59,774 nucleotides of DNA from Gaiellales bacterium (GTDB lineage: Bacteria > Actinomycetota > Thermoleophilia > Gaiellales > JAICJC01): positions 1 through 59,774 of the forward strand of contig DATAHR010000264.1 in the NCBI GenBank assembly GCA_036263035.1, written 5' to 3'. Positions 1 through 59,774 of this stretch are shown here, piece after piece (the first letter of the stretch is position 1; the number at the start of each line of letters is the position of its first letter). The position numbers were made by a program, and so were the translations under genes. Under the pieces are notes generated by a model. The model had not been told where the DNA came from. It saw only the letters and a program-made list of their open reading frames with translations, and did no database searches.

Positions 1-1131
1 TGGCTCCTCGAGCGCCAGCTGCTCGTCGATGCCCTTCAGGCCCGCGGCGATGATGGCCGCGAAGGCGAGGTACGGGTTGCAGTCGGCGCCGGGCATGCGG
101 TTCTCGAGTCGCATGCCGTTGCCATGACCGACGACGCGGAAGGCGCACGTCCGGTTGTCGGTGTCCCAGACGAGCGTGGTGGGTGCGAAGGAGCCGGTGG
201 CGAAGCGCTTGTACGAGTTGATGTTGGGCGCGTAGAAGTAGGTGAGCTCGCGCATGTATCGGAGCTGGCCGGCGATGAAGTGCTGGAACGTGTCGCTCAT
301 CCCGTGGCCGTCGGCCGCCGGGAACAGGCTGCCGTTGCGGTCCCAGAAGCTGCAGTGGATGTGGCAGGAGTTCCCCTCCCGCTCGTCCCACTTGGCCATG
401 AACGAGATCGAGCTGCCGTGCTGCCATGCGATCTCACGTGCGCCGTTCTTGTAGATGCTGTGGTTGTCGGCCATTGTCAGCGCGTCGGCGTAGTGGAAGT
501 TGACCTCGTGCTGGCCGAAGTTGCACTCGCCCTTGGAGTCCTCGACAGGGATGCCGGCCCCGGCCATGCCGAGCCTGATCGGGCGGATCACGTCCTCGAC
601 GATCGTGGTGCCGAAGATCGAGTAGTCGACGTTGTAGGGGTTGGCGCCGGTGAGGCCGTGGTAGCGCTTGGCCCGAGCGTCGTCGTAGGAGTCCCGGAAC
701 AGCATGAACTCGAGCTCCGACCCGATGTTCGCCGTCCAGCCCCGCTCTGCCAGCCGCTCCAGCTGGCGGCGCAGGATCTGCCGCGGCGAGGCCACCACCG
801 GCGTGCCGTCCTGCCATTCCAGGTCGGCGACGACGAGTGCGGTGGCCTCCAGCCAGGGCACGCGGCGGAGCGTCGCCATGTCCGGACGGAAGACGAAGTC
901 GCCGTAGCCGGTGTCCCAGGACCCCATGCTGAAGCCCTGCACCGTGGCCATGTCCACGTCCACCGTCAGCAGGTAGTAGCAGCCCTCCGCGCCGTGCTCG
1001 GCGATGTCGGAGAGGAAGAAGGGCGCATGCAGCCGCTTTCCCATCAGTCGCCCCTGCATGTCGGTCATCACCAGCAGGACGGTGTCGATCCGCCCTGCCT
1101 CGACCTCAGCCCGTAGCTCGTCGAGTGTCAC
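1..1131 (-). CDS. Glutamine synthetase-family ligase (GlnA3 / gamma-glutamyl-amine synthetase-like); C-terminus runs off the left edge
   Basis: Absent from the ORF track because it is edge-truncated. Reverse translation is open from 1131 to 1 and reads VTLDELRAEVEAGRIDTVLLVMTDMQGRLMGKR...SKGECNFGQHEVNF...NINSYKRF...ENRMPGADCNPYLAFAAIIAAGLKGI, which are GS N-domain and catalytic motifs. GGAGGG lies 5 nt upstream of GTG 1131. An in-frame ATG at 1164 is an alternative start. Confidence 0.85.
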   Translation of the reverse strand, partial: MTLDELRAEVEAGRIDTVLLVMTDMQGRLMGKRLHAPFFLSDIAEHGAEGCYYLLTVDVDMATVQGFSMGSWDTGYGDFVFRPDMATLRRVPWLEATALVVADLEWQDGTPVVASPRQILRRQLERLAERGWTANIGSELEFMLFRDSYDDARAKRYHGLTGANPYNVDYSIFGTTIVEDVIRPIRLGMAGAGIPVEDSKGECNFGQHEVNFHYADALTMADNHSIYKNGAREIAWQHGSSISFMAKWDEREGNSCHIHCSFWDRNGSLFPAADGHGMSDTFQHFIAGQLRYMRELTYFYAPNINSYKRFATGSFAPTTLVWDTDNRTCAFRVVGHGNGMRLENRMPGADCNPYLAFAAIIAAGLKGIDEQLALEEP

Positions 1132-1163
1132 TGCGGCCCTCCGTGGTGGATTGCGGCCATTCA

Positions 1164-1169
1164 TATACT
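1164..1169 (+). promoter_or_regulatory. -10-like TATACT, 8 nt upstream of ATG 1178 (leaderless-type)
   Basis: TATACTgggtcggtATG read directly. Confidence 0.35.
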
Positions 1170-1177
1170 GGGTCGGT

Positions 1178-1894
1178 ATGCACCGCAACCGCCCGCTGAT
1201 CGGCATCACGGCGTACGAGGTGCCGGCGAGCTTCTCCCACTGGCGGGACATGCCGACCATGATGGTGCCGGCCGGATACGCCCACGCCGTCATCGCGGCC
1301 GGGGGCCTGCCTGTCGTCATCCCGCCGTCGGGGGGCACATCCGACCTGCTCGACCGGGTGGACGGCCTCGTCTTCAGCGGCGGCTCGGACATCGACCCCG
1401 CCCTGTACGGCCAGGCGCCGGAACCGGAGACCGGGCCGGTGGTGCGGCACCGAGACGACTCGGAGCTGGAGCTGCTGCGGGCTGCACTCGAGCGGGACGT
1501 GCCCGTGCTCGGGGTGTGCCGTGGCATGCAGCTGCTGAACATCGCCGTCGGCGGCACGCTCGTCCAGCACCTGCCGGAGAAGCCCGGCGTGGTGCACAAG
1601 GGGCCGCCGGGAACGTTCACGACCCACGACGTGGCCGTGGCGCCGGGGTCGCGGCTGCACGGGATGGTGGGCGGCGCGGTGGCCGTGCACTCCTGCCACC
1701 ATCAGGGCGTCGACCGGCTGGGCGAGGATCTAGTCGTAACGGCGCACGCTCCGGACGGTGTGGTCGAGGGCATCGAGACCGAGGGTGAGCGGTTCGCCGT
1801 GGGTGTGCTCTGGCACCCGGAGGAGCATGCCGAGCTGGGCGGCCCGCTGTTCCGGGGGCTGGTCGAGGCGGCGTCGCCCGCGCCGGCGCTCTAG
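1178..1894 (+). CDS. Gamma-glutamyl-GABA hydrolase-like class I glutamine amidotransferase (peptidase C26, PuuD-like)
   Basis: MHRNRPLIGITAYE..., GVCRGMQLLN nucleophile elbow, SCHHQGV and VLWHPE motifs. ATG 1178 is preferred to the extended track start at 1004, which overlaps the divergent GS gene. Confidence 0.85.
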   Translation: MHRNRPLIGITAYEVPASFSHWRDMPTMMVPAGYAHAVIAAGGLPVVIPPSGGTSDLLDRVDGLVFSGGSDIDPALYGQAPEPETGPVVRHRDDSELELLRAALERDVPVLGVCRGMQLLNIAVGGTLVQHLPEKPGVVHKGPPGTFTTHDVAVAPGSRLHGMVGGAVAVHSCHHQGVDRLGEDLVVTAHAPDGVVEGIETEGERFAVGVLWHPEEHAELGGPLFRGLVEAASPAPAL

Positions 1895-1939
1895 TTGTCG
1901 GCCTGTACAACGAGCCGCGCGGCACGTACGTTGAGAGGG

Positions 1940-3061
1940 ATGAAGAGGCTCCTTCCGATCGCCCTGCTCTTGGCCGTGATGCTGGCAGGGGCGGCTTCCG
2001 CTGCCGGCGCGTCGGCCGCCCAGCTCCCAACGACGCCCTTCGCGCTGCCGCGCTGGCAGTCACCCGCCATGCCGCCTGCTCTCGCCCAGACCGGCTCCGT
2101 GCCCCAGCCGACCGCCGAGCTGCGGTTCGCGCCGGTGACCGTGAGCGTCAACGACGTGGATTACACGATGCGGATGGACGTCTTCGCCTTCGTTACCCAG
2201 GTCGGATCGTTCACCTTCTTCGACGTGTCGCTGAGCCGCGGGGCCGTGGGATCGGCCGTCCAGTCGCACCTCTACTGGCTGGCGCCGGCGAACCCGATCA
2301 GCTTCCACGTCGCCCGAAGGACGCTCGCCACCGCGACGTTCGATTCCGGCGCCGAGCTCGCGCCTGACGCCTTCGCCGGCTCGTTCACGGCATCCGCCTC
2401 GCAGAAGCGCGTGGCGTGCACGCTCACCAACGGGCGCACCGGGTACCGCAGCAGCGCGCCCGGCACGGTCAGCTGGAGCCGGTTCTCGCTGGACACCGGC
2501 ACGTCCCCGTTCTTCGGCACGCTGGTGAACGGGCCGGCCGACGCCAAGTTGATCTGGGATCCCGGGTGCAAGCAGCGGCGCCACCATCACCGGCGTCACC
2601 TGCCCGCCTGCGGGTTTCGGGACATCCTGTCGGCGCAGGACGCCGCCGGCTCAAACGCGTTCGAGATCGGGCTGAACTACCCCCGTACGCGCACGCTGCA
2701 GGCGGTTGTCAACGCGTTCGACCCGACCGATGTGAAGGCGGTGATCCACTTCTCGGTCGCCGCCGGGCCGGCCGGCGACCTGCCGCCGCCGACCCACTCG
2801 GCGACGGGTGCGACGGCCCATGTCGTGACGACCGGGTCACCGTTCCTGACCGGGTCGTCGACCTTCACGTCATCGCACGCGCCGAGGGTGTCGCTCGTCC
2901 ACCGATGCCGCGCGCAGGGCAGCGTCCACCACTACCGCAGCCTCCGCTACCGCGGCGGGCTGGCTCCCGACCCGACGCCGCTGACGGCGCCGTTCGACAC
3001 GGGCGATCTCGCGGTTCCGGCGATGCCGGCGGTGCTCGTGGTGCGGCGTTATCTGGACTAG
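1940..3061 (+). CDS. Secreted hypothetical protein (signal peptide, His/Arg-rich linker)
   Basis: MKRLLPIALLLAVMLAGAASAAGASA signal-like N-terminus preceded by GAGAGGG. High GC3 coding pattern. No recognisable catalytic motif. Internal RRHHHRRH stretch. Confidence 0.6.
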   Translation: MKRLLPIALLLAVMLAGAASAAGASAAQLPTTPFALPRWQSPAMPPALAQTGSVPQPTAELRFAPVTVSVNDVDYTMRMDVFAFVTQVGSFTFFDVSLSRGAVGSAVQSHLYWLAPANPISFHVARRTLATATFDSGAELAPDAFAGSFTASASQKRVACTLTNGRTGYRSSAPGTVSWSRFSLDTGTSPFFGTLVNGPADAKLIWDPGCKQRRHHHRRHLPACGFRDILSAQDAAGSNAFEIGLNYPRTRTLQAVVNAFDPTDVKAVIHFSVAAGPAGDLPPPTHSATGATAHVVTTGSPFLTGSSTFTSSHAPRVSLVHRCRAQGSVHHYRSLRYRGGLAPDPTPLTAPFDTGDLAVPAMPAVLVVRRYLD

Positions 3062-3064
3062 CCG

Positions 3065-3472
3065 CTAGCCGCGCTCGGCCGCGCGGATCGCCTCGATCAG
3101 CTCGTCCAGCCCGACGCCCTTCTTCAGGCAGCTGGCCGCGCCGGCGGCGAGCGCCGCCTCGATCATCTGCGGCTCGTCGTAGGCGGAGAGCACGACCACC
3201 GGCATGGCCCATGGCGCGTGTGCGATCTGCTCGGTGGCCTCGATGCCGTCGACGTTTGGCATGCGCATGTCCATCACCACCACGTCGGGCGTCGACTGCT
3301 CCGCCAGGGTGACGGCCTCGGCACCGTCGCTCGCCTCCGCGACGACCGTCATCCCCGCTTCGGCGAGTGCGTCGCGAAGGACCCCGCGGAGCAGGGCATT
3401 GTCCTCCGCGATGAGGATCCGTATCGACTCCGCCACTTGGGCCAAAAGCCTACGCGTTTGCCCGGCGGGCAC
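3065..3472 (-). CDS. Stand-alone CheY-like response regulator receiver domain
   Basis: IRILIAEDN...DVVVMDMRMPNVDG...VVVLSAY...CLKKG, so the acidic pocket, phospho-Asp, Ser/Thr and Lys positions are all present. No output domain. It begins 18 nt downstream of the DHp-PfkB gene. Confidence 0.85.
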   Translation of the reverse strand: MPAGQTRRLLAQVAESIRILIAEDNALLRGVLRDALAEAGMTVVAEASDGAEAVTLAEQSTPDVVVMDMRMPNVDGIEATEQIAHAPWAMPVVVLSAYDEPQMIEAALAAGAASCLKKGVGLDELIEAIRAAERG

Positions 3473-3490
3473 GCAACCGGGGCCGGTCGA

Positions 3491-4456
3491 TCACGCGTCG
3501 TACAGGCGCTGGACGCCCTCCTGTGCGGAGGCCGCCGCGGCCCGTGGATCGAGCCCGCGGGTGCGGCCCAGGCAGTAGAGGGCCGCGAACGAGTCCCCGG
3601 CGCCGGTGGGGTCGGCGAACCGCCGCCCGTTGCCCGGAACAACGTGCTCCTCGCCGTCCACGACCAGGATGCATCCCTGGTCAGCCCGCGTGATCAGCAG
3701 CTCGGGGACGTCCGGACGGCCGGTCGCTCGCGCCTCCTGCTCGTTCAGCTTGAGCGCCGTGACGCCGTCGAGCCGCGCCGGGTCGATCGGCCCCAGCCGC
3801 ACCGGGCCCGGCTCTGATCCCCGGGCAAGTCCCTGGCCGTCCAGGCAGACGGTGATGCCGCCGTCCGCGAACACCCGCAACGTCTCGGCCGGGAAGTCGT
3901 CGGCGGTCTGGCTGCCGAGGAGCACCCAGGCGCATCCGTCGAGCTGCGGCAACAGGTGTCGTGCCGCCTCGGGTGTGAGCGGCTCGGGAATGCTGGCGAT
4001 CTCCTGCTCGGTGCCCTCCGCCGTGTGGCGCAGCCGCGAGACCAGCGTGCCGGTCTCGATCGCCACAGGGCATGCGCCCGCCGCGGCCAGCGCCCGGGCC
4101 GCATAGTGAGGGGTGCCTCCCGGCCGGCGCACCTGGGTTCCGTCTTCGAGCACCACCTCGTCCTGCGCGGCCGGGCCGAGCACGGCCACCCGCTCCCCGG
4201 CCTGCCGCCGGGCCGGGTCCAGCTGCTCGCACAGGCGCCGCAGCTCGGTCGCCCCCTCGGCCGCCAGCTCCTCCAGCCGTGTGAGGCCGAGGCGGGCTCG
4301 CTCGACGTCCCCCTGGTCGAGCGCGTGCCGCGTTCCGTCCGCGACCAGGCGCAGCGCGGTCAGGATCTGCTGCGGGCCGTCGTGGAGCTGCTCGGCGAGC
4401 GCGCGCCGCTCATCCGCCGGCGCAGGCCCGCCGCCGTCGGAACCTCCGGCCGGCAT
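3491..4456 (-). CDS. HisKA_3 (DHp) domain fused to a PfkB/ribokinase-family kinase domain; no HATPase_c, no sensor or TM region
   Basis: N-terminus DERRALAEQLHDGPQQILTALRL...ATELRRLCEQLDP matches the NarX/DesK-type H-box plus second DHp helix. Residues about 88-321 carry the PfkB motifs RRPGGTP (GG), LNEQEA (NxxE) and DPTGAGDSF (catalytic GAGD). The start shares nt 4456 with the stop of the upstream NarL-type regulator. Confidence 0.8.
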   Translation of the reverse strand: MPAGGSDGGGPAPADERRALAEQLHDGPQQILTALRLVADGTRHALDQGDVERARLGLTRLEELAAEGATELRRLCEQLDPARRQAGERVAVLGPAAQDEVVLEDGTQVRRPGGTPHYAARALAAAGACPVAIETGTLVSRLRHTAEGTEQEIASIPEPLTPEAARHLLPQLDGCAWVLLGSQTADDFPAETLRVFADGGITVCLDGQGLARGSEPGPVRLGPIDPARLDGVTALKLNEQEARATGRPDVPELLITRADQGCILVVDGEEHVVPGNGRRFADPTGAGDSFAALYCLGRTRGLDPRAAAASAQEGVQRLYDA

Positions 4457-5124
4457 CAGTCGATCAGGGCGTAGCGCAGCGCCAGCGCCACGGCCTGCGT
4501 CCGGGTGTCGGCCTCGAGCTTGGTCATGGCGTTGCGCACGTGCGTGCGCACGGTCTCGGGGCTGATGTACAGCCGCGAGGCGATCTCCGGGTTGGAGTAG
4601 CCGTTTGCCAGCAGCCCCAGGATCTCCCGCTCGCGCGTCGACAGCGCCGGCAGCCGCTCTGTCGCCTTGGGAGACACCAGCTCCGATGCCAGCGTCGGGT
4701 CGACGTACGCACCGCCCTCCGCCACGCGCTTCACCGCGCGGACGATGTCGTCGGGCGGCGCGTCCTTGAGGACGTAGCCGCGCGCCCCGCAGTCGAGGCC
4801 CTCGGCCAGCAGCCCGCGCTCGCCGTGGGCCGTGTACAGGATCACCGCCATGCCGGGATGGGCGGCGGTGATCCGGCGAGTCGCCTCGAAGCCGTCCATG
4901 CCGCGCATGCGCACGTCCATGAGGATCACGTCCGGCCGCCGGCGGTCCGCCATCTCGATCGCCGCGTCGCCGTTCGAGCTCTCGCCGATCACCGCGATCT
5001 CGCGATCGCGTGCCAGGATCATCTTGACCCCCTCTCTGACGGCAGCGTGATCGTCGACGACCAGCACCCGCACCTGCTCGGTCTTTCGCTCGTCGACCGT
5101 CTCAGCGTCCTCGGTGGAGCTCAT
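4456..5124 (-). CDS. NarL/FixJ-family response regulator (REC + LuxR-type HTH)
   Basis: VRVLVVDDH...VILMDVRMRGMDG...ILYTAH...YVLKD receiver, then LSTREREILGLLANGYSNPEIASRLYISPETVRTHVRNAMTKL, a LuxR HTH. Confidence 0.9.
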   Translation of the reverse strand: MSSTEDAETVDERKTEQVRVLVVDDHAAVREGVKMILARDREIAVIGESSNGDAAIEMADRRRPDVILMDVRMRGMDGFEATRRITAAHPGMAVILYTAHGERGLLAEGLDCGARGYVLKDAPPDDIVRAVKRVAEGGAYVDPTLASELVSPKATERLPALSTREREILGLLANGYSNPEIASRLYISPETVRTHVRNAMTKLEADTRTQAVALALRYALID

Positions 5125-5130
5125 GGCCCT

Positions 5131-5161
5131 CCAAATCGTACTGCCGCGGGGGAACGATTGG
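5131..5161. promoter_or_regulatory. Imperfect inverted repeat CCAAATCGT-N14-ACGATTGG in the divergent regulator/CDF intergenic region (candidate operator)
   Basis: Read directly: ccaaatcgt (5131-5139) and acgattgg (5154-5161) are near reverse complements. They sit between starts 5124 (-) and 5188 (+). Confidence 0.3.
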
Positions 5162-5174
5162 AAACACCCTCCCG

Positions 5175-5180
5175 TACAAT
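5175..5180 (+). promoter_or_regulatory. -10-like TACAAT, 7 nt upstream of ATG 5188 (leaderless-type)
   Basis: TACAATcgcgcgcATG. No SD. Confidence 0.4.
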
Positions 5181-5187
5181 CGCGCGC

Positions 5188-6537
5188 ATGTCAACTGCGC
5201 GGCGTACGGCGCTTCTCTCCTTCCTCGCCGCTCTCGGACTGACGGCCGCGAAGCTGGTCGTCGGCCTGGCCACGTCAAGCCTGGGCATCCTGGCCGAGGC
5301 CGCGCACTCAGGGCTGGATGCGGTCGCGGCGCTGCTGTCGCTGTACGCCGTGGGCGTGGCGGAGCGGCCCCCCGACGCGCAGCACCAGTACGGGCATGGC
5401 AAGGCGCAGAACCTGGGCGCACTGACCGAGGCGGTGATCCTTGCGGGGGTGGCCGTCTGGATCGGCGTCGAGGCGGTGCTGCGGCTGCGGTCGGGAGGGG
5501 GCGACGTGCAGGCGCACTGGTACGCCTTCGTGCTGCTCGGCGCGGTGCTCGCGATTGACGCCACCCGCGCGTACCTCTCCTACCGGGTCGGCCGCGCCGA
5601 GCGAAATGCTGCGCTGGTGGCGAGCGCGGTGCACTTCGCGTCGGACTTCGCCGGCACGACCGCGGTGCTGATCGGCCTCACCGCTGTTGCCGCGGGCTAC
5701 CCGCGCGGCGACGCCGTGGCGGCCCTGTGCGTCGCGGTGCTCGTGTTCGTCGCGGCCGTACGGCTCGCGGCGCACAACGTCGACATCCTCATGGATCGGG
5801 CGCCGAGCGGGCTCACCCGCGAGATCGAGCAGGCGGCCCGGGCGGTGCCGGGCGTCACCGAGGTGCGCTCGGTGCGGGTGCGCGAGGCTGCCGGCGAGAG
5901 CTTCGCCGACGTCACCATCGGCGTGTCCCGGCTCGAAGGGCTGGAGCGCAGCCACCAGACCATGGACGAGGTGGAGGAGGCGGTGCGGTCGCGCATCGGC
6001 CCGGCGCAGGTCACGGTGCACGTGGAGCCGAGCGCCGGTGGGGAGGCGCCCAACGAGCGCGTCGCCGCCGCGGCGCTGCGGGTGCCGGGCGTCGTCGAGA
6101 CGCACAACATCACCGTGCTCGATGGCGACGACGGCCGCGCCATCACGCTGCACGTCCGCCTGGACGAGGACATGGCCATGCGCGACGCAGCTCCGGTCGT
6201 GGAGCGGCTGAAGGAGGAGATCCGGTCAGAGTTCGGCGTCGCACGCGTCTACGCGCACGTCGAGCCATCGGCGCTGGGCGCGCAGCCGGCCCGCGACGTC
6301 GCCGGCGAGGAGCCGGACATCGCCGCGACCGCAACCCGCGTCGTCCGCGCGCTGGCCGGCGAGGGAGCGGAGGTGGTGGTCTACCGCCAGGGCGAGCGGC
6401 TGCTGGTCGTCACGTCGCTTCACGCCGACCCGTCGCAGTCCGTGCGCGAGGCGCACAACCTGGCAAGCCGAGTCGAGGACGCCCTGCGCGACGCCCTCGA
6501 CTCGGTCGACGATGTGATCGTCGAGGTGCTTCTCTAG
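5188..6537 (+). CDS. Cation diffusion facilitator (CDF) metal efflux transporter with three tandem cytoplasmic C-terminal domains
   Basis: MSTARRTALLSFLAALGLTAAKLVVG...AEAAHSGLDAV...HQYGHGKAQNLGAL is the CDF TM core. It is followed by three successive PGV-x-E...HVEP-type modules. ATG 5188 is preferred to the track start 4540, which is antisense to the regulator gene. Confidence 0.85.
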   Translation: MSTARRTALLSFLAALGLTAAKLVVGLATSSLGILAEAAHSGLDAVAALLSLYAVGVAERPPDAQHQYGHGKAQNLGALTEAVILAGVAVWIGVEAVLRLRSGGGDVQAHWYAFVLLGAVLAIDATRAYLSYRVGRAERNAALVASAVHFASDFAGTTAVLIGLTAVAAGYPRGDAVAALCVAVLVFVAAVRLAAHNVDILMDRAPSGLTREIEQAARAVPGVTEVRSVRVREAAGESFADVTIGVSRLEGLERSHQTMDEVEEAVRSRIGPAQVTVHVEPSAGGEAPNERVAAAALRVPGVVETHNITVLDGDDGRAITLHVRLDEDMAMRDAAPVVERLKEEIRSEFGVARVYAHVEPSALGAQPARDVAGEEPDIAATATRVVRALAGEGAEVVVYRQGERLLVVTSLHADPSQSVREAHNLASRVEDALRDALDSVDDVIVEVLL

Positions 6538-6543
6538 CCTGGC

Positions 6544-7722
6544 CTAGCGAGCTGCCAGCGTGACCGTGACGGTGGACTGCTTGCCGTCGCGGTAGATGCC
6601 GAGCTGCACCGTATCGCCCGCCTTCTTGGCGGCGATCCCGCCCGACAGGTCGTCGAACGTGTGGATCTGCTTGCCGTCGATGCTCGTGATGATGTCGCCG
6701 CCGAGCGTCATCGTCTGGCCCTGGATCGTGGCCTGGGTGGTGCCGGCCTTCAGCCCGGCCATGGCCGCCGGCGAGCCGGACTCGACCTTGCCGATCAGCA
6801 CGCCGTGGTCGACGCCCAGGTTCAGCGCCTGCGCCAGGTTCGGGGTGATCTCGGACCCGAGGATGCCCAGGTAGGTGTGCTGGGCCTTGCCGCTGGTGAT
6901 GATCTGGTCGGCCACGGTCTTCACCGTGTTGATCGGGACGGCGAAGCCGATGCCGATGCTGCCGCTCTGCGGGTTGTTCGGGTCGTCGGAGAGAATCTGG
7001 CTCGTGATGCCGATCACCTGGCCCTCGTCGTTGATCAGCGGGCCACCCGAGTTGCCGTGGTTGATCGCGGCGTCGGTCTGGATGGCGCCGCGGATCTGGA
7101 CGTTGCCCTGCAGCGACCCGATGTCGCGGTTGACCGCCGAGACGATGCCGGTCGTGGCGGTGCGGGCCTCGCCGAGCGGGTTGCCGATCGCGACAACGGG
7201 ATCGCCCACCTGGACGTCCGACGAGTTGCCGAGCGCCAGCGGCGTCAGCGCCTCGGCCGGCGCGTCCACCTTGAGCACGGCGACGTCGGTGCTCCGGTCG
7301 ATCCCGAGCACCTTCGCGTCGTACGTGCGTGAGGTGGCATCGGCGCCGAACGCGACCTGCACCTTCGAGGCGTTCAGGACGACGTGCGCGTTGGTCAGGA
7401 TGTGGCCGCTCTTATCGATCACGAAGCCCGAGCCGAGCGCCTGCGCCTGCTGCTGCTGCGGGGCACCGAACGGGTCGAACTGGTTGGACGTCGTGGTGGT
7501 CGTCGTGGCCGTGACCACGACCACGCCCGGGGCGTCCTTCCGGTAGATCTGGTTCACCGAGAGTCCCTGCTGCGGCGGCGCCGAAACGGTCGTCGCTGCG
7601 GGGGACGCGGTGCGGATGATGGTGCGGGTGTCTGAGTGAGTCGAGTCGACGGCGTACGCGGTGACGCCGCCGGCGAGCGCTGCCGCTACCACCAGCGCGC
7701 CGGTTCTGAATGAGTTCGTCAT
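6544..7722 (-). CDS. htrA: HtrA/DegP-family serine protease (trypsin-like domain + PDZ), membrane anchored
   Basis: N-terminal TM segment, TNAHVV (His), DVAVLKV (Asp), GNSGGPL (Ser), and a C-terminal PDZ-like GVLIGKVESGSPAAMAGLKAG...GDIITSIDG. Confidence 0.9.
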   Translation of the reverse strand: MTNSFRTGALVVAAALAGGVTAYAVDSTHSDTRTIIRTASPAATTVSAPPQQGLSVNQIYRKDAPGVVVVTATTTTTTSNQFDPFGAPQQQQAQALGSGFVIDKSGHILTNAHVVLNASKVQVAFGADATSRTYDAKVLGIDRSTDVAVLKVDAPAEALTPLALGNSSDVQVGDPVVAIGNPLGEARTATTGIVSAVNRDIGSLQGNVQIRGAIQTDAAINHGNSGGPLINDEGQVIGITSQILSDDPNNPQSGSIGIGFAVPINTVKTVADQIITSGKAQHTYLGILGSEITPNLAQALNLGVDHGVLIGKVESGSPAAMAGLKAGTTQATIQGQTMTLGGDIITSIDGKQIHTFDDLSGGIAAKKAGDTVQLGIYRDGKQSTVTVTLAAR

Positions 7723-7756
7723 GCCTGTCTTCTACGCGCGGCGAATTGGCGCCCGA

Positions 7757-8179
7757 TTACATACTTGGAGACGCATTGGATCCGGCTCTGCGCGTCTGCC
7801 GGCGGGCGATCGCGAACGAGATCAGTCCGATCACGAACAGCGCGGCGATGTGCGACGCGGTCAGGCTGAACCTGTAGAGCGGGTTCGACCCGTCCCGCCA
7901 CAGCCGCGCCATGTCGGCCAGCACGGCAACGGAGCCCACGACAGCCACCGTGTCGGCCAGTGGGGCGCCGGCGCCCGTCTCGAGGTGCAGCGCGAACCGG
8001 CTGGCGATCAGCACGGCGGCGAGCACCACCGCCAGCGCCACGCCGTGGTTGAACGCCAGGTCGCGGCGGGCCGTGAGCCCGTCCGCACGGTTCCACTCGT
8101 ACGCGAGATGCGCGAGCACGACAAGGGCCGCCGGCACGCCCGCGGCGGCGGTGTAGGTGCGCAGGCCGGCTGCCGTCAC
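7757..8179 (-). CDS. Small integral membrane protein (about 4 TM), hypothetical
   Basis: Only the C-terminal 140 codons of track ORF 7757-9025 look like protein (hydrophobic helices VPAALVVLAHLAY..., GVALAVVLAAVLIASRF..., VAVVGSVAVLADMA..., AALFVIGLISFAIA). The rest is antisense to the lipid kinase. GTG at 8179 is in frame. Confidence 0.5.
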   Translation of the reverse strand: MTAAGLRTYTAAAGVPAALVVLAHLAYEWNRADGLTARRDLAFNHGVALAVVLAAVLIASRFALHLETGAGAPLADTVAVVGSVAVLADMARLWRDGSNPLYRFSLTASHIAALFVIGLISFAIARRQTRRAGSNASPSM

Positions 8180-8185
8180 GGTGAC

Positions 8186-8191
8186 TATCGT
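8186..8191 (+). promoter_or_regulatory. -10-like TATCGT, 6 nt upstream of GTG 8198
   Basis: TATCGTagccccGTG. Confidence 0.35.
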
Positions 8192-8197
8192 AGCCCC

Positions 8198-9157
8198 GTG
8201 CGTGTGCGGCTGATCGCCAATCCAAGCGCCTCGCGCGTCGATCCGGCGCTGGTCGAGGGGGTCGCCCGGCGGCTGTCCACCGTCGCGGACGTCGATCTCC
8301 GCCGCACCGAGCGCGCCGGGCACGCGACCGAGCTCGCGGGTGAGCCCGGAGCCGACGTGGTGATCGCCATGGGCGGTGACGGCACGGCCAACGAGATCGT
8401 CAACGGCGTCGACCCGGGCACGGTGGTCGGCGTGATTCCGGCCGGAGCCACCTCGGTGCTCGCGCGGCAGCTGGGCCTCCCGGCGCAGCCGTTGCGCGCG
8501 GCCGCAGTGCTGGCCGCCGCGATCGAGGAACGCCGCTGGCGGCCGCTCGGGCTCGGTTCGCTGAACGGCCGCCTTTTCACCTTCTCGGCCGGGTTCGGCC
8601 TCGAGGCGGAGGCGATGCGGCTGGTCGCCGAGCGCCGGGCCGCCCGCCCCGACCATCGCCGGCCGGGCGACCTCGCCGTGGTCGGCTCGGCCATCTCCGT
8701 CCTGCGTGCGGACGGCTTCGCGCTGCGCGAGCGGATGACCATCCGCGCGGGCGGCGACGACATCCGTGCCGCCTACCTGGCGATCGCCAACGGGCATCCC
8801 TACACCTACTTCGGCCGGATCCCGGTGCGCACCGCGCCGCGAGCGGGCCCCGGCTCCGCGCTGGATGCGGTGGCCGTCGGCAGCCTGCGCCCCACCCAGC
8901 TGTGGCGGCTGGCTGCATACGGGCTGGTCTGGCCGCGGCATGCAGCCGGCCGCGACCGCCACGTCGCCTACCTGCACGACATCGAGGTGCTCGACCTGAG
9001 CGCTGACACCCCGCTCGCCGTGCACGTCGACGGGGAGTACCTGGGGCAGATGGACGCGGCCGAGGTGCGCTACCGGCCGGACGCCGTGCGCGTGCTCATT
9101 GCCCCGGGCGCTGCGGCATCCTTTCCGGCCCCGGAACCGGAAGCGGCAGGTACGTGA
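8198..9157 (+). CDS. Diacylglycerol kinase catalytic-domain family lipid kinase (YegS/DagK-like)
   Basis: VRVRLIANPSAS...VVIAMGGDGTANEIVNG...VGVIPAGATSVLARQLGLP. GTG 8198 is in frame with track ORF 7661-9157, whose N-terminal part is low-complexity shadow. Confidence 0.85.
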   Translation: MRVRLIANPSASRVDPALVEGVARRLSTVADVDLRRTERAGHATELAGEPGADVVIAMGGDGTANEIVNGVDPGTVVGVIPAGATSVLARQLGLPAQPLRAAAVLAAAIEERRWRPLGLGSLNGRLFTFSAGFGLEAEAMRLVAERRAARPDHRRPGDLAVVGSAISVLRADGFALRERMTIRAGGDDIRAAYLAIANGHPYTYFGRIPVRTAPRAGPGSALDAVAVGSLRPTQLWRLAAYGLVWPRHAAGRDRHVAYLHDIEVLDLSADTPLAVHVDGEYLGQMDAAEVRYRPDAVRVLIAPGAAASFPAPEPEAAGT

Positions 9158-9941
9158 CGCTCGGCCGCCCTCGGGTGGGCTGGGGGAACAGCGCCATCAG
9201 CTCGTAGACCAGCTCCGGCAGCTCCGTCGAGACCGGCAGCCCCAGCTCGTGAGCGCGCTCGACCGTGATCGGGAAGTCGTGCGTGAAGTAGCCGCCGGCC
9301 AGCAGGTCGGCGAGGCGCTGCGCCGGCTCCGGCTCCATCCGGTCGTCGAGTAGGTCGGTGACCAGCGACATCACCTGCCGCCGTGCCTTTGCGGCGATGT
9401 CGGCGAGGACGAGGAAGCGGTCGTCGATCCGGTCGACCTCCTTGCTCTCGACCACCTTCAGGATCGAGGCGGCCGGCATGTCGCCCAGCTGCGGGTCGAC
9501 GGGGCCGAGCACGGCGTTCGGGTCCATCACGATCTCGTCCGCGGCCAGCGCCACGAGCGTGCCGCCGCTCATCGCGTAGTGCGGCACGAGCACGGTCACC
9601 TTCGCCGGATGTGCGCGCACGGCGTGGGCGATCTGCTCGGCAGCCAGGACGAGCCCGCCCGGCGTGTGCAGGACGAGGTCGATCGGGGTGTCGTCCGGCG
9701 TGAGCCGGATTGCGCGCAGCACCTGCTCCGAGTCGTCGATGTCGATGAAGCGGACGAGCGGCACGCCCAGCAGGCCGATCTGCTCCTGCCGGTGGATCAT
9801 GGTGATCACCTGCGTGCCGCGCTGGCGCTGCAGCGCCGACAGTCGGCGCGCCCGCGTCGCGACCAGCGCCCGCTGGCGCATGAGCGGCGCGATCACTGTC
9901 AGGAAGACGATGACGATGACGATCACGAGCACCCAGGCCAT
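9096..9941 (-). CDS. ClpP/crotonase-fold membrane-anchored serine protease (SDH / SppA-like family)
   Basis: N-terminal TM MAWVLVIVIVIVFLTVIAPL, then LVLHTPGGLVLAAEQIA...YAMSGGTLVALAADEIVM, typical of this ClpP-fold family. Confidence 0.75.
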   Translation of the reverse strand: MAWVLVIVIVIVFLTVIAPLMRQRALVATRARRLSALQRQRGTQVITMIHRQEQIGLLGVPLVRFIDIDDSEQVLRAIRLTPDDTPIDLVLHTPGGLVLAAEQIAHAVRAHPAKVTVLVPHYAMSGGTLVALAADEIVMDPNAVLGPVDPQLGDMPAASILKVVESKEVDRIDDRFLVLADIAAKARRQVMSLVTDLLDDRMEPEPAQRLADLLAGGYFTHDFPITVERAHELGLPVSTELPELVYELMALFPQPTRGRPSVTYLPLPVPGPERMPQRPGQ

Positions 9942-9947
9942 GTGGAG

Positions 9948-9953
9948 AGCGTA
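9948..9953 (-). promoter_or_regulatory. -10-like TACGCT, 6 nt upstream of ATG 9941
   Basis: Minus strand TACGCTctccacATG. Confidence 0.35.
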
Positions 9954-9984
9954 GATGATCGGTTCGGCCGCTCACCACGCCGCC

Positions 9985-9990
9985 TATGAT
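9985..9990 (+). promoter_or_regulatory. -10-like TATGAT, 8 nt upstream of ATG 9999
   Basis: TATGATcccgccccATG. Confidence 0.4.
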
Positions 9991-9998
9991 CCCGCCCC

Positions 9999-10544
9999 AT
10001 GGATCTCGTCATCGCGCTCAGCCAGGGGCTCGGCCTGGCCGTGGCCGCCGGCTTCTTCGCTTCGGCGCCGCTCGCCGTGGGATCGTCGATCGCCGCGCTC
10101 GGCTATGCGGACGGCGCCGTCGACATCGCGGACGACGCCTCGACGGTCGCGTTCCTGTGGGCCCTGGCCATCGTCGAGTTCACAGCCGACGCCATCTGGC
10201 CGGGTGCCGAGGCCGGCGCGAGGCTCGTCCGCCGTGTGGTCGGCGGCGGCCTGGCGTTCGAGCTGATCGCGGGGGAGGAGATCCCCTATGTCGGTCTGGC
10301 GATCGGCGCCCTGGTGGCCGCCGCCGTGGCGCTCACGCTGCGCCAGATGCGCATCCGCGCCATCCGTGGCGGCGGGGACGTGCGCGGCACCGCCGTCATC
10401 GAGGACGGTGCCGGAGTGGTCACCGCCTTCGTCGGCGCCATCCCGATCATCGGCTACGTCCTCACGATCGCAGCTGGAGTGCTGTTCGACCGCACCCGTC
10501 GCCGTGATCAGGAGAAGTACAAGGGCCTGCGCGTCCTGCGCTGA
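9999..10544 (+). CDS. DUF4126-like integral membrane protein
   Basis: Gly/Ala-rich multi-TM protein MDLVIALSQGLGLAVAAGF...FTADAIWPG.... The family call is from memory of the motif pattern. Confidence 0.6.
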   Translation: MDLVIALSQGLGLAVAAGFFASAPLAVGSSIAALGYADGAVDIADDASTVAFLWALAIVEFTADAIWPGAEAGARLVRRVVGGGLAFELIAGEEIPYVGLAIGALVAAAVALTLRQMRIRAIRGGGDVRGTAVIEDGAGVVTAFVGAIPIIGYVLTIAAGVLFDRTRRRDQEKYKGLRVLR

Positions 10545-10567
10545 GGCCGGCTCCGCTGCTCGCACGA

Positions 10568-12001
10568 ATGCCCAAGAAGCTGATCCTGGCGGTGATCGAC
10601 GGCCTCGGGCCGGCGGTGCTCGACCGGGCGATCGCAGAGGGCAGGGCGCCTGCCCTGGCGCGGCTCCAGGAGCTCGGCAGCCGCACGGACGCCTGCGTGT
10701 CCACGTTTCCCTCTCTGACACCCGTCTGCCTGTCGGCCCTGATCACCGGCGAGCACCCGGTCGGCACCCGCATCCCGAGCATGACCTGGTACCACCGCGA
10801 CGAGGGCCGGTTCGTGGAGTACGGGTCGTCGTTCCTGGCCACGCTGGCCGAGGGCACCAAGCAGATGGTGGACGACGTCATGGTCAACCTCAACCTGCTG
10901 CACATGTCGCCACGGGTGACGACGGTGTTCGAGGCGCTGGAGGATCGGGGGCTGGTGACGGCCGCGGTGAACACCTACATCTGCCGCGGTCGTGTGCGCC
11001 ATCCGATCGCGCGCCACGCGGCCAGGCGCATCGCGCGGCGCGTCGGCATCGTCGATGCCGTCTACGGGCCGCGGCGGTACTTCTTCGGCGAGCTGTTCTG
11101 GTCGGACGAGACCGGAGCGCCGAGGAACTTCGGCGGCTCCGTCGACCGCCACGGCGGGCATGTCGCCCGGTGGCTGGTAACCCGCGACGGCTTCGACTTC
11201 CTGTTCCTCTACCTCTACGAGACGGACGCGGCCGGGCACCGTGGCGGCGATGTGCTCGCGGCGGTGGAGCAGGCCGACCGCGGCATCGGCCTGGTGGTCG
11301 ACGCCGCCGGCGGATGGAGCGAGTTCCTCGAGCGCTACGCGATTGCCGTCGTGGCCGACCACGGCCAGAGCCAGGTGGAGCGGGTCGCGGACGCCGCCGA
11401 GCCGTTCGACGACCTGCGCCTGTTCCGCTCCAGCCGCCATTCCGACCCGGCGCAGTGCGACCTGGCGCTCGCGGCCAGCAACCGCCTGGCGATGGCCTAC
11501 CTGCTGCCGGGCGGCACGCTCACGGCGAGCGAGGTGGCGCACCGGTTCGCCCGCCATCCCGCGTCCGACGTGGTCATCTGGCGTGAGGGCGCCTGGTATG
11601 CCGTGCGCCGGGACGGCGGAGAGCTGCGCTTCCGGCCCGGCGGCGACCACCATGACGCCCGGGGCACCGCGTGGGAGCTGGCCGGAGACCGTGACCTGCT
11701 CGATCCGGCGATCTACCCGAACGCCCTCGAGCGCATCGCAGGCGCGGCGGCATGCGCGACGGCCGGCGACGTGATCGTGTCGGCGCGTCTCGGCGACGAG
11801 TTCGCGGACGCGGGCGGCCAGCACCACGCCGGCGGCGGGAGCCACGGCTCGCTGCACGCCGAGGACTCACTCGTCCCGCTGATCACGGCGGGCTTCGAGA
11901 CGGCGCCGGACCTCGGCGCCGAGCCGTCGATCACCGACCTCACGCCGCTTGCCCTGCGGCACTTCTCTGCGGCCGGCGCGCCGGTCCGCGCACGGTCGTG
12001 A
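10568..12001 (+). CDS. Alkaline-phosphatase superfamily protein (type I phosphodiesterase / nucleotide pyrophosphatase-like)
   Basis: KLILAVIDGLGPAVL...STFPSLTPVCLSALITGEHP...YETDAAGHRGG...VADHGQS...GGSHGSL, the metal-ligand and nucleophile pattern of this superfamily. Confidence 0.75.
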   Translation: MPKKLILAVIDGLGPAVLDRAIAEGRAPALARLQELGSRTDACVSTFPSLTPVCLSALITGEHPVGTRIPSMTWYHRDEGRFVEYGSSFLATLAEGTKQMVDDVMVNLNLLHMSPRVTTVFEALEDRGLVTAAVNTYICRGRVRHPIARHAARRIARRVGIVDAVYGPRRYFFGELFWSDETGAPRNFGGSVDRHGGHVARWLVTRDGFDFLFLYLYETDAAGHRGGDVLAAVEQADRGIGLVVDAAGGWSEFLERYAIAVVADHGQSQVERVADAAEPFDDLRLFRSSRHSDPAQCDLALAASNRLAMAYLLPGGTLTASEVAHRFARHPASDVVIWREGAWYAVRRDGGELRFRPGGDHHDARGTAWELAGDRDLLDPAIYPNALERIAGAAACATAGDVIVSARLGDEFADAGGQHHAGGGSHGSLHAEDSLVPLITAGFETAPDLGAEPSITDLTPLALRHFSAAGAPVRARS

Positions 12002-12034
12002 GCCGCGCTGGGTAGTGCCGTGGGGTGATTGCTC

Positions 12035-12040
12035 TAGTGT
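12035..12040 (+). promoter_or_regulatory. -10-like TAGTGT, 7 nt upstream of ATG 12048
   Basis: TAGTGTgtgccggATG. Confidence 0.35.
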
Positions 12041-12047
12041 GTGCCGG

Positions 12048-12497
12048 ATGAAGGACGCTGGAACGGACGTCGCCGGCGTAGGTCTTCGTGCCCACGCCGA
12101 GCGCGTGAACGTCGGCCTCCGCAGCCATCACAACTGGCTTGAGCTGATGCGGTTCTGCGTCGTCGGTGGCTCCGGTTACGTGATCAACGTGGGGCTGTTC
12201 ACGATCGCCTACCAGCACGTGCCCTACCTGATCGCGTTCATCTTCGCGTTCGTCGTCGCGGCGACCAGCAACTTCATCTGGAACCGTGTCTGGACGTTCC
12301 GCATCGAGCATGGCGTCCCTCACGTCCAGTACGCCAGGTTCCTCGCAGTCAGCGTGCTCGCCCTCGTGATCGACCTGGTGGCGCTGGCGCTGCTGGTGGA
12401 GGTGTTCGGCGTGCACAAGCCGATCGCGGCGGCGATCGCCATCGTCGTGGCCACCCCCATCAGCTTCCTTGGCAACAAGCTCTGGAGCTTTCGCTAG
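12048..12497 (+). CDS. GtrA-family membrane protein
   Basis: LMRFCVVGGSGYVINVGLF...ATSNFIWNRVWTFR...SFLGNKLWSFR, which are GtrA signature segments. Confidence 0.85.
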   Translation: MKDAGTDVAGVGLRAHAERVNVGLRSHHNWLELMRFCVVGGSGYVINVGLFTIAYQHVPYLIAFIFAFVVAATSNFIWNRVWTFRIEHGVPHVQYARFLAVSVLALVIDLVALALLVEVFGVHKPIAAAIAIVVATPISFLGNKLWSFR

Positions 12498-14376
12498 AGC
12501 CGCGGTAGCCGCTCTGCTGGCGCTTGCCCTGGCGCCGGCGGGCGCCCATGCCGCTGCCCGCCAGCTCGACCGCCGCCAGGTGATCGCGATCGCGGGCGCG
12601 AGCCCGCAGGTGGCGGCGGTGCTGCGCGAGCATCCGGGCGCCCACTGGGAGGTGCTCTACAGCCGGCCCCGGCGCACCTGGACGGCGGTGCTCGAGGCGC
12701 CCGGCAAGCACACCGTGCTCGCCACAGTTCGGGTGAGCGACCGCAGCTCGTCGGTGCTCTCCAGCCGGCTGGCGCCGTCCACCGGCCCGCCGCGGCTGAC
12801 GCCGGCCGGCGCCAAGACGCTCGCATGGCGCTCGCCGGCGATCCGCGATTGGGTGCGGCAGTACCCGGGCGTCACCTCCGATGCGACGCTCGGCGACGAC
12901 CGTGTCTGGACGGTTCGGTACCTCGACCGGGGCGGCGACGACATCGCCGAGGCGCGGATTGACGACGCATCGATGGAGCTGGCCGGCACCCGCACCGGGC
13001 CGCAGGTGGGGTGGCAGCTCGCGCGCGGCGAACCGCAGTCCTACGGCCGGCTGGCCAACCGCTGGTGGATCTTCCTGCCGCTCTGCCTGCTGTTCGTCGG
13101 TGGCCTGCTCGACTGGCGCAGGCCGATCTCCATGCGGACGCTCGATCTGCTCGCCATGCTGTCGTTCGGGATATCGCTGCACTGGTTCAACGACGGCAAC
13201 CTGTTCGTCTCGACGCCGCTCATCTACCCGCCGCTGATCTATCTGCTCGTGCGGCTGATCCGGGTCGGGTGGACACAGCCGCTGCGGCGGGTGGAGATCG
13301 GTTCCACCCATGCGCTGATCCTCGTCGCACTGATCTTCGGGCTGGTCGGCTTCCGGCTCGGGCTGAACAACCGGGACTCGAACATCCTCGACGTGGGCTA
13401 CGCCGGCGTCGTCGGCGCAGACCGGCTGCTGCACGGCACGGTGCCCTACGGGCACATGCCGGTGAAGACGGCGAAGCCGTGCCACGGCCGCTACGCCAAC
13501 GGCGATCCGGTCGCATACGTGCAGTCGACCGACGGGCGGTGCGAATCCGCGATCGAGAGCGGCGATACCTACGGGCCGGTCGTCTATGCGGCGTATGTCC
13601 CGTCCGTCGCCGCGCTCGGCTGGAGCGGCCTCTGGGACGACCTGCCGGCGGCGCACGTCGCGTCCTCGGCCTTCGACCTGCTCGCGATCGCCGGCCTGTT
13701 CGTCGCCGGCTGGCGTCTGCGCTCGCCGCGGATCGGCGTGCTGCTGGCCTTCGGCTGGGCCGCCAACCCCTTCACGCTGTACACGCTCAACATGAACACG
13801 AACGACGCGCTCGTGGGGGCGCTGATGGCGTGGTTCATGGCGGCGCTGTCGCTGCCGTTCGTGCGCGGCGTGCTGCTCGCGGCCGCAGCGATGACCAAGC
13901 TGGGCCCGTTTGCCCTGGTGCCGCTGCTCGCCTCGCTGCGACGGCGCTGGCTGACCGCCGCGGGGTTCCTCGCAGGGGTGGCCGCGTCGCTCGGGGTCGT
14001 CCTGATCGACGGGCTCGACGGCCTGCGGGTGTTCTACGACCGCACGCTGCACTTCCAGCTCGATCGCGTGACGCCGTTGTCCATCTGGACGATCGGTGCA
14101 TTCCATCCAGGCTGGCCGCACCTGCACTGGCTGCAGCAGGTGGTGCAGATCGCCGTCATCCTCGGGTGCACGCTGCTCGCGGTGCTGCCCCGCCGGCGGA
14201 AGGACGCCGCCGCCGTCGCGGCGCTGGGCGGCGCAGCCCTCGTCGCCACCCAGATGGCTTCCAGCTATTGGTTCTACCCGTACATCTGCTGGTGGCTGCC
14301 TCTGGTCCTGGTGGCCGTGCTGCTGCCGCGCGAGCCCGCCCGCCCCCAGCCGGCCCCGCTGTTCACGCCGCGCTGA
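12469..14376 (+). CDS. GT-C fold polytopic membrane glycosyltransferase (DUF2029/GT87-like) with an exported N-terminal domain
   Basis: TTG start, signal-like AAVAALLALALAPAGAHA, and a soluble region of about 190 aa with two PepSY-like repeats. This is followed by more than 10 TM helices and a DVGYAGVVGADRLL loop. It overlaps the gtrA end by 29 nt. Confidence 0.65.
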   Translation: MATSSGAFARAAVAALLALALAPAGAHAAARQLDRRQVIAIAGASPQVAAVLREHPGAHWEVLYSRPRRTWTAVLEAPGKHTVLATVRVSDRSSSVLSSRLAPSTGPPRLTPAGAKTLAWRSPAIRDWVRQYPGVTSDATLGDDRVWTVRYLDRGGDDIAEARIDDASMELAGTRTGPQVGWQLARGEPQSYGRLANRWWIFLPLCLLFVGGLLDWRRPISMRTLDLLAMLSFGISLHWFNDGNLFVSTPLIYPPLIYLLVRLIRVGWTQPLRRVEIGSTHALILVALIFGLVGFRLGLNNRDSNILDVGYAGVVGADRLLHGTVPYGHMPVKTAKPCHGRYANGDPVAYVQSTDGRCESAIESGDTYGPVVYAAYVPSVAALGWSGLWDDLPAAHVASSAFDLLAIAGLFVAGWRLRSPRIGVLLAFGWAANPFTLYTLNMNTNDALVGALMAWFMAALSLPFVRGVLLAAAAMTKLGPFALVPLLASLRRRWLTAAGFLAGVAASLGVVLIDGLDGLRVFYDRTLHFQLDRVTPLSIWTIGAFHPGWPHLHWLQQVVQIAVILGCTLLAVLPRRRKDAAAVAALGGAALVATQMASSYWFYPYICWWLPLVLVAVLLPREPARPQPAPLFTPR

Positions 14377-15154
14377 AGCGAAACAGCTCGATGGCTGTGG
14401 CCCGGCCGCTGCCCTCGTCGCAGTCGACGATCGCGCCCTCGATGCGGACGTCGTTCTCGGCCGGCTCGAACCGCACCGGCAGCCCCGTCTGGAACCTGCG
14501 CAGGACAAGCTCGGCGCGGACGCCGATCACGGAGTCGTGAGGGCCGGTCATGCCCGCGTCCGTCAGGTACGCAGTGCCGCCAGGAAGCAGGGCCGCATCG
14601 TTCGTCTGCACGTGCGTGTGCGTGCCGATCACGGCGGTCACGTCGCCGTCGAGCAGCCGGCCCATCGCCACCTTCTCACTTGTCGCCTCGGCGTGGAAGT
14701 CGACCAGCACGACCGGTGTGCGCGCGCGGGCCTCGGCCACCAGCCGCGGCGCCATCTCGAACGGGCTCTGCGCAGCGTCGAGGAACAGCTGCCCGATCAG
14801 GTTGATCACCGCCACCTGCGTGCCGTTCGCCGCCTCGACGACGGTGATGCCGCGCCCGGGCGCGTTGCCCGCATGGTTCGCGGGCCGGACGATGCGCTCG
14901 TCGGCCTCGAGGAAGGGATACACCTCCCGCTGGCGGTATGCATGGTTGCCGAGCGTGATCGCGTCCACGCCGGCGGCGTACAGGCGGGTCGCGATGCGGC
15001 TGGTGACGCCGACGCCGTCTGCGGCGTTCTCCGCGTTCGCGATCACCGCGTCGACGTGATGCTGCTCGCGCAGGGCGGGCAGGTGCTGCTCGACCGCCCG
15101 GCGGCCCGGTGCGGCGAAGATGTCGGCCAGGAACATGATGCGCACGGGGCGCAT
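14363..15154 (-). CDS. ymdB: YmdB-family metallophosphoesterase (2',3'-cyclic-nucleotide 2'-phosphodiesterase-like)
   Basis: MRPVRIMFLADIFAAPGR...VIANAENAADGVG...TLGNHAY...VDFHAEATSEK...GTHTHVQTND...AYLTDAGMTG. Confidence 0.9.
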   Translation of the reverse strand: MRPVRIMFLADIFAAPGRRAVEQHLPALREQHHVDAVIANAENAADGVGVTSRIATRLYAAGVDAITLGNHAYRQREVYPFLEADERIVRPANHAGNAPGRGITVVEAANGTQVAVINLIGQLFLDAAQSPFEMAPRLVAEARARTPVVLVDFHAEATSEKVAMGRLLDGDVTAVIGTHTHVQTNDAALLPGGTAYLTDAGMTGPHDSVIGVRAELVLRRFQTGLPVRFEPAENDVRIEGAIVDCDEGSGRATAIELFRFSAA

Positions 15155-15164
15155 CGTATGCGGC

Positions 15165-15953
15165 TCAGAGCAGCGGGCTCGCTCCGGGCGCCGGCCCGAC
15201 CTGCAGCGACACGTGGTTGCCGGAGTCCGAGGTGTAGTGCGACACCGTCTGATCGATCAGCTTGGAGAGGTCGACGACCGTGCCCAGCTTCGTCACGGAC
15301 GCCTGCACCGGCGTGCCCACGTCGACGCTGAGGTGCTTCGCGAGGTTGCCGACCGTGACGATCACCGCGGCCAGGTCGCTCGGCCTGATCTGCACGATGC
15401 TGCCGCGCACCTTGCCGTTCAGCACGTAGGGCTGGACGCTGACCACGACGCCGTCCACGGGGGAGTAGACGTTGGTTCCGGCGGGCGCTCCGACGTCGAC
15501 GGTGCTCGTTTCCGACCCCGTCCCGCCGCTGTCGATGTAGTAGCGCGGTCCGGAGCTGCCCCCGCTGCCGAACAGGCGGTCGCCCAGCCGGGCCAGGAAT
15601 CCGGCGTTGCGCTGGCTGCCGGCCGGCGTCAGCGGGATGGCGTCGCTCACGCCCGTGGCGTGGTAGACGATGGCGGTCACCCTGCCCTGCGACACCGGCA
15701 GCTCGAGCGCGAGCGAGCTGACCGTCGCGAGCGTCTCGGGAGGGGCCGGCGGGCCGTTCGGCGCGGCCTCGGCGGCATTCCCGACGGGGATGCCGGACGT
15801 CGTGTTGCTCGAGGAGCCCGAGTGCAGCAGCGTGAAGCCGAGCGCGACGATCGCGAGCAGCAGCGCCGCGGTCACCAGCCGGCGGAGCCGGTGGGGCGAG
15901 CGGCGCCTGACCGTGCGGCGGCGCCTGCGCTGTCGCTGTCTGGTGGCGATCAC
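15165..15953 (-). CDS. Membrane-anchored LytM/M23-like domain protein (probably degenerate)
   Basis: Arg-rich cytoplasmic tail, one TM, and a C-terminal beta-rich domain with GTNVYSPVDGVVVSV. No clear HxxxD or HxH metal ligands were seen. Confidence 0.45.
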   Translation of the reverse strand: MIATRQRQRRRRRTVRRRSPHRLRRLVTAALLLAIVALGFTLLHSGSSSNTTSGIPVGNAAEAAPNGPPAPPETLATVSSLALELPVSQGRVTAIVYHATGVSDAIPLTPAGSQRNAGFLARLGDRLFGSGGSSGPRYYIDSGGTGSETSTVDVGAPAGTNVYSPVDGVVVSVQPYVLNGKVRGSIVQIRPSDLAAVIVTVGNLAKHLSVDVGTPVQASVTKLGTVVDLSKLIDQTVSHYTSDSGNHVSLQVGPAPGASPLL

Positions 15954-15959
15954 CAGGCC

Positions 15960-15965
15960 AGGGTA
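15960..15965 (-). promoter_or_regulatory. -10-like TACCCT, 6 nt upstream of GTG 15953
   Basis: Minus strand TACCCTggcctgGTG. Confidence 0.35.
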
Positions 15966-16029
15966 GCGCCTGCGGCCGCCCCGGCGATCCCGTACGGCGA
16001 CGGGTTCCAGTGACCTCTGGACCGGTTGG

Positions 16030-16035
16030 TAGCAT
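16030..16035 (+). promoter_or_regulatory. -10-like TAGCAT, 7 nt upstream of ATG 16043
   Basis: TAGCATcgaccggATG. Confidence 0.4.
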
Positions 16036-16042
16036 CGACCGG

Positions 16043-17254
16043 ATGCCGCCCGTCACGTCGCGGAAGGTCCTGATCCCGCGCTGGGTGCAGCTGGTCGGCC
16101 TGCCGCTGGTCGTCGTCGGCGCCTGGCAGTTCGTCTCCGCGGTCAGCCACGCGGTCTTCATCTTCGTCGTCGCCGCCCTGATCGCCATCCTGCTGAACCC
16201 GGTCGTGCGCTCGTTCGCCGCGCTGCGGATCCCGCGCCCGCTCGCCGTGCTGCTCGTGTACCTGCTCTTCGGCCTGACGTTCATCGCGGCCGGCGTGCTC
16301 GCGGGCACCGTGATCGCCACCCAGGCGCAGTCGGCAAGCGGCGTCGTCCAGCGTGAGTTCAGCACCGCGCCGGGCCAGACCGAGACCCCTGCACAGCAGA
16401 AGCTCGACCGGCTACAGCACTGGCTCGACACCCATCACCTGCACCAGGTCGACGTTCGCAACCTGGGCGACAAGGTGCAGCAGAAGATCGACACGCTCGA
16501 CGTGCAGAGCGTCTCGGGCAAGGCGGTCAGCGTCGCGCAGGGGATCGCGATCGGGGTGGTGGAGAGCCTGTTCAACGTCGTGCTCGTGATCGTCGTGTCG
16601 GTCTACATGCTGCTCGACGCCCCGCGGCTGTCGGCGTTCCTGCGCCGGCTGCTGCCGCACGAGGAGGGTGAGCGCGATCTGATGACGCGGGTGGAGCGGG
16701 CGCTGATCTCCTACGTGCGAGGGCAGATCATGGTCTCCCTGGTGATCGGCCTCAGCGCCGGCCTGTTCATGTGGGTGCTGGGCGTGACCGGGATCTTCAA
16801 GAACGGCGACGACTACGCGATCGCCTTCGGCGCGTTCGCGGCGCTGACCGAGGTGATCCCCTACGTCGGCCCCTGGCTGGGAGCCATCCCGCCGTTCATC
16901 GTGGCCCTCTCCGAGTCGCCCAGCGCCGCCCTGGCCGTCGGCATCGCCTTCCTCATCATCCACCAGATCGAGGGCCACATCGTCATCCCCAAGCTGATGG
17001 GGGGAGCGGTCGGCGTGCACCCGCTGCTGGTCATCTTCGCCCTGCTTGCCGGGGAGCAGCTCTACGGCCTGGCCGGCGTGTTCATCACGCTGCCCCTGGT
17101 CGCCGTCGGGAGGGAGCTGTTCGCGTTCCTCCGCGAGCGCATCGGCATGCAGCAGTGGACGAACGGGCCGCTCACCGTCGAGGTGCCGGTGGAGGTGGAG
17201 CCGCGGCCGCCGACCCCGCCGCCGGCCGACCCCGGGCCGGCTACTGCTGGGTAA
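16043..17254 (+). CDS. AI-2E family transporter (PerM/UPF0118)
   Basis: Multi-TM protein with the characteristic C-terminal EVIPYVGPWLGAIPPFIVAL...IHQIEGHIVIPKLMG. Confidence 0.85.
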   Translation: MPPVTSRKVLIPRWVQLVGLPLVVVGAWQFVSAVSHAVFIFVVAALIAILLNPVVRSFAALRIPRPLAVLLVYLLFGLTFIAAGVLAGTVIATQAQSASGVVQREFSTAPGQTETPAQQKLDRLQHWLDTHHLHQVDVRNLGDKVQQKIDTLDVQSVSGKAVSVAQGIAIGVVESLFNVVLVIVVSVYMLLDAPRLSAFLRRLLPHEEGERDLMTRVERALISYVRGQIMVSLVIGLSAGLFMWVLGVTGIFKNGDDYAIAFGAFAALTEVIPYVGPWLGAIPPFIVALSESPSAALAVGIAFLIIHQIEGHIVIPKLMGGAVGVHPLLVIFALLAGEQLYGLAGVFITLPLVAVGRELFAFLRERIGMQQWTNGPLTVEVPVEVEPRPPTPPPADPGPATAG

Positions 17255-18623
17255 GGCTCGTGCTGACCCCGCTCTGTGGCGTGGGGGCGAGCGCGTCTTG
17301 GTTGGACGGCGCCAGGTCGGCGGCCAGCTCGAACGCCTCGAGCGCAGCCTCGGCCCGGCCCATCCGCTTCAGGAACTTGCCGTACCAGCGGTAGGCCTTG
17401 GCCAGCTCGCGCGTCCAGCCGTTCTGCTGGCGGATCGCGTCGATCGCGGACGTGTAGGCCCACTCCGCCCGCTCGCCGTCGCCCAGCTCGTCGTACACGC
17501 GAGCCAGCACGAGGTACGCGTCGCCCAGCTGGCCGGGGAGCGCGCCGTTGCCGAGCAGCTCGACGCCCTCCCTCGCCTTCGCCGAGGCGAGCTCGTGGTC
17601 GCCGCGCTGCAGCGCGCACCGGGCCTCCTCGACAACGACGAAGCCGAGGTCGAGCGGGCTCGGCCGCGCGCCCAGCAGGCTGCGGGCGGCCGCAAGATGG
17701 TCGCCGGCCCGCTCCGTCTCGCTGTTGTCGAGCAGGTTCTGCGCGTAGAGCAGGTGGGCGTCCGACAGCGCGACGTTGTCGTCCATCAGCTCGAAGATCG
17801 CCAGCGCGCGATCGGCGTATGCGATCGCCTGCCCGATCTGGCCGGTGGTCGCGTACAGGCGTGAGAGCGAGTAGTAGGCGCCGGCGCGGCTGCGCAGGTC
17901 GACCTCCTCCGCGCCGTCGCGGAGCGCCTCGGCGAGCACGGCCGCCGCGCTGCCGAAGTCGCCGGCGTCCGTGTAGGCGCGGCTCAGCATCAGCGTGTAG
18001 CGGACAAGCTTTGCCAGATCCCTGCCCGGCTGGTCGCGCAGGCGGCTGGCGCAGTCGTTCAGCAGCGCGATCGCCCGGGCCGGGTCGCCGGCATTGACGT
18101 AGAGCCGGGAGAGCTCGATGTAGAGGTCGGGCCGCTGGGCCGGGTGCGGCGGATCGCCGATCTCCAGCGCGCGCTGGAACAGCTCGAGCGCCTGCGTCTC
18201 GCGGCCGCGCCGCGACGCGATCAGGGCCAGCCCCTCGTAGCACTCGCTCATCCGCTCGGCGTCGGCGTCCACCTCGGCCTCGCGCATGACGCCCCGCAGC
18301 AGCTCCTCCGCCTGGTCGTACTGCTCGAGCCGGATCATCATCATGGCGTCCAGCACCTCCAGCGAGCGGGACCGCTGCTCGCTCGAGACCTCGCCGGTCA
18401 GCTCCTCGGGGGTGACGTCGAGGCGGCGGGCGATCTCGATCAGGACGCGCGGCGACGGGCGGCGGTCGCCGGCCTCGATGCGGGCGAGGTAGCTGTAGGA
18501 GCAGCCGTCGAACGACAGGTCGCGCTGTGTCATCGCGCGCTTGCGGCGGAGATGTCGGATGCGGGCGCCCAGCTTTCGGAGCGCCTCGTTGGAATAGTCA
18601 AGTTCCTGCTCGTGCTCAAGCAT
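17241..18623 (-). CDS. XRE-family HTH regulator fused to TPR repeats
   Basis: LGARIRHLRRKRAMTQRDLS...SYLARIEAGDRRPS HTH, followed by about 8 TPR-like repeats. ATG 18623 is preceded by GGGGAGG and is preferred to TTG 18656. Confidence 0.8.
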   Translation of the reverse strand: MLEHEQELDYSNEALRKLGARIRHLRRKRAMTQRDLSFDGCSYSYLARIEAGDRRPSPRVLIEIARRLDVTPEELTGEVSSEQRSRSLEVLDAMMMIRLEQYDQAEELLRGVMREAEVDADAERMSECYEGLALIASRRGRETQALELFQRALEIGDPPHPAQRPDLYIELSRLYVNAGDPARAIALLNDCASRLRDQPGRDLAKLVRYTLMLSRAYTDAGDFGSAAAVLAEALRDGAEEVDLRSRAGAYYSLSRLYATTGQIGQAIAYADRALAIFELMDDNVALSDAHLLYAQNLLDNSETERAGDHLAAARSLLGARPSPLDLGFVVVEEARCALQRGDHELASAKAREGVELLGNGALPGQLGDAYLVLARVYDELGDGERAEWAYTSAIDAIRQQNGWTRELAKAYRWYGKFLKRMGRAEAALEAFELAADLAPSNQDALAPTPQSGVSTSLTQQ

Positions 18624-18694
18624 CTCCGGCCTCCCCGCCATGTCCATTCGTGGCAAGCTTATTCACCTGGGGCGGGCATGTAAAGGCCCGGCGA

Positions 18695-18700
18695 TAGAAT
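18695..18700 (+). promoter_or_regulatory. -10-like TAGAAT, 6 nt upstream of hemB ATG 18707
   Basis: TAGAATccgtgcATG. Confidence 0.45.
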
Positions 18701-18706
18701 CCGTGC

Positions 18707-19681
18707 ATGGCATTCCCGGTTACGCGGCTGCGCCGTCTGCGTCGAACGGACGCGATGCGCGGCATGGTGCGCGAAACCCGGGTGGCGGCGGCCGACCTGA
18801 TCCAGCCGCTGTTCGTGCGGGCGGGGAGCGGGCCGGCGACGCCTATCCCCTCGCTCGCTGGGCAGTTCCACCACTCGATCGAGACGCTGGTCGAGGAGGG
18901 CGCGCGCGTGCATGCGGCCGGAGTGCCGGCGGTGATCCTGTTCGGTCTGCCCGACCACAAGGACGAGGCGGCCAGCTCGGCCTACGACGACGAGGGGATC
19001 GTGCAGATGGCGCTGCGGGCGCTGCGAGCCCAGGTGCCGGACCTCGTTCTGATCACCGACGTCTGCCTCTGCCAGTACACCTCCCACGGCCACTGCGGTG
19101 TGCTTCGCGACGGCGGTGTCGACAACGATCTCACCCTCGAGCTGCTGGCCCAGACGGCGGTCTCGCACGCTGCGGCAGGAGCCGACATCGTCGCGCCGAG
19201 CGACATGATGGACGGGCGGGTGGCGGCGATCCGCTCGGCGCTGGATGCCGACGGCCTGTCCGGGACGGCGATCCTCGCCTACAGCGCCAAGTTCGCCTCC
19301 GCGTTCTACGGCCCGTTCCGCGATGCGGCGCACTCGGCCCCCTCGGAGGGCGACCGCCGCGGCTACCAGATGGATCCGGCCAACGGCAACGAGGCGCTGC
19401 GGGAGGTGCTGCTGGACATCGAGGAGGGCGCGGACATGGTGATGGTCAAGCCGGCCATGCCGTATCTCGACGTCATCCGGCGGGTGCGCGAGCAGACGCT
19501 GGCCCCGATCGCCGCCTACCAGGTGAGCGGCGAGTACGCGATGCTGACGGGTGCCGCCCGGGAGGGCCTGCTCGACGAGCGGGCCGCGGCGCTCGAGGCG
19601 CTGACCGCGATCAAGCGAGCGGGCGCCGACATGATCATCACGTACCACGCGACCCGGGCGGCCTCCGAGTGGCTGTCGTAG
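18707..19681 (+). CDS. hemB: Porphobilinogen synthase (delta-aminolevulinate dehydratase)
   Basis: RLRRLRRTDAMRGMVRET..., LCQYTSHGHCG, APSDMMDGRV, and the YSAKFASAFYGPFRDAA active-site region. Confidence 0.95.
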   Translation: MAFPVTRLRRLRRTDAMRGMVRETRVAAADLIQPLFVRAGSGPATPIPSLAGQFHHSIETLVEEGARVHAAGVPAVILFGLPDHKDEAASSAYDDEGIVQMALRALRAQVPDLVLITDVCLCQYTSHGHCGVLRDGGVDNDLTLELLAQTAVSHAAAGADIVAPSDMMDGRVAAIRSALDADGLSGTAILAYSAKFASAFYGPFRDAAHSAPSEGDRRGYQMDPANGNEALREVLLDIEEGADMVMVKPAMPYLDVIRRVREQTLAPIAAYQVSGEYAMLTGAAREGLLDERAAALEALTAIKRAGADMIITYHATRAASEWLS

Positions 19682-20949
19682 GCGGGCCGCGGACGGAGGC
19701 ATCGGAGCGGCTGTACCGCGAGGCCTGTGCGGTGATCCCCGGCGGCGTCAGCAGCCCGGTGCGCGCGATGCGGTCGGTGGGGCGCGACCATCCGCTGTTC
19801 GCGGCGCGCGGCGAGGGCGCATGGCTGGTCGACGCGGACGGCAACCGCTACGTCGATTGGGTGTTGTCGTGGGGGCCGCTGATCGCCGGCCACGCGCATC
19901 CCCGGGTGGTCGAGGCGGTGTCGCTCGCGGCGGCTGCGGGCACGTCGTTCGGCGCGCCGACCGAGCTCGAGGTCGACCTCGCGCGGCGGGTGGTGGAGGC
20001 GGTGCCGTCGGTCGACATGGTGCGCTTCGTCTCATCCGGGACCGAGGCGACGATGAGCGCGGTGCGCCTGGCGCGGGCGTTTACCGGCCGCTCGAAGGTG
20101 CTGAAGTTCGCGGGCTGCTACCACGGCCACGTCGATGCGCTGCTTGCGCAGGCGGGGTCCGGACTGGCGACGCTGGCGATCCCGAGCACGCCGGGCGTGC
20201 CGGAGGCGGTGACGGCAGACACGCTGGTCTGCCCCTTCAACGACCTGGATGCGGCCCGCGCGCTGGCCGAGCGGCATGGCGACGAGCTGGCCTGCGTGAT
20301 CGTGGAGCCGGTGGCCGGGAACATGGGCGTCGTGCCGCCCAGGCCGGGCTTCCTCGAGGGGCTGCGCGCGATCTGCAACGGGACCGGGGCGCTGCTGATC
20401 GCCGACGAGGTGATCACCGGCTTTCGCGTCGGGTACGGCGGCGCGCAGGAGCGGCTCGCGTTTCGCCCTGACCTCACCTGCCTCGGCAAGATCCTCGGCG
20501 GCGGTCTGCCTGCGGCGGCGTTCGGCGGCCGCGGCGACGTGATGGAACGGCTGGCGCCGCTGGGCGACGTCTACCAGGCGGGCACGCTCTCCGGGAACCC
20601 GCTGGCGATGGCCGCGGGGCTGGCGACGCTCGATCTGCTGCGCGAGGAGGGCGCCTACGACCGGCTGGAGGCGACGTCGGCCGCGGTCGCCGAGGGCCTG
20701 GCCGGGCCCGGCGTGACCGTGAACCGGGTGGGCGCGATGCTGACGGCCTTCTTCAGCGACGGCCCGGTGTTGGACTTCGCGTCTGCGTCGGCCGCCGACA
20801 CCGAGCGGTATGCCCGGTTCCACGCCCACATGCTCTCGCGCGGCGTCTACCTCGCGCCGTCGCAGTTCGAGGCGATGATGCCGTCGCTCGCGCACACGGG
20901 CGAGCAGATCGAGCTGACGGTGGCGGCCGCCCGGGAGTTCGAGGGCTGA
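19669..20949 (+). CDS. hemL: Glutamate-1-semialdehyde 2,1-aminomutase
   Basis: SERLYREACAVIPGGVSSPVRA..., VSSGTEATMSAVRLARA, ADEVITGFR, LGKILGGGLP (PLP Lys). GTG 19669 overlaps the hemB end by 13 nt. The track ORF start at 18640 is a shadow of hemB. Confidence 0.93.
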   Translation: MAVVGGPRTEASERLYREACAVIPGGVSSPVRAMRSVGRDHPLFAARGEGAWLVDADGNRYVDWVLSWGPLIAGHAHPRVVEAVSLAAAAGTSFGAPTELEVDLARRVVEAVPSVDMVRFVSSGTEATMSAVRLARAFTGRSKVLKFAGCYHGHVDALLAQAGSGLATLAIPSTPGVPEAVTADTLVCPFNDLDAARALAERHGDELACVIVEPVAGNMGVVPPRPGFLEGLRAICNGTGALLIADEVITGFRVGYGGAQERLAFRPDLTCLGKILGGGLPAAAFGGRGDVMERLAPLGDVYQAGTLSGNPLAMAAGLATLDLLREEGAYDRLEATSAAVAEGLAGPGVTVNRVGAMLTAFFSDGPVLDFASASAADTERYARFHAHMLSRGVYLAPSQFEAMMPSLAHTGEQIELTVAAAREFEG

Positions 20950-21341
20950 TGGCCGACGCCGTGATGGAGCAGATCCGGAACCGCGCAGCCGGCGAGAGCC
21001 CGCTGCTGCGGGCGGCTCTGCGTCCCGGGGCAGTTCCGGAGCCGCGCTATGAGGGGCGCTGCCCGGATCGGTATCTGATCGGGGTCGAGATGATCCGCGA
21101 GGGGTACCTGCTGCATCACGGGCGCTCGCTGCTGTTCGCCCAGGACGACGAGGACCTGGCGCTTCTCACCGGGGACTATCTGTACGCGGCCGGACTGGTG
21201 GAGATCTGCGCGACGGGGGATCTGCGCGCGGTTCGCACGCTCGCCCGGCTGATCGCCGAGTGCTCGGCCAGGCGCGGGGACGGCGAGCCGGCCGGCGACG
21301 ACGCGCTGTGGGACGAGGCCGTCGCCGCGCTCGGACGCTGA
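20949..21341 (+). CDS. Hypothetical 130-aa protein translationally coupled to hemL
   Basis: TGATG overlap with the hemL stop and a good GC3 pattern. No confident family assignment. Confidence 0.5.
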   Translation: MADAVMEQIRNRAAGESPLLRAALRPGAVPEPRYEGRCPDRYLIGVEMIREGYLLHHGRSLLFAQDDEDLALLTGDYLYAAGLVEICATGDLRAVRTLARLIAECSARRGDGEPAGDDALWDEAVAALGR

Positions 21342-21355
21342 TCGTCACAGCCGCC

Positions 21356-21537
21356 GTCACCCTCCCGTAACGCCGCGCGCCAATTATTGGAGTCAAAGAC
21401 CCACCGGGTGGGCGTGACGAGGTTGGCACGAAATCGTGGCAGGTCGACCGCCTGGTTGAGCCAAAGCCGCGCCCACCCCAATTATTGGAGACCAACACCT
21501 GCAGTGGGGGCGGGGCGTTCCGTCACGGGTTCGTGAC
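21356..21537. repeat. Composite intergenic element, copy 1: terminal inverted repeats flanking two copies of CCAATTATTGGAG
   Basis: Left end GTCACCCTCCCGTAACGCC (21356-21374). Right end GGCGTTCCGTCACGGGTTCGTGAC (21514-21537) is its near reverse complement. The AT-rich 13-mer CCAATTATTGGAG occurs at 21380-21392 and 21478-21490 (98 bp apart). It lies between convergent genes. Confidence 0.6.
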
Positions 21538-21566
21538 GGGTCGTTGGGGAGCTGTGACGGTCGCTG

Positions 21567-22229
21567 TCAGGGCGTCCAGCGGTCGCCGATGGGCGTGACG
21601 ACCAGCTCGTGCGTCCAGGCCGAGCGGCCCTGCTCGTGCAGGTACTGCACCGCTCTGGCCAGCTCCTGCGTATCGATCCGCTCGCCGCCGCCGTCGTCGC
21701 CGGGCCCGCCGAACGTGCCGTCGCACACCAGCAGACAGACGTGCACCCCCTTCGGCTTCAGCTCGTTCGCCGCGGCCTGCGACAGCGCCCGCGTCGCCGC
21801 CGCTCCGGCAGCCCACGGCGCCCGTCCCGGCAGCGCCCGCCGGGCGGACCCGCCGGTCACCTGTACGACCGTGCCCGATCCCCGCTCGGCCATGGAGGCG
21901 CCCGCCGCACGGAAGAATGCGAACACCTCAGGCAGCAGCTGCTCCAGGTACGGCTGCATAGCGCCGTCGTCGGTGGTGATCAGATCGCCGCCGCCGAACC
22001 GCCCCTTCGGAGACATCGCGTTTACCGCCAGATCGATCGCGCCGGCCTCCGACACCACGCGGTGCATCTCCTCCCCGCGCGTCAGGTCGGCCACGATGCC
22101 GCGCCCGGGGAAGGCCGCCGCCGTCTCCTCGCTGCGGGCGACGCCTGTCGCGTCCCATCCCAGCGCGATGAAGTGCTCGGCGATCACCCTGCCCAGGTTG
22201 CGGGCGCCGAGGACGAGCAGCTGCGGCAT
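21567..22229 (-). CDS. Short-chain dehydrogenase/reductase-like NAD(P)-binding protein
   Basis: MPQLLVLGARNLGRVIAEHF (Rossmann G-x-x-x-G-like) and VQVTGGSA. ATG 22229 shares one nt with the lemA stop. The rest of track ORF 21567-22985 is shadow. Confidence 0.7.
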   Translation of the reverse strand: MPQLLVLGARNLGRVIAEHFIALGWDATGVARSEETAAAFPGRGIVADLTRGEEMHRVVSEAGAIDLAVNAMSPKGRFGGGDLITTDDGAMQPYLEQLLPEVFAFFRAAGASMAERGSGTVVQVTGGSARRALPGRAPWAAGAAATRALSQAAANELKPKGVHVCLLVCDGTFGGPGDDGGGERIDTQELARAVQYLHEQGRSAWTHELVVTPIGDRWTP

Positions 22230-22900
22230 CAGGTGCCGGCCGGCGGGTCGGAGGCGGGTGGCGGCGGAGGGTCGGTCGCCGGCGCCGTGGGCGGCGGCTC
22301 GGCGGCTGCTGCCGCAGGCGCCGCGTCGGCGACGGAGGGCGGGGTCGAGAAGTCCACCTTCACCGGCTCGCGGTCGCCCGGATCCTCGATCTCGAAGTAC
22401 TCGCGTGGGGTGAAGCCGCCCATGCCGGCGATGATCGAGTTCGGGAACACCTGGATCTTCGTGTTGTACGCCTGGACGTTGCCGTTGTAGATCCGCCTCG
22501 CCGCCGCGATCTGGTCCTCGGTGTTCGTCAGCTCGGCCTGCAGCTGCTGGAAGTTCTCGGTCGCCCGCAGCTGCGGATAGGCCTCCGCCACCGCGAACAG
22601 CCGCCCCAGCGCCTGCGACAGGATGCCCTCGGCGGCTCCTGCCTGGGCAGGCCCGCTCGCGCTCATCGCGCGCGCCCGCGCGTCGGTCACGGCCTGGAAC
22701 GTCTCGCGCTCGTGTGCGGCATAGCCCTTTACCGTCTCCACCAGGTTCGGGATCAGATCGTGCCGGCGCTTTAGCTGCACATCGATCCCGCTCCACGCCT
22801 CGTCCACCTTGTTGCGGGCGCGGACCATGCCGTTGTACGCCCCGATCAAGAACAGGGCGATCAGGATGACGACGACGATGACGATGATGGCAACGACCAT
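22229..22900 (-). CDS. lemA: LemA family protein with Pro/Ala-rich C-terminal tail
   Basis: N-terminal TM, then YNGMVRARNKVDEAWSGIDVQLKRRHDLIPNLVETVKGYAAHE...AARRIYNGNVQAYNTKIQVFPNS. AAGGAG RBS. Confidence 0.9.
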   Translation of the reverse strand: MVVAIIVIVVVILIALFLIGAYNGMVRARNKVDEAWSGIDVQLKRRHDLIPNLVETVKGYAAHERETFQAVTDARARAMSASGPAQAGAAEGILSQALGRLFAVAEAYPQLRATENFQQLQAELTNTEDQIAAARRIYNGNVQAYNTKIQVFPNSIIAGMGGFTPREYFEIEDPGDREPVKVDFSTPPSVADAAPAAAAAEPPPTAPATDPPPPPASDPPAGT

Positions 22901-23038
22901 GTCCGAGCGCTCCTTGGAGGGGAAGGCGATTCGCCGCGTCGGATTCTACGCAGCCTGCACGGAGTCCTACCGGGTTCACGGCCATGTACCGGTCGGCGCG
23001 AAGCCGGTCTCAGGCGGCTTGCATACACTCCTGCGCTG

Positions 23039-24502
23039 ATGGCCTTCAGGGATTTGCGCGACTGGCTCGACCATCTTCGCCGCGAGGGGGAGCTGCACGA
23101 GGTCACGGCCGAGGTCGATCCCAGGCTCGAGATCACGGAGATCACCGACCGCGTCACCCGCGCCGGCGGCCCCGCGCTGCTCTTCCGCAACGTCCGCGGC
23201 AGCGAGCTCCCGCTCCTGATCAACCAGTTCGGAACGGAGCGGCGCACGTGCATGGCCTTCGGCGTCGACCGCCTCGACGACCTCGGCGACCGTGTCCAGA
23301 GCGTGCTCGAGATGACCCCGCCGGAGGGCATCGGCGACAAGATCCGCGCGCTCGGCAAGCTCAAGTCACTTGCCGACTCCCGGCCGAAGACCGTTCGCAG
23401 CGGGCCCTGCCAGGAGGTCGTGCTCGATCCGCCCAGCCTCGACGCCCTGCCGATCATGACCTGCTGGCCGCACGACGGCGGCCCGTTCATCACGCTGCCG
23501 GCCGTGATCACCCGGGATCCCCGCACCGGCATGCGGAACGTCGGCATGTACCGCATCCAGAAGTTCGACGCGACGACCACCGCGATGCACTGGCAGATCC
23601 ACAAGGATGCGGCCGCGGACTGGCGCGGCATGGGCGAGCGGATGGATGTGGCCGTCGCGCTCGGGCTCGACCCGGTCACCGCGTACACCGCCTCGGCGCC
23701 GCTTCCCAAGCACATCGACGAGTTCATGCTGGCCGGCTTCCTGCGCGGCGAGCCGGTCGAGATGGTGCGCGCCCGCACGGTCGACCTCGAGGTGCCCGCG
23801 CGCGCCGAGATCGTGATCGAGGGCTACATCGCGAAGGGCGAGCTGGCCGACGAGGGGCCGTTCGGCGACCACACCGGGTACTACACCCCGGTCGAGCCGT
23901 TCCCCGTGCTGCACGTCACGGCCATCACCATGCGCCGCGACGCCATCTACCCGTCGATCATCGTCGGGGTGCCGCCGCAGGAGGACGTCTGGCTTGGCAA
24001 GGCCACGGAGCGGCTGTTCCTGCCCGCGATCCGCATGACCATGCCGGAGGTGGTCGATTACGACCTGCCCTTCCAGGGCGCCTTCCACAATCTGGCCATC
24101 GTGTCCATCCGCAAGGCCTTCCCCGGCCATGCCCGCAAGGTGATGCACGCGATCTGGGGCACCGGGCTGCTGTCGCTGACCAAGGGCGTTGTCGTGGTCG
24201 ACGACTGGGTTGACGTGCACGACTACGACCAGGTCATGTGGCAGGCCGGTGCGAACGTCGACCCGGCCCGTGACGTCGTGCTCAGCGAGGGCCCGCTCGA
24301 CCATCTCGACCATGCACCATCGCGACAGTTCATCGGGGGAAAGATCGGAATCGACGCCACCGCGAAGTGGGAGGCCGAGGGCTATCATCGGGGCTGGCCC
24401 GAGGTGATCGAGATGGACCCCGAGATCCGCGGTCTGGTGACCGCCCGGTGGGCCGAATATGGCATTCCTGTTACGAAGACACCTGACCGAGAGGCGCGAT
24501 AG
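23039..24502 (+). CDS. UbiD-family decarboxylase (menaquinone-pathway, SCO4490-like)
   Basis: MAFRDLRDWLDHLRREGELHEV...GPALLFRNV...MYRIQ...GDHTGYY, which are UbiD signatures. The context includes ubiX and mqn genes. Confidence 0.9.
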   Translation: MAFRDLRDWLDHLRREGELHEVTAEVDPRLEITEITDRVTRAGGPALLFRNVRGSELPLLINQFGTERRTCMAFGVDRLDDLGDRVQSVLEMTPPEGIGDKIRALGKLKSLADSRPKTVRSGPCQEVVLDPPSLDALPIMTCWPHDGGPFITLPAVITRDPRTGMRNVGMYRIQKFDATTTAMHWQIHKDAAADWRGMGERMDVAVALGLDPVTAYTASAPLPKHIDEFMLAGFLRGEPVEMVRARTVDLEVPARAEIVIEGYIAKGELADEGPFGDHTGYYTPVEPFPVLHVTAITMRRDAIYPSIIVGVPPQEDVWLGKATERLFLPAIRMTMPEVVDYDLPFQGAFHNLAIVSIRKAFPGHARKVMHAIWGTGLLSLTKGVVVVDDWVDVHDYDQVMWQAGANVDPARDVVLSEGPLDHLDHAPSRQFIGGKIGIDATAKWEAEGYHRGWPEVIEMDPEIRGLVTARWAEYGIPVTKTPDREAR

Positions 24503-24517
24503 TATGGCGCCGCTGCA

Positions 24518-25225
24518 TTGACTGGAGGACCTGTGGCGGACACTCCCGCCGGCTCGCACGCCCACGCATACACGGCGCCACAGGCGCCCGACTCCGCCGT
24601 CACGCGCGGACAGTTCCTGACGCTTTCCTCGGTCGGGCTGGGTGCGATGATCGGCGCGGTGATCGGCGTCCCGGCCACCGCCTACCTGCTGGCGCCGGTG
24701 ACCAAGGAGGTCACCTTCGAGCCGGTCAGCCTCGGCCCGGTCAGCAAGTTCACCGGGGAGACCTCCTTCAAGCCGACGGCGGCCACGTACGTCGAGGATC
24801 CGAAGCAGCCGAACACCAGCGCCGGCCTCGCCTGGGTGCACTACACGGGCAAGAAGAATACGGACTGGCTGGCCTCGGACGCGATGTTCGTCGTGTTCTC
24901 GAACCGGTGCATGCACCTCGGCTGCCCGGTGATGGCCAGCTCGGTCGGCTTCGGCTGCCCGTGCCACGGCGGCCAGTACAACACCGACGGTGTGCGCATC
25001 GCCGGCCCGCCGATCCGGCCGCTCGACCGCTTCCAGTGGAAGGTCGACAACGACGAGTTGATCATCACCAACCGCTGGAGCGTCGACTACGTCAACGGCA
25101 AGCTCACCTACTACCCGGTGAAGATGCCAGGGCAGCCGGTCGAGGTGAAGGGCAACTCGACCGTCACCGACATCCTCTATCCGAACGTCTCCTACACCCA
25201 CGGCCCGGTGCCGGAGCCGCACTGA
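24518..25225 (+). CDS. qcrA: Rieske 2Fe-2S subunit of menaquinol:cytochrome c reductase
   Basis: CMHLGCPV and CPCHGGQY cluster-binding boxes, with an N-terminal TRGQFLTLSS Tat-like segment plus TM. The start is uncertain (TTG 24518 or GTG 24533). Confidence 0.88.
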   Translation: MTGGPVADTPAGSHAHAYTAPQAPDSAVTRGQFLTLSSVGLGAMIGAVIGVPATAYLLAPVTKEVTFEPVSLGPVSKFTGETSFKPTAATYVEDPKQPNTSAGLAWVHYTGKKNTDWLASDAMFVVFSNRCMHLGCPVMASSVGFGCPCHGGQYNTDGVRIAGPPIRPLDRFQWKVDNDELIITNRWSVDYVNGKLTYYPVKMPGQPVEVKGNSTVTDILYPNVSYTHGPVPEPH

Positions 25226-26043
25226 TGCCGCTGCCGATTCCGCCCCCGCCCAGCCCCAAGCAGATGGTGCTGGCGACCGAGGACTGGGTCGAGTACCGCA
25301 CCGGCTTCCCGACGCTCGTCCGCAAGTTCCTGTTCCGCAAGGTGCCGCCGACCGGGTGGTTCCACACGCTCGGCTCATCGCTGCTGACGGTCTTCATCCT
25401 GCAGGCGACGACGGGCGCGCTGCTGGCGATGACCTACGATCCCTCGCCCAACGGGGCCTACGAGTCGATCCGCTACATCACCGACCAGCAGACGCTCGGC
25501 TGGCTGATCCGCGGCATGCACAAGTGGGGCGCCAGCGTGATGGTGATCCTGCTCTTCCTGCACATGGGGCGGACGTTCTTCTACGGGGCCTACAAGTACC
25601 CGCGGGAGATGACGTGGCTGACCGGCTCGCTGATCTTCGTCAGCGTGATGGGCATGGGCCTGACCGGCTACCTGCTGGTCTGGGATCAGCGCGCCTACTG
25701 GGCATCGGTCGTCGCCGTCAACATCAACGGCACGGCCCCGGTGCTCGGGCCGTTCATCTCGAAGTTCCTGCTGGGAGGGCCGGTGTTCGGCGCGCAGACG
25801 ATCGCCCGCTTCTACGCGCTGCACATGCTGCTGATACCCGGTGCCATCGGTGCGCTGATCTTCGTGCACATGTGGCTGGTCGTGAAGCTCGGCGTTACGC
25901 CGTGGCCCGCCCGCCCGGTGCCGGCCGACGCCCCGGAGCCGGAGTACGAGCCGCATCCGCAGACGCTGATCGACGAGCCGCTGCGCGTCGGCCAGCCGGC
26001 CACGGCCGAGCGGGAGCGAGAAGCCCAGGAAGTCGGAGATTAG
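25225..26043 (+). CDS. qcrB: Cytochrome b6-type subunit (N-terminal four-helix half of cytochrome b)
   Basis: WFHTLGSSLLTVFILQATTG, RGMHKWGASVMVILLFLHMGR and FYALHMLLIPG carry the bis-His heme ligands. TGATG overlap with the qcrA stop. Confidence 0.9.
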   Translation: MPLPIPPPPSPKQMVLATEDWVEYRTGFPTLVRKFLFRKVPPTGWFHTLGSSLLTVFILQATTGALLAMTYDPSPNGAYESIRYITDQQTLGWLIRGMHKWGASVMVILLFLHMGRTFFYGAYKYPREMTWLTGSLIFVSVMGMGLTGYLLVWDQRAYWASVVAVNINGTAPVLGPFISKFLLGGPVFGAQTIARFYALHMLLIPGAIGALIFVHMWLVVKLGVTPWPARPVPADAPEPEYEPHPQTLIDEPLRVGQPATAEREREAQEVGD

Positions 26044-26051
26044 GGTCACCC

Positions 26052-26858
26052 GTGGCTCGTAAGGTCATCAACCGCCGCGTCCGCTACGAGGCCGAGTACG
26101 CCGCCTCGAAGAAGGAGGGGCACGCCTTCTTCCCCTACGCCATGTTCCACGACGTGGTCGTGAACCTGATGGTCGTGCTGATCATCGTCGCGATGGCCGT
26201 GATCTGGCATGCCACCGCCGGCCCGATCACCGCCCAGCACCCGCTCGGCGAGAACGGCTGGCTGGGCGCGCTCTACGAGGACAAGGCAAACCCGGCCGTC
26301 GCCGCGACGGAGCCGCGCCCCGAGTGGTACTTCCTGTTCCTGTTCGAGCTGCTGCGCATCTTCAAGCAGCCGTGGCAGCTGATCTTCGCCACGATCATCA
26401 TCCCCACCATCCTGATGGTGCTGCTGATCGTGTGGCCGTTCCTCGACACGGGCCGCGACCGGCGTCTCTCCCGCCGCCCGGCGGGTGTCGCACTTGGGCT
26501 GGCGACGCCGGCGGTGCTGATCGCGCTGACCATTGCAGGCGGCGCGGCGCCCGGTGCCGCAGGAGCATCGCTGACCGGGAATCCCGCGTTCGACAAGCTG
26601 CCGACCGCCGCGGTCATCCAGGGCGCCGGGTGTACCAGCTGCCATGACTTCGGCGGCGGTGGCCCCGCCATCGGCCCGTACCTGGGCAAGGGCGCGGTGG
26701 CCAACGGCTTCAACAACGACCCGGCGAAGATCAAGGCACAGATCACGAAGGGCGGCAACGGCATGCCGCCCTTCGGCGGCAAGATCTCGGACTCCCAGAT
26801 CCAGGACATGACGAACTTCATCGTGGGCCTCGGCACGGGCACGCCTCCCTCCCAGTAG
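26052..26858 (+). CDS. qcrC: Cytochrome b subunit-IV-like domain fused to a mono-heme c-type cytochrome
   Basis: PEWYFLFLFELLR (subunit IV motif), then a C-terminal CTSCH heme-c site and GNGMPPFGG (Met ligand). This architecture matches Bacillus QcrC. Confidence 0.85.
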   Translation: MARKVINRRVRYEAEYAASKKEGHAFFPYAMFHDVVVNLMVVLIIVAMAVIWHATAGPITAQHPLGENGWLGALYEDKANPAVAATEPRPEWYFLFLFELLRIFKQPWQLIFATIIIPTILMVLLIVWPFLDTGRDRRLSRRPAGVALGLATPAVLIALTIAGGAAPGAAGASLTGNPAFDKLPTAAVIQGAGCTSCHDFGGGGPAIGPYLGKGAVANGFNNDPAKIKAQITKGGNGMPPFGGKISDSQIQDMTNFIVGLGTGTPPSQ

Positions 26859-26868
26859 GCTTTCGGCC

Positions 26869-27477
26869 ATGCGCGTCATGCTCGGAATCACCGGGGCCTC
26901 CGGCGCGCCCTATGCCGCCCGTATCCTCCGCGCCCTGAGCGACGCGGGAGCCGACGTCGGCGTGTGCGCGAGCGCGGCCGGCCGTCAGGTGATCGCGCTC
27001 GAGATCCACGGCGACCGCGCGATGGATCCCAGCGACGCCCTGGAGCGCTTTGTTGCCGAGCACGGCGGCCCGGACGTGCGCATCTGGGCCGAGAAGGACT
27101 ACACCGCGCCCTACGCCTCGGGCAGCTCGCGAACGGATGCGGTGGTCATCTGCCCGTGCTCGATGGCGTCCATCGGCACGATCGTGGGCGGGGCCGAGGC
27201 GAACCTGATCCACCGGGCCGCCGGCGTGCAGCTGAAGGAGCGGCGCAAGCTGGTCGTCGTCCCGCGCGAGACCCCGCTCTCGTCGATCCACCTCGAGAAC
27301 CTGCTGAAGCTGCGCAACGCCGGCGCTGACGTGATTCCGGCGATGCCCGCCTTCTACCACCTGCCCCAGTCGATCGACGACATGATCGACTTCGTCGCCG
27401 GCCGCGTGATCGACTCGCTCGGCGTGGACATGACGCTGCACGAGCGGTGGGGCGAGTCCGAGGTGCGGTCGCCGTGA
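26869..27477 (+). CDS. ubiX: UbiX-family flavin prenyltransferase
   Basis: MRVMLGITGASGAPYAARILRAL...VICPCSMASIGTIVGG...VVVPRETPLSSIHLENLL. Confidence 0.93.
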   Translation: MRVMLGITGASGAPYAARILRALSDAGADVGVCASAAGRQVIALEIHGDRAMDPSDALERFVAEHGGPDVRIWAEKDYTAPYASGSSRTDAVVICPCSMASIGTIVGGAEANLIHRAAGVQLKERRKLVVVPRETPLSSIHLENLLKLRNAGADVIPAMPAFYHLPQSIDDMIDFVAGRVIDSLGVDMTLHERWGESEVRSP

Positions 27478-28160
27478 CGCTGCAGCCGGAGCAGGTGCGC
27501 GAGATGTTCGACCGTATCTCGCCCACCTACGACCGCATGAACGTGCTCATGTCGATGGGCCGCGACGGCCGGTGGCGGCGCGTGGCGGTGCGGGCCTCGG
27601 GCGTCGCCGTGGGCGGCACCGCCCTCGACGTCTGCTGCGGCACCGGTGATCTGGCCATCGAGCTGCGCAGGGCGGTCGGCCCGTCGGGGCGCGTGGTGGG
27701 GCTGGACTTCTCGCCGGGCATGCTGGCGTTCGCCGAGCGCAAGTGCCCGGCGGTCGAGTGGGTGCAGGGCGATGCCCTCGACCTGCCGTTCGCCGATGCC
27801 ACGTTCGATGCGGCCACGGTCGGCTTCGGGGTGCGCAACCTCGCCGACCTCGACCGCGGGTTCGCGGAGCTGGCGCGCGTCGTCCGGCCGGGCGGCCGGG
27901 TGGTCTGCCTGGAGATGAGCACGCCGCCCGCGGTGATCCGGCCGTTCTCGCGGCTCTGGACGGATTACGGTGTGCCGGTGCTCGGCAGGCTGGTGGCGCG
28001 CGACACCGACGCCTACAGCTATCTGCCCGCATCGGTGCACCGCTTCCCGCCGGCGCCGGAGGTGGCCGAGGTGATGCGGCGGGCGGGCCTCACCGGCGTC
28101 GTCTACCGCCGGCTGATGCTGGGCGTCGTTGCCCTTCACGTGGGAACCGTGCCGCGATGA
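27474..28160 (+). CDS. menG: Demethylmenaquinone methyltransferase (UbiE/MenG family)
   Basis: VREMFDRISPTYDRMNVLMSMGRDGRWRR...LDVCCGTGDL...GFGVRNL...YSYLPASV. GTGA overlap with the ubiX stop. Confidence 0.9.
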   Translation: MTLQPEQVREMFDRISPTYDRMNVLMSMGRDGRWRRVAVRASGVAVGGTALDVCCGTGDLAIELRRAVGPSGRVVGLDFSPGMLAFAERKCPAVEWVQGDALDLPFADATFDAATVGFGVRNLADLDRGFAELARVVRPGGRVVCLEMSTPPAVIRPFSRLWTDYGVPVLGRLVARDTDAYSYLPASVHRFPPAPEVAEVMRRAGLTGVVYRRLMLGVVALHVGTVPR

Positions 28161-29107
28161 GCCTTATGGCCACCGTCCACGTCGGCTTCGCCGACCGCGT
28201 CGAGCAGCGGCTCGAGCAGCTGGTCGCCGAGCGCCCGGGGGCGGTGGCCGAAGCAGGGGCCCGGACCCTGCGCTCCGGCGGCAAGCGCCTGCGGCCGCTG
28301 CTCGTCTCGATGTGCGCCACCGACGCCGCCCGGGAGGGCGAGGATCTGGTCGGGGCCGGCTGCGCCGTCGAGCTGGTGCACATGGCGACGCTGGTGCACG
28401 ACGACGTGCTCGACGCGGCGCCGCTGCGGAGGGGCCATCCAACGGTGTGGCAGACCGGCGGCCGGCCGCTGGCCACGGCCACCGGGGATGCGCTGTTCTC
28501 GCTCGCCTTCGGGGAGCTGACCGAGACGGGCGACATCGGCGCCGTGTCCCTGCTCGCGACCGCCTGCCTCTCGCTGGCTCGGGGCGAGCTCCTGCAGCGC
28601 CGCCAGGCGGGCGACCCGGCGGTCACGGAGCAGCAGTACCTCGAGCGCTGCGCGCTGAAGACGGGCAGCCTGTTCTCGGCTGCGGCGCGCCTGGGAGCGC
28701 GCCTATCCGGGCTGGGCGAGCACGACGGCGCTGCGCTCGGCCGGTTCGCCGAGGCGCTCGGACTCGCGTTCCAGATCGCCGACGACGTGCTCGACTGCGA
28801 CGGCGACCCGGACACGACCGGCAAGCCGCTGGGGACGGATCTGCTCGACGGGACCGTGTCGCTGCCGCTGCTGCTCGCCGCGCAGCGCGATGCCGAGGTG
28901 CGGGCGGTCATCTCCCGCGGCGCGGCTCCGGCGGACGTGTTGCCCACCCTGGCACGCGTGGTGGCAAGCGGAGCGGTCGCCGACGCGCGGGAGCGGGCCC
29001 TCGCGCTCGCGGCGCGGGCCGCCGCCGAGCTGGACGGGGTGAGGGCGCCGGTCGACCGCGACGCGCTGCGGGACGCCGTCCGCATCGCCTCCGACCGCAG
29101 CAGCTAG
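28157..29107 (+). CDS. Long-chain polyprenyl diphosphate synthase
   Basis: GGKRLRPLL, LVHDDVLDAAPLRRG (first DDxxD) and FQIADDVLD (second DDxxD). ATGA overlap with menG. Confidence 0.9.
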   Translation: MSLMATVHVGFADRVEQRLEQLVAERPGAVAEAGARTLRSGGKRLRPLLVSMCATDAAREGEDLVGAGCAVELVHMATLVHDDVLDAAPLRRGHPTVWQTGGRPLATATGDALFSLAFGELTETGDIGAVSLLATACLSLARGELLQRRQAGDPAVTEQQYLERCALKTGSLFSAAARLGARLSGLGEHDGAALGRFAEALGLAFQIADDVLDCDGDPDTTGKPLGTDLLDGTVSLPLLLAAQRDAEVRAVISRGAAPADVLPTLARVVASGAVADARERALALAARAAAELDGVRAPVDRDALRDAVRIASDRSS

Positions 29108-29111
29108 AGGT

Positions 29112-30464
29112 CTAGGGCCGGAATGTCCGGTGGTACGCCGCGCCGGAGAGGCAGGCCCGTTGCGCCGCCCCATCCACGAGGGAGTCGAACCACAGCCGTT
29201 CGGGTGACCACTCCCTGCCCACCCGGTATCGGCCGTCGCCCAGCGGCACCAGCGGCTGGCGGTCGCTGCCGAGGTGGTCGAATCCCCACTCCAGCGCTCC
29301 GTCGCGTGCGATCACGCGGAAGTTCGTCAGCCAGGCGATGTGCGAGCGGTAATGCCCGACGATCTGCCGCCATTCGGGCGGCCCGCTGCCGTCGTCCACC
29401 ATCGGGTCCTTGAACCGCGGTGCAAACGGCTTCGGCGTCTCACCCTCGGCCAGGGCGAACGCGGCGTCGGCGATGTCGTCCGCCCAGATGATGCCCGTGG
29501 CCATGGCCACGGCGCCGAGCTGTCCCTTGCTCCACATCATGGATTCGGTGCCGATCATCGCGCCGCTGTGGCCGAACTCCGTCCCCCTGATGTCGAGCCC
29601 ATAGCCGTAGTGATCGCCCTTCTCCTCGTCGTCGTCGTCGTTCAGGACGTGCGGGGTGAGCATCGTCTCCCAGGAGTCCGGCGAGAGCAGCCGCTCGTCG
29701 CGGTTCATGATCGCGCGGAGGTAGGCGGCCAGGTCGCCCGCGCTGCAGCAGATGCAGCCGTCGGCCTCCGCGCTGTCGATCCAGGTGCCCGGCATCAGCG
29801 GCTCACCCGGGCGCCAGGGACGGTCGTCGAACGCCGGCACGACGCACTGCGCCATGCGCGGTCGGATCTCCGGCACGATCCAGGGCTCCGACTCGGCCAG
29901 TCCGAGGCGGTCGAGCACCCGCTCGCGCACCAGGTCGGGGTAGCCGCGCCCGCATGTCTGTTCGAGCATCATCCCGACAACTCGGTAGCCCACGTTCGAG
30001 TACCAGAAGTGGGCACCCGGATCGAAGCCGGTCTCGGTCTCGGCGAGCGCGATCACGTCGTAGTTGCTGCCGGTGGCCACCTCGGCCCCGCGGATCAGGC
30101 CCGAGCTGTGAGTGAGCAGGTGATGCAGGGTGATGGGGCCGCGACCACCGCCCACCGCGAACCACGGCAGAACGTCGGTGACCGCGGCATGCAGGTCGAG
30201 CAGGCCCTCCTCGACCAGCTGGAGCGCGACGATCGCGGTGAACGACTTGCCGATCGACCCGATCTGGAACATCGTCGAGTCCTCTACCGGCCCATACGTG
30301 CGAAGCGCGATCGTGTGTTCCCGGTCGGTGACTGCAACGGCAACGGCGCCCGCAGCGCCGGTCTCGATCAGCGCGCCGGCGTAGGCGTCGAGCCCGCTGA
30401 CCAGCTCGTCCCGTATCTGCACAGGCTGCACGTCGCGCAGACTACACTGCGCCTGCATGGCCAT
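29112..30464 (-). CDS. Beta-lactamase-family serine hydrolase (class C / esterase-like) with C-terminal extension
   Basis: FQIGSIGKSFTA (SxxK), HLLTHSSGL and YSNVGY (YxN). The start is uncertain (ATG 30464 or 30458, or a downstream GTG). The track start 30641 is antisense to mqnE. Confidence 0.75.
   Translation of the reverse strand: MAMQAQCSLRDVQPVQIRDELVSGLDAYAGALIETGAAGAVAVAVTDREHTIALRTYGPVEDSTMFQIGSIGKSFTAIVALQLVEEGLLDLHAAVTDVLPWFAVGGGRGPITLHHLLTHSSGLIRGAEVATGSNYDVIALAETETGFDPGAHFWYSNVGYRVVGMMLEQTCGRGYPDLVRERVLDRLGLAESEPWIVPEIRPRMAQCVVPAFDDRPWRPGEPLMPGTWIDSAEADGCICCSAGDLAAYLRAIMNRDERLLSPDSWETMLTPHVLNDDDDEEKGDHYGYGLDIRGTEFGHSGAMIGTESMMWSKGQLGAVAMATGIIWADDIADAAFALAEGETPKPFAPRFKDPMVDDGSGPPEWRQIVGHYRSHIAWLTNFRVIARDGALEWGFDHLGSDRQPLVPLGDGRYRVGREWSPERLWFDSLVDGAAQRACLSGAAYHRTFRP
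30443..30448 (+). promoter_or_regulatory. -10-like TACACT, 8 nt upstream of mqnE ATG 30457
   Basis: TACACTgcgcctgcATG. The same hexamer precedes the UbiD gene (23024-23029, 9 nt from ATG 23039). Confidence 0.4.
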
Positions 30465-31566
30465 CGCCGCCCGCCTGGACACGCTCTCCGAGATCCGCGA
30501 GAAGGTGCTCGCCAATGAGCGGCTCGACTTCGACGACGGGGTCACGCTGCTCGAGTCGGACGACCTGACGGCCCTGGGCGAGCTGGCCGACACGGCCCGC
30601 CGGCTGCGCGGCGGCACCGACGAGGTGTACTTCGTCAACAACCTCTACCTGAACCACACGAACGTGTGCCGGGTGAAGTGCAAGTTCTGCGCGTTCGCCG
30701 TGACCGGAAAGCAGCCCGCCGCCTACACCTGGGACATCGACCAGCTGGTGGCGCACGCGGTCGACGTGTACGAGCGGGAGCACTACAGCGAGATCCACAT
30801 GGTCGGCGGCGAGAACCCGCACCTGGACTACCGCTACTACATCGACATCACCCGCGCCCTGCACGAGGCGCTGCCGGACGTGCATCTCAAGCTGTTCACG
30901 GCATCCGAGATCCACCACATGCACAAGCTGTCGGGCCTCCCGCGGGAGCAGATCCTCGCCGACCTCAAGGAGGCGGGACTGGGGTCGCTGCCGGGCGGCG
31001 GCGCCGAGGTGTTCGCAGACCGCGTGCGCAGGCTGGTCGCCCCCGGCAAGGAGCACCCCGACAACTGGATCGCCACCCACCGCGCCGCCCACCAGCTGGG
31101 GATGCCGACGCACTGCACGATGCTCTACGGGCATGTCGAGACGTACGAGGAGCGCGTCGACCACTGGCTGCGGCTGCGCGACCTGCAGGACGAGACGGGT
31201 GGCTTCCTCGCCTTCATCCCGCTGCCGTTCCATCCCGAGAACACGGTCTTCCAGCGTCGCGGCTGGCGCTTCTCGACCGGCTACGACGACCTCAAGATGA
31301 TCGCGGTCTCGCGGCTGATGATGGACAACATCCCGAACATCAAGGCCTACTGGATCATGATCTCGACGCCCCTCGCGCAGATCGCACTGCACTACGGGGC
31401 GAACGACATCCAGGGGACGGTGATGGAGGAGCAGATCGCGCACGCGGCCGGCGCCGTCACGCCGCAGGAGGAGAAGATCCAGGATCTCGTGGCGCTGATC
31501 CGCGAGGCCGGGCGGATCCCGGTGCAGCGCGACACGCTCTACAACACGGTGCGCACCTTTGACTGA
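30457..31566 (+). CDS. mqnE: Aminodeoxyfutalosine synthase (radical SAM, MqnE-type)
   Basis: CRVKCKFCAF radical-SAM triad, FTASEIHH, CTMLYGHVE, LRLRDLQDETGGF and HYGANDIQGTV. The E versus C assignment is from recalled family motifs. Confidence 0.8.
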   Translation: MAIAARLDTLSEIREKVLANERLDFDDGVTLLESDDLTALGELADTARRLRGGTDEVYFVNNLYLNHTNVCRVKCKFCAFAVTGKQPAAYTWDIDQLVAHAVDVYEREHYSEIHMVGGENPHLDYRYYIDITRALHEALPDVHLKLFTASEIHHMHKLSGLPREQILADLKEAGLGSLPGGGAEVFADRVRRLVAPGKEHPDNWIATHRAAHQLGMPTHCTMLYGHVETYEERVDHWLRLRDLQDETGGFLAFIPLPFHPENTVFQRRGWRFSTGYDDLKMIAVSRLMMDNIPNIKAYWIMISTPLAQIALHYGANDIQGTVMEEQIAHAAGAVTPQEEKIQDLVALIREAGRIPVQRDTLYNTVRTFD

Positions 31567-32335
31567 CGCTCCCCTTCGCCTCGGCCGGATCAGCTACGCC
31601 AACATGGCGCCGGTCTTCTACGAGCTCGAGGAAGACGGGCTGGAGCAGATCACGGGCGTGCCCACCGAGCTGAACCGGATGCTCGTCGACGGCGAGCTCG
31701 ACGTGGCGCCGATCAGCTCGATCGAGTACGCGCGCAACGCCGACCGGCTGCGCCTGCTGCCGCGCCTGTGCGTCTCCACCGAGGGCGCCGTCGACTCGAT
31801 CCAGCTGATCACCCGAAAGCCGCTCGAGCAGGTGCGGTCGGTGGCCGTCACCCCGGAGAGCGCGACCTCCGTGGTGCTGACCCGGGTGCTGCTCGGCGAG
31901 GTGGATCTGGTGCCGCTGGCCGAGCCCGCGGACGCGAAGATGCTGATCGGCGACGACGCCCTGCGCAGCGCGTTCGACGATCCGACGCCGCATTACGACC
32001 TCGGCCGCCTCTGGCAGGAGCGCACCGGGCTGCCCATGGTCTACGCCGTCTGGGCCTGCCGCGACGGCAACGAGGAGGCGCTGGAGCGGCTGGAGCGCGC
32101 CCACCTGCGCTCGCTGGCAGTATCGCGGGCCGAGCCCGAGGCGCTCGCCCGCCGCGCATCCGCGGAGTACGGCTGGCCGGCCGGGTTCCTGGCCCGGTAC
32201 TTCGAGAAGCTGCGATACCACTTCGGGCCGCGCGAGCGGCAGGGCATGCAGCGGTTCTTCGAGCTGGCGCACCTGGCCGGGGAGCTTGACGCCGTGCCGG
32301 AGCTGCGCTTCGTCGACGCGGAGCGGGTGGCCTGA
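31559..32335 (+). CDS. mqnA: Chorismate dehydratase (MqnA, VitK2_biosynth family)
   Basis: LRLGRISYANMAPVFYEL...GELDVAPISSIEY...MVYAVWA. TTG start overlaps the mqnE end by 8 nt. Confidence 0.8.
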   Translation: MTDAPLRLGRISYANMAPVFYELEEDGLEQITGVPTELNRMLVDGELDVAPISSIEYARNADRLRLLPRLCVSTEGAVDSIQLITRKPLEQVRSVAVTPESATSVVLTRVLLGEVDLVPLAEPADAKMLIGDDALRSAFDDPTPHYDLGRLWQERTGLPMVYAVWACRDGNEEALERLERAHLRSLAVSRAEPEALARRASAEYGWPAGFLARYFEKLRYHFGPRERQGMQRFFELAHLAGELDAVPELRFVDAERVA

Positions 32336-33450
32336 TGGCGGTGGACGTCCGCACCGCCACGGTGGCCGAGGTGCTCGACAAGGCCCTGTCCGGCGAGCGC
32401 ATCAGCGACGAGGACGCACGCACGCTCCTCACCTCGCGGGAGCTGGTCGCGATCGGGCAGGCGGCCCACGAGCTGCGCTGCCGCAAGGCGCCGGCCGACC
32501 GGGTCACCTTCATCGTCGACCGGAACCTGAACTACACGAACATCTGCTACACGGACTGCAACTTCTGCGCGTTCTACCGGCGGCCGGGCGACACCCGCGA
32601 GGGCTACACCCTGCCGCGTCCCGTCATCTTCAAGAAGATCGAGGAGACGCTGGCGCTGGGCGGCACGGCGCTGCTCATGCAGGGCGGCCACAACCCGGAG
32701 CTCGGCATCGAGTGGTACGAGGATCTGTTCCGGGAGATCAAGGCCCGCTACCCGATCCACCTGCATGCGCTCTCGCCGAGCGAGGTGCAGCACATCGCCC
32801 GCAAGGCGCGGCTGACCCCGTCGGAGACGCTGTCACGGCTCCGCGACGCGGGACTGGACTCGCTGCCCGGGGGTGGGGCGGAGATCCTCGTCGACCGGGT
32901 GCGGCGCATCATCTCGCCGACGAAGACGACGTCGGACGAGTGGCTCGGCATCATGCGCGCCGCACACCGCCTGGGCATGAGCACCACCGCCACGATGATG
33001 TGGGGTCACGTCGAGACGCTGGACGAGCGGATCGAGCATCTCCGCCGCATCCGTGAGCTGCAGGACGAGATGCACGGGTTCCGGGCCTTCATCAGCTGGA
33101 CGTTCCAGCCTGACAACACCGAGCTGGCCCAGCAGGTGACGTGGTATCCCACCAGCTTCGACTACCTCCTGATGCAGGCCGTCAGCCGCATCTACCTGGA
33201 CAACGTCGACCACATCCAGAGCTCCTGGGTGACCCAGGGCATGAAGGTCGGGCAGGTGGCGTTGTTCTACGGCGCGGACGATCTCGGCTCGATCATGATC
33301 GAGGAGAACGTCGTCTCCGCGGCGGGCACCACCTACCGCGCCGGCGTCGAGGACTTCCTGCACACGATCCGCAACGCGGGCTTCCGGCCCTCGCAGCGGG
33401 ACACGCTCTACCGCACGGTGCGGGACTACCCGCTCGCTGCCACGGCGTGA
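32335..33450 (+). CDS. mqnC: Cyclic dehypoxanthinyl futalosine synthase (radical SAM, MqnC-type)
   Basis: CYTDCNFCAF triad, LLMQGGHNP, ATMMWGHVE, FISWTFQPDNT and FYGADDLGSIMIEENV. TGATG overlap with mqnA. Confidence 0.8.
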   Translation: MAVDVRTATVAEVLDKALSGERISDEDARTLLTSRELVAIGQAAHELRCRKAPADRVTFIVDRNLNYTNICYTDCNFCAFYRRPGDTREGYTLPRPVIFKKIEETLALGGTALLMQGGHNPELGIEWYEDLFREIKARYPIHLHALSPSEVQHIARKARLTPSETLSRLRDAGLDSLPGGGAEILVDRVRRIISPTKTTSDEWLGIMRAAHRLGMSTTATMMWGHVETLDERIEHLRRIRELQDEMHGFRAFISWTFQPDNTELAQQVTWYPTSFDYLLMQAVSRIYLDNVDHIQSSWVTQGMKVGQVALFYGADDLGSIMIEENVVSAAGTTYRAGVEDFLHTIRNAGFRPSQRDTLYRTVRDYPLAATA

Positions 33451-33851
33451 AGGCGTCCGCCTCCCGCTCGATCCCGGCGCCGCCCGAGGCGGTGTGGGCC
33501 GTCATCTCCGACCCCGAGCGGCACATCCGCACGCTGCCGCCGTCGGTCTCCGGAGCGCGGGTGCTCGAGTCGGGTGAGATCACGTGCGTGGTTTCGGCGA
33601 TGGGCCGCAGCGAGCCCATGCGCGTGCGCCGTACGGTGCTCGAGCCACCCCGGCGGCTGGTCGAGGAGCGGGTGGACGGCAAGCGCGCGGGGCGCACCGA
33701 GTTCCTGATCCAGCCGGAGGGATCCGGGAGCCGCGTCACGGTCAACGCCGACATCGAGCTGCCCCGGCTGCTGAGCGCGGTGGCGAAGGGGCCCGTGGAG
33801 CAGGGGCTGGCGCAGCAGCTGCAGGGGCTGGAGCGCGAGGCGACCGCGTGA
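33447..33851 (+). CDS. SRPBCC (START / polyketide-cyclase-like) ligand-binding protein
   Basis: VKASASRSIPAPPEAVWAVISDPERH... is a typical SRPBCC N-terminus. GTGA overlap with the mqnC stop. Confidence 0.7.
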   Translation: MKASASRSIPAPPEAVWAVISDPERHIRTLPPSVSGARVLESGEITCVVSAMGRSEPMRVRRTVLEPPRRLVEERVDGKRAGRTEFLIQPEGSGSRVTVNADIELPRLLSAVAKGPVEQGLAQQLQGLEREATA

Positions 33852-34645
33852 GCGTCCGGCTGGATTTCGGCTCGTTCGCCGAGCACTACGACCGCCTGCT
33901 CGTCCCCGCCATGTTCGGCCCGCTGGCCGAGGCGGTGGCGGGCGCGGTCGAGGCGGCGCCGGGCGACCGAGCGCTGGACGTGGCGTGCGGGACGGGTGCG
34001 CTCAGCCGCCTGCTGGCCGAGCGCGTCATGCCGGGAGGCGAGGTCACCGGCCTGGATCTGGCGGAGGGCATGCTCGAGGTCGCTCGCGCGCGCGGCGGCG
34101 GCTCGGCGTACGTGCAGGGATCCGCGGACGCGTTGCCGTTCGAGGGCGGGCGGTTCACCGTCGTCACCTGTCAGCAGGGCCTCCAGTTCACCGACGACCC
34201 GACGGCGGTGCTGAGGGAGTTCGCGCGGGTGCTGGCGCCGGGCGGCAGGATCGGAGTCGCGTGCTGGTCGGAGCTCGAGCAGGACGCCGGCTTCCTCGCG
34301 CTTGCCGAGGCGGCGGACGAGCATCTCGGCGCCGAGGCGGGGCGGATGGTGCGCGCGCCGTTTCGCCTCGCTGACCCCGCAGAGCTGCGCGGCCGGTTCG
34401 AGGCGGCCGGCATCGCTGATGTCGTGATCGAGATCGAGCGCGTCGCCGCCCGGGTGCCAGTGCCTCCCGGCCGGTTCGCCGATGCGGTGATGGCTGCCGG
34501 GCCGGCCGGGGTGGCGTACGCAGCGGCTCCCCCGGCCGTTCGCGAGGCGTTCGCCGCCGACGTCGCCCGGCGGCTGCAGGGGCACGCCAGCGCAGACGCC
34601 GTCGCCTTCGAGATGCCGTCGCTGATCGCCGTGGCCCGGGTCTAG
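33848..34645 (+). CDS. Class I SAM-dependent methyltransferase
   Basis: ALDVACGTGALS (motif I), VTGLDLAEGML and LAPGGRIGV. GTGA overlap with the SRPBCC stop. Confidence 0.8.
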   Translation: MSVRLDFGSFAEHYDRLLVPAMFGPLAEAVAGAVEAAPGDRALDVACGTGALSRLLAERVMPGGEVTGLDLAEGMLEVARARGGGSAYVQGSADALPFEGGRFTVVTCQQGLQFTDDPTAVLREFARVLAPGGRIGVACWSELEQDAGFLALAEAADEHLGAEAGRMVRAPFRLADPAELRGRFEAAGIADVVIEIERVAARVPVPPGRFADAVMAAGPAGVAYAAAPPAVREAFAADVARRLQGHASADAVAFEMPSLIAVARV

Positions 34646-34651
34646 CTCTCG

Positions 34652-35245
34652 GTGCTCTCCTCGCTCGCACACTGGGTGCAGGATCAGGTCGCCGCGCATG
34701 GCCTGTGGGCGGTGTTCTGGCTGATGGTGCTCGAGAGCGCGTGCATCCCGATCCCGAGCGAGGTGACGATGATCTACGCCGGGTACCTGGTGTCGCAGGG
34801 CGACCTGGTGTTCTGGCAGGCGGTGCTGGTGGGCGCGTTGGGCAATCTGGTCGGCTCGTGGATCGCGTGGGGCGCGGGGGCCTACGGGGTCGATCCCGCG
34901 TTCCTGCGCAGCGAGCACCAGGCCCGCCGGGTCGAGCAGGCGCAGCGCTGGTTCGACCGCTACGGCACCCCGGTCGTGTTCTTCTCGCGGATGGTGCCGC
35001 TCGTCCGCACGTTCATCTCGCTGCCCGCCGGCATGGCGCGGATGCCGCTCGGGCGCTTCTCCGTGCTGACCTTCCTCGGCTGCCTGCCGTGGTGCGCGCT
35101 GCTGGTCTGGATCGGCGACGCGGCCGGGAAGAACTGGGACACGTGGCACCACCGGCTCGGCTATCTGGACTACCTGGTGGTGGCGCTGGGGCTGGCGGCG
35201 GTGGGCTGGTGGCTACTGCGACGAAGGCGGGAGAGCACGGCCTAG
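34652..35245 (+). CDS. DedA-family membrane protein
   Basis: LESACIPIPSEV...GNLVGSWIAW...RWFDRYGTPVVFFSRMVPLVRTFISLPAG. Confidence 0.88.
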   Translation: MLSSLAHWVQDQVAAHGLWAVFWLMVLESACIPIPSEVTMIYAGYLVSQGDLVFWQAVLVGALGNLVGSWIAWGAGAYGVDPAFLRSEHQARRVEQAQRWFDRYGTPVVFFSRMVPLVRTFISLPAGMARMPLGRFSVLTFLGCLPWCALLVWIGDAAGKNWDTWHHRLGYLDYLVVALGLAAVGWWLLRRRRESTA

Positions 35246-35257
35246 GATTCGCGCCTC

Positions 35258-36367
35258 GTGGCTGTACCCCTGATGGACATCCGCGGGCAGTACGAGCAGC
35301 TGCTGCCCGACATCAAGCGGCTGGTGGGTGAGGTGATCGACTCCGGGCGCTTCATCCTCGGCCCGAACGTGCGGGCGCTCGAGGAGGAGGTGGCCGCCGC
35401 GGTCGGCTACGGCCATGCAGTGGCCGTAGCCAACGGCACCGACGCCATCGAGCTCGGCCTGCAGGCGCTCGGCATTGGCCCCGGGGACGAGGTCGTGACC
35501 ACGGCGTACACGTTCTTCGCAACCGCCGAGGCGATCGCCCGGCGCGGTGCCACGCCGGTGTTCGCCGATATCGATCCGGTCACCCTCTGCCTCGATCCCG
35601 CGGCAGCCGAGGCCGCGATCACCGAGCGGACGCGGGCAGTCATGCCGGTGCATCTGTTCGGCCAGCCGGCCGACCTCGGCCCCTTCCGGGAGCTGGCCGA
35701 CCGCCACGGCATCGCGCTTGTGGAGGACGCGGCGCAGGCATTCGGTGCCACCTACGAAGGGCATCACATCGGCAGCTACGGCGATGTCGCCACGTTCTCG
35801 TTCTTCCCGACGAAGAACCTTCCCGCCATGGGCGACGGCGGGATGGCAATCGCCGCCAGCGAGGAGATCGCAGAGCGGCTGCGCATGCTCCGGTTCCACG
35901 GCTCGCGCGACAAGCGGTCGTTCGAGCACATCGGCGTGAACTCGCGGCTCGACGAGATGCAGGCCGCCATCCTGCGGCGCTTCCTGCCGGAGGTGGAGGG
36001 CTGGAACCAGGCCCGCCGCCGCGCGGCGGCGCGCTACCGTGAGCTCGGCCTCGGTGAGCACGTGGTCGTGCCGGCCGAGCTGCCCGACCGCACGCATATC
36101 TACCACCTGTACGTCGTGCGGACCCCTCACCGGCAGCGGCTGCAGCGGACGCTCAAGGAGGCGGGCGTCGGCGCGGTCGTCTACTACGGCGAGCCGCTGC
36201 ACCTGCAGCCCGTCTTCGCGGGTCTGGGGTACGCGGAGGGCTCGCTGCCGGAGACCGAGGCCGCGGCCCGCGAGGGCCTCGCGCTGCCGATCTTCCCGAC
36301 GCTGACCGAGGCCCAGCAGGCCGAGGTGGTCAATGCGGTGCGCGGCGCGGCGCTGGCCGCGGCGTAG
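35258..36367 (+). CDS. DegT/DnrJ/EryC1/StrS-family sugar aminotransferase
   Basis: LMDIRGQYEQLLPDI...GRFILGP...NGTDAIEL...FSFFPTKNL (PLP Lys)...NSRLDEMQAAIL. Confidence 0.9.
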   Translation: MAVPLMDIRGQYEQLLPDIKRLVGEVIDSGRFILGPNVRALEEEVAAAVGYGHAVAVANGTDAIELGLQALGIGPGDEVVTTAYTFFATAEAIARRGATPVFADIDPVTLCLDPAAAEAAITERTRAVMPVHLFGQPADLGPFRELADRHGIALVEDAAQAFGATYEGHHIGSYGDVATFSFFPTKNLPAMGDGGMAIAASEEIAERLRMLRFHGSRDKRSFEHIGVNSRLDEMQAAILRRFLPEVEGWNQARRRAAARYRELGLGEHVVVPAELPDRTHIYHLYVVRTPHRQRLQRTLKEAGVGAVVYYGEPLHLQPVFAGLGYAEGSLPETEAAAREGLALPIFPTLTEAQQAEVVNAVRGAALAAA

Positions 36368-36384
36368 TCGATACTCAGTCGTCG

Positions 36385-37407
36385 ATGCGCGTCTGGATCG
36401 ACCTCACCAACTCGCCGCATGTCCCCATCTTCGCGCCGCTGATCCGGCGCATGCACGGCCGCGGCTGGGACGTGTCCGTCACCGCCCGTGCCTTCGCCCA
36501 GACGATCGCGCTGCTCGAGCTGCATGGCATCGAGCACACGGTGATCGGGCACCATGGCGGCGGCTCGCGGCTGGGCAAGGCTGAGGCGGCCGCTGACCGG
36601 GTGGTGGCCATGATCCGCTTCGGCCGGCGCGGCCGGTTCGACGCCGCGCTGGCCCACGGGTCGACCGACCTGCCGATGGCCTGCCGGGCGCTTCGCATCC
36701 CGAACACAACGATGTTCGACTACGAGTACGCGGCGCTGCAGCACGGCCTCAACTGCCGCCTGGCCAACCGGGTGCTGATGCCGGATGCCATCCCCGCGCA
36801 GCGGGTAGCGCGCTACGGCGCGCGTCCACCGAAGCTCGTCACGTATCCCGGCCTGAAGGAGGAGTACTACCTTGCCGACTTCGAGCCGGATCCTTCCGTC
36901 CCGGCCGCGCTCGGGCTTGACGGCTCCCGCATCGGCCTGGTGTTGCGCCCGCCCGCGGATGTGGCCCTCTACCACCGGTTCGAGAACCCGCTGTTCGACC
37001 GTCTGCTCGAGGTGCTCGCCGGGCGCGATGACGTTCGGGCGGTGGTTCTGCCGCGCACCTCGGGACAGGCAGACCGCATCCGCGCCATGCAGCTGGGGTC
37101 GCTCGTGGTTCCGGATCACGCGGTCGACGGCCAGAGCCTCGTCGCAGGCGCGGATCTCGTGATCAGCGCGGGCGGCACGATGAACCGTGAGGCGGTCGTG
37201 CTGGGCACTCCCGTCTACACCACGTTCGCCGGCCGGCTGGGAGGCGTCGACGAGCGCCTGATCGCGGAGGGGCGCCTGCGCCCGCTGGAGCGGCTGGATG
37301 ATCTGGTGATCGAGCGCCGGCCGGCCGATGCGCCGGACAGGCTCCGACGCGACCCGGAGCGGCTGATCGACCTGGCCATGGACGGCCTTCCCCGCACGCG
37401 TCGCTGA
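36385..37407 (+). CDS. DUF354-family protein (GT-B / epimerase-like fold)
   Basis: MRVWIDLTNSPHVPIFAPLIRRMHGRGWDVSVTARAF... matches my recollection of the DUF354 N-terminus. C-terminal SAGGTMNREAVVLGTPV. Confidence 0.65.
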   Translation: MRVWIDLTNSPHVPIFAPLIRRMHGRGWDVSVTARAFAQTIALLELHGIEHTVIGHHGGGSRLGKAEAAADRVVAMIRFGRRGRFDAALAHGSTDLPMACRALRIPNTTMFDYEYAALQHGLNCRLANRVLMPDAIPAQRVARYGARPPKLVTYPGLKEEYYLADFEPDPSVPAALGLDGSRIGLVLRPPADVALYHRFENPLFDRLLEVLAGRDDVRAVVLPRTSGQADRIRAMQLGSLVVPDHAVDGQSLVAGADLVISAGGTMNREAVVLGTPVYTTFAGRLGGVDERLIAEGRLRPLERLDDLVIERRPADAPDRLRRDPERLIDLAMDGLPRTRR

Positions 37408-37425
37408 TAGCACGTGGCGGCGGGA

Positions 37426-37431
37426 TAAGCT
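37426..37431 (+). promoter_or_regulatory. -10-like TAAGCT, 6 nt upstream of LysR ATG 37438
   Basis: TAAGCTtcgcttATG. Confidence 0.35.
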
Positions 37432-37437
37432 TCGCTT

Positions 37438-38352
37438 ATGGATCTGCGCCAGCTCCGAACGCTCACCGAGGTCGCGGACCGCGGGTCGTTCTCGGCGGCC
37501 GCGGAGGCGCTTCGCATCAGCCAGCCGGCGGTCAGCCAGCAGATCCGCGCGCTCGAGCGGGATGCGGGCGGTCGCCTGCTCGACCGGCGGGGACGCAGCG
37601 TCGAGCTGACCGAGCGCGGCCGGCTGGTCGTGCGGCACGCGCGGCGCATGCTGGCGCTGTCGGAGGAGTTCCAGCGCGACCTCGAGGCGGGGGGCGGGGA
37701 GCTGGCCGGCCCACTCGTCGTCGGGTCGAGCACCGGCCTGGGTGAGCACGTTCTACCGCTGCTGCTGGGTGGCTTCCGGGCCGAGCACCCCGCGGTGACG
37801 GTCTCGCTCCGCATCGAGGCGACGTCGACGGTGATCGACAGGGTGCTTCGCCGCGAACTCGAGCTCGGCGTCGTCGGCGCCGTGCGGCCCCATCGCGCGC
37901 TGGTGTACGAGCCGTTCCTGCGCGACCGGGTGATCCTTGCGGTGCCCGGGGGCCACCGCTTCGCGGGGCGCACCGTCGAGCTGGCCGAGGTCGTGCGCGA
38001 GCCGTTGATCGTGATGCAGGCGGGCGCCGGAGTGCGCACCGTGATCGACGAGGAGCTGCGGCGTGCGGGCGTGCGTCCGCGCGACCTCAATGTCGCGATG
38101 GAGATGGGCCTGCAGGAGTCCGCCAAGGCGGCCGTCGAGGCCGGCTACGGCGTCAGCTTCCTCTCCGAGCTGGCGGTCGAGCGCGAGCTGCGGCTGGGCA
38201 CGCTGGCGACGGCGGACGTGGCGGGCCTCGAGGTGTCCCGCGACTTCTCGGCCGTGCGTCCCGCGGGCCACGAGCCGGGCCGTCTGGTGGCCGCGTTCAT
38301 GGCGTGGTCGCGCAGGCGGCTGGACGCCGGTGCCGCCGCGCCGACGCCCTAG
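37438..38352 (+). CDS. LysR-family transcriptional regulator
   Basis: MDLRQLRTLTEVADRGSFSAAAEALRISQPAVSQQIRALE plus a substrate-binding domain. Confidence 0.92.
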   Translation: MDLRQLRTLTEVADRGSFSAAAEALRISQPAVSQQIRALERDAGGRLLDRRGRSVELTERGRLVVRHARRMLALSEEFQRDLEAGGGELAGPLVVGSSTGLGEHVLPLLLGGFRAEHPAVTVSLRIEATSTVIDRVLRRELELGVVGAVRPHRALVYEPFLRDRVILAVPGGHRFAGRTVELAEVVREPLIVMQAGAGVRTVIDEELRRAGVRPRDLNVAMEMGLQESAKAAVEAGYGVSFLSELAVERELRLGTLATADVAGLEVSRDFSAVRPAGHEPGRLVAAFMAWSRRRLDAGAAAPTP

Positions 38353-38382
38353 GGAATCGGCTCGGCGGCATTCAGGCCCGGG

Positions 38383-38556
38383 TCAGGCGGCGTCGCTAAG
38401 GTCGCCTTCGTGGCGGCCGTGCCGGGCCGTATCGTCGCCCCGGAAATACCAGGCCAGCAGGCGCTGGATCTGGACGGGATCCCCCTCGGGCGTGTCCTCG
38501 TCCTGTGTCAGGCGCGGTGCGACGACGCGCACCGGCGGATACTCGGAGTTGCTCAT
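38383..38556 (-). CDS. Possible 57-aa hypothetical protein
   Basis: ATG 38556, acceptable GC3, weak GGGGG upstream. It is the C-terminal part of a longer shadow ORF. No homology recognised. Confidence 0.3.
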   Translation of the reverse strand: MSNSEYPPVRVVAPRLTQDEDTPEGDPVQIQRLLAWYFRGDDTARHGRHEGDLSDAA

Positions 38557-38660
38557 CGCGCTGTGAACCCCCAGGCGATCGTGGACGATCTCTCTCACCC
38601 GAGAAGATCGGTTCCGGGGGGCCCGCGCCGTATCCCCCGTCTCGGTGCCGCATGGTGCGC

Positions 38661-38933
38661 CTAAGGGGATCCCGGTTCCCCCGTCCAGCTGTCCAGCTCC
38701 TGCCAGTAGCTGCGGCTGAGCGCGTCGGCCAGACGGGGGTCGGTGTGAGCGCCATAGAACACGTTGCGCTGGGTGTCCGCGCAGACCTCCACCTCGGACA
38801 GGCGCAGGTCGGGCGGCAGCGCCATCACGATGTCGGCTGCCAGCTGCAGCTCGTCTGCGGTGTAGTGCTTGAAGTGCAGGTCGGGCGCGCGGTCGAGCAG
38901 CTCGGGCCAGTCCGGACACGACCGTGTGCTCAT
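38661..38933 (-). CDS. Hypothetical 90-aa protein translationally coupled to the Wzz-like gene
   Basis: ATGA overlap (ATG 38933 / TGA 38930-38932). MSTRSCPDWPELLDRAPDLHFKHYTADELQ.... No family recognised. Confidence 0.55.
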   Translation of the reverse strand: MSTRSCPDWPELLDRAPDLHFKHYTADELQLAADIVMALPPDLRLSEVEVCADTQRNVFYGAHTDPRLADALSRSYWQELDSWTGEPGSP

Positions 38934-39832
38934 GCGGCGGCTTCCCCGCGGCGCCTGCGCCGGCGCAGGGCATCCCACAGCAGGGCCAGGATGACGCCGA
39001 TGATGAGCCCGGCGAAGATGGCCACGATCAGCGAGCTCTTGCGGTTGGAGGCGCTCACCCGCCCGCCCGAGGGCTCCTGCACGAAGGCGGCGGACTCGAC
39101 GTTCTTGGCGCTCTCCTCGAAGATCTCGTTCTGGGTCATCTGGTAGGAGATCTCGTCGATCCGGGAGCCGGCGTCGGAGATCGTTGCGAGCAGCGATCCG
39201 GTCAGGGTCGCCTTGTCGGTGCTGGAGGCATTCGACCTGCTGATCGCCTTCAGCTGCGCCTGGGCCTGCTTCAGCACCGACTGCAGGTTGGCGATCGAGG
39301 TCTTATCCGTTTCCACCTGGGACGACAGCATGTCCACCTTGGCCTGCTGGTAGCGGTTCGCCCACGTGATGAGCGAGTTGCCCAGCGAAGATACAGCCGC
39401 GACCGATGCCTGACGGCTCCAGGGCCCCTGGACGGTGATCTGAACGTTCGGCGAGCCGCCGGTCGTCTTGCTGGTGCTGTTCTGCAGCGCGAGGACGCTG
39501 AGATGCTTGCGCAGGGCGGCGCCGGACTTGATGCCGGCCGCCTGGGCCGCCTTGTCGAGCACCGAGCCGGTGTGCAGGTATGCCTGCGCGGAGGTCGGGT
39601 TCGTCAGCGCGGTGGTGGTGAGCGTCTGGCCGCCGGCCGGCGTCAGCGGCGTCCCGAGGAACACGGTCGCCTGGCCCTGTGACTGCTTCCCGGTGCCGAC
39701 GGTGTGGAGGACGACGAGCAGCACCGCCGCGACCACGGCGATGACGACCACATACCAGTTGCGGATCACCCGCTCGGCATACTCCGAGATTCGTACCTCG
39801 GAAGTCGATTCCGAGCTGAGGTTCTGGGACAC
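38930..39832 (-). CDS. Wzz-like polysaccharide co-polymerase (chain-length determinant topology)
   Basis: N-terminal TM WYVVVIAVVAAVLLVVL, a long Ser/Thr/Gln-rich coiled region, and a C-terminal TM LIVAIFAGLIIGVILALLW followed by RRRRRR. The start is uncertain (GTG 39832, or 39913 which would overlap hddA). Confidence 0.6.
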   Translation of the reverse strand: MSQNLSSESTSEVRISEYAERVIRNWYVVVIAVVAAVLLVVLHTVGTGKQSQGQATVFLGTPLTPAGGQTLTTTALTNPTSAQAYLHTGSVLDKAAQAAGIKSGAALRKHLSVLALQNSTSKTTGGSPNVQITVQGPWSRQASVAAVSSLGNSLITWANRYQQAKVDMLSSQVETDKTSIANLQSVLKQAQAQLKAISRSNASSTDKATLTGSLLATISDAGSRIDEISYQMTQNEIFEESAKNVESAAFVQEPSGGRVSASNRKSSLIVAIFAGLIIGVILALLWDALRRRRRRGEAAA

Positions 39833-39891
39833 GGCGCCGAAGTCTACCGATAGGCTCTGTCGCGTCCGCCGATGGATCGTTGCAATTTCCA

Positions 39892-40911
39892 ATGAACGTC
39901 CGAGCCCGCGCACCGCTTCGAATCAGCTTCGCCGGCGGCGGCACCGACGTCCCTCCGTTCCCCGAGCGGGAGGGCGGCCTCGTCCTCAACGCAACGATCG
40001 ATCGCTATGCGTACGGGCTGCTGCGCCCCCGGCGGGATCGCCAGGTGCGGATCGAATCCGCGGATTTCGGCCTGTCGGTCAACTACCAGGTCGACGAGGC
40101 GCCGATCTTCGACGGTCGGCTCGACCTGGTTAAGGCCGCGATCAGGCGGCTGGGTGATCCGAGCGCGCCGGGCTACGACATCTTCCTGCACTCGAATGCG
40201 CCGCCGGGGTCCGGGCTCGGCTCGAGCTCGACGGTGATGGTGACGCTGATCGGCCTGCTCAAGGACCACCACAACCTGGCGCTGACGGACTACGAGATCG
40301 CTCAGCTGTCGCACCACATCGAGCGGGTCGACATGGGAATGCTGGGCGGTATGCAGGATCAGTACGCGGCCACATTCGGCGGGTTCAACTTCATCGAGTT
40401 CGGGGCGGATCACGTGATCGTCAACCCGCTTCGGGTGAGCGCGGAGGTGGTCAACGAGCTCGAGCACAACATGCTGCTCTGCTACACGGGGGCGACGCGG
40501 CGGTCGGACGGCGTGATCGAGGATCAGACGGCCCGCTACGAGGGCGGGGAGTCGGGCACCCTGGCGGCGCTGCGGGGGCAGAAGCAGCTGGCGGTGGAGA
40601 TGAAGAACGCGCTGGTGCGCCGCCGGCCGCGGGAGTTCGGCGATCTGCTGCATGAGGCGTGGAAGCAGAAGAAGCGGATGTCGCCCAAGATCAGCACGGA
40701 GTTCATCGACACGGCGTACGCCGAGGCCAGGCGTGCGGGCGCGCTGGGCGGCAAGGTGACGGGCGCAGGGGGTGGCGGCTACATGCTGTTCTACTGCGAG
40801 TTCCAGAAGAAGCACCGCGTGGCGGAGGCGCTGACGCGGCTCGGGGGCGTCGTCACGGAGTTCGCGTTCGAGGCTGACGGGCTGACGACCTGGAGCATCG
40901 ACGATGGGTGA
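39892..40911 (+). CDS. hddA: D-glycero-alpha-D-manno-heptose 7-phosphate kinase-like GHMP kinase
   Basis: MNVRARAPLRISFAGGGTD, PPGSGLGSSSTVMV (GHMP motif II) and GAGGGGY (motif III). The context includes gmhA and gmhB. Confidence 0.8.
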   Translation: MNVRARAPLRISFAGGGTDVPPFPEREGGLVLNATIDRYAYGLLRPRRDRQVRIESADFGLSVNYQVDEAPIFDGRLDLVKAAIRRLGDPSAPGYDIFLHSNAPPGSGLGSSSTVMVTLIGLLKDHHNLALTDYEIAQLSHHIERVDMGMLGGMQDQYAATFGGFNFIEFGADHVIVNPLRVSAEVVNELEHNMLLCYTGATRRSDGVIEDQTARYEGGESGTLAALRGQKQLAVEMKNALVRRRPREFGDLLHEAWKQKKRMSPKISTEFIDTAYAEARRAGALGGKVTGAGGGGYMLFYCEFQKKHRVAEALTRLGGVVTEFAFEADGLTTWSIDDG

Positions 40912-41479
40912 TCGCGCGCTGCGCCGGCTGCAGCTGCATGCCGACATGGCGGCCGCACTGGTAACGGCGGAGCTGGCGTCGTCGCTCGAGCGCTGCGCGG
41001 GGGCGGTCGCAGACCGGTTGGAGGCGGGCGGAACGCTTGTCCTGTTCGGCAACGGGGGGAGCGCGGCCGACGCGCAGCACGTCGCTGCCGAGTTCACCGG
41101 GCGCTACATGCTGGAGCGCGATCCGCTGCCGGCCGTTGCCCTTGCCGAGAACGCTGCGGCCGTGACGGCGATCGGCAACGACTACGGGTTCGACCAGGTG
41201 TTCGCGCGCCAGGTTCGGGCCTTCAGGCGAGCGGGCGGAGCTGCGATCGCGCTGTCGACCAGCGGATCCTCCGCGAACGTGCTCGAGGGGCTGCGCGCGG
41301 CGCGGGAGTGCGAGCTGCTGACGGTCGGCGTGACGGGGCCGCGCGGCGAGGCGATGGGGGAGCTGTGCGACCACCTGATCGTGATACCGGCCGATGACAC
41401 GCCGCAGATCCAGGAGGGGACGATGCTCGTCCTGCACACGTTGTGCGAGCTGGTCGAGCAGCGGCTGTTCGCCGGATGA
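40904..41479 (+). CDS. gmhA: Phosphoheptose isomerase (SIS domain)
   Basis: LVLFGNGGSAADAQHVAAEF...TAIGNDYGFDQVFARQV...ALSTSGSSANV. Confidence 0.88.
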   Translation: MGDRALRRLQLHADMAAALVTAELASSLERCAGAVADRLEAGGTLVLFGNGGSAADAQHVAAEFTGRYMLERDPLPAVALAENAAAVTAIGNDYGFDQVFARQVRAFRRAGGAAIALSTSGSSANVLEGLRAARECELLTVGVTGPRGEAMGELCDHLIVIPADDTPQIQEGTMLVLHTLCELVEQRLFAG

Positions 41480-41967
41480 GCGAGCGGGCGGCCTTCCTCG
41501 ACCGGGACGGGACGATCAACGTGAAGGCGCCGGAGGGGGAGTACGTCACCTCGCCGGGCGGCTTCACGTTCCTGCCGGGTGCCGAGCGGGCGATCCGGCT
41601 GCTGGCGGAGGCCGGATGGCGGGTGGTCGTGGTCTCGAACCAGCGCGGCGTCGCCCTCGGCCGGATGACGGCTGCCGATGTGGACGCGGTGAACGCGCGC
41701 ATGGCGCACCTGCCGATCGACGGCATCTTCGTGTGCCCGCACGAACGCGGAGAGTGCGACTGTCGCAAGCCGGGGACGGGGCTGTTCCGCCAGGCACTGG
41801 AGCGGTTTCCGGGGATCGAGATCGAGCGGTCGGTGATGATCGGCGACGCGGACTCCGACATCGAGGCCGGGCGGGCAATCGGCGCTCGCACGTTCCGGGT
41901 GGGCGAGCCGCCGCTGCCGTCGCTGCTTCAGGTCGCCGAGCGGCTCGCCTGCGCACCGGCGAGGTGA
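41476..41967 (+). CDS. gmhB: D,D-heptose 1,7-bisphosphate phosphatase (HAD-IIIA)
   Basis: AAFLDRDGTIN (DxDGT), VVVSNQ, CPHERGECDCRKP (Zn-loop pattern) and IGDADSDIEAG. ATGA overlap with gmhA. Confidence 0.85.
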   Translation: MSERAAFLDRDGTINVKAPEGEYVTSPGGFTFLPGAERAIRLLAEAGWRVVVVSNQRGVALGRMTAADVDAVNARMAHLPIDGIFVCPHERGECDCRKPGTGLFRQALERFPGIEIERSVMIGDADSDIEAGRAIGARTFRVGEPPLPSLLQVAERLACAPAR

Positions 41968-41978
41968 TTCACACCTGC

Positions 41979-42194
41979 GTCACGAACCCGTAACGCCCTT
42001 CGTTGCCGGTACGGGCTCCGAGCCCGACCCGGCCTGCGACACAGCTTCGTGGCCGATCCGTTGCGCGGGTGACGACGGCGGTGACCGTCATCTGGCTCGA
42101 CTGGCTGGATGCCGCCCGGCAAGGGCTCTGAGCCCGACTCCGGCGACGCCGGCCGGTCGTTGCACGGTTGTGACGCTTTGTTACGGGTTCGTGG
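41979..42194. repeat. Composite intergenic element, copy 2: related terminal inverted repeats flanking two copies of the palindrome GGGCTCYGAGCCC
   Basis: Left GTCACGAACCCGTAACGCC (41979-41997). Right GTTACGGGTTCGTGG (42180-42194) is its reverse complement over 14 nt. GGGCTCCGAGCCCGACCCGGC lies at 42013-42033 and GGGCTCTGAGCCCGACTCCGGC at 42123-42144 (110 bp apart). It lies between convergent genes. Confidence 0.6.
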
Positions 42195-42248
42195 CCACGC
42201 CGCACCCGTGAGCAGTCACGAAGTGGTCACGACACGGTTGCTGCCGTT

Positions 42249-42289
42249 GCCGGAGGACGGGCGGGAGGGAGTATGACCCGCCCTCCGGC
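42249..42289 (-). terminator. GC-rich hairpin immediately 3' of the minus-strand gene ending at 42298 (terminator-like, no U tract)
   Basis: GCCGGA..GGGCGGG / CCCGCCC TCCGGC arms (13 bp with a 4-nt bulge) around an 11-nt loop. It starts 9 nt past the stop codon. Confidence 0.4.
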
Positions 42290-42297
42290 GTGGCAGC

Positions 42298-42687
42298 TCA
42301 AGCTGCGACGGGCTCTGGCACCTCGGCGCTGCCAAGCCACTGCAGCGCCTCGGCGGCGGCCTGCCGGCCGGCGGCGAAGACGCCCTCGACGTTGGTACGC
42401 GTCGAGTTCTCCGCCGTGACCAGTCGGCCGTACCGATCGTGCGCAAGCCAGTCGCGGTAGACGGCCGGAAGAGGGCCGTTGTCGGTGGCGATCACGACCG
42501 CGCGTCCGCGCAGCTCACGCTCGCCGTCCCACACGCGCAGCGGACGGTGGAGCAGGTCGACGCGGGTCGGGATCATGGGCACCACCATCGGGTGAAGTCC
42601 ATTCAGCCGGGCAACGGTGGACGCCTCGACGACGGCGGCGCCGCTCCCGACGATGATCAGATCGTGGATGTCGGTAATGCTTTCCAT
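42298..42687 (-). CDS. Thioredoxin-reductase-like FAD-domain-only protein (129 aa; NADPH domain and CxxC absent; possible relic)
   Basis: DLIIVGSGAAVVEAS (FAD GxGxxG), AVVIATDNG and NVEGVFAAG are the segments flanking the place where the NADPH domain would be. ATG 42687 is preferred to 42804, which overlaps the GT4 start. Confidence 0.5.
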   Translation of the reverse strand: MESITDIHDLIIVGSGAAVVEASTVARLNGLHPMVVPMIPTRVDLLHRPLRVWDGERELRGRAVVIATDNGPLPAVYRDWLAHDRYGRLVTAENSTRTNVEGVFAAGRQAAAEALQWLGSAEVPEPVAA

Positions 42688-42772
42688 GCAGACATCGTCC
42701 TCGACTGCCGGGGCGGCGACCAGGGGGTTAACCGCACCGAGCGGTGTGGCTCCCCGGCGTCTGTCGCCTCGA

Positions 42773-42778
42773 TAGCCT
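42773..42778 (+). promoter_or_regulatory. -10-like TAGCCT, 6 nt upstream of GT4 ATG 42785
   Basis: TAGCCTgccgcgATG. Confidence 0.35.
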
Positions 42779-42784
42779 GCCGCG

Positions 42785-43858
42785 ATGCGCATCGTCATCG
42801 CCAACCCGCCCGGGTTCGGCGGCCCCGACTACGACCATCACCTCTGCACCGCGCTCGCCGCCGAGGGCGAGGATGTCGAGCTGGTCACCACCCGCTTTCG
42901 CTTCGGCGCCATGCCCGAGCCGGATGGATACCGCCGCAGCCTGCTCTTCTACCCCGTCTCCGCCCGCCTTTTCGGCCGCTCCCGGCTGCGGGTGCCGGTC
43001 AAGATCGCCGAGCATCCGTTCGGCATGCTCCAGCTGGCGCGCCGGCGGGCTGACGTCGTCCACGTCCAGTGGCTCTCAATCCCCGAGCTCGATCGGTACC
43101 TGCTGCGAAGCCGCGCACCGCTCGTCTACACCGCCCACGACCACACCCAGCGCCGCACCGCCGGCAAGTCCCGCATGTGGAGTGAGCTCTACGCGCGCTT
43201 CCAGCGCATCGTCGCCCACTCCGAGTCCGGCCGTCAGGCCCTGGCCGCACAGGGCATCCCCGAGCACAAGCTGCGGGTCATCCCGCATCCGATCATCCGC
43301 AGCGACCCGCCTCGCACGGACGACGGCCGCACCCTGCTCTGCTTCGGGCTGATCCGCCCCTACAAGGGCATCGACGACGCGATCGAGGTGACGCGCCTGG
43401 TCGACGGCGCCCGCCTGCTGGTCGCCGGCGATCCCATGGAGCCGGTCGAGCGCTACCAGCGGCAGGCCGGCGACCTCGCCGAGTGGCGCCTCGGCTACCT
43501 GCCGCAGGCCGAGGTCGACCGCGCCTACGGCGACGCCACGCTGGCCATCTTCCCCTACAAGCCCGGCCTCGACCAGTCCGGCACCCTCCTGCGCGCCCTT
43601 GGCGCCGGCGTCCCGGCGGTCGCCTATGACGTGGGCGGCCTCGGCGAGAACATCCGCCGGTTCGACGCCGGACGGGTCGTGCCCGCCGGCGACGTCGAGG
43701 CGATGGCCGCCGCCGTCCGCGAGCTGCTTGACGACCCCGGGGCGCTGGCCGCCGCCCGACGCGGAGCCCTGATCGCCCGCGACACCCTCACCTGGCCGGC
43801 CTCGGCTCGGATGCACATCGAGCTCTACCGGGAGCTGCTCGGCGGCTCGAGTTCCTAG
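42785..43858 (+). CDS. GT4-family (GT-B) glycosyltransferase
   Basis: MRIVIANPPGFGGPDY and a C-terminal FPYKPGLDQSGTLLRALGAGVPAVAYDVGGLGE (E-x7-E-like region). Confidence 0.85.
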   Translation: MRIVIANPPGFGGPDYDHHLCTALAAEGEDVELVTTRFRFGAMPEPDGYRRSLLFYPVSARLFGRSRLRVPVKIAEHPFGMLQLARRRADVVHVQWLSIPELDRYLLRSRAPLVYTAHDHTQRRTAGKSRMWSELYARFQRIVAHSESGRQALAAQGIPEHKLRVIPHPIIRSDPPRTDDGRTLLCFGLIRPYKGIDDAIEVTRLVDGARLLVAGDPMEPVERYQRQAGDLAEWRLGYLPQAEVDRAYGDATLAIFPYKPGLDQSGTLLRALGAGVPAVAYDVGGLGENIRRFDAGRVVPAGDVEAMAAAVRELLDDPGALAAARRGALIARDTLTWPASARMHIELYRELLGGSSS

Positions 43859-43871
43859 AATCCCGGTCGCT

Positions 43872-44507
43872 ATGGGGCTCTACGAACGCGGAGGCAAGCG
43901 AGCGCTCGACATCGCCGGTGCAGGGGCGATGGCCGTCGTCACGGCGCCGGTGATGGGTGCCGTCGCCGTGGCCCTGTGGCGCACGCAGGGCCGCCCCATC
44001 ATCTTCACCCAGGAGCGGGTCGGGCGCGACGGCAGGGAGTTCACCATCTACAAGTTCCGGACGATGATCCGCGACGCCGCCGGCAAGGGGCAGGGCCTCT
44101 GGTTCGAGCGCAACGATCCGCGCATCACCCCGCTCGGCAAGTGGCTTCGGGCAACGTCGATCGACGAGCTGCCCCAGCTCTGGAACGTGATCAAGGGCGA
44201 CATGTCGCTCGTCGGCCCGCGGCCGAAGCCGCCCGAGCTGATCGACCGCTACCGCAGCCACTACGAGCCGACCCTGGCCGTGCGGCCCGGGCTCAGCCAC
44301 CTCCCCGGGGTGTCCGGGCGCAACACCCTGCGACGCTCGCAGATGATCGCCCTGGATCAGGAATACGTCCGCAACATCACCTTCCTCGGCGACCTGCGGC
44401 TGCTCCTGCGCACCGTCCCGGTGGTCATCTTCCGCCAAGGCTTCGACGCCGAGAACGAGACGGAGGAGTGGGTGGAGGACGTCCCGCCGGACGGTGCCCC
44501 TGCGTGA
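43872..44507 (+). CDS. Small monotopic phosphoglycosyl transferase (bacterial sugar transferase, PglC/WbaP C-domain type)
   Basis: KRALDIAGAGAMAVV...IFTQERVGRDGREFTIYKFRTM...TSIDELPQLWNVIKGDMSLVGPRP. Confidence 0.92.
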   Translation: MGLYERGGKRALDIAGAGAMAVVTAPVMGAVAVALWRTQGRPIIFTQERVGRDGREFTIYKFRTMIRDAAGKGQGLWFERNDPRITPLGKWLRATSIDELPQLWNVIKGDMSLVGPRPKPPELIDRYRSHYEPTLAVRPGLSHLPGVSGRNTLRRSQMIALDQEYVRNITFLGDLRLLLRTVPVVIFRQGFDAENETEEWVEDVPPDGAPA

Positions 44508-45463
44508 GCTGGCTGTCGCTCGACGAGTACGCGGAGCGGTGGGAGGCGGAGGGTGACGGCGATCCGTACTTCGAGCCGGCCTTCCTGCGCGCGTCGTCGC
44601 TCGGCCAGGACGGCGAGCCGGCCGCCTTTGCCCACGACGGCGTGCTCTACCCCTTCCTCGTGCGCCCGCTGCCGGACGGCCGGGTCGATATCACCACCGC
44701 CTACGGGTTCGGCGGCCCCTGGGGCAGCGGCGGCTGGCGCGCCGCGTTCCGGGCGGCCTGCGCCGATCGGGGGGTCGTCTCCGAGTTCGTGCGGTTCCAC
44801 CCGGTCCGGGCGAACCAGGACCAGGCCGGCGACGACGTCCGGCTGACCCACGTCCAGGACATGGTGGTTCTCGACGTCGGCGCCGACGATGAGGAGCTGA
44901 TCCGCCGCATGGTGCCCCAGGCCCGCAACAAGCTGCGGAAGGCGATCCGAAGCGGCCTGACCGCGGAGCCCAGCCGCGACCTCGAGCGCTTCTGGCGGAT
45001 GTACTCCGACGCGATGCGCGCGCTCGACGCCGACCGCAGCTACCACTTCGGGCTCGACTACTTCGAGTCGCTGGACGGCCTCGGCGACGCGCTGCTGATG
45101 CTCGACGCCGGGCCCGCCGCTGCGCTGTTCCTGCGCGGCGCCGGAGCGATGCACTACTTCCTCGCCGCCTCGACAGACGAGGGCCGGCGGACGGCCGCGG
45201 CCAACCTCGTCATCTACGAGGCCATGCGCATCGCCCGCGACGCCGGACTGAGCGTCCTCAACCTGGGAGGAGGGCTGCGCGACGGCGACGCCCTGCACGC
45301 GTTCAAGTGCTCGTTCGGGCCGGGTCGCCGGCCCTACTTCGTGGGCGCCGCGGTGCACGACCAGGGCGCGTACAACCGGCTGTCTGCCGCCGCCGGTGCG
45401 GCTCCCGACGAGCCGTTCTTCCCCGCCTACCGCCGCCCGGCGACGGCTTCGGCGGGGCCGTGA
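44504..45463 (+). CDS. FemAB-like / GNAT (Acetyltransf_6-type) acyl- or aminoacyl-transferase
   Basis: ARNKLRKAIRSGL, YHFGLDYFESL, HYFLAASTDEGRRTAAANLVIYEAMRIARDAGLSVLNLGGG and AFKCSFG. GTGA overlap with the upstream gene. Confidence 0.7.
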   Translation: MSWLSLDEYAERWEAEGDGDPYFEPAFLRASSLGQDGEPAAFAHDGVLYPFLVRPLPDGRVDITTAYGFGGPWGSGGWRAAFRAACADRGVVSEFVRFHPVRANQDQAGDDVRLTHVQDMVVLDVGADDEELIRRMVPQARNKLRKAIRSGLTAEPSRDLERFWRMYSDAMRALDADRSYHFGLDYFESLDGLGDALLMLDAGPAAALFLRGAGAMHYFLAASTDEGRRTAAANLVIYEAMRIARDAGLSVLNLGGGLRDGDALHAFKCSFGPGRRPYFVGAAVHDQGAYNRLSAAAGAAPDEPFFPAYRRPATASAGP

Positions 45464-45479
45464 CCCTATACTCGGGCCG

Positions 45480-46625
45480 GTGACCCTCCTTCTCCAGATC
45501 CTGTTCTGGGCCTCGCTTGCTGCCCTCGTCTGGACGCACCTCGCGTATCCGCTGGCCGTCGCCGCGTGGGCGAGGCTGCGGCCCTGGCCCGTCGCCAAGG
45601 CAGACGTCCTTCCGACCGTCAGCCTGATCATCCCCGCGTACAACGAGGAGCAGGTGATCGACGAAAAGCTGGAGAACGCCCTCGAGCTCGACTACCCCCG
45701 GGAGCTGCTCGAGATCGTCGTCACGTCCGACGCCTCGACCGACCGGACGCACGAGATCGTCCGGCGCTACGCCGACCGCGGCGTGCGGCTGATCGTCTGC
45801 GAGCGCGGTGGCAAGGTGGCCGCCCAGGACCGGGCGGTGCGCGAGACGACCGGTGAGATCGTCGCCTTCGGCGATGCGAACGTCCGCTGGGACCGTGACG
45901 CTGTCCGCCGCCTGGTGCAGGACTTCGCAGATCCGCGGGTGGGGATGGTCTGCGGCTACGTGCGGCTGGTCAACCCGAGCGGCGGCACCAACCAGGAGGG
46001 TCTCTACTGGCGCTACGAGATGTGGCTGCGCGAGCGGGAGTCGCGGCTGCACTCGATCACCGGCTCGAACGGCGCGATCTACGCCGTGCGGCGCGAGGCA
46101 TACCGCGAGGTCGACCCGCGGTTCGGCCACGACATGTCGTTCCCCTACCTGATGGTGCAGAACGGCTACCGCGCGGTCTACGAGCCGGATGCTCGCGGCA
46201 CCGAGAGCATGACCACCGACATCGAGGACGAGTTCCGGCGCAAGGTGCGGATGTTCGAGCACGCGTGGCTGATGCTCTTTCGCGGGCGCATGTTCGGGAT
46301 CCGCCGGCTCGGGCTCACGTACTGGGTGGAGCTCGTCTCACACCGGCTGCTGCGCTACTGGAGCGGCCCGCTGCACATCGTCCTGCTGGTGACGAGCGCC
46401 CTGCTCGCGACGCACGGGTGGTTCTACGCGGCCGTGCTCGCCGCGCAGCTGGTCGGCCTGGCGATGGCGCTGCTCTCGATCGCGGTGCGCGGGCGCTTCC
46501 GCGTCCTGCGTGTGCTCCACTACTACCTGCTGGTGACGCTGGCGACGGTGATCGCGCTGACCGGCTACGTGCGGCACGGCGTGCCGGCCACCTGGGACAA
46601 GGCCGCCGGCTCGCGTCTCACCTAG
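45480..46625 (+). CDS. GT2-family membrane glycosyltransferase (processive synthase-like)
   Basis: VSLIIPAYNEE, VVTSDASTD, FGDANV (DxD-like), NGAIYAVRRE, and a C-terminal multi-TM region. GTG 45480. Confidence 0.88.
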   Translation: MTLLLQILFWASLAALVWTHLAYPLAVAAWARLRPWPVAKADVLPTVSLIIPAYNEEQVIDEKLENALELDYPRELLEIVVTSDASTDRTHEIVRRYADRGVRLIVCERGGKVAAQDRAVRETTGEIVAFGDANVRWDRDAVRRLVQDFADPRVGMVCGYVRLVNPSGGTNQEGLYWRYEMWLRERESRLHSITGSNGAIYAVRREAYREVDPRFGHDMSFPYLMVQNGYRAVYEPDARGTESMTTDIEDEFRRKVRMFEHAWLMLFRGRMFGIRRLGLTYWVELVSHRLLRYWSGPLHIVLLVTSALLATHGWFYAAVLAAQLVGLAMALLSIAVRGRFRVLRVLHYYLLVTLATVIALTGYVRHGVPATWDKAAGSRLT

Positions 46626-46641
46626 CGATTCGCAGTTCGCG

Positions 46642-47082
46642 TCAGATCGCCGTCGGATCCAGCTCCCGTAAGCGGGTGGTCACCACCTCGAGCATGCTGA
46701 CTGCGATGCGCGGTTCCCGGTGCAGCGCCCGAAGGAAGGCTGACCGGGGCAGCTTCATGACCAACACCTCGTCCTCATCGGCCACCTCGACCGTCGCCGT
46801 GCGCGGCGCCCCATCGAAGAGCGACAGTTCGCCGAAGAATCCACCGGCGGGTATTCGCACCGGCGGACGGCCCGGCCGTCGAACGAACACCGAGCCCTCC
46901 AGAACGAGGAAGAACGCGTCGCCCGGCCGCCCGGCTTGAACCACCGGATGACGTGGCTGGTACCGACGCATCTCACCCAGTCTCGCTATCGCCCGCACCT
47001 GGCGCTTCGACAGGCCGGCGAAGATCGGCGTGTGAGCCAACTGCTCGGTCCATGCGATTGGCGACAACTCATCTCGAGTCAT
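46642..47082 (-). CDS. Stand-alone cyclic-nucleotide-binding domain protein (146 aa, no output domain)
   Basis: IFAGLSKRQVRAIARL...GDAFFLVLEGSV...FFGELSLFDGAPRTATV is the CNB phosphate-binding cassette. ATGA overlap with the cyclase stop. Confidence 0.85.
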   Translation of the reverse strand: MTRDELSPIAWTEQLAHTPIFAGLSKRQVRAIARLGEMRRYQPRHPVVQAGRPGDAFFLVLEGSVFVRRPGRPPVRIPAGGFFGELSLFDGAPRTATVEVADEDEVLVMKLPRSAFLRALHREPRIAVSMLEVVTTRLRELDPTAI

Positions 47083-48464
47083 GCGCGCTCATTCTCTCGC
47101 GGCCGTAACGCCGCATAGAGGTTCCATTCACCCGGAACTCCCTTCAGGGCGTGCCGCCCACGTCCCTCGAACTGGAGACCAGACCCGACCACCAGGTCCT
47201 TCACGGTCTGTGAGACGACCACCTCGGAGGGACCCGCCTCGGCGGCTACGCGAGCACCGATATTCAAGGCGATACCACCCACCGCGCCGTCGATGTTCTC
47301 GACTTCGCCGGTGTGAAGCCCGGCTCGGATCTGCAGCCCCTCCGGCTGAACCCGGTCGACCATGGCGAGCGCGCAGCGGATGGCCCGCGCCGGCCCGTCG
47401 AAACGGGCGACGAACCCGTCCCCGGTCGTATTCACCTCAGTCCCTCTGTGACTCGCCAGCAGTGACCGGATGACGGCATGATGCCGCTCGAGCATGTCCT
47501 TCCAGGCTCTGTCTCCGACGCGGAACGCGGTGTCCGTGGACTGGACGATGTCCGTGAAGAGCACCGTTGTGAGCTGACGATCGAGCTGTGCCGCCTGCTC
47601 CTGTGCCGCGACCAGGAAGGCTTCCACGGCCGAGACGAGCGGCTCGGGATCCTCAACCCATAGCACCGGAGCTGACCCCCTCACGGCAATCAGCTGGGCA
47701 CCCGGAATCCGGGCGGCTGCATATTCAGCCTGAGCCCGGCTGCCCCAGAAATCCGCCTCCGTTTTGTAGAGGACGCCCACGGGCACGCGAACCAACGGCA
47801 GCACGTCACGAACGTCGGTCTGATACCACATTCGATCGAATGCGGCGTAGCCCGTCGGCGTGGCTGAGTACCTCGCCGACTTGGCAACCCAGGCCAGAAA
47901 TTCTGGATCGCCCGCCGGGCCGTCTCGCGGAGAATCGCCGTAGGCCCAGCGCACGTGCTCATCGATGCGGTTCGGGTCCCCCCACGTCTCCACGAGCGTC
48001 GCCAGCGTTCGGTCGTGCTCGATCTCGTCGAGTCCCCAGGGGTACCCGGGTGCCTTGCGATCGAGGATCCAGCTGTCCATGCAGACCGCAACGGTGCGGT
48101 CCGGGTGGGCTGCTGCGAAGAACGCGGCGAGCGCCGGGCCGCCGGTTCCCCATCCGAGCAGCGCGGCACGCTCGACGTTCGCCGCGTCCATAACGGCGCG
48201 AACGTCGTCGGTACGGGCCTCGAGTTCCGGTGGGCTCGAGAACCGGTCGGACATACCCACGCCGCGCTTGTCGAACTGCAGCACTCGCATGTTCTGGGCG
48301 AGCCGGCGGCTGAAGCGGGCAAACCGAGGCTGCTCCCAGTAGACCTCGAGGTGCGATATCCAGCCGCGGATGTCTACGAGCGTCAGATCGCCATCGCCAA
48401 AGTCGTGGTACGCGATCGAGGCGCCGTCGATCGTTCTCGCCCAGCGGGTGTGCGGCGTCGTCAT
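47079..48464 (-). CDS. Alpha/beta-hydrolase domain fused to a class III adenylate/guanylate cyclase domain
   Basis: The N-terminal half has LLGWGTGGP in the nucleophile-elbow position. The C-terminal half has TTVLFTDIVQST, TTGDGFVARFDG, IRAGLHTGEV and NIGARV. Confidence 0.88.
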   Translation of the reverse strand: MTTPHTRWARTIDGASIAYHDFGDGDLTLVDIRGWISHLEVYWEQPRFARFSRRLAQNMRVLQFDKRGVGMSDRFSSPPELEARTDDVRAVMDAANVERAALLGWGTGGPALAAFFAAAHPDRTVAVCMDSWILDRKAPGYPWGLDEIEHDRTLATLVETWGDPNRIDEHVRWAYGDSPRDGPAGDPEFLAWVAKSARYSATPTGYAAFDRMWYQTDVRDVLPLVRVPVGVLYKTEADFWGSRAQAEYAAARIPGAQLIAVRGSAPVLWVEDPEPLVSAVEAFLVAAQEQAAQLDRQLTTVLFTDIVQSTDTAFRVGDRAWKDMLERHHAVIRSLLASHRGTEVNTTGDGFVARFDGPARAIRCALAMVDRVQPEGLQIRAGLHTGEVENIDGAVGGIALNIGARVAAEAGPSEVVVSQTVKDLVVGSGLQFEGRGRHALKGVPGEWNLYAALRPRENERA

Positions 48465-48472
48465 GACGCAGG

Positions 48473-48501
48473 ATGATCCGCCCAGCGGAGCCGGTTATCA
48501 A
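48473..48501 (-). promoter_or_regulatory. Sigma-70-like promoter TTGATA-N17-GATCAT, 8 nt upstream of cyclase ATG 48464
   Basis: Read on the minus strand: TTGATAaccggctccgctgggcgGATCATcctgcgtcATG. Confidence 0.45.
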
Positions 48502-48521
48502 GGGCCCGTCGGTGCGGTCAC

Positions 48522-49493
48522 CTAGCGCCCGAGCCGCCGCCGGATCAGGTACGGCACCTCCCGGCCCCGCTCGCGCCACACGTGCAGCACCGTGAAGTGC
48601 CAGCCTTTCACCGCCCAGTTGTGCGCCTGCCAGGCGGCGTCGGGGATGCGTGGCGGCGTGCTTCCCTGCCCCGTCTCGTACCCGTGCCGCTCGAGCTCGG
48701 CGCCGGCGATCGACTCGAACAGCGCCACATCCGACGGCCGCATCTGCCGCCGCCACTTGCCCACCGACGCGGCGGTGATGCCCGCATAGAGCTCCGTGAA
48801 CCATGCCTCCTGACCGGCTGCGATCCGGTCCTGCGGGGTCTCCTCCACCGCCAGCATCCCCGGCTCGTACGCGATCTCGAGGAAGCGGCAGATCCCCGGC
48901 ACCACTCCAGCAGGGTCGGCGACCAGATCCTCGTAGCGCACCGTCAGCAGGTCGTCTCCGAGCCACTCGGCGTCGCGGTCCACCGCCCGCACGGCGTTGC
49001 GCCACTGGTGCGCCGCCGCCCACACGTTCGCCGGCCCGAACGGCACCCGCAGCAGCGAGAGCGCCACATCCCGGCCGTCGCGCACCAGGTTGACGATCCG
49101 CGCTTCCGGGAACACGCGCCGAATCTCGGCCAGGTGCTCGACGTAGTACGGCGTCTTGTCACCCCACCCCGGCTTCCCGTGCTGATCGGCGTAGGCGAGA
49201 TAGGGGGACTCCAGGGCGGCCCGGTAGGCCTCGGCGCCGTGCCGTCCCTCGCTCCGTGGCGGACGCCTGGCAAGTCGCCACTCCCGCACCTTCGGATGCC
49301 GCCACACGGCCGCCGCCAGACGGTCGAACTGCTCGTCGGTGTCGAGGGCGCCGAACCGGCCGCGGATGGCGGCCATGTCGACGACGATCATCGATTCCGT
49401 CGGGATGGCCACGTCGGCGCTGCGATCGAGGATCAGCCGCAGCATGGTCGTGCCCGAGCGGTCGCAGGCGACGATGAAGAACGGCCTGGCCAG
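48522..49493 (-). CDS. PAPS-dependent sulfotransferase (Sulfotransfer_3-like); probable non-canonical CTG start
   Basis: FFIVACDRSGTTMLRLIL (5'-PSB loop) and LVRDGRDVALS (3'-PB region). The P-loop lies upstream of the first ATG (49445). The only in-frame start after the TGA at 49497-49499 is CTG at 49493. Confidence 0.75.
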   Translation of the reverse strand: MARPFFIVACDRSGTTMLRLILDRSADVAIPTESMIVVDMAAIRGRFGALDTDEQFDRLAAAVWRHPKVREWRLARRPPRSEGRHGAEAYRAALESPYLAYADQHGKPGWGDKTPYYVEHLAEIRRVFPEARIVNLVRDGRDVALSLLRVPFGPANVWAAAHQWRNAVRAVDRDAEWLGDDLLTVRYEDLVADPAGVVPGICRFLEIAYEPGMLAVEETPQDRIAAGQEAWFTELYAGITAASVGKWRRQMRPSDVALFESIAGAELERHGYETGQGSTPPRIPDAAWQAHNWAVKGWHFTVLHVWRERGREVPYLIRRRLGR

Positions 49494-49496
49494 CGC

Positions 49497-50759
49497 TCAG
49501 CCCTTCGTGCGCAGCAGGTACAGGTACCGCGGCGCCGCGATCACCAGCCGGTTGAGGCCGGCAGTGACCACCGTCGAGTACCAGCCGTCGGGGAAGTGCC
49601 ACACCCGCCGGCCGGTGCGCGGATCGAAGGCCCACGTGTTGCCCATGTACTTCCCGCGCCCGTGTGACGAGACGTAGACGTAGTCGCCGATCACCGTCGG
49701 CGACGATGTCGTCTTGTAGGGCAGGTGCGCCGTCCACTTGACGTTCCCCGTGCGCGCGTCGAGCGCCTGGAACAGGCCGTTGTAGCTCGACTCGAACACG
49801 AGCCCGTTCCACACCGCCGGGCTCCCGTAGACCCAGCCGTCCATCGAATGGGACCAGGCGATCCGGCCGGTCGAGGCGACGAAGGAGTACAGCTTGCCGT
49901 CGGTGTTCCCGATGTAGACGCGCCCGTAGCGGACGTTCGGCGTGGAGTAGAAGGTGCCCGACCGAAAGCCCGACGACAGCCCGTTCGTACCCGTCTTCCA
50001 GCGCAGGTGCCCGTTGATGCCGATGCAGTACATCGCCCCGGAGTAGTCGCCGAAGTAGAGCCGGCCCTGCTGCAGCGAGATCGAGCTCTTCACCGCCCCG
50101 GACGCGTGGAACGTCCACAGCACCCGGCCGGTCTTTGCGTCCAGCGCCCGCACCGTCCCGTCGAGCGCCCCCATGAAGATCTTGCCGAAGGCCACGGTCG
50201 GCGGCGACTCCATCACCGAGCCGATGCCGGTCTTCCACACCGTGTGCCCGGTCTTCGCGTCCAACGCGTAGACCTTCCGGTCGTACGCGCCGATGTACAC
50301 GAGCCCCTTGTAGATCGCCGGCTGGTTCAGCACCTTGTGGAAGTCGCGAAGCCACAGCATGTCGCCCTTCACCGACTGGGCCCAGACGATCCCCCCATCG
50401 GAGGCCGCGTACAGCACGCCGTCCCTGTAGGACGGCGGGTACTCGAGGATGCCGTGCGCCGATCGGCGCCACAGCGTCACGTACGGCGGGTGGACGCCGG
50501 CCTGGGCTGAGGCGTCGCGGTTGTGGGACGGGTTCAGCCCGTACATCGGCCACGGCGGCCCGTAATCCGGCCCCTGCTGGGCGGTGGATGCCGGCTGGGA
50601 GGACGCGGGCGGCTCCGGCGTGCTCGTGAACGGGGAGCTGGCGCCGTTGTGGATGTCACCGGCCGGCCGCGTGACGAGCACGTATGCAACCGCCGCGCCG
50701 GCACAGAGCAGCGCCAGTAGGCCGGCGGCCACGATGATCAGCGTGCGGCGCCTGCTCAC
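49497..50759 (-). CDS. Membrane-anchored PQQ-like beta-propeller repeat protein
   Basis: N-terminal TM, then repeated G-x-VYALDAKTG-x-x-W type blades (VYALDAKTGHTVW, VRALDAKTGRVLW, LYSFVASTGRIAW, FQALDARTGNVKW). GTGA overlap with the upstream gene. Confidence 0.85.
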   Translation of the reverse strand: MSRRRTLIIVAAGLLALLCAGAAVAYVLVTRPAGDIHNGASSPFTSTPEPPASSQPASTAQQGPDYGPPWPMYGLNPSHNRDASAQAGVHPPYVTLWRRSAHGILEYPPSYRDGVLYAASDGGIVWAQSVKGDMLWLRDFHKVLNQPAIYKGLVYIGAYDRKVYALDAKTGHTVWKTGIGSVMESPPTVAFGKIFMGALDGTVRALDAKTGRVLWTFHASGAVKSSISLQQGRLYFGDYSGAMYCIGINGHLRWKTGTNGLSSGFRSGTFYSTPNVRYGRVYIGNTDGKLYSFVASTGRIAWSHSMDGWVYGSPAVWNGLVFESSYNGLFQALDARTGNVKWTAHLPYKTTSSPTVIGDYVYVSSHGRGKYMGNTWAFDPRTGRRVWHFPDGWYSTVVTAGLNRLVIAAPRYLYLLRTKG

Positions 50760-52090
50760 GATGCGGTCGTCGGTTGGAGACCTGCGGCCCGCTGCCGAGC
50801 GCCCACCGGCGCGAACAGCCCCGCGCCGGTGACGACGAGCAGCAGCACCACGTAGAAGTAGTCGAAGCCCATGGTCAGATAGAAGAAGTTCGCCGCCACG
50901 GTGCCGATCACGGCCGCCGTCAGCCCGGCGCCGAGCAGTCGCCGGTAGGGATCCTGCGCGTGGCGCATGAGCAGGACGGTGGCGATGGTCCAGCCGAGGA
51001 AGACGAGGTAGAGCGCGAGCCCGACGACGCCGGTCTCGACCAGCGTGGCCACCCAGAAGCTGTGCGGGCCGAAGTCCGCCTTACCGGTCAGGAACTGGTA
51101 GAAGACGGCGAAGGTGTTGTAGCCCCGGCCGAACAGCGGGTGGGGCATGAGCGCCGGCTCGACCAGCGAGTAGAACTCGAAGTGTGTCTGCACGCCGTGG
51201 CCCTGCACGTTCGTGCGGGACGCGACCACCGTGCGCACGAAGCTGGACGACGCGTAGAGGGCGGCGAACAGCCCCAGCGGCACCGCGGCCGCGATGGCCA
51301 GCGTGCGCAGCCGCGGCAGCCGCGGCAGGATCGTCGGGGCAAGCACGCAGAGCCCGACGATGTCGCCCAGCGCCGCGCTTCGGGACAGCGTGAGCGTCTG
51401 CACGATGAAGAGGAAGGCGAGCAGCAGCCCGAGCCGGCGGTTTGCACGCCGGTCGCTGAGGTAGATGGGCAGCAGCACCAGGATCGGCACGCACAGCATG
51501 ACGCCCAGGTGGTTCGGGTCACCGGTCAGCGCGTTGATCCGGTAGATGTTCTGGGAGCCCCCGATCTGCCCGTACACGTTGATCCCGTTGAACTTGCCCT
51601 GGCCGGCGGTCAGCGGCGCCACCACCAGCCGGTCGAGGTTGATTCCCGCTCCCACAACCAGCACCAGCTGCAGCGCTCCATACGCCGCGTTCGCCGCGAT
51701 CCCGTACACGAACCACTTGAGCGCGCGGTCGAACAGCCCCGCGCCGCGCCGCAGCACGTGCGCGGTCGCCGTCACCAGGAACGCGAAGTGCACCAGCCAG
51801 GTGGCGATGCCCTTCGCCCAGAAGGCGAGGTCCTGCTTGGTCGCGAGGTCGAAGTAGCCGGCCAGGTAGACCGCGAAGAAGGCCAGCATGAAGCCAGCCA
51901 GGGTCACGCAGACGTGGGGCAGAGCGTCGTCGCGGCGCTGGATTCGCGCGACCAGCCAGGCCGCGACGAACACGGTGCAGGTGATGTTCGTGATCAGCAG
52001 CTGCAGCCCGCCCGCCTGCCACTGGATCTTCTCCAGCGTCTGGACGAACAGCGTGACGAGCAGGATACGGTCGAGCGTGCGGTCGCTCAT
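50756..52090 (-). CDS. O-antigen ligase/polymerase-like (Wzy_C) polytopic membrane protein, copy 1
   Basis: More than 10 TM helices. LTLSRSAALG, a loop, then GRGYNTF...PHSFWVATLVETGVVG is typical of Wzy_C. Confidence 0.75.
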   Translation of the reverse strand: MSDRTLDRILLVTLFVQTLEKIQWQAGGLQLLITNITCTVFVAAWLVARIQRRDDALPHVCVTLAGFMLAFFAVYLAGYFDLATKQDLAFWAKGIATWLVHFAFLVTATAHVLRRGAGLFDRALKWFVYGIAANAAYGALQLVLVVGAGINLDRLVVAPLTAGQGKFNGINVYGQIGGSQNIYRINALTGDPNHLGVMLCVPILVLLPIYLSDRRANRRLGLLLAFLFIVQTLTLSRSAALGDIVGLCVLAPTILPRLPRLRTLAIAAAVPLGLFAALYASSSFVRTVVASRTNVQGHGVQTHFEFYSLVEPALMPHPLFGRGYNTFAVFYQFLTGKADFGPHSFWVATLVETGVVGLALYLVFLGWTIATVLLMRHAQDPYRRLLGAGLTAAVIGTVAANFFYLTMGFDYFYVVLLLVVTGAGLFAPVGARQRAAGLQPTTAS

Positions 52091-52097
52091 CCGCCGC

Positions 52098-52103
52098 AGT
52101 CTA
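52098..52103 (-). promoter_or_regulatory. -10-like TAGACT, 7 nt upstream of ATG 52090
   Basis: Minus strand TAGACTgcggcggATG. Confidence 0.4.
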
Positions 52104-52139
52104 GGGTTGCGCCCCGGCGCGAGGCGTCATCGCGCTCTC

Positions 52140-52145
52140 TACCAT
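52140..52145 (+). promoter_or_regulatory. -10-like TACCAT, 6 nt upstream of ATL ATG 52152
   Basis: TACCATcgcgccATG. Confidence 0.4.
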
Positions 52146-52151
52146 CGCGCC

Positions 52152-52508
52152 ATGGAGATCCCCGCCGGGTTCCGGGTCGTCGAGGCGGCGACGGCGTTCG
52201 AGCGCGAGGTCGCGGCGCTCGTCCGCGCCATCCCGGCTGGGTCGGTGGCCAGCTACGGCCGCATCGCGGAATGGCTCGGCCGGCCGGAGGGCGCACGCGC
52301 CGTGGGCGGGGCGCTCGCCCGCTCCGGCGGGAGCGTGCCCGCCCACCGTGTGGTCAACGCGGCCGGGCGGCTGGCGCCGGGATGGGAGCGCGAGCAGGCC
52401 GAGCTGCTGCGAACCGAGGGCGTCAGGGTGCGGCGGGGGCACGTGACCCCGCCGATCCCGTGGTGGACAGGCCCGGAAGAAACGCGAGGGCGCAGATCAG
52501 CGCGGTGA
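52152..52508 (+). CDS. Alkyltransferase-like (ATL) protein: MGMT DNA-binding domain with Ala in place of the acceptor Cys
   Basis: IPAGSVASYGRIAEWLGRPEGARAVGGAL...VPAHRVV. The canonical PCHRV motif is PAHRV here. Confidence 0.75.
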   Translation: MEIPAGFRVVEAATAFEREVAALVRAIPAGSVASYGRIAEWLGRPEGARAVGGALARSGGSVPAHRVVNAAGRLAPGWEREQAELLRTEGVRVRRGHVTPPIPWWTGPEETRGRRSAR

Positions 52509-53880
52509 GGATCCACGAGGCCGGGTCCTCGAAGTAGGCGTTGTAGAAGAGGGAGCTGGTGAGCACCGCGGCCAGGGCGGCGGCCAGCACCAGCCGGAGG
52601 TCGCGGTCGGGTCCGGCCCGCAGCGCCGCCCAGGCGATCGACCCGATCAGTGCCAGGTACGCCGCGAGGCCGAGCGGCCCCAGCTCCGCGAGCACCGTCA
52701 GCGGCGTGGTGTGGGAGGCGGCCGTCTTCGTCCGCCCTGGGTGGGCGGAGCCCGCCAGCGCCGCACGGGCGAACCCGCCCAGCCCGGCGCCGTTCAGCGG
52801 GTGATGGCGGATCACGCGCATCCCATCCTCGGCCAGCCGTGACCGGCCGCTCGTGACCTCCCGGGTCGAGCTGCCGTGGCTGGAGGCGATCAGCCCCGCG
52901 GCGCCGACCAGGAGGACGGCCACCGCCAGGGCGGCAACCAACCGCCGCGGCCAGATGGTTGCGCCCAGGACCGCCGCCCCGGCGGCCAGCGCCAGCAGGC
53001 TCGACTGGGAGTACGCGAGGTACTGGCCGGCGAATAGCACCGCCACGAGCACCAGCAGCGGCACCGTGATCCGGCGGTAGACCATCACCCCGAGCAGGAG
53101 CACGATGGTCACCGCCATGAACCGCCCGTAGATGCTCGCGTCGTAGAACAGCGAGTTGACGCGGAAGAACGAGCCGTACTCGTTGCCGACCATGATCTTG
53201 TGGTTCCAGAACAGGTGCTCGGTGTGGTGCTGCCAGAACGCCACGGCCGCGAATACCAGCCCGAGGGCCACCTGAACGCCGAGCATCGCCTGCAGCTGGC
53301 GCTGCGTGGGCCTGATCCCCGCCAGCCGCGCGAGCAGGAACCCGAACGGCAGGTAGAAGAACAGCATCTCGACGCCGCCCTGGCGGCTGTCCGCGGTCCA
53401 GAGCAGCGACACGGCGCTCCAGCCGATCAGCGCGGCCGCCGACCACCCGACGGGCCCCAGCGCCGGCGGCCGCTCCGCGCCGGTGACCATCTCGTAGGCG
53501 CAGGCGGCGGCCATGGCCAGCACGATGGCGTAGAGCGGCACCAGCAGGTTCGCCTGCTCGCCGCCGGCATGCAGGGGGATGCGGGCCGGTGCCGCAGCGA
53601 CCACGGCGAGCAGCGTCAGGGTGGTGTACCGATGCGCGATCAGCGCGCCCACGCCGAGGGCGATCAGGCCGCCCACGACACCGACGGCTGCAAGCGCCGG
53701 CCGGCCCGTCGCCTCGACCCGGACCTTGGCGATCGGCGAGTGCAGCAGGTCGGCTGCGAGAATCGCCCCGCCGGCCGCCCACGCGGCCAGCGCGGCCGCA
53801 CGCACACGCCGATCGGCCGAGACCAGCAGGCCGGCCAGGCCGGCGGCGGAGATGATCGAGCCGAGCGCCGTACCGGTCAC
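52423..53880 (-). CDS. O-antigen ligase/polymerase-like (Wzy_C) polytopic membrane protein, copy 2
   Basis: Multi-TM protein. YSQSSLLALAAGA...GAGLGGF...SHTTPLTVLAELGPLG. GTG 53880 forms a GTGA overlap with the upstream gene. The N-terminal 232 codons of track ORF 52423-54576 are shadow. Confidence 0.7.
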   Translation of the reverse strand: MTGTALGSIISAAGLAGLLVSADRRVRAAALAAWAAGGAILAADLLHSPIAKVRVEATGRPALAAVGVVGGLIALGVGALIAHRYTTLTLLAVVAAAPARIPLHAGGEQANLLVPLYAIVLAMAAACAYEMVTGAERPPALGPVGWSAAALIGWSAVSLLWTADSRQGGVEMLFFYLPFGFLLARLAGIRPTQRQLQAMLGVQVALGLVFAAVAFWQHHTEHLFWNHKIMVGNEYGSFFRVNSLFYDASIYGRFMAVTIVLLLGVMVYRRITVPLLVLVAVLFAGQYLAYSQSSLLALAAGAAVLGATIWPRRLVAALAVAVLLVGAAGLIASSHGSSTREVTSGRSRLAEDGMRVIRHHPLNGAGLGGFARAALAGSAHPGRTKTAASHTTPLTVLAELGPLGLAAYLALIGSIAWAALRAGPDRDLRLVLAAALAAVLTSSLFYNAYFEDPASWILTALICALAFLPGLSTTGSAGSRAPAAP

Positions 53881-54551
53881 GGCAGCGTCACCGTCGCCTT
53901 CGGCGGCGTCGGCGTGCGGTTCCCCGCGCGGTCGACCGCGATGATCTCGATCGTGGCCGGCCCGGGGCCGACGGCGTCCAGGCGGAAGTGGGCGATGCGC
54001 GGGATCACGCGGTGCTTGTGGATGACGAGCCGGCCGTTCTGGTAGACGAGCAGCTCTGCCCGGGAGACGGGATCCGACCGGGTGTAGTGCACCGCGACGG
54101 ACACCGCGCCGACGTGCACCGTGCCGATCGTCACCTCGACCGGTTTCGTATCGACCACGATCGGGTCGGGGATCGTCACCTGACGGCCGTCGGCGAGCGT
54201 GACGCGCAGGCGGTAGCTCCCATCGCCGACGACGGCGCCGGACGCGTCCCGTCCGTCCCATGTCACCCGGACGCGGCCCTTGGGGAACGGGCGGTCGGCG
54301 AGGGTGCGCACGAGGCCGCCGTCCGCGCGGACGATGGCCAGCTGCAGATGCTGCGCGTCTCGCAGCGTGAAGTGCATGTGCGCGAGCCGGTGGCAGCCCT
54401 GATCCTGGCACCCCGGCGAGAAGTAGGTGCGTACGTGCGGGTGCGCGACGGGGGAGTGCGTGAGCTTGAGCTGCTCGGCGCGCAGGAACGCCGCGGCGCT
54501 GGCGGCGATGATGACCAGCAGGAGCGCGGTCGCGGCTCGGTAGTGGCTCAC
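53877..54551 (-). CDS. Membrane-anchored protein with FlgD-Ig-like beta-sandwich domain
   Basis: N-terminal TM ATALLLVIIAASAAAF, then VRVTWDGRDASGAVVGDGSYRLRV, a FlgD_ig-type motif. Confidence 0.6.
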   Translation of the reverse strand: MSHYRAATALLLVIIAASAAAFLRAEQLKLTHSPVAHPHVRTYFSPGCQDQGCHRLAHMHFTLRDAQHLQLAIVRADGGLVRTLADRPFPKGRVRVTWDGRDASGAVVGDGSYRLRVTLADGRQVTIPDPIVVDTKPVEVTIGTVHVGAVSVAVHYTRSDPVSRAELLVYQNGRLVIHKHRVIPRIAHFRLDAVGPGPATIEIIAVDRAGNRTPTPPKATVTLP

Positions 54552-54590
54552 GGCGCGCCGATTGTAGGCGCACCATGAGCCCTCACCGTG

Positions 54591-55493
54591 TCATTCAGCC
54601 GGCTGCGAGCGCACCACGGCGGCGACGCGCTGGCCGCGGGCGACGTACATGAGCCCGATGACGACCATCACGGCCCCGCCGACCACGTACCACATCGGGG
54701 CGGCGTCGAGTGTCTTCAGGCCGGAGGCGCCGAGCACGACTGCGATGCCGCCGCGGAGCAGGCGCTCTGGTGCGCGGTGCGTGAAGTGCGAGCCGATCAG
54801 AATGCCCGGGATCGAGCCGATCAGGATCGAGGCGACCACGCTGTAGTTCGGCGCGCCGAACGCGATCGTCGCGAGGCCGGCGGCGATCGTCACCAGCATG
54901 GCGTGGAACAGGTCGGTGCCGACGACGCGGCGCGCGCTGAGCGGGAACAGCGTGACGAGGGCGATGCCGAAGAACACGCCCGAGCCGACGGACGTGAGGC
55001 CGAGGATGAAGCCGAACACGACGCCGATCGTGACCGCGAGCACCTTGTGATAGGCGGTCAGCTCGCCGTCCGTGGGCAGCCGGCCGGCGTCCCAGACGCG
55101 CGGGATGGTGATGAACGTGCGGGCGGCGACGACCAGGGCGACCAGGACGAGGATGCCGCCGATCAGGTCCAGCAGCACGGTCTCGACGTCGATGCCGATG
55201 CGCGGGAAGATCTCGTAGAGCGTGAACACGCCGAGGATCGCGGCGGGCACGCTGCCGGCGCCCATCCACAGGCCCAGCTCGCGGTTCACGTTCTTGAGCT
55301 GATGGTGGCGAGCCGCGCCGAACACCTTCGTGATCGCCGCGTAGATCAGGTCGCTGCCGACGGCGGTCGTCGGCGGGATCCCGAACACCGAGATCAGGAT
55401 CGGCGTCATCAGCGACCCGGCTCCCATCCCGGTCAGCCCCACCAGCATGCCGACGGCGAGCCCGGCTGCGATCATTCCCGCGTTGATGTCCAT
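54591..55493 (-). CDS. TauE/SafE (TSUP) family sulfite/organosulfonate exporter
   Basis: Two-fold 4-TM repeat with GLTGMGAGSLMTPIL and GLTSVGSGVFFGIAL motifs. Confidence 0.85.
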   Translation of the reverse strand: MDINAGMIAAGLAVGMLVGLTGMGAGSLMTPILISVFGIPPTTAVGSDLIYAAITKVFGAARHHQLKNVNRELGLWMGAGSVPAAILGVFTLYEIFPRIGIDVETVLLDLIGGILVLVALVVAARTFITIPRVWDAGRLPTDGELTAYHKVLAVTIGVVFGFILGLTSVGSGVFFGIALVTLFPLSARRVVGTDLFHAMLVTIAAGLATIAFGAPNYSVVASILIGSIPGILIGSHFTHRAPERLLRGGIAVVLGASGLKTLDAAPMWYVVGGAVMVVIGLMYVARGQRVAAVVRSQPAE

Positions 55494-55539
55494 GCCCTAC
55501 TGCCCCTCCCGTGGAAGCCAATTCACGCCTAGTCCAACT

Positions 55540-55567
55540 AGTCTAAGCGATTTAGTGGAGAATGCAA
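55540..55567 (-). promoter_or_regulatory. Putative promoter TTGCAT-N16-TAGACT for the TauE gene, in the lowest-GC stretch of this region
   Basis: Minus strand: TTGCATtctccactaaatcgctTAGACT, followed by a leader of about 40 nt containing the direct repeat GACTAG-N3-GACTAG and the RBS GGGAGGGG. Confidence 0.4.
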
Positions 55568-55638
55568 CCCCGGGTTGCGATGTTCCCACCCGAAGCTGCT
55601 GGGAAACAGGGAACGCGGGAGGCGTGCGAGCAGCCTTT

Positions 55639-55683
55639 AAGAGAACACAAGCGGGGGGTCGGGATGTGCTCCCGGCCCCCCGC
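55639..55683 (-). terminator. Intrinsic terminator after sat
   Basis: Minus-strand RNA GCGGGGGGCCGGGA-GCACA-UCCCGACCCCCCGC (13 bp, 1 mismatch) followed by UUGUGUUCUCUU. It begins 10 nt past the sat stop. Confidence 0.7.
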
Positions 55684-55693
55684 GGAGGCTCTG

Positions 55694-56863
55694 CTACTGC
55701 TGGCGGTAGGCCTCGATCAGCACCTGGGCCACCTCCGGGCGCGAGAACTCGACAGGCGGCACCTCGCCGTTGCCGAGCATCTCCCGCACCTTGGTGCCCG
55801 AGAGGAAGACGTGGTGGTCCGCGTCGTGCGGGCACGTCTTGTTCGAGGCCATGTTCCCGCACGTCCTGCAGAAGAACGTGTGGTCGAAGAACATCGGCTC
55901 GATGTCGAGCTCGTGCGGCTCGAACTCGTCGAAGATGTGATGCGCGTCGTAGGTGCCGTAGTACGACCCGACGCCCGCGTGGTCTCGCCCGACGATGAAG
56001 TGCGAGCAGCCGTAGTTCTTGCGGCAGATCGCGTGCCAGACCGCCTCGCGGGGGCCGGCGTAGCGCATCGCCGCCGGGAACACGCTGAGCAGGGTGCGGT
56101 CGGCCGGGTAGTACTTCTCGAGCAGCACCTGGTAGCAGCGCATCCGCACGTCCGCCGGGATGTCGTCGCCCTTCGTCTTGCCGACGAGCGGGTGCAGCAG
56201 CAGCCCGTCCACCGTCTCCAGCGCGCACTTCTGAATGTACTCGTGGGCACGATGCACCGGGTTTCGCGTCTGGAACCCGACGACCCGCGCCCAGCCGCGC
56301 TCGGCGAAGACCGCCCGGGTGTCCTTCGGATCCAGGTGGTGCGACGGGAACGCCGGGTCGGGCCGCTTGAAGACCGTGACCGGGCCACCCACCAGCGTCG
56401 GGCCCTCGGCATATATCTGCGCCACGCCGGGGTGCTGCTCATCGGTGGTGCGGTAGGTCTTGGCCGCCTCGTTCTCGCGGTCGACCGAGTACACCTCCTC
56501 GACGTCCAGGACGCCGAGCAGCTCGCCCTCGGGGCTCTCCAGCGCAACACGGTCGCCCTCCGGCGCCTCCGGCGCCGACAGGGTCACGGGAAGCGCCCAG
56601 GGCAGGCCGTTTGACAGGTGCATCGACTCGACCGACGCGTCGTAGTCGGCCCGGGTCATGAAGCCCGTCAGCGGCGACAGCGCGCCGGAGGCGATCATGT
56701 CCAGGTCGGCCGTCTGCTTCTCACTCATCCGCACGCGGGGGAGCGATGCGGCCTCCTCGGCCAGCGAGGCGGCCTCGTCACCGGTCACCGTGCGATCGAT
56801 CAGCTCCCCGCCGTGCGGCGCGATCAGGTTTCCACCGGTCTTCGTCGTCGTGGCCTCTGCCAT
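55694..56863 (-). CDS. sat: Sulfate adenylyltransferase (homo-oligomeric ATP sulfurylase)
   Basis: GFQTRNPVHRAHE, VGRDHAGVG and a C-terminal FFCRTCGNMASNKTCPH. TGATG overlap with cysC. Confidence 0.93.
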   Translation of the reverse strand: MAEATTTKTGGNLIAPHGGELIDRTVTGDEAASLAEEAASLPRVRMSEKQTADLDMIASGALSPLTGFMTRADYDASVESMHLSNGLPWALPVTLSAPEAPEGDRVALESPEGELLGVLDVEEVYSVDRENEAAKTYRTTDEQHPGVAQIYAEGPTLVGGPVTVFKRPDPAFPSHHLDPKDTRAVFAERGWARVVGFQTRNPVHRAHEYIQKCALETVDGLLLHPLVGKTKGDDIPADVRMRCYQVLLEKYYPADRTLLSVFPAAMRYAGPREAVWHAICRKNYGCSHFIVGRDHAGVGSYYGTYDAHHIFDEFEPHELDIEPMFFDHTFFCRTCGNMASNKTCPHDADHHVFLSGTKVREMLGNGEVPPVEFSRPEVAQVLIEAYRQQ

Positions 56864-57426
56864 CAGGCGACGGCCTCCTCGGCCTCGCGTGCCAGGAACC
56901 CGAGCTCCTCCAGGCGGTCGATCACGACCCGCGCCGACTGCTCCGGCGTGCGGCCCTCGGTCTCGACCACGATCTCGGGGTCGGTCGGAGGCTCGTACGG
57001 ATCGGACACGCCCGTGAACTCCTTGATCTCGCCGGCGAACGCCTTGGCGTAGAGCCCCTTGACGTCCCGCCGCGCGCACTCGTCCAGCGACGTGGCCACG
57101 TAGACCTCGACGAACCGGTCGCCGATCATCTCGCGCACCGCGTCGCGCGTCTCGGCGTACGGCGAGATCGCGGCGACGATGACGCCGGCGCCATGGCGGG
57201 TCAGCAGCTTCGCGACGAAGCCGATCCGCAGGATGTTGGTGTCGCGGTCCTCCCGGGAGAACCCGAGGCCCTTGCTGAGGTTGGTGCGGACGACGTCGCC
57301 GTCGAGATGGTCGACGAGGATGCCGCGCCGCTCGAGCTCGGGGCCGACGATCTCGGCGATCGTGCTCTTGCCGGCACCGGACAGTCCGGTGAACCAGAGT
57401 GTGAATCCATGGTTTTCCTGTGGCAC
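56863..57426 (-). CDS. cysC: Adenylylsulfate (APS) kinase
   Basis: [22 protein letters not shown] and [11 protein letters not shown] 57426 (AAAGGA upstream) is preferred. The track start 57495 would overlap cysH by 22 nt. Confidence 0.88.
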
Positions 57427-57473
57427 TTGTGGAGATCCTTTCGCAGTTGTACCGTCTGGCGCTTTGTAGCGCC

Positions 57474-58178
57474 TCAGCTTCCGTGGAGGCCGCACTCCAC
57501 CTTGCCGGTGCCCTTCCAGCGGCCGGTCCGCTCGTCCCCGCCCTCCTCCACCGCGCTGGTGCAGGGGACGCAGCCGATCGACGGGAATCCGTGGTCGTGC
57601 AACGGGTTATAGGGGATGCCGTGCCTCCAGATATAACGCCAGACGTCGCGGTTCGTCCAGTCCACGAGCGGCTGCACCTTCACCACGCCGCGGCGCTCAT
57701 CTATTTCGATTTTGCGGGCGTTTTCGCGAGTTGTCGACTGCTCCCTGCGAATTCCCGTGATCCAGGCGTCCATACCCTCGAGCGCCTGGCGCAGCGGTGC
57801 GACCTTGCGCATCCCGCAGCACGCGTCCGGATCCCGCTCCCACAGCCGATCCCCGTGCACGGCGGCCTGCTCCTCCACCGACAGCTCGGGCTCGATCCGG
57901 TCGAACCGGACCGGGTAGCGCTCGATCAGCTTGCGCCGCGTCTCGTAGGTCTCGCGGAACAGCAGGCCGGTGTCGAACTCGACCACGCGCACGTCGGGCT
58001 CGATCTCCGAGAGCATGTGCACCAGCACGGAGCTCTGCTTCTGCCAGGAGCAGGTCAGCACCAGCCGCGGATGGAACAGCTCGACGGCAACCCGCAGGAC
58101 GTCCTCCGCCCGCTTGTCCTCGAGCTCGTTCGCGAGCCGCTCGGCCTCGGCCGGGCTGATCGGGAGGATCGTGCTCAC
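57474..58178 (-). CDS. cysH: APS/PAPS reductase; the Cys pattern indicates a 4Fe-4S APS reductase
   Basis: [30 protein letters not shown] and [11 protein letters not shown] overlap with the comA stop. The rest of track ORF 57474-58730 is shadow. Confidence 0.88.
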
Positions 58179-58954
58179 GTCGCCGTCGGGATGTCGCGAA
58201 GCAGGAGGTCGGGCATCGTGTCCGAGCGCAGGCCGAGGCGCAGCGTCTCCAGCGGGATCACCTCGTCGGGCGGGATGTTGCCGAGGTTGACCTCGGGCCC
58301 GAGGTGGCGGATGAACCAGGCCTGCTGCTCCTTCTGCGGGGCCTCGAACAGCAGCTGGTCGAGCGGGATCTCGTGCACGATCTCGTCGATCAGGCCGCTT
58401 CGCACCTCGCCGGTGCCGCGGAAGATGCCGGCCGTTCCGGTCTCGCGCGCCTCGGTGATCACCTTCCACGCGCCGGCCTCGAGCTCCTCGCGGATCCAGG
58501 CGACCCACTGGTAGGGCGCGTAGATCGCGTCCTGATCCTTCGAGCCCACCTCCGACAGCACGACGAAGTCCTCCGCGAGCGCGCCGATCAGCTCCTGCTT
58601 GCTCTCGCGCTCCATCCGCAGCGTGCCGTCGCTGACCTCGACGTGCGTGAAGCCGTAGCCCTTCGTCCAGCGCTTGAACTCGTCCACCTTGCCGCGGGCG
58701 ACGGCGGCTTCGAGCAGCGTCCCGCCGCACATCACGGGCGTGTCGAACGAGCGGTACAGCTTCACCTTCTCGGAGAGGTTCTGCGTGACGTACGACGTGC
58801 CCCAGCCGAGCTTGACGATGTCGACGTACTCGCCCGCGGTCTCGAACAGCCCGTTCACATCGGCCAGCGTCATGCCCTTGTCGATCACGTGGGTGAGGCC
58901 GCGCTCACGCGGCTTCGAGGGGCGCAGCGGGACTCCCAGGAACTCTTCGACCAT
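58175..58954 (-). CDS. comA: (2R)-phospho-3-sulfolactate synthase
   Basis: Collinear with archaeal ComA as I recall it: GLTHVIDKG, DIVKLGWGTS, GGTLLE, VEVSDG, FEAPQKEQQAWFI, NLGNIPPDEVIPLETLRLGLRSDT. Confidence 0.88.
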   Translation of the reverse strand: MVEEFLGVPLRPSKPRERGLTHVIDKGMTLADVNGLFETAGEYVDIVKLGWGTSYVTQNLSEKVKLYRSFDTPVMCGGTLLEAAVARGKVDEFKRWTKGYGFTHVEVSDGTLRMERESKQELIGALAEDFVVLSEVGSKDQDAIYAPYQWVAWIREELEAGAWKVITEARETGTAGIFRGTGEVRSGLIDEIVHEIPLDQLLFEAPQKEQQAWFIRHLGPEVNLGNIPPDEVIPLETLRLGLRSDTMPDLLLRDIPTAT

Positions 58955-58957
58955 GGC

Positions 58958-59545
58958 CTACAACCTCGAGTAGATGGTTTCCTCGAGCCGCCTGCGCGCC
59001 TCGACCTGGACGTTCTCGTACAGCGACTCGCCGTGGGTATCCATGCCGACGATCAGCGGCCCGAAGTCCCGCACCCGGAACTTCCAGAGGCACTCCGGCA
59101 TCAGGTCCTCCCACTCGACCTGCTCGATCTCCTCGATCTGCGTCGTCTCCAGGGCCGCCGCGCCGCCGACGATGGCGAGATAGACGCCGCCGTGCGCGCG
59201 CAGCGGCTCGAGCGCCTCCGGCAGCAGGCCGCCCTTGCCGATGATCGCGCGCGCGTGGTGGTCGCGGACGAGGCCCTCGGTGAAGCGGCTCATGCGTGCG
59301 CTGGTGGTGGTGCCGATGCACATCGGCTCGTAGCGGCCGTCGCCGAGCTTGCGGACGTTGGGGGCGGTGTGCAGGAGCGCGGCCCCCTCGAGCGACATGG
59401 GCGGCTCCTGGCCGCGATCGAAGATGCGGATCTGGGTGGCATCGCGGATGCCGATGATGTGGCCCTGGATGGTGACGGTGTCGCCGGCGCGCAGCTCGCG
59501 GACGGTGGACTCGTCGGTGGGGAAGGTGATCTCGTGATGGGCCAT
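58958..59545 (-). CDS. Fe-S type hydro-lyase beta subunit (class I fumarase / tartrate dehydratase family)
   Basis: LRAGDTVTIQGHIIGIRDATQIR, AIIGKGG and YLAIVGGAAAL. ATG 59545. The stop lies 3 nt before the comA ATG. Confidence 0.8.
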   Translation of the reverse strand: MAHHEITFPTDESTVRELRAGDTVTIQGHIIGIRDATQIRIFDRGQEPPMSLEGAALLHTAPNVRKLGDGRYEPMCIGTTTSARMSRFTEGLVRDHHARAIIGKGGLLPEALEPLRAHGGVYLAIVGGAAALETTQIEEIEQVEWEDLMPECLWKFRVRDFGPLIVGMDTHGESLYENVQVEARRRLEETIYSRL

Positions 59546-59774
59546 CACGCCTCCCGGTCGTAGTCGACGGTGCCGTCGGCGTGGATGTGGGCGCTGGCGC
59601 GGCGCGCGGCCCAGCATTGGTAGTTCACGGCCACGGGATTCAACGTGATGTGCGTGTGCGCCTGCTCCACGTGCACGGAGAGGACGGTGGTGTCGCCGCC
59701 CAGGCCCATCGGGCCGATGCCGGTCTCGTTCAGGAGCTCGAACAGCTCCCGCTCGAGCTGGGCGACGTCCGGGT
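59545..59774 (-). CDS. Fe-S type hydro-lyase alpha subunit, C-terminal fragment (N-terminus beyond the right edge)
   Basis: My translation: PDVAQLERELFELLNETGIGPMGLGGDTTVLSVHVEQAHTHITLNPVAVNYQCWAARRASAHI.... TGATG overlap with the beta subunit. Confidence 0.75.
   Translation of the reverse strand, partial: PDVAQLERELFELLNETGIGPMGLGGDTTVLSVHVEQAHTHITLNPVAVNYQCWAARRASAHIHADGTVDYDREA

Follow-up and report, generated by a model that had tools for sequence, protein, structure and literature searches.

The locus belongs to a soil actinobacterium of the order Gaiellales and lies in a 59.8-kb stretch of DNA, here called the window. On the minus strand, an operon begins with the gene for a 222-amino-acid (aa) NarL/LuxR-type response regulator (nt 4456..5124), in which a receiver (REC) is joined to a GerE helix-turn-helix domain. 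This gene is followed by a 321-aa DHp::PfkB fusion gene (nt 3491..4456), delineated by Pfam, an AF2 model, and orthologs, and by a stand-alone CheY-like receiver matched by the Pfam Response_reg profile (nt 3065..3472, minus strand), so that the fusion gene is flanked by two response regulators. The stop codon of the NarL-type regulator overlaps the fusion ATG by 1 nt, in a TGATG at nt 4456, and 18 nt lie between the fusion stop and the receiver GTG at nt 3472. The receiver is up to 135 aa long; its start is uncertain, because orthologous receivers range from 123 to 154 aa as called by gene callers. A first-pass annotation of the window had described a 321-aa reading frame bracketed by two regulators, and its coordinates, the stop overlap, and the 18-nt gap all hold. 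Upstream of the operon, a divergent intergenic region of 63 nt (nt 5125..5187) leads to a cation-efflux (CDF) gene on the plus strand (nt 5188-6537). This region is highly conserved even in comparison with loci whose coding dS is at least 0.7 (alignment A5), and it probably holds back-to-back promoters. Candidate -10-like boxes, TACAAT and TACGAT, were read in it by eye, while a consensus scan of nt 2900-5400 found neither a full sigma-70 promoter nor an intrinsic terminator.

Both flanking regulators carry the residue set of CheY-like receivers. The NarL-type regulator scored 99.5 bits against Response_reg and 69.9 bits against GerE (Pfam), and its best NCBIfam matches were of the MadR, MctR, and NarL types, all under the cut-offs. 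The stand-alone receiver scored 105.7 bits against Response_reg. Alignment A4 included Escherichia coli CheY. In this alignment, the NarL-type regulator has residues equivalent to the DD, D, T, and K of CheY, and E23, D24, D68, S96, and K118 of the receiver correspond to CheY D12, D13, D57, T87, and K109. The phospho-acceptor residues, which had been noted from the letters for the stand-alone receiver, are complete in both flanking genes.

The N-terminal part of the fusion protein is a HisKA_3 DHp domain (residues 16-82; nt 4211..4411, minus strand). It was matched by PF07730 at 34.3 bits (cut-off, 24; E value, 3.5e-8) over profile positions 1-66 of 68, and it forms a helical hairpin in the AF2 model, with helices at residues 13-47 and 51-79. 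Its H-box, H25-D26-G-P-Q-Q30 (nt 4367..4384, minus strand), contains the phospho-acceptor histidine, encoded by a CAC codon at nt 4384-4382, and the DxxxQ phosphatase motif. The phosphatase activity of NarX depends on DxxxQ (PMC3510030). H25, D26, and Q30 were invariant in alignment A1, canonical kinases included, and the same alignment revealed that the fusion DHp is homologous to the DHp of kinases from neighboring lineages. The proposed H-box at His25 is thus borne out. The fusion has no sensor and no TM region, and a Pfam search of the 321-aa protein found no HATPase_c at an E value of 1 or below; the N, G1, and G2 boxes of a HATPase_c domain, by which a sensor histidine kinase is recognized, are not there. 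Furthermore, the DHp and PfkB domains lie just some 8 residues apart in alignment A1 and in the AF2 model, and therefore an ATP-binding CA domain cannot fit between them. The Pfam search accordingly returned the combination that the first-pass annotation had anticipated, HisKA_3 and PfkB with no GHKL ATPase.

A linker at the fusion junction (residues 83-88, ARRQAG; nt 4193..4210, minus strand; alignment A1) leads into a small PfkB/ribokinase-fold kinase domain (residues 89-321; nt 3494..4192, minus strand). PF00294 matched only the C-terminal ATP-binding part of this domain (residues 251-312; 37.4 bits; cut-off, 25.8). A family profile searched against the PDB aligned over nearly its full length to ribokinase-family kinases (fructokinase, TM0415, and TK2285; E values, 3e-17 to 2e-13), and the AF2 monomer model (pLDDT, 92.7) matched the ribokinase family at a Foldseek probability of 1.0, with 3w4s and 5ysp as the best matches. 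The GG, NxxE, and GAGD motifs, previously described as intact, are all present, the latter two as N238-E-Q-E241 and G285-A-G-D288. Among 80 homologs, G113, G114, E241, G285, G287, and D288 were invariant, as was D206-x-Q208-G-x-x-R212. The donor site reads P-T-G-A-G-D, and a small second residue in this motif is a mark of the ATP type (PMC5931981); by this signature the domain is ATP-type. With no RxGRGD motif in the domain, a PPi-dependent kinase of the TM0415 type was rejected. As for the substrate, the residues of TK2285 that contact myo-inositol (D12, G26, Q136, R140, and D219) align to D99, G114, Q208, R212, and D288, positions that are invariant or nearly so. D99, Q208, and R212 do not vary within the fusion clade and also occur in non-signaling paralogs, and therefore a small molecule, not His25, is the probable ligand of the domain. 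PfkB paralogs outside two-component systems have as neighbors a PhzF-like gene and a permease of the NCS1 nucleobase/vitamin type, a context that points to a substrate class other than inositol. Inositol was not adopted as the definite substrate, because this gene context conflicts with the structural lead.

Comparison across Gaiellales placed the fusion in a cassette conserved across one clade, made up of a NarL regulator, a HisKA_3 kinase, PfkB, and a receiver, in which PfkB is a separate gene overlapping the kinase stop. The cassette was found wherever the PfkB of a locus showed about 42% identity or more, with regulator scores of 385-459 bits throughout; among the surveyed loci of more distant PfkB paralogs it was not found, except for a short fragment (L059). 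In distant relatives (L007, L013, L015, and L017-L019), the kinase is a complete TM-DHp-CA protein with a PfkB gene overlapping its stop, and L007-type kinases possess N, G1, and G2 boxes and score 30.5 bits against HATPase_c. In a sister clade (L005, L006, and L009-L012), a HisKA_3 protein of 213-217 aa is encoded by a gene whose stop overlaps a separate PfkB gene of 237-238 aa. The L005 and L006 proteins gave no HATPase_c match at an E value of 10 or below; their N-box Asn is substituted and their G2 box is lost. Between diverged sister lineages, the CA region showed an ω of 0.4-1.16; it evolves near neutrality, and its decay preceded its loss. Relative to the sister loci, some 110-120 codons of (pseudo-)CA are missing exactly between the DHp C terminus and the PfkB start (alignment A1). 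This comparison shows that the fusion arose when a CA domain that was no longer active was deleted from a small histidine-kinase gene upstream of PfkB.

Loss of the CA domain was also seen in another subclade, in L014 and in P0159, the latter an in-frame DHp::PfkB fusion; a second lineage thus lost CA independently, by convergence. In other members of the cassette family (L007, L013, L015, L017, and P0086/P0087), the receiver is fused to the PfkB C terminus. Two apparent fusions of a full kinase to PfkB, L070 (519 aa) and P0142, were set aside; sequencing error is likely in both, because their CA regions carry frameshifts that compensate each other and the assemblies are metagenome-assembled genomes (MAGs). 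Collectively, these comparisons change one part of the initial interpretation. That the architecture is real, lacks a GHKL ATPase, and is accompanied by two regulators stands. The proposal that the catalytic module was swapped for PfkB is not supported, since in distant relatives PfkB already partnered a complete TM-DHp-CA kinase; an ordinary HisKA_3-HATPase_c kinase with the PfkB gene merely adjacent, the arrangement that the first-pass annotation had itself set against its reading, is what these loci contain. PfkB was therefore not recruited as a replacement, because it already lay beside a kinase whose CA domain was intact.

Whether the 321-aa protein is a functional unit bears on every reading of it. 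It might be an artefact or a non-functional remnant, with the DHp a decaying leader before an ordinary PfkB that perhaps starts at an internal GTG near residue 90. In line with this, the fusion was born by deletion of a decayed domain, a GTG after GGGGAG can be read by eye at the junction, and frameshifts affect some apparent MAG fusions, as in L070 and P0142. Against it, the fusion was found in at least five diverged lineages: five orthologs, 82-91% identical, come from separate samples and stay in frame across the junction, and Illumina, JGI, ENA, and NCBI assemblies, short-read and other, contain it independently. The orthologs P0001-P0006 share the architecture of the 321-aa protein. Their linker lengths differ by multiples of three, keeping the frame, and both the 1-nt overlap between regulator stop and fusion start and the order regulator, DHp protein, receiver are conserved. 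An assembly or frameshift artefact at the junction, which the first-pass annotation had wanted checked, is ruled out by the independent assemblies and the frame-preserving indels. Selection also speaks against a decaying leader: the H-box is invariant, and dN/dS among the fusion orthologs was 0.13-0.38 for the DHp and 0.11-0.17 for the PfkB domain, against roughly 1 in the N-terminal tail, estimates that are approximate for these high-GC genes with a dS of 0.4-0.8. The DHp evolves under purifying selection, and the 321-aa protein, judged by these sequence comparisons, is a genuine and selectively maintained fusion; we regard a remnant or artefact as extremely unlikely.

What such a protein would do is constrained by its parts. 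It has a DHp with the conserved histidine, lacks a functional domain for ATP binding, and is partnered by two receivers; these are the sequence features of the phosphotransferase class. Degenerate kinases are known to act as phosphotransferases from a single-domain receiver to a regulator (PMC5898713). We therefore favor, at about even odds of being correct as a whole, a genuine fusion formed by CA deletion in which a His25 hub resembling ChpT, Spo0B, and PhyT is coupled to a metabolite kinase. Canonical autophosphorylation of the DHp would be impossible, because the CA domain is gone. Instead, the single-domain receiver and the NarL-type regulator would exchange phosphoryl groups through a dimeric His25 hub, which would also, or alternatively, dephosphorylate them through DxxxQ. 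The phosphoryl source would be a kinase encoded elsewhere; phmmer searches with DHp, CA, and REC queries found no donor kinase in the window, and a canonical HisKA_3-HATPase_c kinase, 424 aa long, lies nearby only in the L001-type ortholog and is absent from the other cassette loci. PfkB would act on a small hydroxylated metabolite and, because it occupies the CA position, may couple binding or turnover of that metabolite to the hub. Either the ligand state could gate access to the DHp, or a phosphorylated receiver docked on the DHp could control the enzyme, as the sister-lineage PfkB::receiver fusions suggest. A metabolite-binding PfkB domain linked to what the DHp does between the two regulators, as phosphotransferase or phosphatase, one of two options raised in the first-pass annotation, is the best-supported reading of these sequences.

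Two other mechanisms would use the same domains differently. PfkB could be an output enzyme, a metabolite kinase switched by a phosphorylated receiver, with the DHp as a dimerization and docking platform or a DxxxQ phosphatase and with His25 never phosphorylated. The covalent joining of PfkB to a receiver in sister lineages, as in response regulators with enzymatic outputs, fits this, as do the invariant PfkB catalytic residues and the retained DxxxQ, and in the PfkB::REC lineages the complete kinase could phosphorylate both regulators. However, His25 is invariant in every lineage with a missing or pseudo-CA domain, and docking alone needs no histidine. In addition, the NarL regulator is still cotranscribed and strongly conserved, and it therefore probably continues to be a target of the DHp; on balance this mechanism is possible but rather unlikely. 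The remaining option of the first-pass annotation was direct phosphorylation of His25 by the PfkB domain. A ribokinase-fold domain that used ATP to phosphorylate His25, directly or after metabolite loading, would make the protein the first non-GHKL two-component histidine kinase. The short linker places an ATP-type PfkB, with PTGAGD rather than RxGRGD, exactly at the CA position; the phmmer searches found no other kinase in the window; and CA was lost twice with PfkB adjacent or fused each time, a repetition that would be explained if PfkB had made CA redundant. Yet PfkB coexisted with an intact-CA kinase beforehand, the invariant D99, Q208, and R212 are shared with non-signaling paralogs, and in sister lineages a pseudo-CA still lies between the DHp and a PfkB that is a separate polypeptide. 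We also know of no ribokinase-fold enzyme that phosphorylates protein histidine, and consider direct phosphorylation of His25 improbable.

A two-component system is usually taken to consist of a GHKL kinase and a regulator. In this clade, a metabolite kinase with the ribokinase fold is an obligate component physically tied to the rest of the pathway, because its gene overlaps the kinase stop and elsewhere is fused to the receiver or the DHp. Literature searches for HisKA_3 with PfkB, and for PfkB with a receiver or histidine kinase, yielded no description of this architecture, in agreement with the initial remark that no characterized example was known. The architecture suggests an unstudied way of linking metabolism to signaling. 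If the hub model is true, the fusion would be a natural His-phosphotransfer protein that an enzyme gates or that itself gates the enzyme, metabolite turnover would be directly linked to phosphorelay flux, and the design would be a compact one for synthetic metabolite-responsive relays; if His25 is instead phosphorylated by PfkB, it would found a new histidine kinase class. The series of loci from intact through decayed to deleted CA lets the conversion of a kinase into a phosphotransferase be studied.

Among known systems, the closest in logic are Spo0B of Bacillus subtilis, ChpT of Caulobacter crescentus, and PhyT of Sphingomonas melonis, which are derived from kinases, keep a phosphorylatable DHp histidine, use no ATP, and pass phosphate from a single-domain receiver to a DNA-binding or output regulator (PMC5898713). 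The gene layout of receiver, DHp protein, and regulator matches their logic. They retain a pseudo-CA α/β domain, whereas in the fusion this domain has been removed and its place is filled by an unrelated small-molecule kinase that appears to be active. The fusion DHp is of the HisKA_3 type, unlike theirs, and homology is claimed for the DHp domain only. Kinases of the NarX/DesK/LiaS type share with the fusion a homologous DHp (PF07730), the H-D-x-x-x-Q motif, and a NarL/LuxR-type partner; the fusion differs in lacking sensor, TM region, and HATPase_c, and its domain content is not that of a histidine kinase. The PfkB domain has its best fold matches in similarly small archaeal and Thermotoga myo-inositol kinases, TK2285 MI3K (3w4s/4xf7) and TM0415 (5ysp/1vk4), at just 16-18% identity. 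TM0415 has an RxGRGD donor site of the PPi type, in contrast to the ATP-type site of the fusion, and neither enzyme is tied to two-component signaling. Response regulators with enzymatic output domains, such as CheB and PleD, provide a further parallel, since the sister-lineage PfkB::REC proteins likewise hold a receiver and an enzyme in one protein. Unlike CheB and PleD, these proteins carry the receiver at the C terminus and a PfkB kinase as the enzyme, and in the window the receiver is separate and the enzyme is joined to the DHp.

The first-pass annotation had proposed three minus-strand open reading frames (ORFs), and all three were confirmed: a NarL-type regulator (4456-5124, 222 aa), a DHp::PfkB fusion (3491-4456, 321 aa), and a lone receiver (3065-3472, up to 135 aa). 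The stop codon of the regulator overlaps the ATG of the fusion in a TGATG at nt 4456. In the Pfam scan, the regulator matched REC and GerE, and the last protein matched the receiver family only. As had also been proposed, the fusion matched both HisKA_3 (residues 16-82; 34.3 bits against a cut-off of 24) and PfkB (residues 251-312, C-terminal part only; 37.4 bits against a cut-off of 25.8), and no HATPase_c was found in it even at an E value of ≤1. The fusion is a member of both the HisKA_3 DHp family and the PfkB family; because it lacks a HATPase_c match, its domain content is not that of a histidine kinase. H25, encoded by the CAC codon at 4384-4382, is retained in the DHp hairpin together with D26 and Q30. 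Both the REC domain of the regulator and the lone receiver retain the acidic pair, the phospho-acceptor Asp, the Thr/Ser, and the Lys of CheY; for the lone receiver, such residues had been noted earlier.

The fusion is real. Six proteins (P0001-P0006) from JGI, ENA, and NCBI assemblies share its architecture at 82-99% identity, and one of them (P0004) occurs on 15 contigs from several samples. The gene order regulator-fusion-receiver was identical in all fetched orthologous loci (L001-L004 and L088-L091), and the ortholog linkers vary in length, always by multiples of three. The same architecture in three assembly sources and in-frame linker indels thus settled the frameshift or assembly artifact check in favor of the fusion. 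Among five fusion orthologs, dN/dS (Nei-Gojobori) was 0.13-0.38 for the DHp, 0.11-0.17 for the PfkB domain, and about 1 for the unstructured N-terminal tail. When 1.84 billion representatives were scanned exhaustively with HMMER, one full-length fusion cluster emerged, along with one further, more distant in-frame fusion, P0159. Two candidate full-kinase (TM-DHp-CA)::PfkB fusions, L070 (5158-6717) and P0142, were disregarded; they contain compensating frameshifts within the catalytic (CA) region and, coming from MAG assemblies, are more probably products of sequencing indels than true fusions.

In the AF2 model of the fusion (pLDDT, 92.7; pTM, 0.79), helices 13-47 and 51-79 form the DHp hairpin, and a short linker leads from it to an α/β domain (residues 89-320). 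The family profile aligned near full length to fructokinase and to the myo-inositol kinases TM0415 and TK2285 (E, 3e-17 to 2e-13). The PfkB domain is therefore complete, despite its C-terminal-only Pfam match. The top PDB matches by Foldseek were Thermococcus kodakarensis myo-inositol 3-kinase (3w4s) and Thermotoga TM0415 (5ysp), with ribokinases ranking lower. Residues G113, G114, R121, D206, Q208, G209, R212, E241, G285, G287, and D288 were invariant in 80 family members. The inositol contacts of TK2285 (D12, G26, Q136, R140, and D219; PMC5931981) correspond in the HMMER alignment to D99, G114, Q208, R212, and D288 of the window protein. An RxGRGD motif marks PPi-dependent family members, such as the TM0415 type (PMC5931981), and the window domain has PTGAGD, the ATP type, instead. 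On this evidence, the domain would appear to be an active kinase that uses ATP and acts on a small hydroxylated compound. Nonsignaling paralogs of ~265 aa (L021, L026, L029, and L036; about 4500-8200 each) have an NCS1 permease gene (PF02133) immediately upstream and a convergent PhzF-like gene as a neighbor; in L021 and L036, the permease alone was scanned among these neighbors. In L025, the PhzF-like gene is present and an α/β-hydrolase is upstream in place of the permease, and in L005 and L006 a PhzF gene follows the cassette PfkB. This context hints at the substrate class, and there are hints that the signaling-linked copy arose by duplication.

Gaiellales yielded about a hundred homologs that consist of a stand-alone PfkB-like protein of roughly 237 aa. 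Across 80 genome loci and the previously fetched contigs, the cassette of NarL regulator, HisKA_3 protein, PfkB, and receiver was found in every surveyed locus with a PfkB at least about 42% identical to that of the window. It was absent from the surveyed loci of the more distant ~265-aa paralogs, except L059, where a short PfkB fragment has a receiver beside it. One group of cassettes (L007, L013, L015, and L017-L019) encodes a 279- to 282-aa protein with a hydrophobic N terminus, presumably membrane spanning, followed by DHp and CA, and then PfkB. The L007 protein matched HATPase_c at 30.5 bits and has the N, G1, and G2 boxes, and the other loci of the group match the CA region of L007. PfkB is a separate gene in L018 and L019 and is receiver fused in the other four. 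A second group (L005, L006, and L009-L012) has a soluble 213- to 217-aa HisKA_3 protein whose stop is overlapped by the start of a separate 237- to 238-aa PfkB gene. Pfam, run within this group on L005 and L006 only, found no HATPase_c in either, and both are without the N-box Asn and the G2 box. L009-L011 match the degenerate CA region of L005, and L012 is closer to the L007 CA. Between diverged lineages of this group, ω was 0.4-1.16 for the CA region versus 0.17-0.56 for the adjacent DHp. In the third group, the window clade, the CA region is missing and DHp is joined to PfkB.

In a neighbor-joining tree, the fusion clade was nested among the pseudo-CA lineages. In the other subclade, L014 carries an 80-aa DHp-only ORF (5754-5987) overlapping the PfkB start (about 5977-6771) by about 11 nt, and its relative P0159 has DHp and PfkB fused in frame, with a frame-shifted C terminus. 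CA was therefore lost at least twice, independently, and the domain is dispensable. The first-pass annotation had described a swap in which PfkB replaced the ATP module; relatives with PfkB beside an intact CA argue against this. The locus provides a clean natural series in which a kinase would have turned into a phosphotransferase and a metabolite kinase was fused convergently.

Sister lineages have PfkB C-terminally fused to REC (L007, 8001-9194; L013, L015, and L017; proteins P0086, P0087, and P0117). The receiver closely resembles the stand-alone receiver of the window (198-204 bits), and in L007 a GGDEF gene comes next. A more distant member, P0208 (520 aa), seems to carry a fused HAD-like hydrolase region (DxGGTLD-type motif, by eye), which, if it holds, would make it a kinase-phosphatase fusion.

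The regulator operon and a divergent cation-diffusion-facilitator (CDF) gene (5188-6537, plus strand) are separated by a 63-nt intergenic region (5125-5187) conserved across loci far above synonymous sites. In this region, two -10-like boxes read by eye, TACAAT and TACGAT, stand back to back very near both start codons, suggesting overlapping divergent promoters, possibly near-leaderless; the NarL-type regulator may control the CDF gene. The CDF gene and the HtrA-like protease beyond it (6544-7722, minus strand) are conserved in annotated cassette loci. On the other side, between the receiver gene and a peptidase-C26/GATase gene, is a 388-aa ORF (1895-3061, plus strand) with a hydrophobic N terminus, signal peptide-like by eye, and an HHHRRH stretch. 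At this position, L089/L090 and L006 have an ORF with no Pfam match on record (373 and 371 aa, respectively). L001-L004 and L091 have none here, which marks the ORF as a variable insertion. The cassette-adjoining genes (window 1-1894; L001 9384-14222) resemble a gamma-glutamyl-polyamine (Puu-like) set that encodes a peptidase C26/GATase, a protein similar to Gln synthetase, and an aldehyde dehydrogenase. In L001-L004, this set is followed by a canonical HisKA_3-HATPase_c kinase of 424 aa.

PfkB is thus tied, genetically and physically, to signaling proteins in three ways: by overlapping stop and start codons, by receiver fusion, and by DHp fusion. We propose that the fusion would serve as a hub linking the lone receiver to the NarL regulator by His25 phosphotransfer and/or phosphatase activity, with phosphate supplied by a kinase encoded elsewhere, and that the PfkB domain, in the CA position, would couple this hub to a metabolite. 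Phosphatase activity of the NarX transmitter requires DxxxQ (PMC3510030). No donor kinase was found within the 59.8-kb window; the canonical kinase of L001 is four genes off, and the equivalent site would lie beyond the left edge of the window. Alternatively, the PfkB domain could phosphorylate His25 directly. This is disfavored, as relatives have PfkB alongside an intact CA and the small-molecule contacts are still conserved in the fusion clade. Of the earlier interpretation, the architecture and the idea of a metabolite-coupled switch, itself inferential, stand, whereas the module swap goes against the comparative evidence.

We found no description of a DHp::PfkB or PfkB::receiver architecture in the literature, and database names for homologs are automatic only (e.g., "pfkB family carbohydrate kinase/histidine kinase"). 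The architecture is so far restricted to uncultured Gaiellales (Thermoleophilia, Actinomycetota). Its nearest functional likeness, by analogy, would be to Spo0B, ChpT, and PhyT, degenerate kinases through which phosphate passes from a single-domain receiver to a regulator (PMC5898713). However, those proteins have a pseudo-CA, whereas the fusion has an apparently active enzyme in that place.

What the first reader, a model, noticed from the sequence alone, without database searches (positions are those of the whole stretch)
54591..59774. Hydro-lyase(alpha/beta)-comA-cysH-cysC-sat operon plus TauE: sulfate to organosulfonate pathway with an unassigned fumarase-like step
On the minus strand, a two-subunit Fe-S (class I fumarase/tartrate dehydratase-type) hydro-lyase comes first, with a TGATG overlap between the subunits. 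Its stop lies 3 nt before phosphosulfolactate synthase comA, which is GTGA-coupled to cysH. A 47-nt gap follows, then cysC, TGATG-coupled to sat, and the unit ends in a clear intrinsic terminator (55639-55683). The CC...CxxC pattern marks CysH as a 4Fe-4S APS reductase, so it does not need CysC. No sulfite reductase is present. Instead ComA, which adds sulfite to PEP, sits next to the sulfite-producing enzyme. The operon therefore splits APS two ways: APS to sulfite to phosphosulfolactate (ComA), and APS to PAPS (CysC) for the nearby sulfotransferase. A TauE/SafE sulfite/sulfonate exporter with its own promoter follows. A sat-cysH-comA grouping recalls the Bacillus subtilis yit sulfolactate locus (from memory; verify). 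What is unexplained is the tightly coupled class I fumarase-like enzyme and the absence of ComB/ComC. Sulfolactate is the sulfonate analogue of malate, so a fumarase-type enzyme could interconvert sulfolactate and sulfoacrylate. That would be functionally analogous to, but unrelated in fold to, the aspartase/fumarase-superfamily enzyme of the bacterial coenzyme M pathway. This is inference. The product could be sulfolactate, a CoM-like thiol, or a sulfonated building block for the neighbouring glycan.
Basis: partly seen in the sequence, partly recalled or inferred. Interest (0 to 1): 0.7.

Follow-up and report, generated by a model that had tools for sequence, protein, structure and literature searches.

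The report
Sulfate-to-sulfonate operon with fumarase-like step
A soil actinobacterium (Gaiellales) carries an operon that turns sulfate into sulfite, fixes it onto phosphoenolpyruvate, and then probably uses copies of fumarase and fumarate reductase to make a small carbon-sulfur acid, most likely 3-sulfopropionate, for decorating its cell surface; I found no description of this pathway in the literature I could search.

Summary
On the minus strand lie TauE, sat, cysC, cysH, comA and a two-subunit Fe-S hydro-lyase, with the stated overlaps and terminator. The operon does not start with the hydro-lyase. A 99.6%-identical contig shows two more genes upstream: a HIT protein and a truncated FrdA/SdhA-like flavoprotein ("FADox").

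The block FADox-alpha-beta-ComA is conserved across Thermoleophilia. When the operon split in some genomes, that block kept its own comA copy.

In other phyla the same FADox and ComA sit next to an XcbC-like lyase instead of the hydro-lyase. XcbC is the enzyme that makes sulfoacrylate from phosphosulfolactate. Carboxylate-activating enzymes (ATP-grasp, or AMP-ligase plus carrier protein), sugar deacetylases and polysaccharide genes lie alongside.

All 12 linked flavoproteins examined replace the position of E. coli FrdA Thr244 (by my recollection the substrate-contacting Thr) with Pro.

Best reading: sulfate → sulfite → phosphosulfolactate → sulfoacrylate (hydro-lyase step) → 3-sulfopropionate (FADox) → acyl donor for a surface glycan. 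CysC feeds a nearby sulfotransferase.

A CoM-like product is not supported.

The parts
59545..59774 (-). 3' end (75 codons plus stop) of the Fe-S hydro-lyase alpha subunit (class I fumarase/tartrate dehydratase family). The rest lies beyond the window.
   Evidence: Pfam Fumerase, E 5e-23. The full 299-aa gene on the 99.6%-identical contig L001 matches M. jannaschii fumarase alpha 7xky_A at E 1e-71 and keeps CQDTG, KGSGSEN, CPP and QCWA-RRA.
58958..59545 (-). Fe-S hydro-lyase beta subunit (195 aa). Its ATG overlaps the alpha stop (TGATG). Proposed sulfolactate (or phosphosulfolactate) to sulfoacrylate lyase.
   Evidence: Pfam Fumerase_C, E 1e-30. It passes TIGR00723 and fails the NF004708 equivalog cut-off. 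7xky_B, E 3e-32. It is 60-65% identical to the beta subunits of FADox-linked clusters in other phyla, against 35-43% to archaeal fumarase beta.
58175..58954 (-). comA, (2R)-phospho-3-sulfolactate synthase (259 aa). It starts 3 nt after the beta stop.
   Evidence: Pfam ComA, E 2e-89. TIGR03849 scores 260 bits against a cut-off of 280. B. subtilis YitD 1u83, E 8e-64. 40% identity to Xanthobacter XcbB1.
57474..58178 (-). cysH, thioredoxin-type (P)APS reductase with the CC...CxxC Fe-S motif. Its GTG start overlaps the comA stop (GTGA).
   Evidence: PAPS_reduct, E 5e-54. NF002537 scores 270 bits (passes). TIGR02055 APS_reductase scores 229 against 235.
56863..57426 (-). cysC, APS kinase (187 aa, GTG start), 47 nt after cysH.
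   Evidence: APS_kinase, E 5e-62. NF002059 passes.
55694..56863 (-). sat, ATP sulfurylase (389 aa). Its ATG overlaps the cysC stop (TGATG).
   Evidence: PUA_2 plus ATP-sulfurylase. NF003166 scores 558 bits.
55639..55683 (-). Intrinsic-terminator-like hairpin (8+5 bp G+C-rich stem) followed by a T-rich tail, closing the operon.
   Evidence: Fold of the 76-nt stretch: -43.4 kcal/mol, z = -4.4. Not flagged by the consensus scanner.
54591..55493 (-). TauE/SafE-family anion permease (300 aa), after a 200-nt A+T-richer spacer. Substrate unknown (sulfite, sulfate or the sulfonate product).
   Evidence: Pfam TauE, E 8e-42. It follows sat or comA in most Thermoleophilia loci.
48522..49445 (-). PAPS-dependent sulfotransferase in the adjoining glycan cluster. 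Likely consumer of the CysC product.
   Evidence: PF13469 Sulfotransfer_3 on the identical contig L002; ORF seen.

Best explanation
The window holds the 3' part of an eight-gene operon: HIT, FrdA-like flavoprotein (FADox), Fe-S hydro-lyase alpha and beta, ComA, CysH, CysC and Sat. A TauE permease and a surface-glycan cluster follow.

Proposed pathway:
1. Sat and CysH reduce sulfate to sulfite.
2. ComA adds sulfite to PEP, giving phosphosulfolactate.
3. After dephosphorylation, or possibly directly, the fumarase-like alpha/beta enzyme removes water (or phosphate) to give sulfoacrylate, the sulfonate analogue of fumarate.
4. The truncated fumarate-reductase-like flavoprotein reduces sulfoacrylate to 3-sulfopropionate, the analogue of succinate.
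5. In related clusters this acid is activated at its carboxylate (ATP-grasp ligase, or AMP-ligase plus carrier protein). It is probably transferred to the amino group of a de-N-acetylated sugar in a cell-surface polysaccharide.
6. CysC supplies PAPS to the neighbouring sulfotransferase.

Shown: gene identities, synteny and sequence signatures. Inferred: every substrate after phosphosulfolactate, the electron donor, and the fate of the product in this genome.
For: 1. The operon extends upstream on a 99.6%-identical contig.

2. FADox-alpha-beta-ComA is conserved.
- In the 80 ComA-seeded Thermoleophilia genome loci, about 57 have alpha/beta and about 62 have FADox next to ComA.
- In the metagenome scan seeded on beta alone, 48 of 67 informative loci have ComA directly after beta. 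All 26 loci that also have the truncated FADox upstream do so.

3. Four MAGs carry two comA copies. One sits in HIT-ComA-CysH-CysC-Sat-TauE, the other in FADox-alpha-beta-ComA. The ComA tree places both as derived from the fused form, so the flavoprotein/hydro-lyase block kept its own ComA.

4. Non-orthologous displacement. Truncated FADox relatives at 35-45% identity in organisms of 32-54% G+C sit in FADox/XcbC-like Lyase_1/ComA clusters (L090, L094, L095, L101, L104, L186; L093 has no ComA in view).
- The lyases score 429-455 bits on NCBIfam CoM_syn_XcbC against about 270 on argH.
- A tblastn of one of them (L095) against plasmids hits the coenzyme M plasmids first.
- Four of them (L090, L093, L094, L095) are 30-38% identical to Xanthobacter XcbC1 (Xaut_5053), against 21-27% to XcbD1.

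5. Gaiellales type C loci have ATP-grasp, FADox, alpha/beta, ComA and DUF7033. That is the same set as L095 with alpha/beta in place of the XcbC-like lyase.

6. In alpha/beta-type clusters outside the main group, ComA is followed by a His_Phos_1 phosphatase (L087, L118, L154). It never is in the XcbC-type clusters. This fits a need for free sulfolactate.

7. All 12 linked FADox proteins have Pro at the position of E. coli FrdA Thr244. They lack the covalent-FAD His44 and the NadB Glu121. They keep His232, Arg287, His355 and Arg390.

8. Carboxylate-activating enzymes and deacetylases recur beside the module: ATP-grasp, AMP-binding plus PP-binding, CE4, DUF7033 and PIG-L. So do Wzx/Wzy/Wza, glycosyltransferase and DegT genes. 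The window itself has DegT, glycosyltransferases, Wzy_C and a sulfotransferase downstream.
Against: - There are no biochemical data.
- The alpha/beta subunits keep every class I fumarase motif. Alpha even passes the NCBIfam 'fumarate hydratase' cut-off.
- The same bacterial alpha/beta clade also occurs without ComA. It sits next to a different 575-aa flavoprotein (L130 group), or next to a 541-aa flavoprotein plus Hdr-like genes that look like genuine fumarate metabolism (L150). So no sulfonate-specific signature exists in the hydro-lyase.
- Seven Thermoleophilia loci have FADox-ComA without any lyase nearby. At least two loci with enough upstream sequence (L106, L135) have alpha/beta with ComA a few kb away and no FADox; three similar loci (L118, L124, L154) are too short upstream to tell.
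- In this genome no ATP-grasp, deacetylase or phosphatase is seen within reach.
- I could not check whether the genome has another fumarase.
- 3-Sulfopropionyl glycans did not turn up in the searched literature.
Confidence: 0.55

Rival explanations
1. The operon makes free (R)-sulfolactate or another small sulfonate as a solute or storage compound, as B. subtilis spores do, or for export through TauE. The hydro-lyase and flavoprotein still act on sulfonate analogues, but the product is not attached to a glycan in this organism.
For: The sat/cysC/cysH/comA grouping mirrors the B. subtilis yit operons. TauE follows the operon in most loci. No ATP-grasp, AMP-ligase or deacetylase lies within the window or the type A loci.
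Against: Sister clusters put the same module inside polysaccharide loci with carboxylate-activating enzymes. The window operon itself abuts a glycan cluster, and a GT2 gene is divergently adjacent to HIT in types A and B.
Confidence: 0.17
2. The flavoprotein oxidises rather than reduces. It could convert (R)-sulfolactate to sulfopyruvate, as SdhA oxidises malate, or act on cysteate as an aspartate-oxidase analogue. The product would be sulfopyruvate or cysteate, and the hydro-lyase would have an auxiliary role.
For: FADox is stand-alone, non-covalent and closest overall to NadB/SdhA models. No reductant-supplying partner gene is present. Type D loci have FADox-ComA without a lyase.
Against: The NadB-specific Glu is absent. 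In the XcbC-type clusters the only available intermediate is sulfoacrylate, not sulfolactate, and no phosphatase is present there. No aminotransferase or ComDE is consistently linked.
Confidence: 0.1
3. The hydro-lyase and flavoprotein are an ordinary fumarase plus a soluble fumarate reductase (a reductive TCA branch). They merely sit beside sulfur-assimilation genes in this lineage.
For: All fumarase motifs are intact and alpha passes the fumarate hydratase HMM cut-off. Flavoprotein-alpha-beta triads exist without ComA, and at least one looks like genuine fumarate metabolism (L150).
Against: The tight coupling to comA (3 nt) is conserved down to 52% alpha, 60% beta and 44% FADox identity in other phyla. 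The block retains its own comA after the operon split. An XcbC-like lyase replaces alpha/beta in otherwise identical clusters. The position of FrdA Thr244 is Pro only in the linked flavoproteins. The module is embedded in polysaccharide loci.
Confidence: 0.1
4. The module is catabolic. It would oxidise sulfopropionate to sulfoacrylate, hydrate that to sulfolactate, and release sulfite for assimilation through a ComA-like lyase running backwards. The operon would pool sulfite from sulfate and from sulfonates.
For: Both halves would produce sulfite. TauE-family proteins include sulfonate or sulfite transporters. A SAR11 study suggested a catabolic role for ComA homologues next to transporters (PMC11796062).
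Against: The reverse ComA reaction needs the phosphorylated substrate, and no kinase is present. No sulfite reductase is nearby. Sister clusters sit in biosynthetic polysaccharide loci with ligases and carrier proteins, and XcbC is a biosynthetic enzyme.
Confidence: 0.05

Closest known systems
Bacterial coenzyme M pathway of Xanthobacter autotrophicus Py2 (XcbB-XcbC-XcbD-XcbE-XcbA; PMC9457059)
   Same: The first step is identical (ComA/XcbB, 40% identity). Sister clusters carry an XcbC-like phosphosulfolactate phosphate-lyase (30-38% identity to XcbC1), so sulfoacrylate is the shared intermediate. The Fe-S hydro-lyase occupies the XcbC slot.
   Different: No XcbD, XcbE or XcbA homologues were found in any locus. 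A FrdA-like flavoprotein follows instead, so the predicted product is 3-sulfopropionate, not a thiol. In this window the lyase is a [4Fe-4S] class I fumarase-type enzyme, unrelated in fold to the aspartase/fumarase superfamily.
Bacillus subtilis yitBA-yisZ / yitCD sulfolactate genes (Graham et al. 2002, as cited in PMC517825)
   Same: The combination of sat, cysC, a cysH-type reductase and comA. YitD is the closest solved relative of this ComA (1u83, E 8e-64).
   Different: There is no ComB phosphatase here. A HIT protein, a flavoprotein and a hydro-lyase are added. The predicted end product lies beyond sulfolactate, and the context is a surface-glycan cluster rather than sporulation.
Class I fumarase plus fumarate reductase (malate to fumarate to succinate), e.g. 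two-subunit M. jannaschii fumarase 7xky and E. coli FrdA
   Same: The same two enzyme families in the same order of chemistry (dehydration, then enoate reduction). The catalytic motifs of both are retained. Flavoprotein-alpha-beta triads without ComA exist (L150).
   Different: The flavoprotein is truncated (about 400 aa, no C-terminal domain), has no covalent FAD and no Fe-S or membrane partner, and has Pro at the position of FrdA Thr244. The genes are translationally coupled to comA and replaceable by XcbC-like lyases. The proposed substrates are the sulfonate analogues.
Deacetylase-plus-ligase N-acyl exchange on amino sugars (MshB/MshC of mycothiol, BshB/BshC of bacillithiol; from memory)
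   Same: Sister clusters pair a PIG-L/LmbE or CE4-type deacetylase with an ATP-dependent ligase next to the acid-forming enzymes.
   Different: The ligases are ATP-grasp or AMP-binding enzymes, the acid is a sulfonate, and the acceptor is presumably a polysaccharide precursor. None of these partners is seen within this window.

Membership tests
Phosphosulfolactate synthase ComA (PF02679 / TIGR03849) | Full-length match to the family model | tested here: met
   Pfam ComA, E 2e-89, residues 11-245 of 259.
Phosphosulfolactate synthase ComA (PF02679 / TIGR03849) | Score above the NCBIfam equivalog cut-off | tested here: not met
   TIGR03849 scores 260 bits against a cut-off of 280. ComA proteins of the sister clusters score about the same.
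Phosphosulfolactate synthase ComA (PF02679 / TIGR03849) | Close similarity to characterised enzymes | tested here: met
   B. subtilis YitD 1u83, E 8e-64. M. jannaschii ComA 1qwg, E 2e-46. XcbB1, 40% identity.
Phosphosulfolactate synthase ComA (PF02679 / TIGR03849) | Catalyses PEP + sulfite to phosphosulfolactate | not testable with these tools
   Needs an enzyme assay.
Class I (Fe-S) fumarate hydratase / tartrate dehydratase, two-subunit type | Alpha subunit with the three cluster-ligand Cys motifs and CQDTG | tested here: met
   On L001 alpha: CQDTG, CPP and QCWA-RRA aligned to 7xky_A. Only the last motif lies inside the window.
Class I (Fe-S) fumarate hydratase / tartrate dehydratase, two-subunit type | Beta subunit with the RD, TTSxRM and GKGG substrate-binding motifs | tested here: met
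   GIRD, GTTTSARM and GKGG are present.
Class I (Fe-S) fumarate hydratase / tartrate dehydratase, two-subunit type | Scores above the 'fumarate hydratase' equivalog cut-offs | tested here: inconclusive
   Alpha passes NF004885 (319.8 against 276). Beta fails NF004708 (161.6 against 269) and passes only the subfamily model TIGR00723.
Class I (Fe-S) fumarate hydratase / tartrate dehydratase, two-subunit type | Physiological substrate is fumarate/malate (or tartrate) | not testable with these tools
   Context argues for a sulfonate analogue. No sequence signature separates ComA-linked from unlinked members.
Bacterial coenzyme M biosynthesis (Xcb) | XcbC, XcbD, XcbE and XcbA present alongside XcbB | tested here: not met
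   tblastn with the Xanthobacter proteins finds only XcbB (ComA) in the window and the Thermoleophilia loci. XcbC-like genes occur only in the sister clusters. XcbD/E/A are found nowhere, apart from one weak hit of XcbD1 (22% identity) to the XcbC-like lyase itself in L093. The database for that search held the window and loci L001-L093 only, so L094, L095, L101, L104 and L186 were not searched; their Pfam gene tables show no second Lyase_1 gene and no other candidate.
Archaeal CoM / sulfolactate route (ComA-ComB-ComC-ComDE) | ComB phosphatase, ComC dehydrogenase and ComDE decarboxylase nearby | tested here: not met
   No PF04029, Ldh_2 or TPP-enzyme genes among the neighbours annotated or scanned. 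The rest of the genome was not searchable.
Assimilatory sulfate reduction operon | Sat (or CysDN), (P)APS reductase and sulfite reductase together | tested here: not met
   Sat, CysC and CysH are present. No sulfite reductase is in the operon or among the large window ORFs.
FrdA/SdhA/NadB flavoprotein family (upstream FADox, outside the window) | FAD_binding_2 fold with the catalytic Arg and the His/Arg dicarboxylate-binding residues | tested here: met
   His232, Arg287, His355 and Arg390 equivalents are kept.
FrdA/SdhA/NadB flavoprotein family (upstream FADox, outside the window) | Marks of the known subfamilies: covalent-FAD His (Sdh/Frd), Glu121 (NadB), act-Thr244, C-terminal domain, Fe-S partner | tested here: not met
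   His44 is Asn or Lys (Arg in L101). Glu121 is Cys, Gly or Ala (Ser in L102). Thr244 is Pro in 12 of 12 linked proteins. The protein ends at about residue 404, and no Fe-S subunit gene is adjacent.
TauE/SafE permease | Full-length Pfam match; transported substrate | tested here: inconclusive
   PF01925, E 8e-42. No NCBIfam hit. Substrate and direction are unknown.

The most novel reading that the evidence does not exclude
A widespread and, in the literature searched, undescribed organosulfonate pathway mirrors the malate-fumarate-succinate branch with sulfonate analogues: PEP + sulfite to phosphosulfolactate to sulfoacrylate to 3-sulfopropionate.
- A class I Fe-S 'fumarase' acts as a sulfolactate dehydratase. 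It is interchangeable with XcbC-type lyases.
- A truncated FrdA-like flavoprotein acts as a sulfoacrylate reductase.
- The product is a sulfatase-proof anionic N-acyl group, installed on de-N-acetylated amino sugars of surface polysaccharides.
- The module occurs in Gaiellales, Bacteroidota, Verrucomicrobiota, Alphaproteobacteria and Omnitrophota.
Probability: 0.4. Interest if true: 0.85.

Novelty: new variant of a known kind. Interest (0 to 1): 0.75.

Why it matters
If correct, four things follow.
- Two textbook enzyme families, class I fumarase and the fumarate reductase flavoprotein, would gain new substrates. That would be a clear case of a central-metabolism pair recruited to sulfonate chemistry.
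- A Fe-S hydro-lyase and an aspartase/fumarase-superfamily lyase would be shown to be interchangeable routes to sulfoacrylate.
- A new biogenic sulfonate, 3-sulfopropionate or its amide on glycans, would be predicted in soil Gaiellales and in several other phyla. This bears on soil and marine organosulfur budgets and on surface charge that sulfatases cannot remove.
- All of this can be tested directly with three or four recombinant proteins and LC-MS.

Tried and rejected
- **Literature.** Seven searches (hydro-lyase plus phosphosulfolactate synthase; sulfoacrylate; sulfopropionate; sulfopropanoyl and related acyl groups; XcbC plus polysaccharide; FrdA Thr244) found no description of this cluster or product. 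The misaugamycin cassette of ComA, acyl-CoA ligase and ACP (PMC9136965) is only a loose parallel.
- **Hydro-lyase signature.** I looked for a sulfonate-specific signature. The motifs that set the bacterial clade apart from archaeal fumarases (GTTTS, MPECLWKF) are shared by loci without ComA, so none was found.
- **Other flavoprotein readings.** NadB is rejected because the Glu121 equivalent is absent. Respiratory Frd/Sdh is rejected because there is no covalent-FAD His, no C-terminal domain and no Fe-S partner.
- **CoM product.** Rejected, because no XcbD/E/A or ComB/C/DE was found.
- **Partners in the window.** A search for ATP-grasp, DUF7033, PIG-L, His_Phos_1 and XcbC-like genes found only a DegT aminotransferase.
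- **Regulatory signals.** Rfam found no riboswitch or other RNA in the window or L001. The consensus promoter/terminator scanner found neither the TauE promoter nor the sat terminator; the terminator rests on folding alone.
- **Gene calling.** My ad hoc GC3-based gene caller missed some genes, for example the DUF7033-like gene of type C. Only tblastn recovered it.
- **Failed look-up.** Fetching the paper on FrdA Thr244 by PubMed id failed. That residue's role is therefore cited from memory.

Full report
**1. The observation**

The window is about 70% G+C. Six complete genes and one cut gene lie on the minus strand between 54591 and 59774. Their identities were checked against Pfam and NCBIfam.

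| Gene | Coordinates (minus strand) |
|---|---|
| TauE | 54591-55493 |
| sat | 55694-56863 |
| cysC | 56863-57426 |
| cysH | 57474-58178 |
| comA | 58175-58954 |
| Fumerase_C beta subunit | 58958-59545 |
| Fumerase alpha subunit, last 75 codons | 59545-59772 |

- The hairpin plus T-rich tail at 55639-55683 folds strongly (z = -4.4).
- CysH carries CC...CVPC and a C-terminal ECGLH, the pattern of the Fe-S type (P)APS reductases.
- ComA is closest to B. subtilis YitD (1u83, E 8e-64) and then to M. jannaschii ComA.
- The remembered parallel with the B. subtilis yit genes is correct (PMC517825).

**2. The operon is longer than the window**

An exact-sequence look-up of ComA found contig L001, which is 99.6% identical to the window over 4.15 kb. 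Upstream of alpha, in the same direction, lie a 135-aa HIT protein and a 404-aa FAD_binding_2 flavoprotein, here called FADox. The unit is therefore HIT-FADox-alpha-beta-ComA-CysH-CysC-Sat. The hydro-lyase is not the first gene.

FADox belongs to the FrdA/SdhA/NadB family but to none of its known branches.
- It stops before the C-terminal domain.
- It has Asn where Frd/Sdh have the covalent-FAD His.
- It has Cys where NadB has Glu121.
- It keeps the His/Arg/His/Arg set that binds a dicarboxylate and donates the proton.

**3. Synteny within Thermoleophilia**

A scan of species-representative genomes with ComA returned 572 relatives. The best 80 are all Gaiellales or other Thermoleophilia MAGs, which identifies the source organism. 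I searched the operon proteins against these loci and counted architectures.

| Architecture | Loci |
|---|---|
| HIT-FADox-a-b-ComA-CysH-CysC-Sat-TauE (as here) | 25 |
| The same without HIT | 15 |
| FADox-a-b-ComA alone ("type C") | 10 |
| FADox-a-b-ComA-TauE | 5 |
| HIT-ComA-CysH-CysC-Sat(-TauE), no flavoprotein or hydro-lyase ("type B") | 9 |
| FADox-ComA, no hydro-lyase ("type D") | 7 |
| Fragments and minor variants (cut contigs, single-gene gaps) | 9 |

- Four MAGs carry both a type B and a type C locus.
- In the ComA tree these are derived from the fused arrangement.
- When the operon split, the flavoprotein/hydro-lyase block took a comA copy with it. That is hard to explain unless the three work together.

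**4. Synteny outside Thermoleophilia, and a gene swap**

A profile-free search of 1.8 billion representative proteins with FADox found full-length, roughly 400-aa relatives at 35-66% identity. I then looked at their genomic contexts.

Clusters with the hydro-lyase:
- L087 (47% G+C): polysaccharide genes, then FADox-alpha-beta-ComA-His_Phos_1-PIG-L.
- L102, an Omnitrophota MAG: nonulosonic-acid genes, an aminotransferase, then FADox-alpha-beta.

Clusters with a Lyase_1 protein instead of alpha/beta, next to FADox and ComA:
- L090, L094, L095, L101, L104, L186, and L093, where no ComA is in view.
- The two lyases scanned against NCBIfam (L090, L093) score 429-455 bits on the model for XcbC, against about 270 bits for argininosuccinate lyase.
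- The L095 lyase, searched against plasmids, hits the coenzyme M plasmids of alkene oxidisers first. One hit is Xanthobacter Xaut_5053, the gene right after phosphosulfolactate synthase.
- Four of them (L090, L093, L094, L095) are 30-38% identical to XcbC1, against 21-27% to XcbD1.
- XcbC is the enzyme shown to eliminate phosphate from phosphosulfolactate to give sulfoacrylate (PMC9457059).

The link is tightest in the Gaiellales type C loci. They consist of a divergent ATP-grasp gene, FADox, alpha, beta, ComA and a GTGA-coupled DUF7033 gene.
- This is the gene set of L095 (ATP-grasp, FADox, XcbC-like, ComA, DUF7033) with alpha/beta in place of the lyase.
- The ATP-grasp and DUF7033 proteins are homologous between the two.
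- This is a non-orthologous displacement, and it assigns the hydro-lyase to the sulfoacrylate-forming step.

A His_Phos_1 phosphatase follows ComA in three hydro-lyase-type clusters (L087, L118, L154) and in none of the XcbC-type clusters. That is what one would expect if the hydro-lyase needs dephosphorylated sulfolactate.

**5. The flavoprotein**

All 12 FADox proteins linked to ComA, XcbC-like or alpha/beta genes have Pro at the position of E. coli FrdA Thr244. This holds from 70%-G+C Gaiellales to 32%-G+C contigs.
- FrdA, SdhA-like, NadB-like and NuoF-associated relatives have Thr or Ser there.
- From memory (Tomasiak et al. 2008, J Biol Chem; I could not retrieve the paper), Thr244 is the active-site-loop Thr that hydrogen-bonds the substrate.
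- A changed contact at one end of an otherwise intact dicarboxylate site fits a sulfonate replacing one carboxylate.
- The natural reaction for such an enzyme placed after a sulfoacrylate-forming lyase is enoate reduction to 3-sulfopropionate.
- The electron donor is unknown.

**6. Fate of the product**

Next to the module one repeatedly finds three kinds of genes.
- Enzymes that activate a carboxylate: ATP-grasp in L090, L093, L095, L101, probably L094, type C, and L060/L065. In L186 there is an AMP-binding enzyme with a PP-binding carrier protein instead.
- Sugar deacetylases: CE4, DUF7033 and PIG-L.
- Polysaccharide assembly and modification genes: Wzx, Wzy, Wza, glycosyltransferases, DegT and sulfotransferases.

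The simplest reading is that the sulfonated acid is an acyl donor for the free amine of a de-N-acetylated sugar in a surface glycan.

In this window the operon abuts such a glycan cluster: two Wzy_C genes, a sulfotransferase at 48522-49445, a GT2, a DegT at 35258-36367 and a DUF354. No ligase or deacetylase is in reach. For this genome the fate of the product is therefore the weakest link, and export through TauE remains possible.

**7. Caveats**

A second, independent scan of metagenome contigs was seeded only on the beta subunit.
- ComA lies directly after beta in 48 of 67 informative loci.
- It does so in 26 of 26 loci that also show the truncated FADox.
- 13 loci have none.

Some of the loci without ComA pair alpha/beta with a different 575-aa flavoprotein. 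One pairs it with a 541-aa flavoprotein and Hdr-like genes, which looks like genuine fumarate metabolism.

- The hydro-lyase has no residue signature that separates ComA-linked from unlinked members.
- Its alpha subunit passes the "fumarate hydratase" HMM cut-off.
- Sequence alone therefore cannot tell a sulfolactate dehydratase from a fumarase. The case rests on context.
- At least two loci (L106, L135) have alpha/beta with ComA a few kb away and no FADox. Three similar loci are too short upstream to tell.
- Type D loci have FADox and ComA without any lyase.
- I could not read whole genomes. Whether another fumarase, a sulfite reductase or the missing ligase exists elsewhere is unknown.

**8. 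Comparison and novelty**

The system shares its first step with both coenzyme M pathways and with B. subtilis sulfolactate synthesis. Its second step is shared, functionally, with the bacterial coenzyme M pathway. It fails the membership tests for all of them.
- No XcbD/E/A.
- No ComB/C/DE among the neighbours scanned.
- No sulfite reductase in the operon or the large window ORFs.

Seven full-text searches found no description of a ComA/FrdA-like/fumarase-like or ComA/FrdA-like/XcbC-like module, of a sulfoacrylate reductase, or of sulfopropionyl glycans. The library lacks most subscription journals, so prior work cannot be excluded.

I class it as a new variant of a known kind: a new branch of ComA/sulfoacrylate chemistry built from recruited TCA-type enzymes.

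**9. Verdict**

The central idea is strengthened, while the operon boundary and one product option need correcting.
- Confidence that the hydro-lyase and flavoprotein act on sulfonate analogues via sulfoacrylate: about 0.55-0.65.
- Confidence in the full chain to an N-sulfopropanoyl glycan: about 0.4.
- Interest: 0.75.

Noticed in passing
beyond the window end; L001:6854-7261 (+): A HinT-like HIT protein is the first gene of the operon. Across loci it travels with the ComA-CysH-CysC-Sat half (types A and B), not with the flavoprotein/hydro-lyase block. It might act on APS, or stand in for the missing phosphosulfolactate phosphatase. Neither was tested.
   Followed up: partly
window 35258-38352 (+): A DegT aminotransferase, a DUF354 protein and a LysR regulator lie in a row. 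The same trio, or DUF354 with a homologous LysR, lies directly beside the hydro-lyase/ComA genes in other loci (L106, L075, L076, L118, L154). This suggests a shared regulator and a shared amino-sugar pathway.
   Followed up: partly
L053:10760-11626 and L063:10762-11657: In type D loci (FADox-ComA...CysH), about 860 bp between comA and cysH show no ORF with the usual codon-position G+C pattern. I could not say what is encoded there.
   Followed up: no
L130:5362-7089 and the equivalents in L131, L136, L137, L139, L163, L167: A 575-aa flavoprotein precedes a closely related alpha/beta hydro-lyase, with no ComA within 8 kb where the flanks reach that far. It is only 30-35% identical to FADox and has SGCTRM and ATGGL in place of the usual motifs. 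Function unknown.
   Followed up: partly
L150:4741-12455 (also L151): A ferredoxin-like gene, a 541-aa FrdA-like flavoprotein, alpha, beta and heterodisulfide-reductase-like genes lie in a row. This is probably a genuine soluble fumarase/fumarate-reductase system. It may resemble the ancestor of the recruited module.
   Followed up: no
L097:7366-10891: Relatives of FADox with an N-terminal extension of about 80-90 residues (480-560 aa overall) sit between a ferredoxin-like gene and a NuoF-like (Complex1_51K) gene in WOR-3, Bathyarchaeia and others. This looks like an NADH-linked enoate or fumarate reductase unrelated to ComA.
   Followed up: no
L088:8001-9248: An archaeal MAG has a stand-alone 415-aa truncated relative among housekeeping genes. 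It lacks the Glu245/Arg248 equivalents. It is not part of the ComA-linked group.
   Followed up: no
Thermoleophilia loci, e.g. L011:16543, L035:17312, L076:17503: A PIG-L/LmbE-type deacetylase, 52-60% identical to the one that directly follows ComA-His_Phos_1 in L087, lies 5-8 kb downstream of comA in most Thermoleophilia loci. It is absent from this window and its two closest relatives.
   Followed up: partly
window 39880-41967 (+): Judged only from N-terminal sequence by eye, a GHMP-kinase-like, an SIS-like and a HAD-phosphatase-like gene lie in a row, which looks like heptose-nucleotide synthesis. Glycosyltransferase and sugar-transferase genes follow at 42785-46625. These belong to the neighbouring glycan cluster and were not analysed.
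   Followed up: no
window 55494-55693: The spacer before TauE is A+T-richer. It contains TTGCAT-16 nt-TAGACT, a weak promoter-like pair that the consensus scanner did not accept. No Rfam family matches there.
   Followed up: partly
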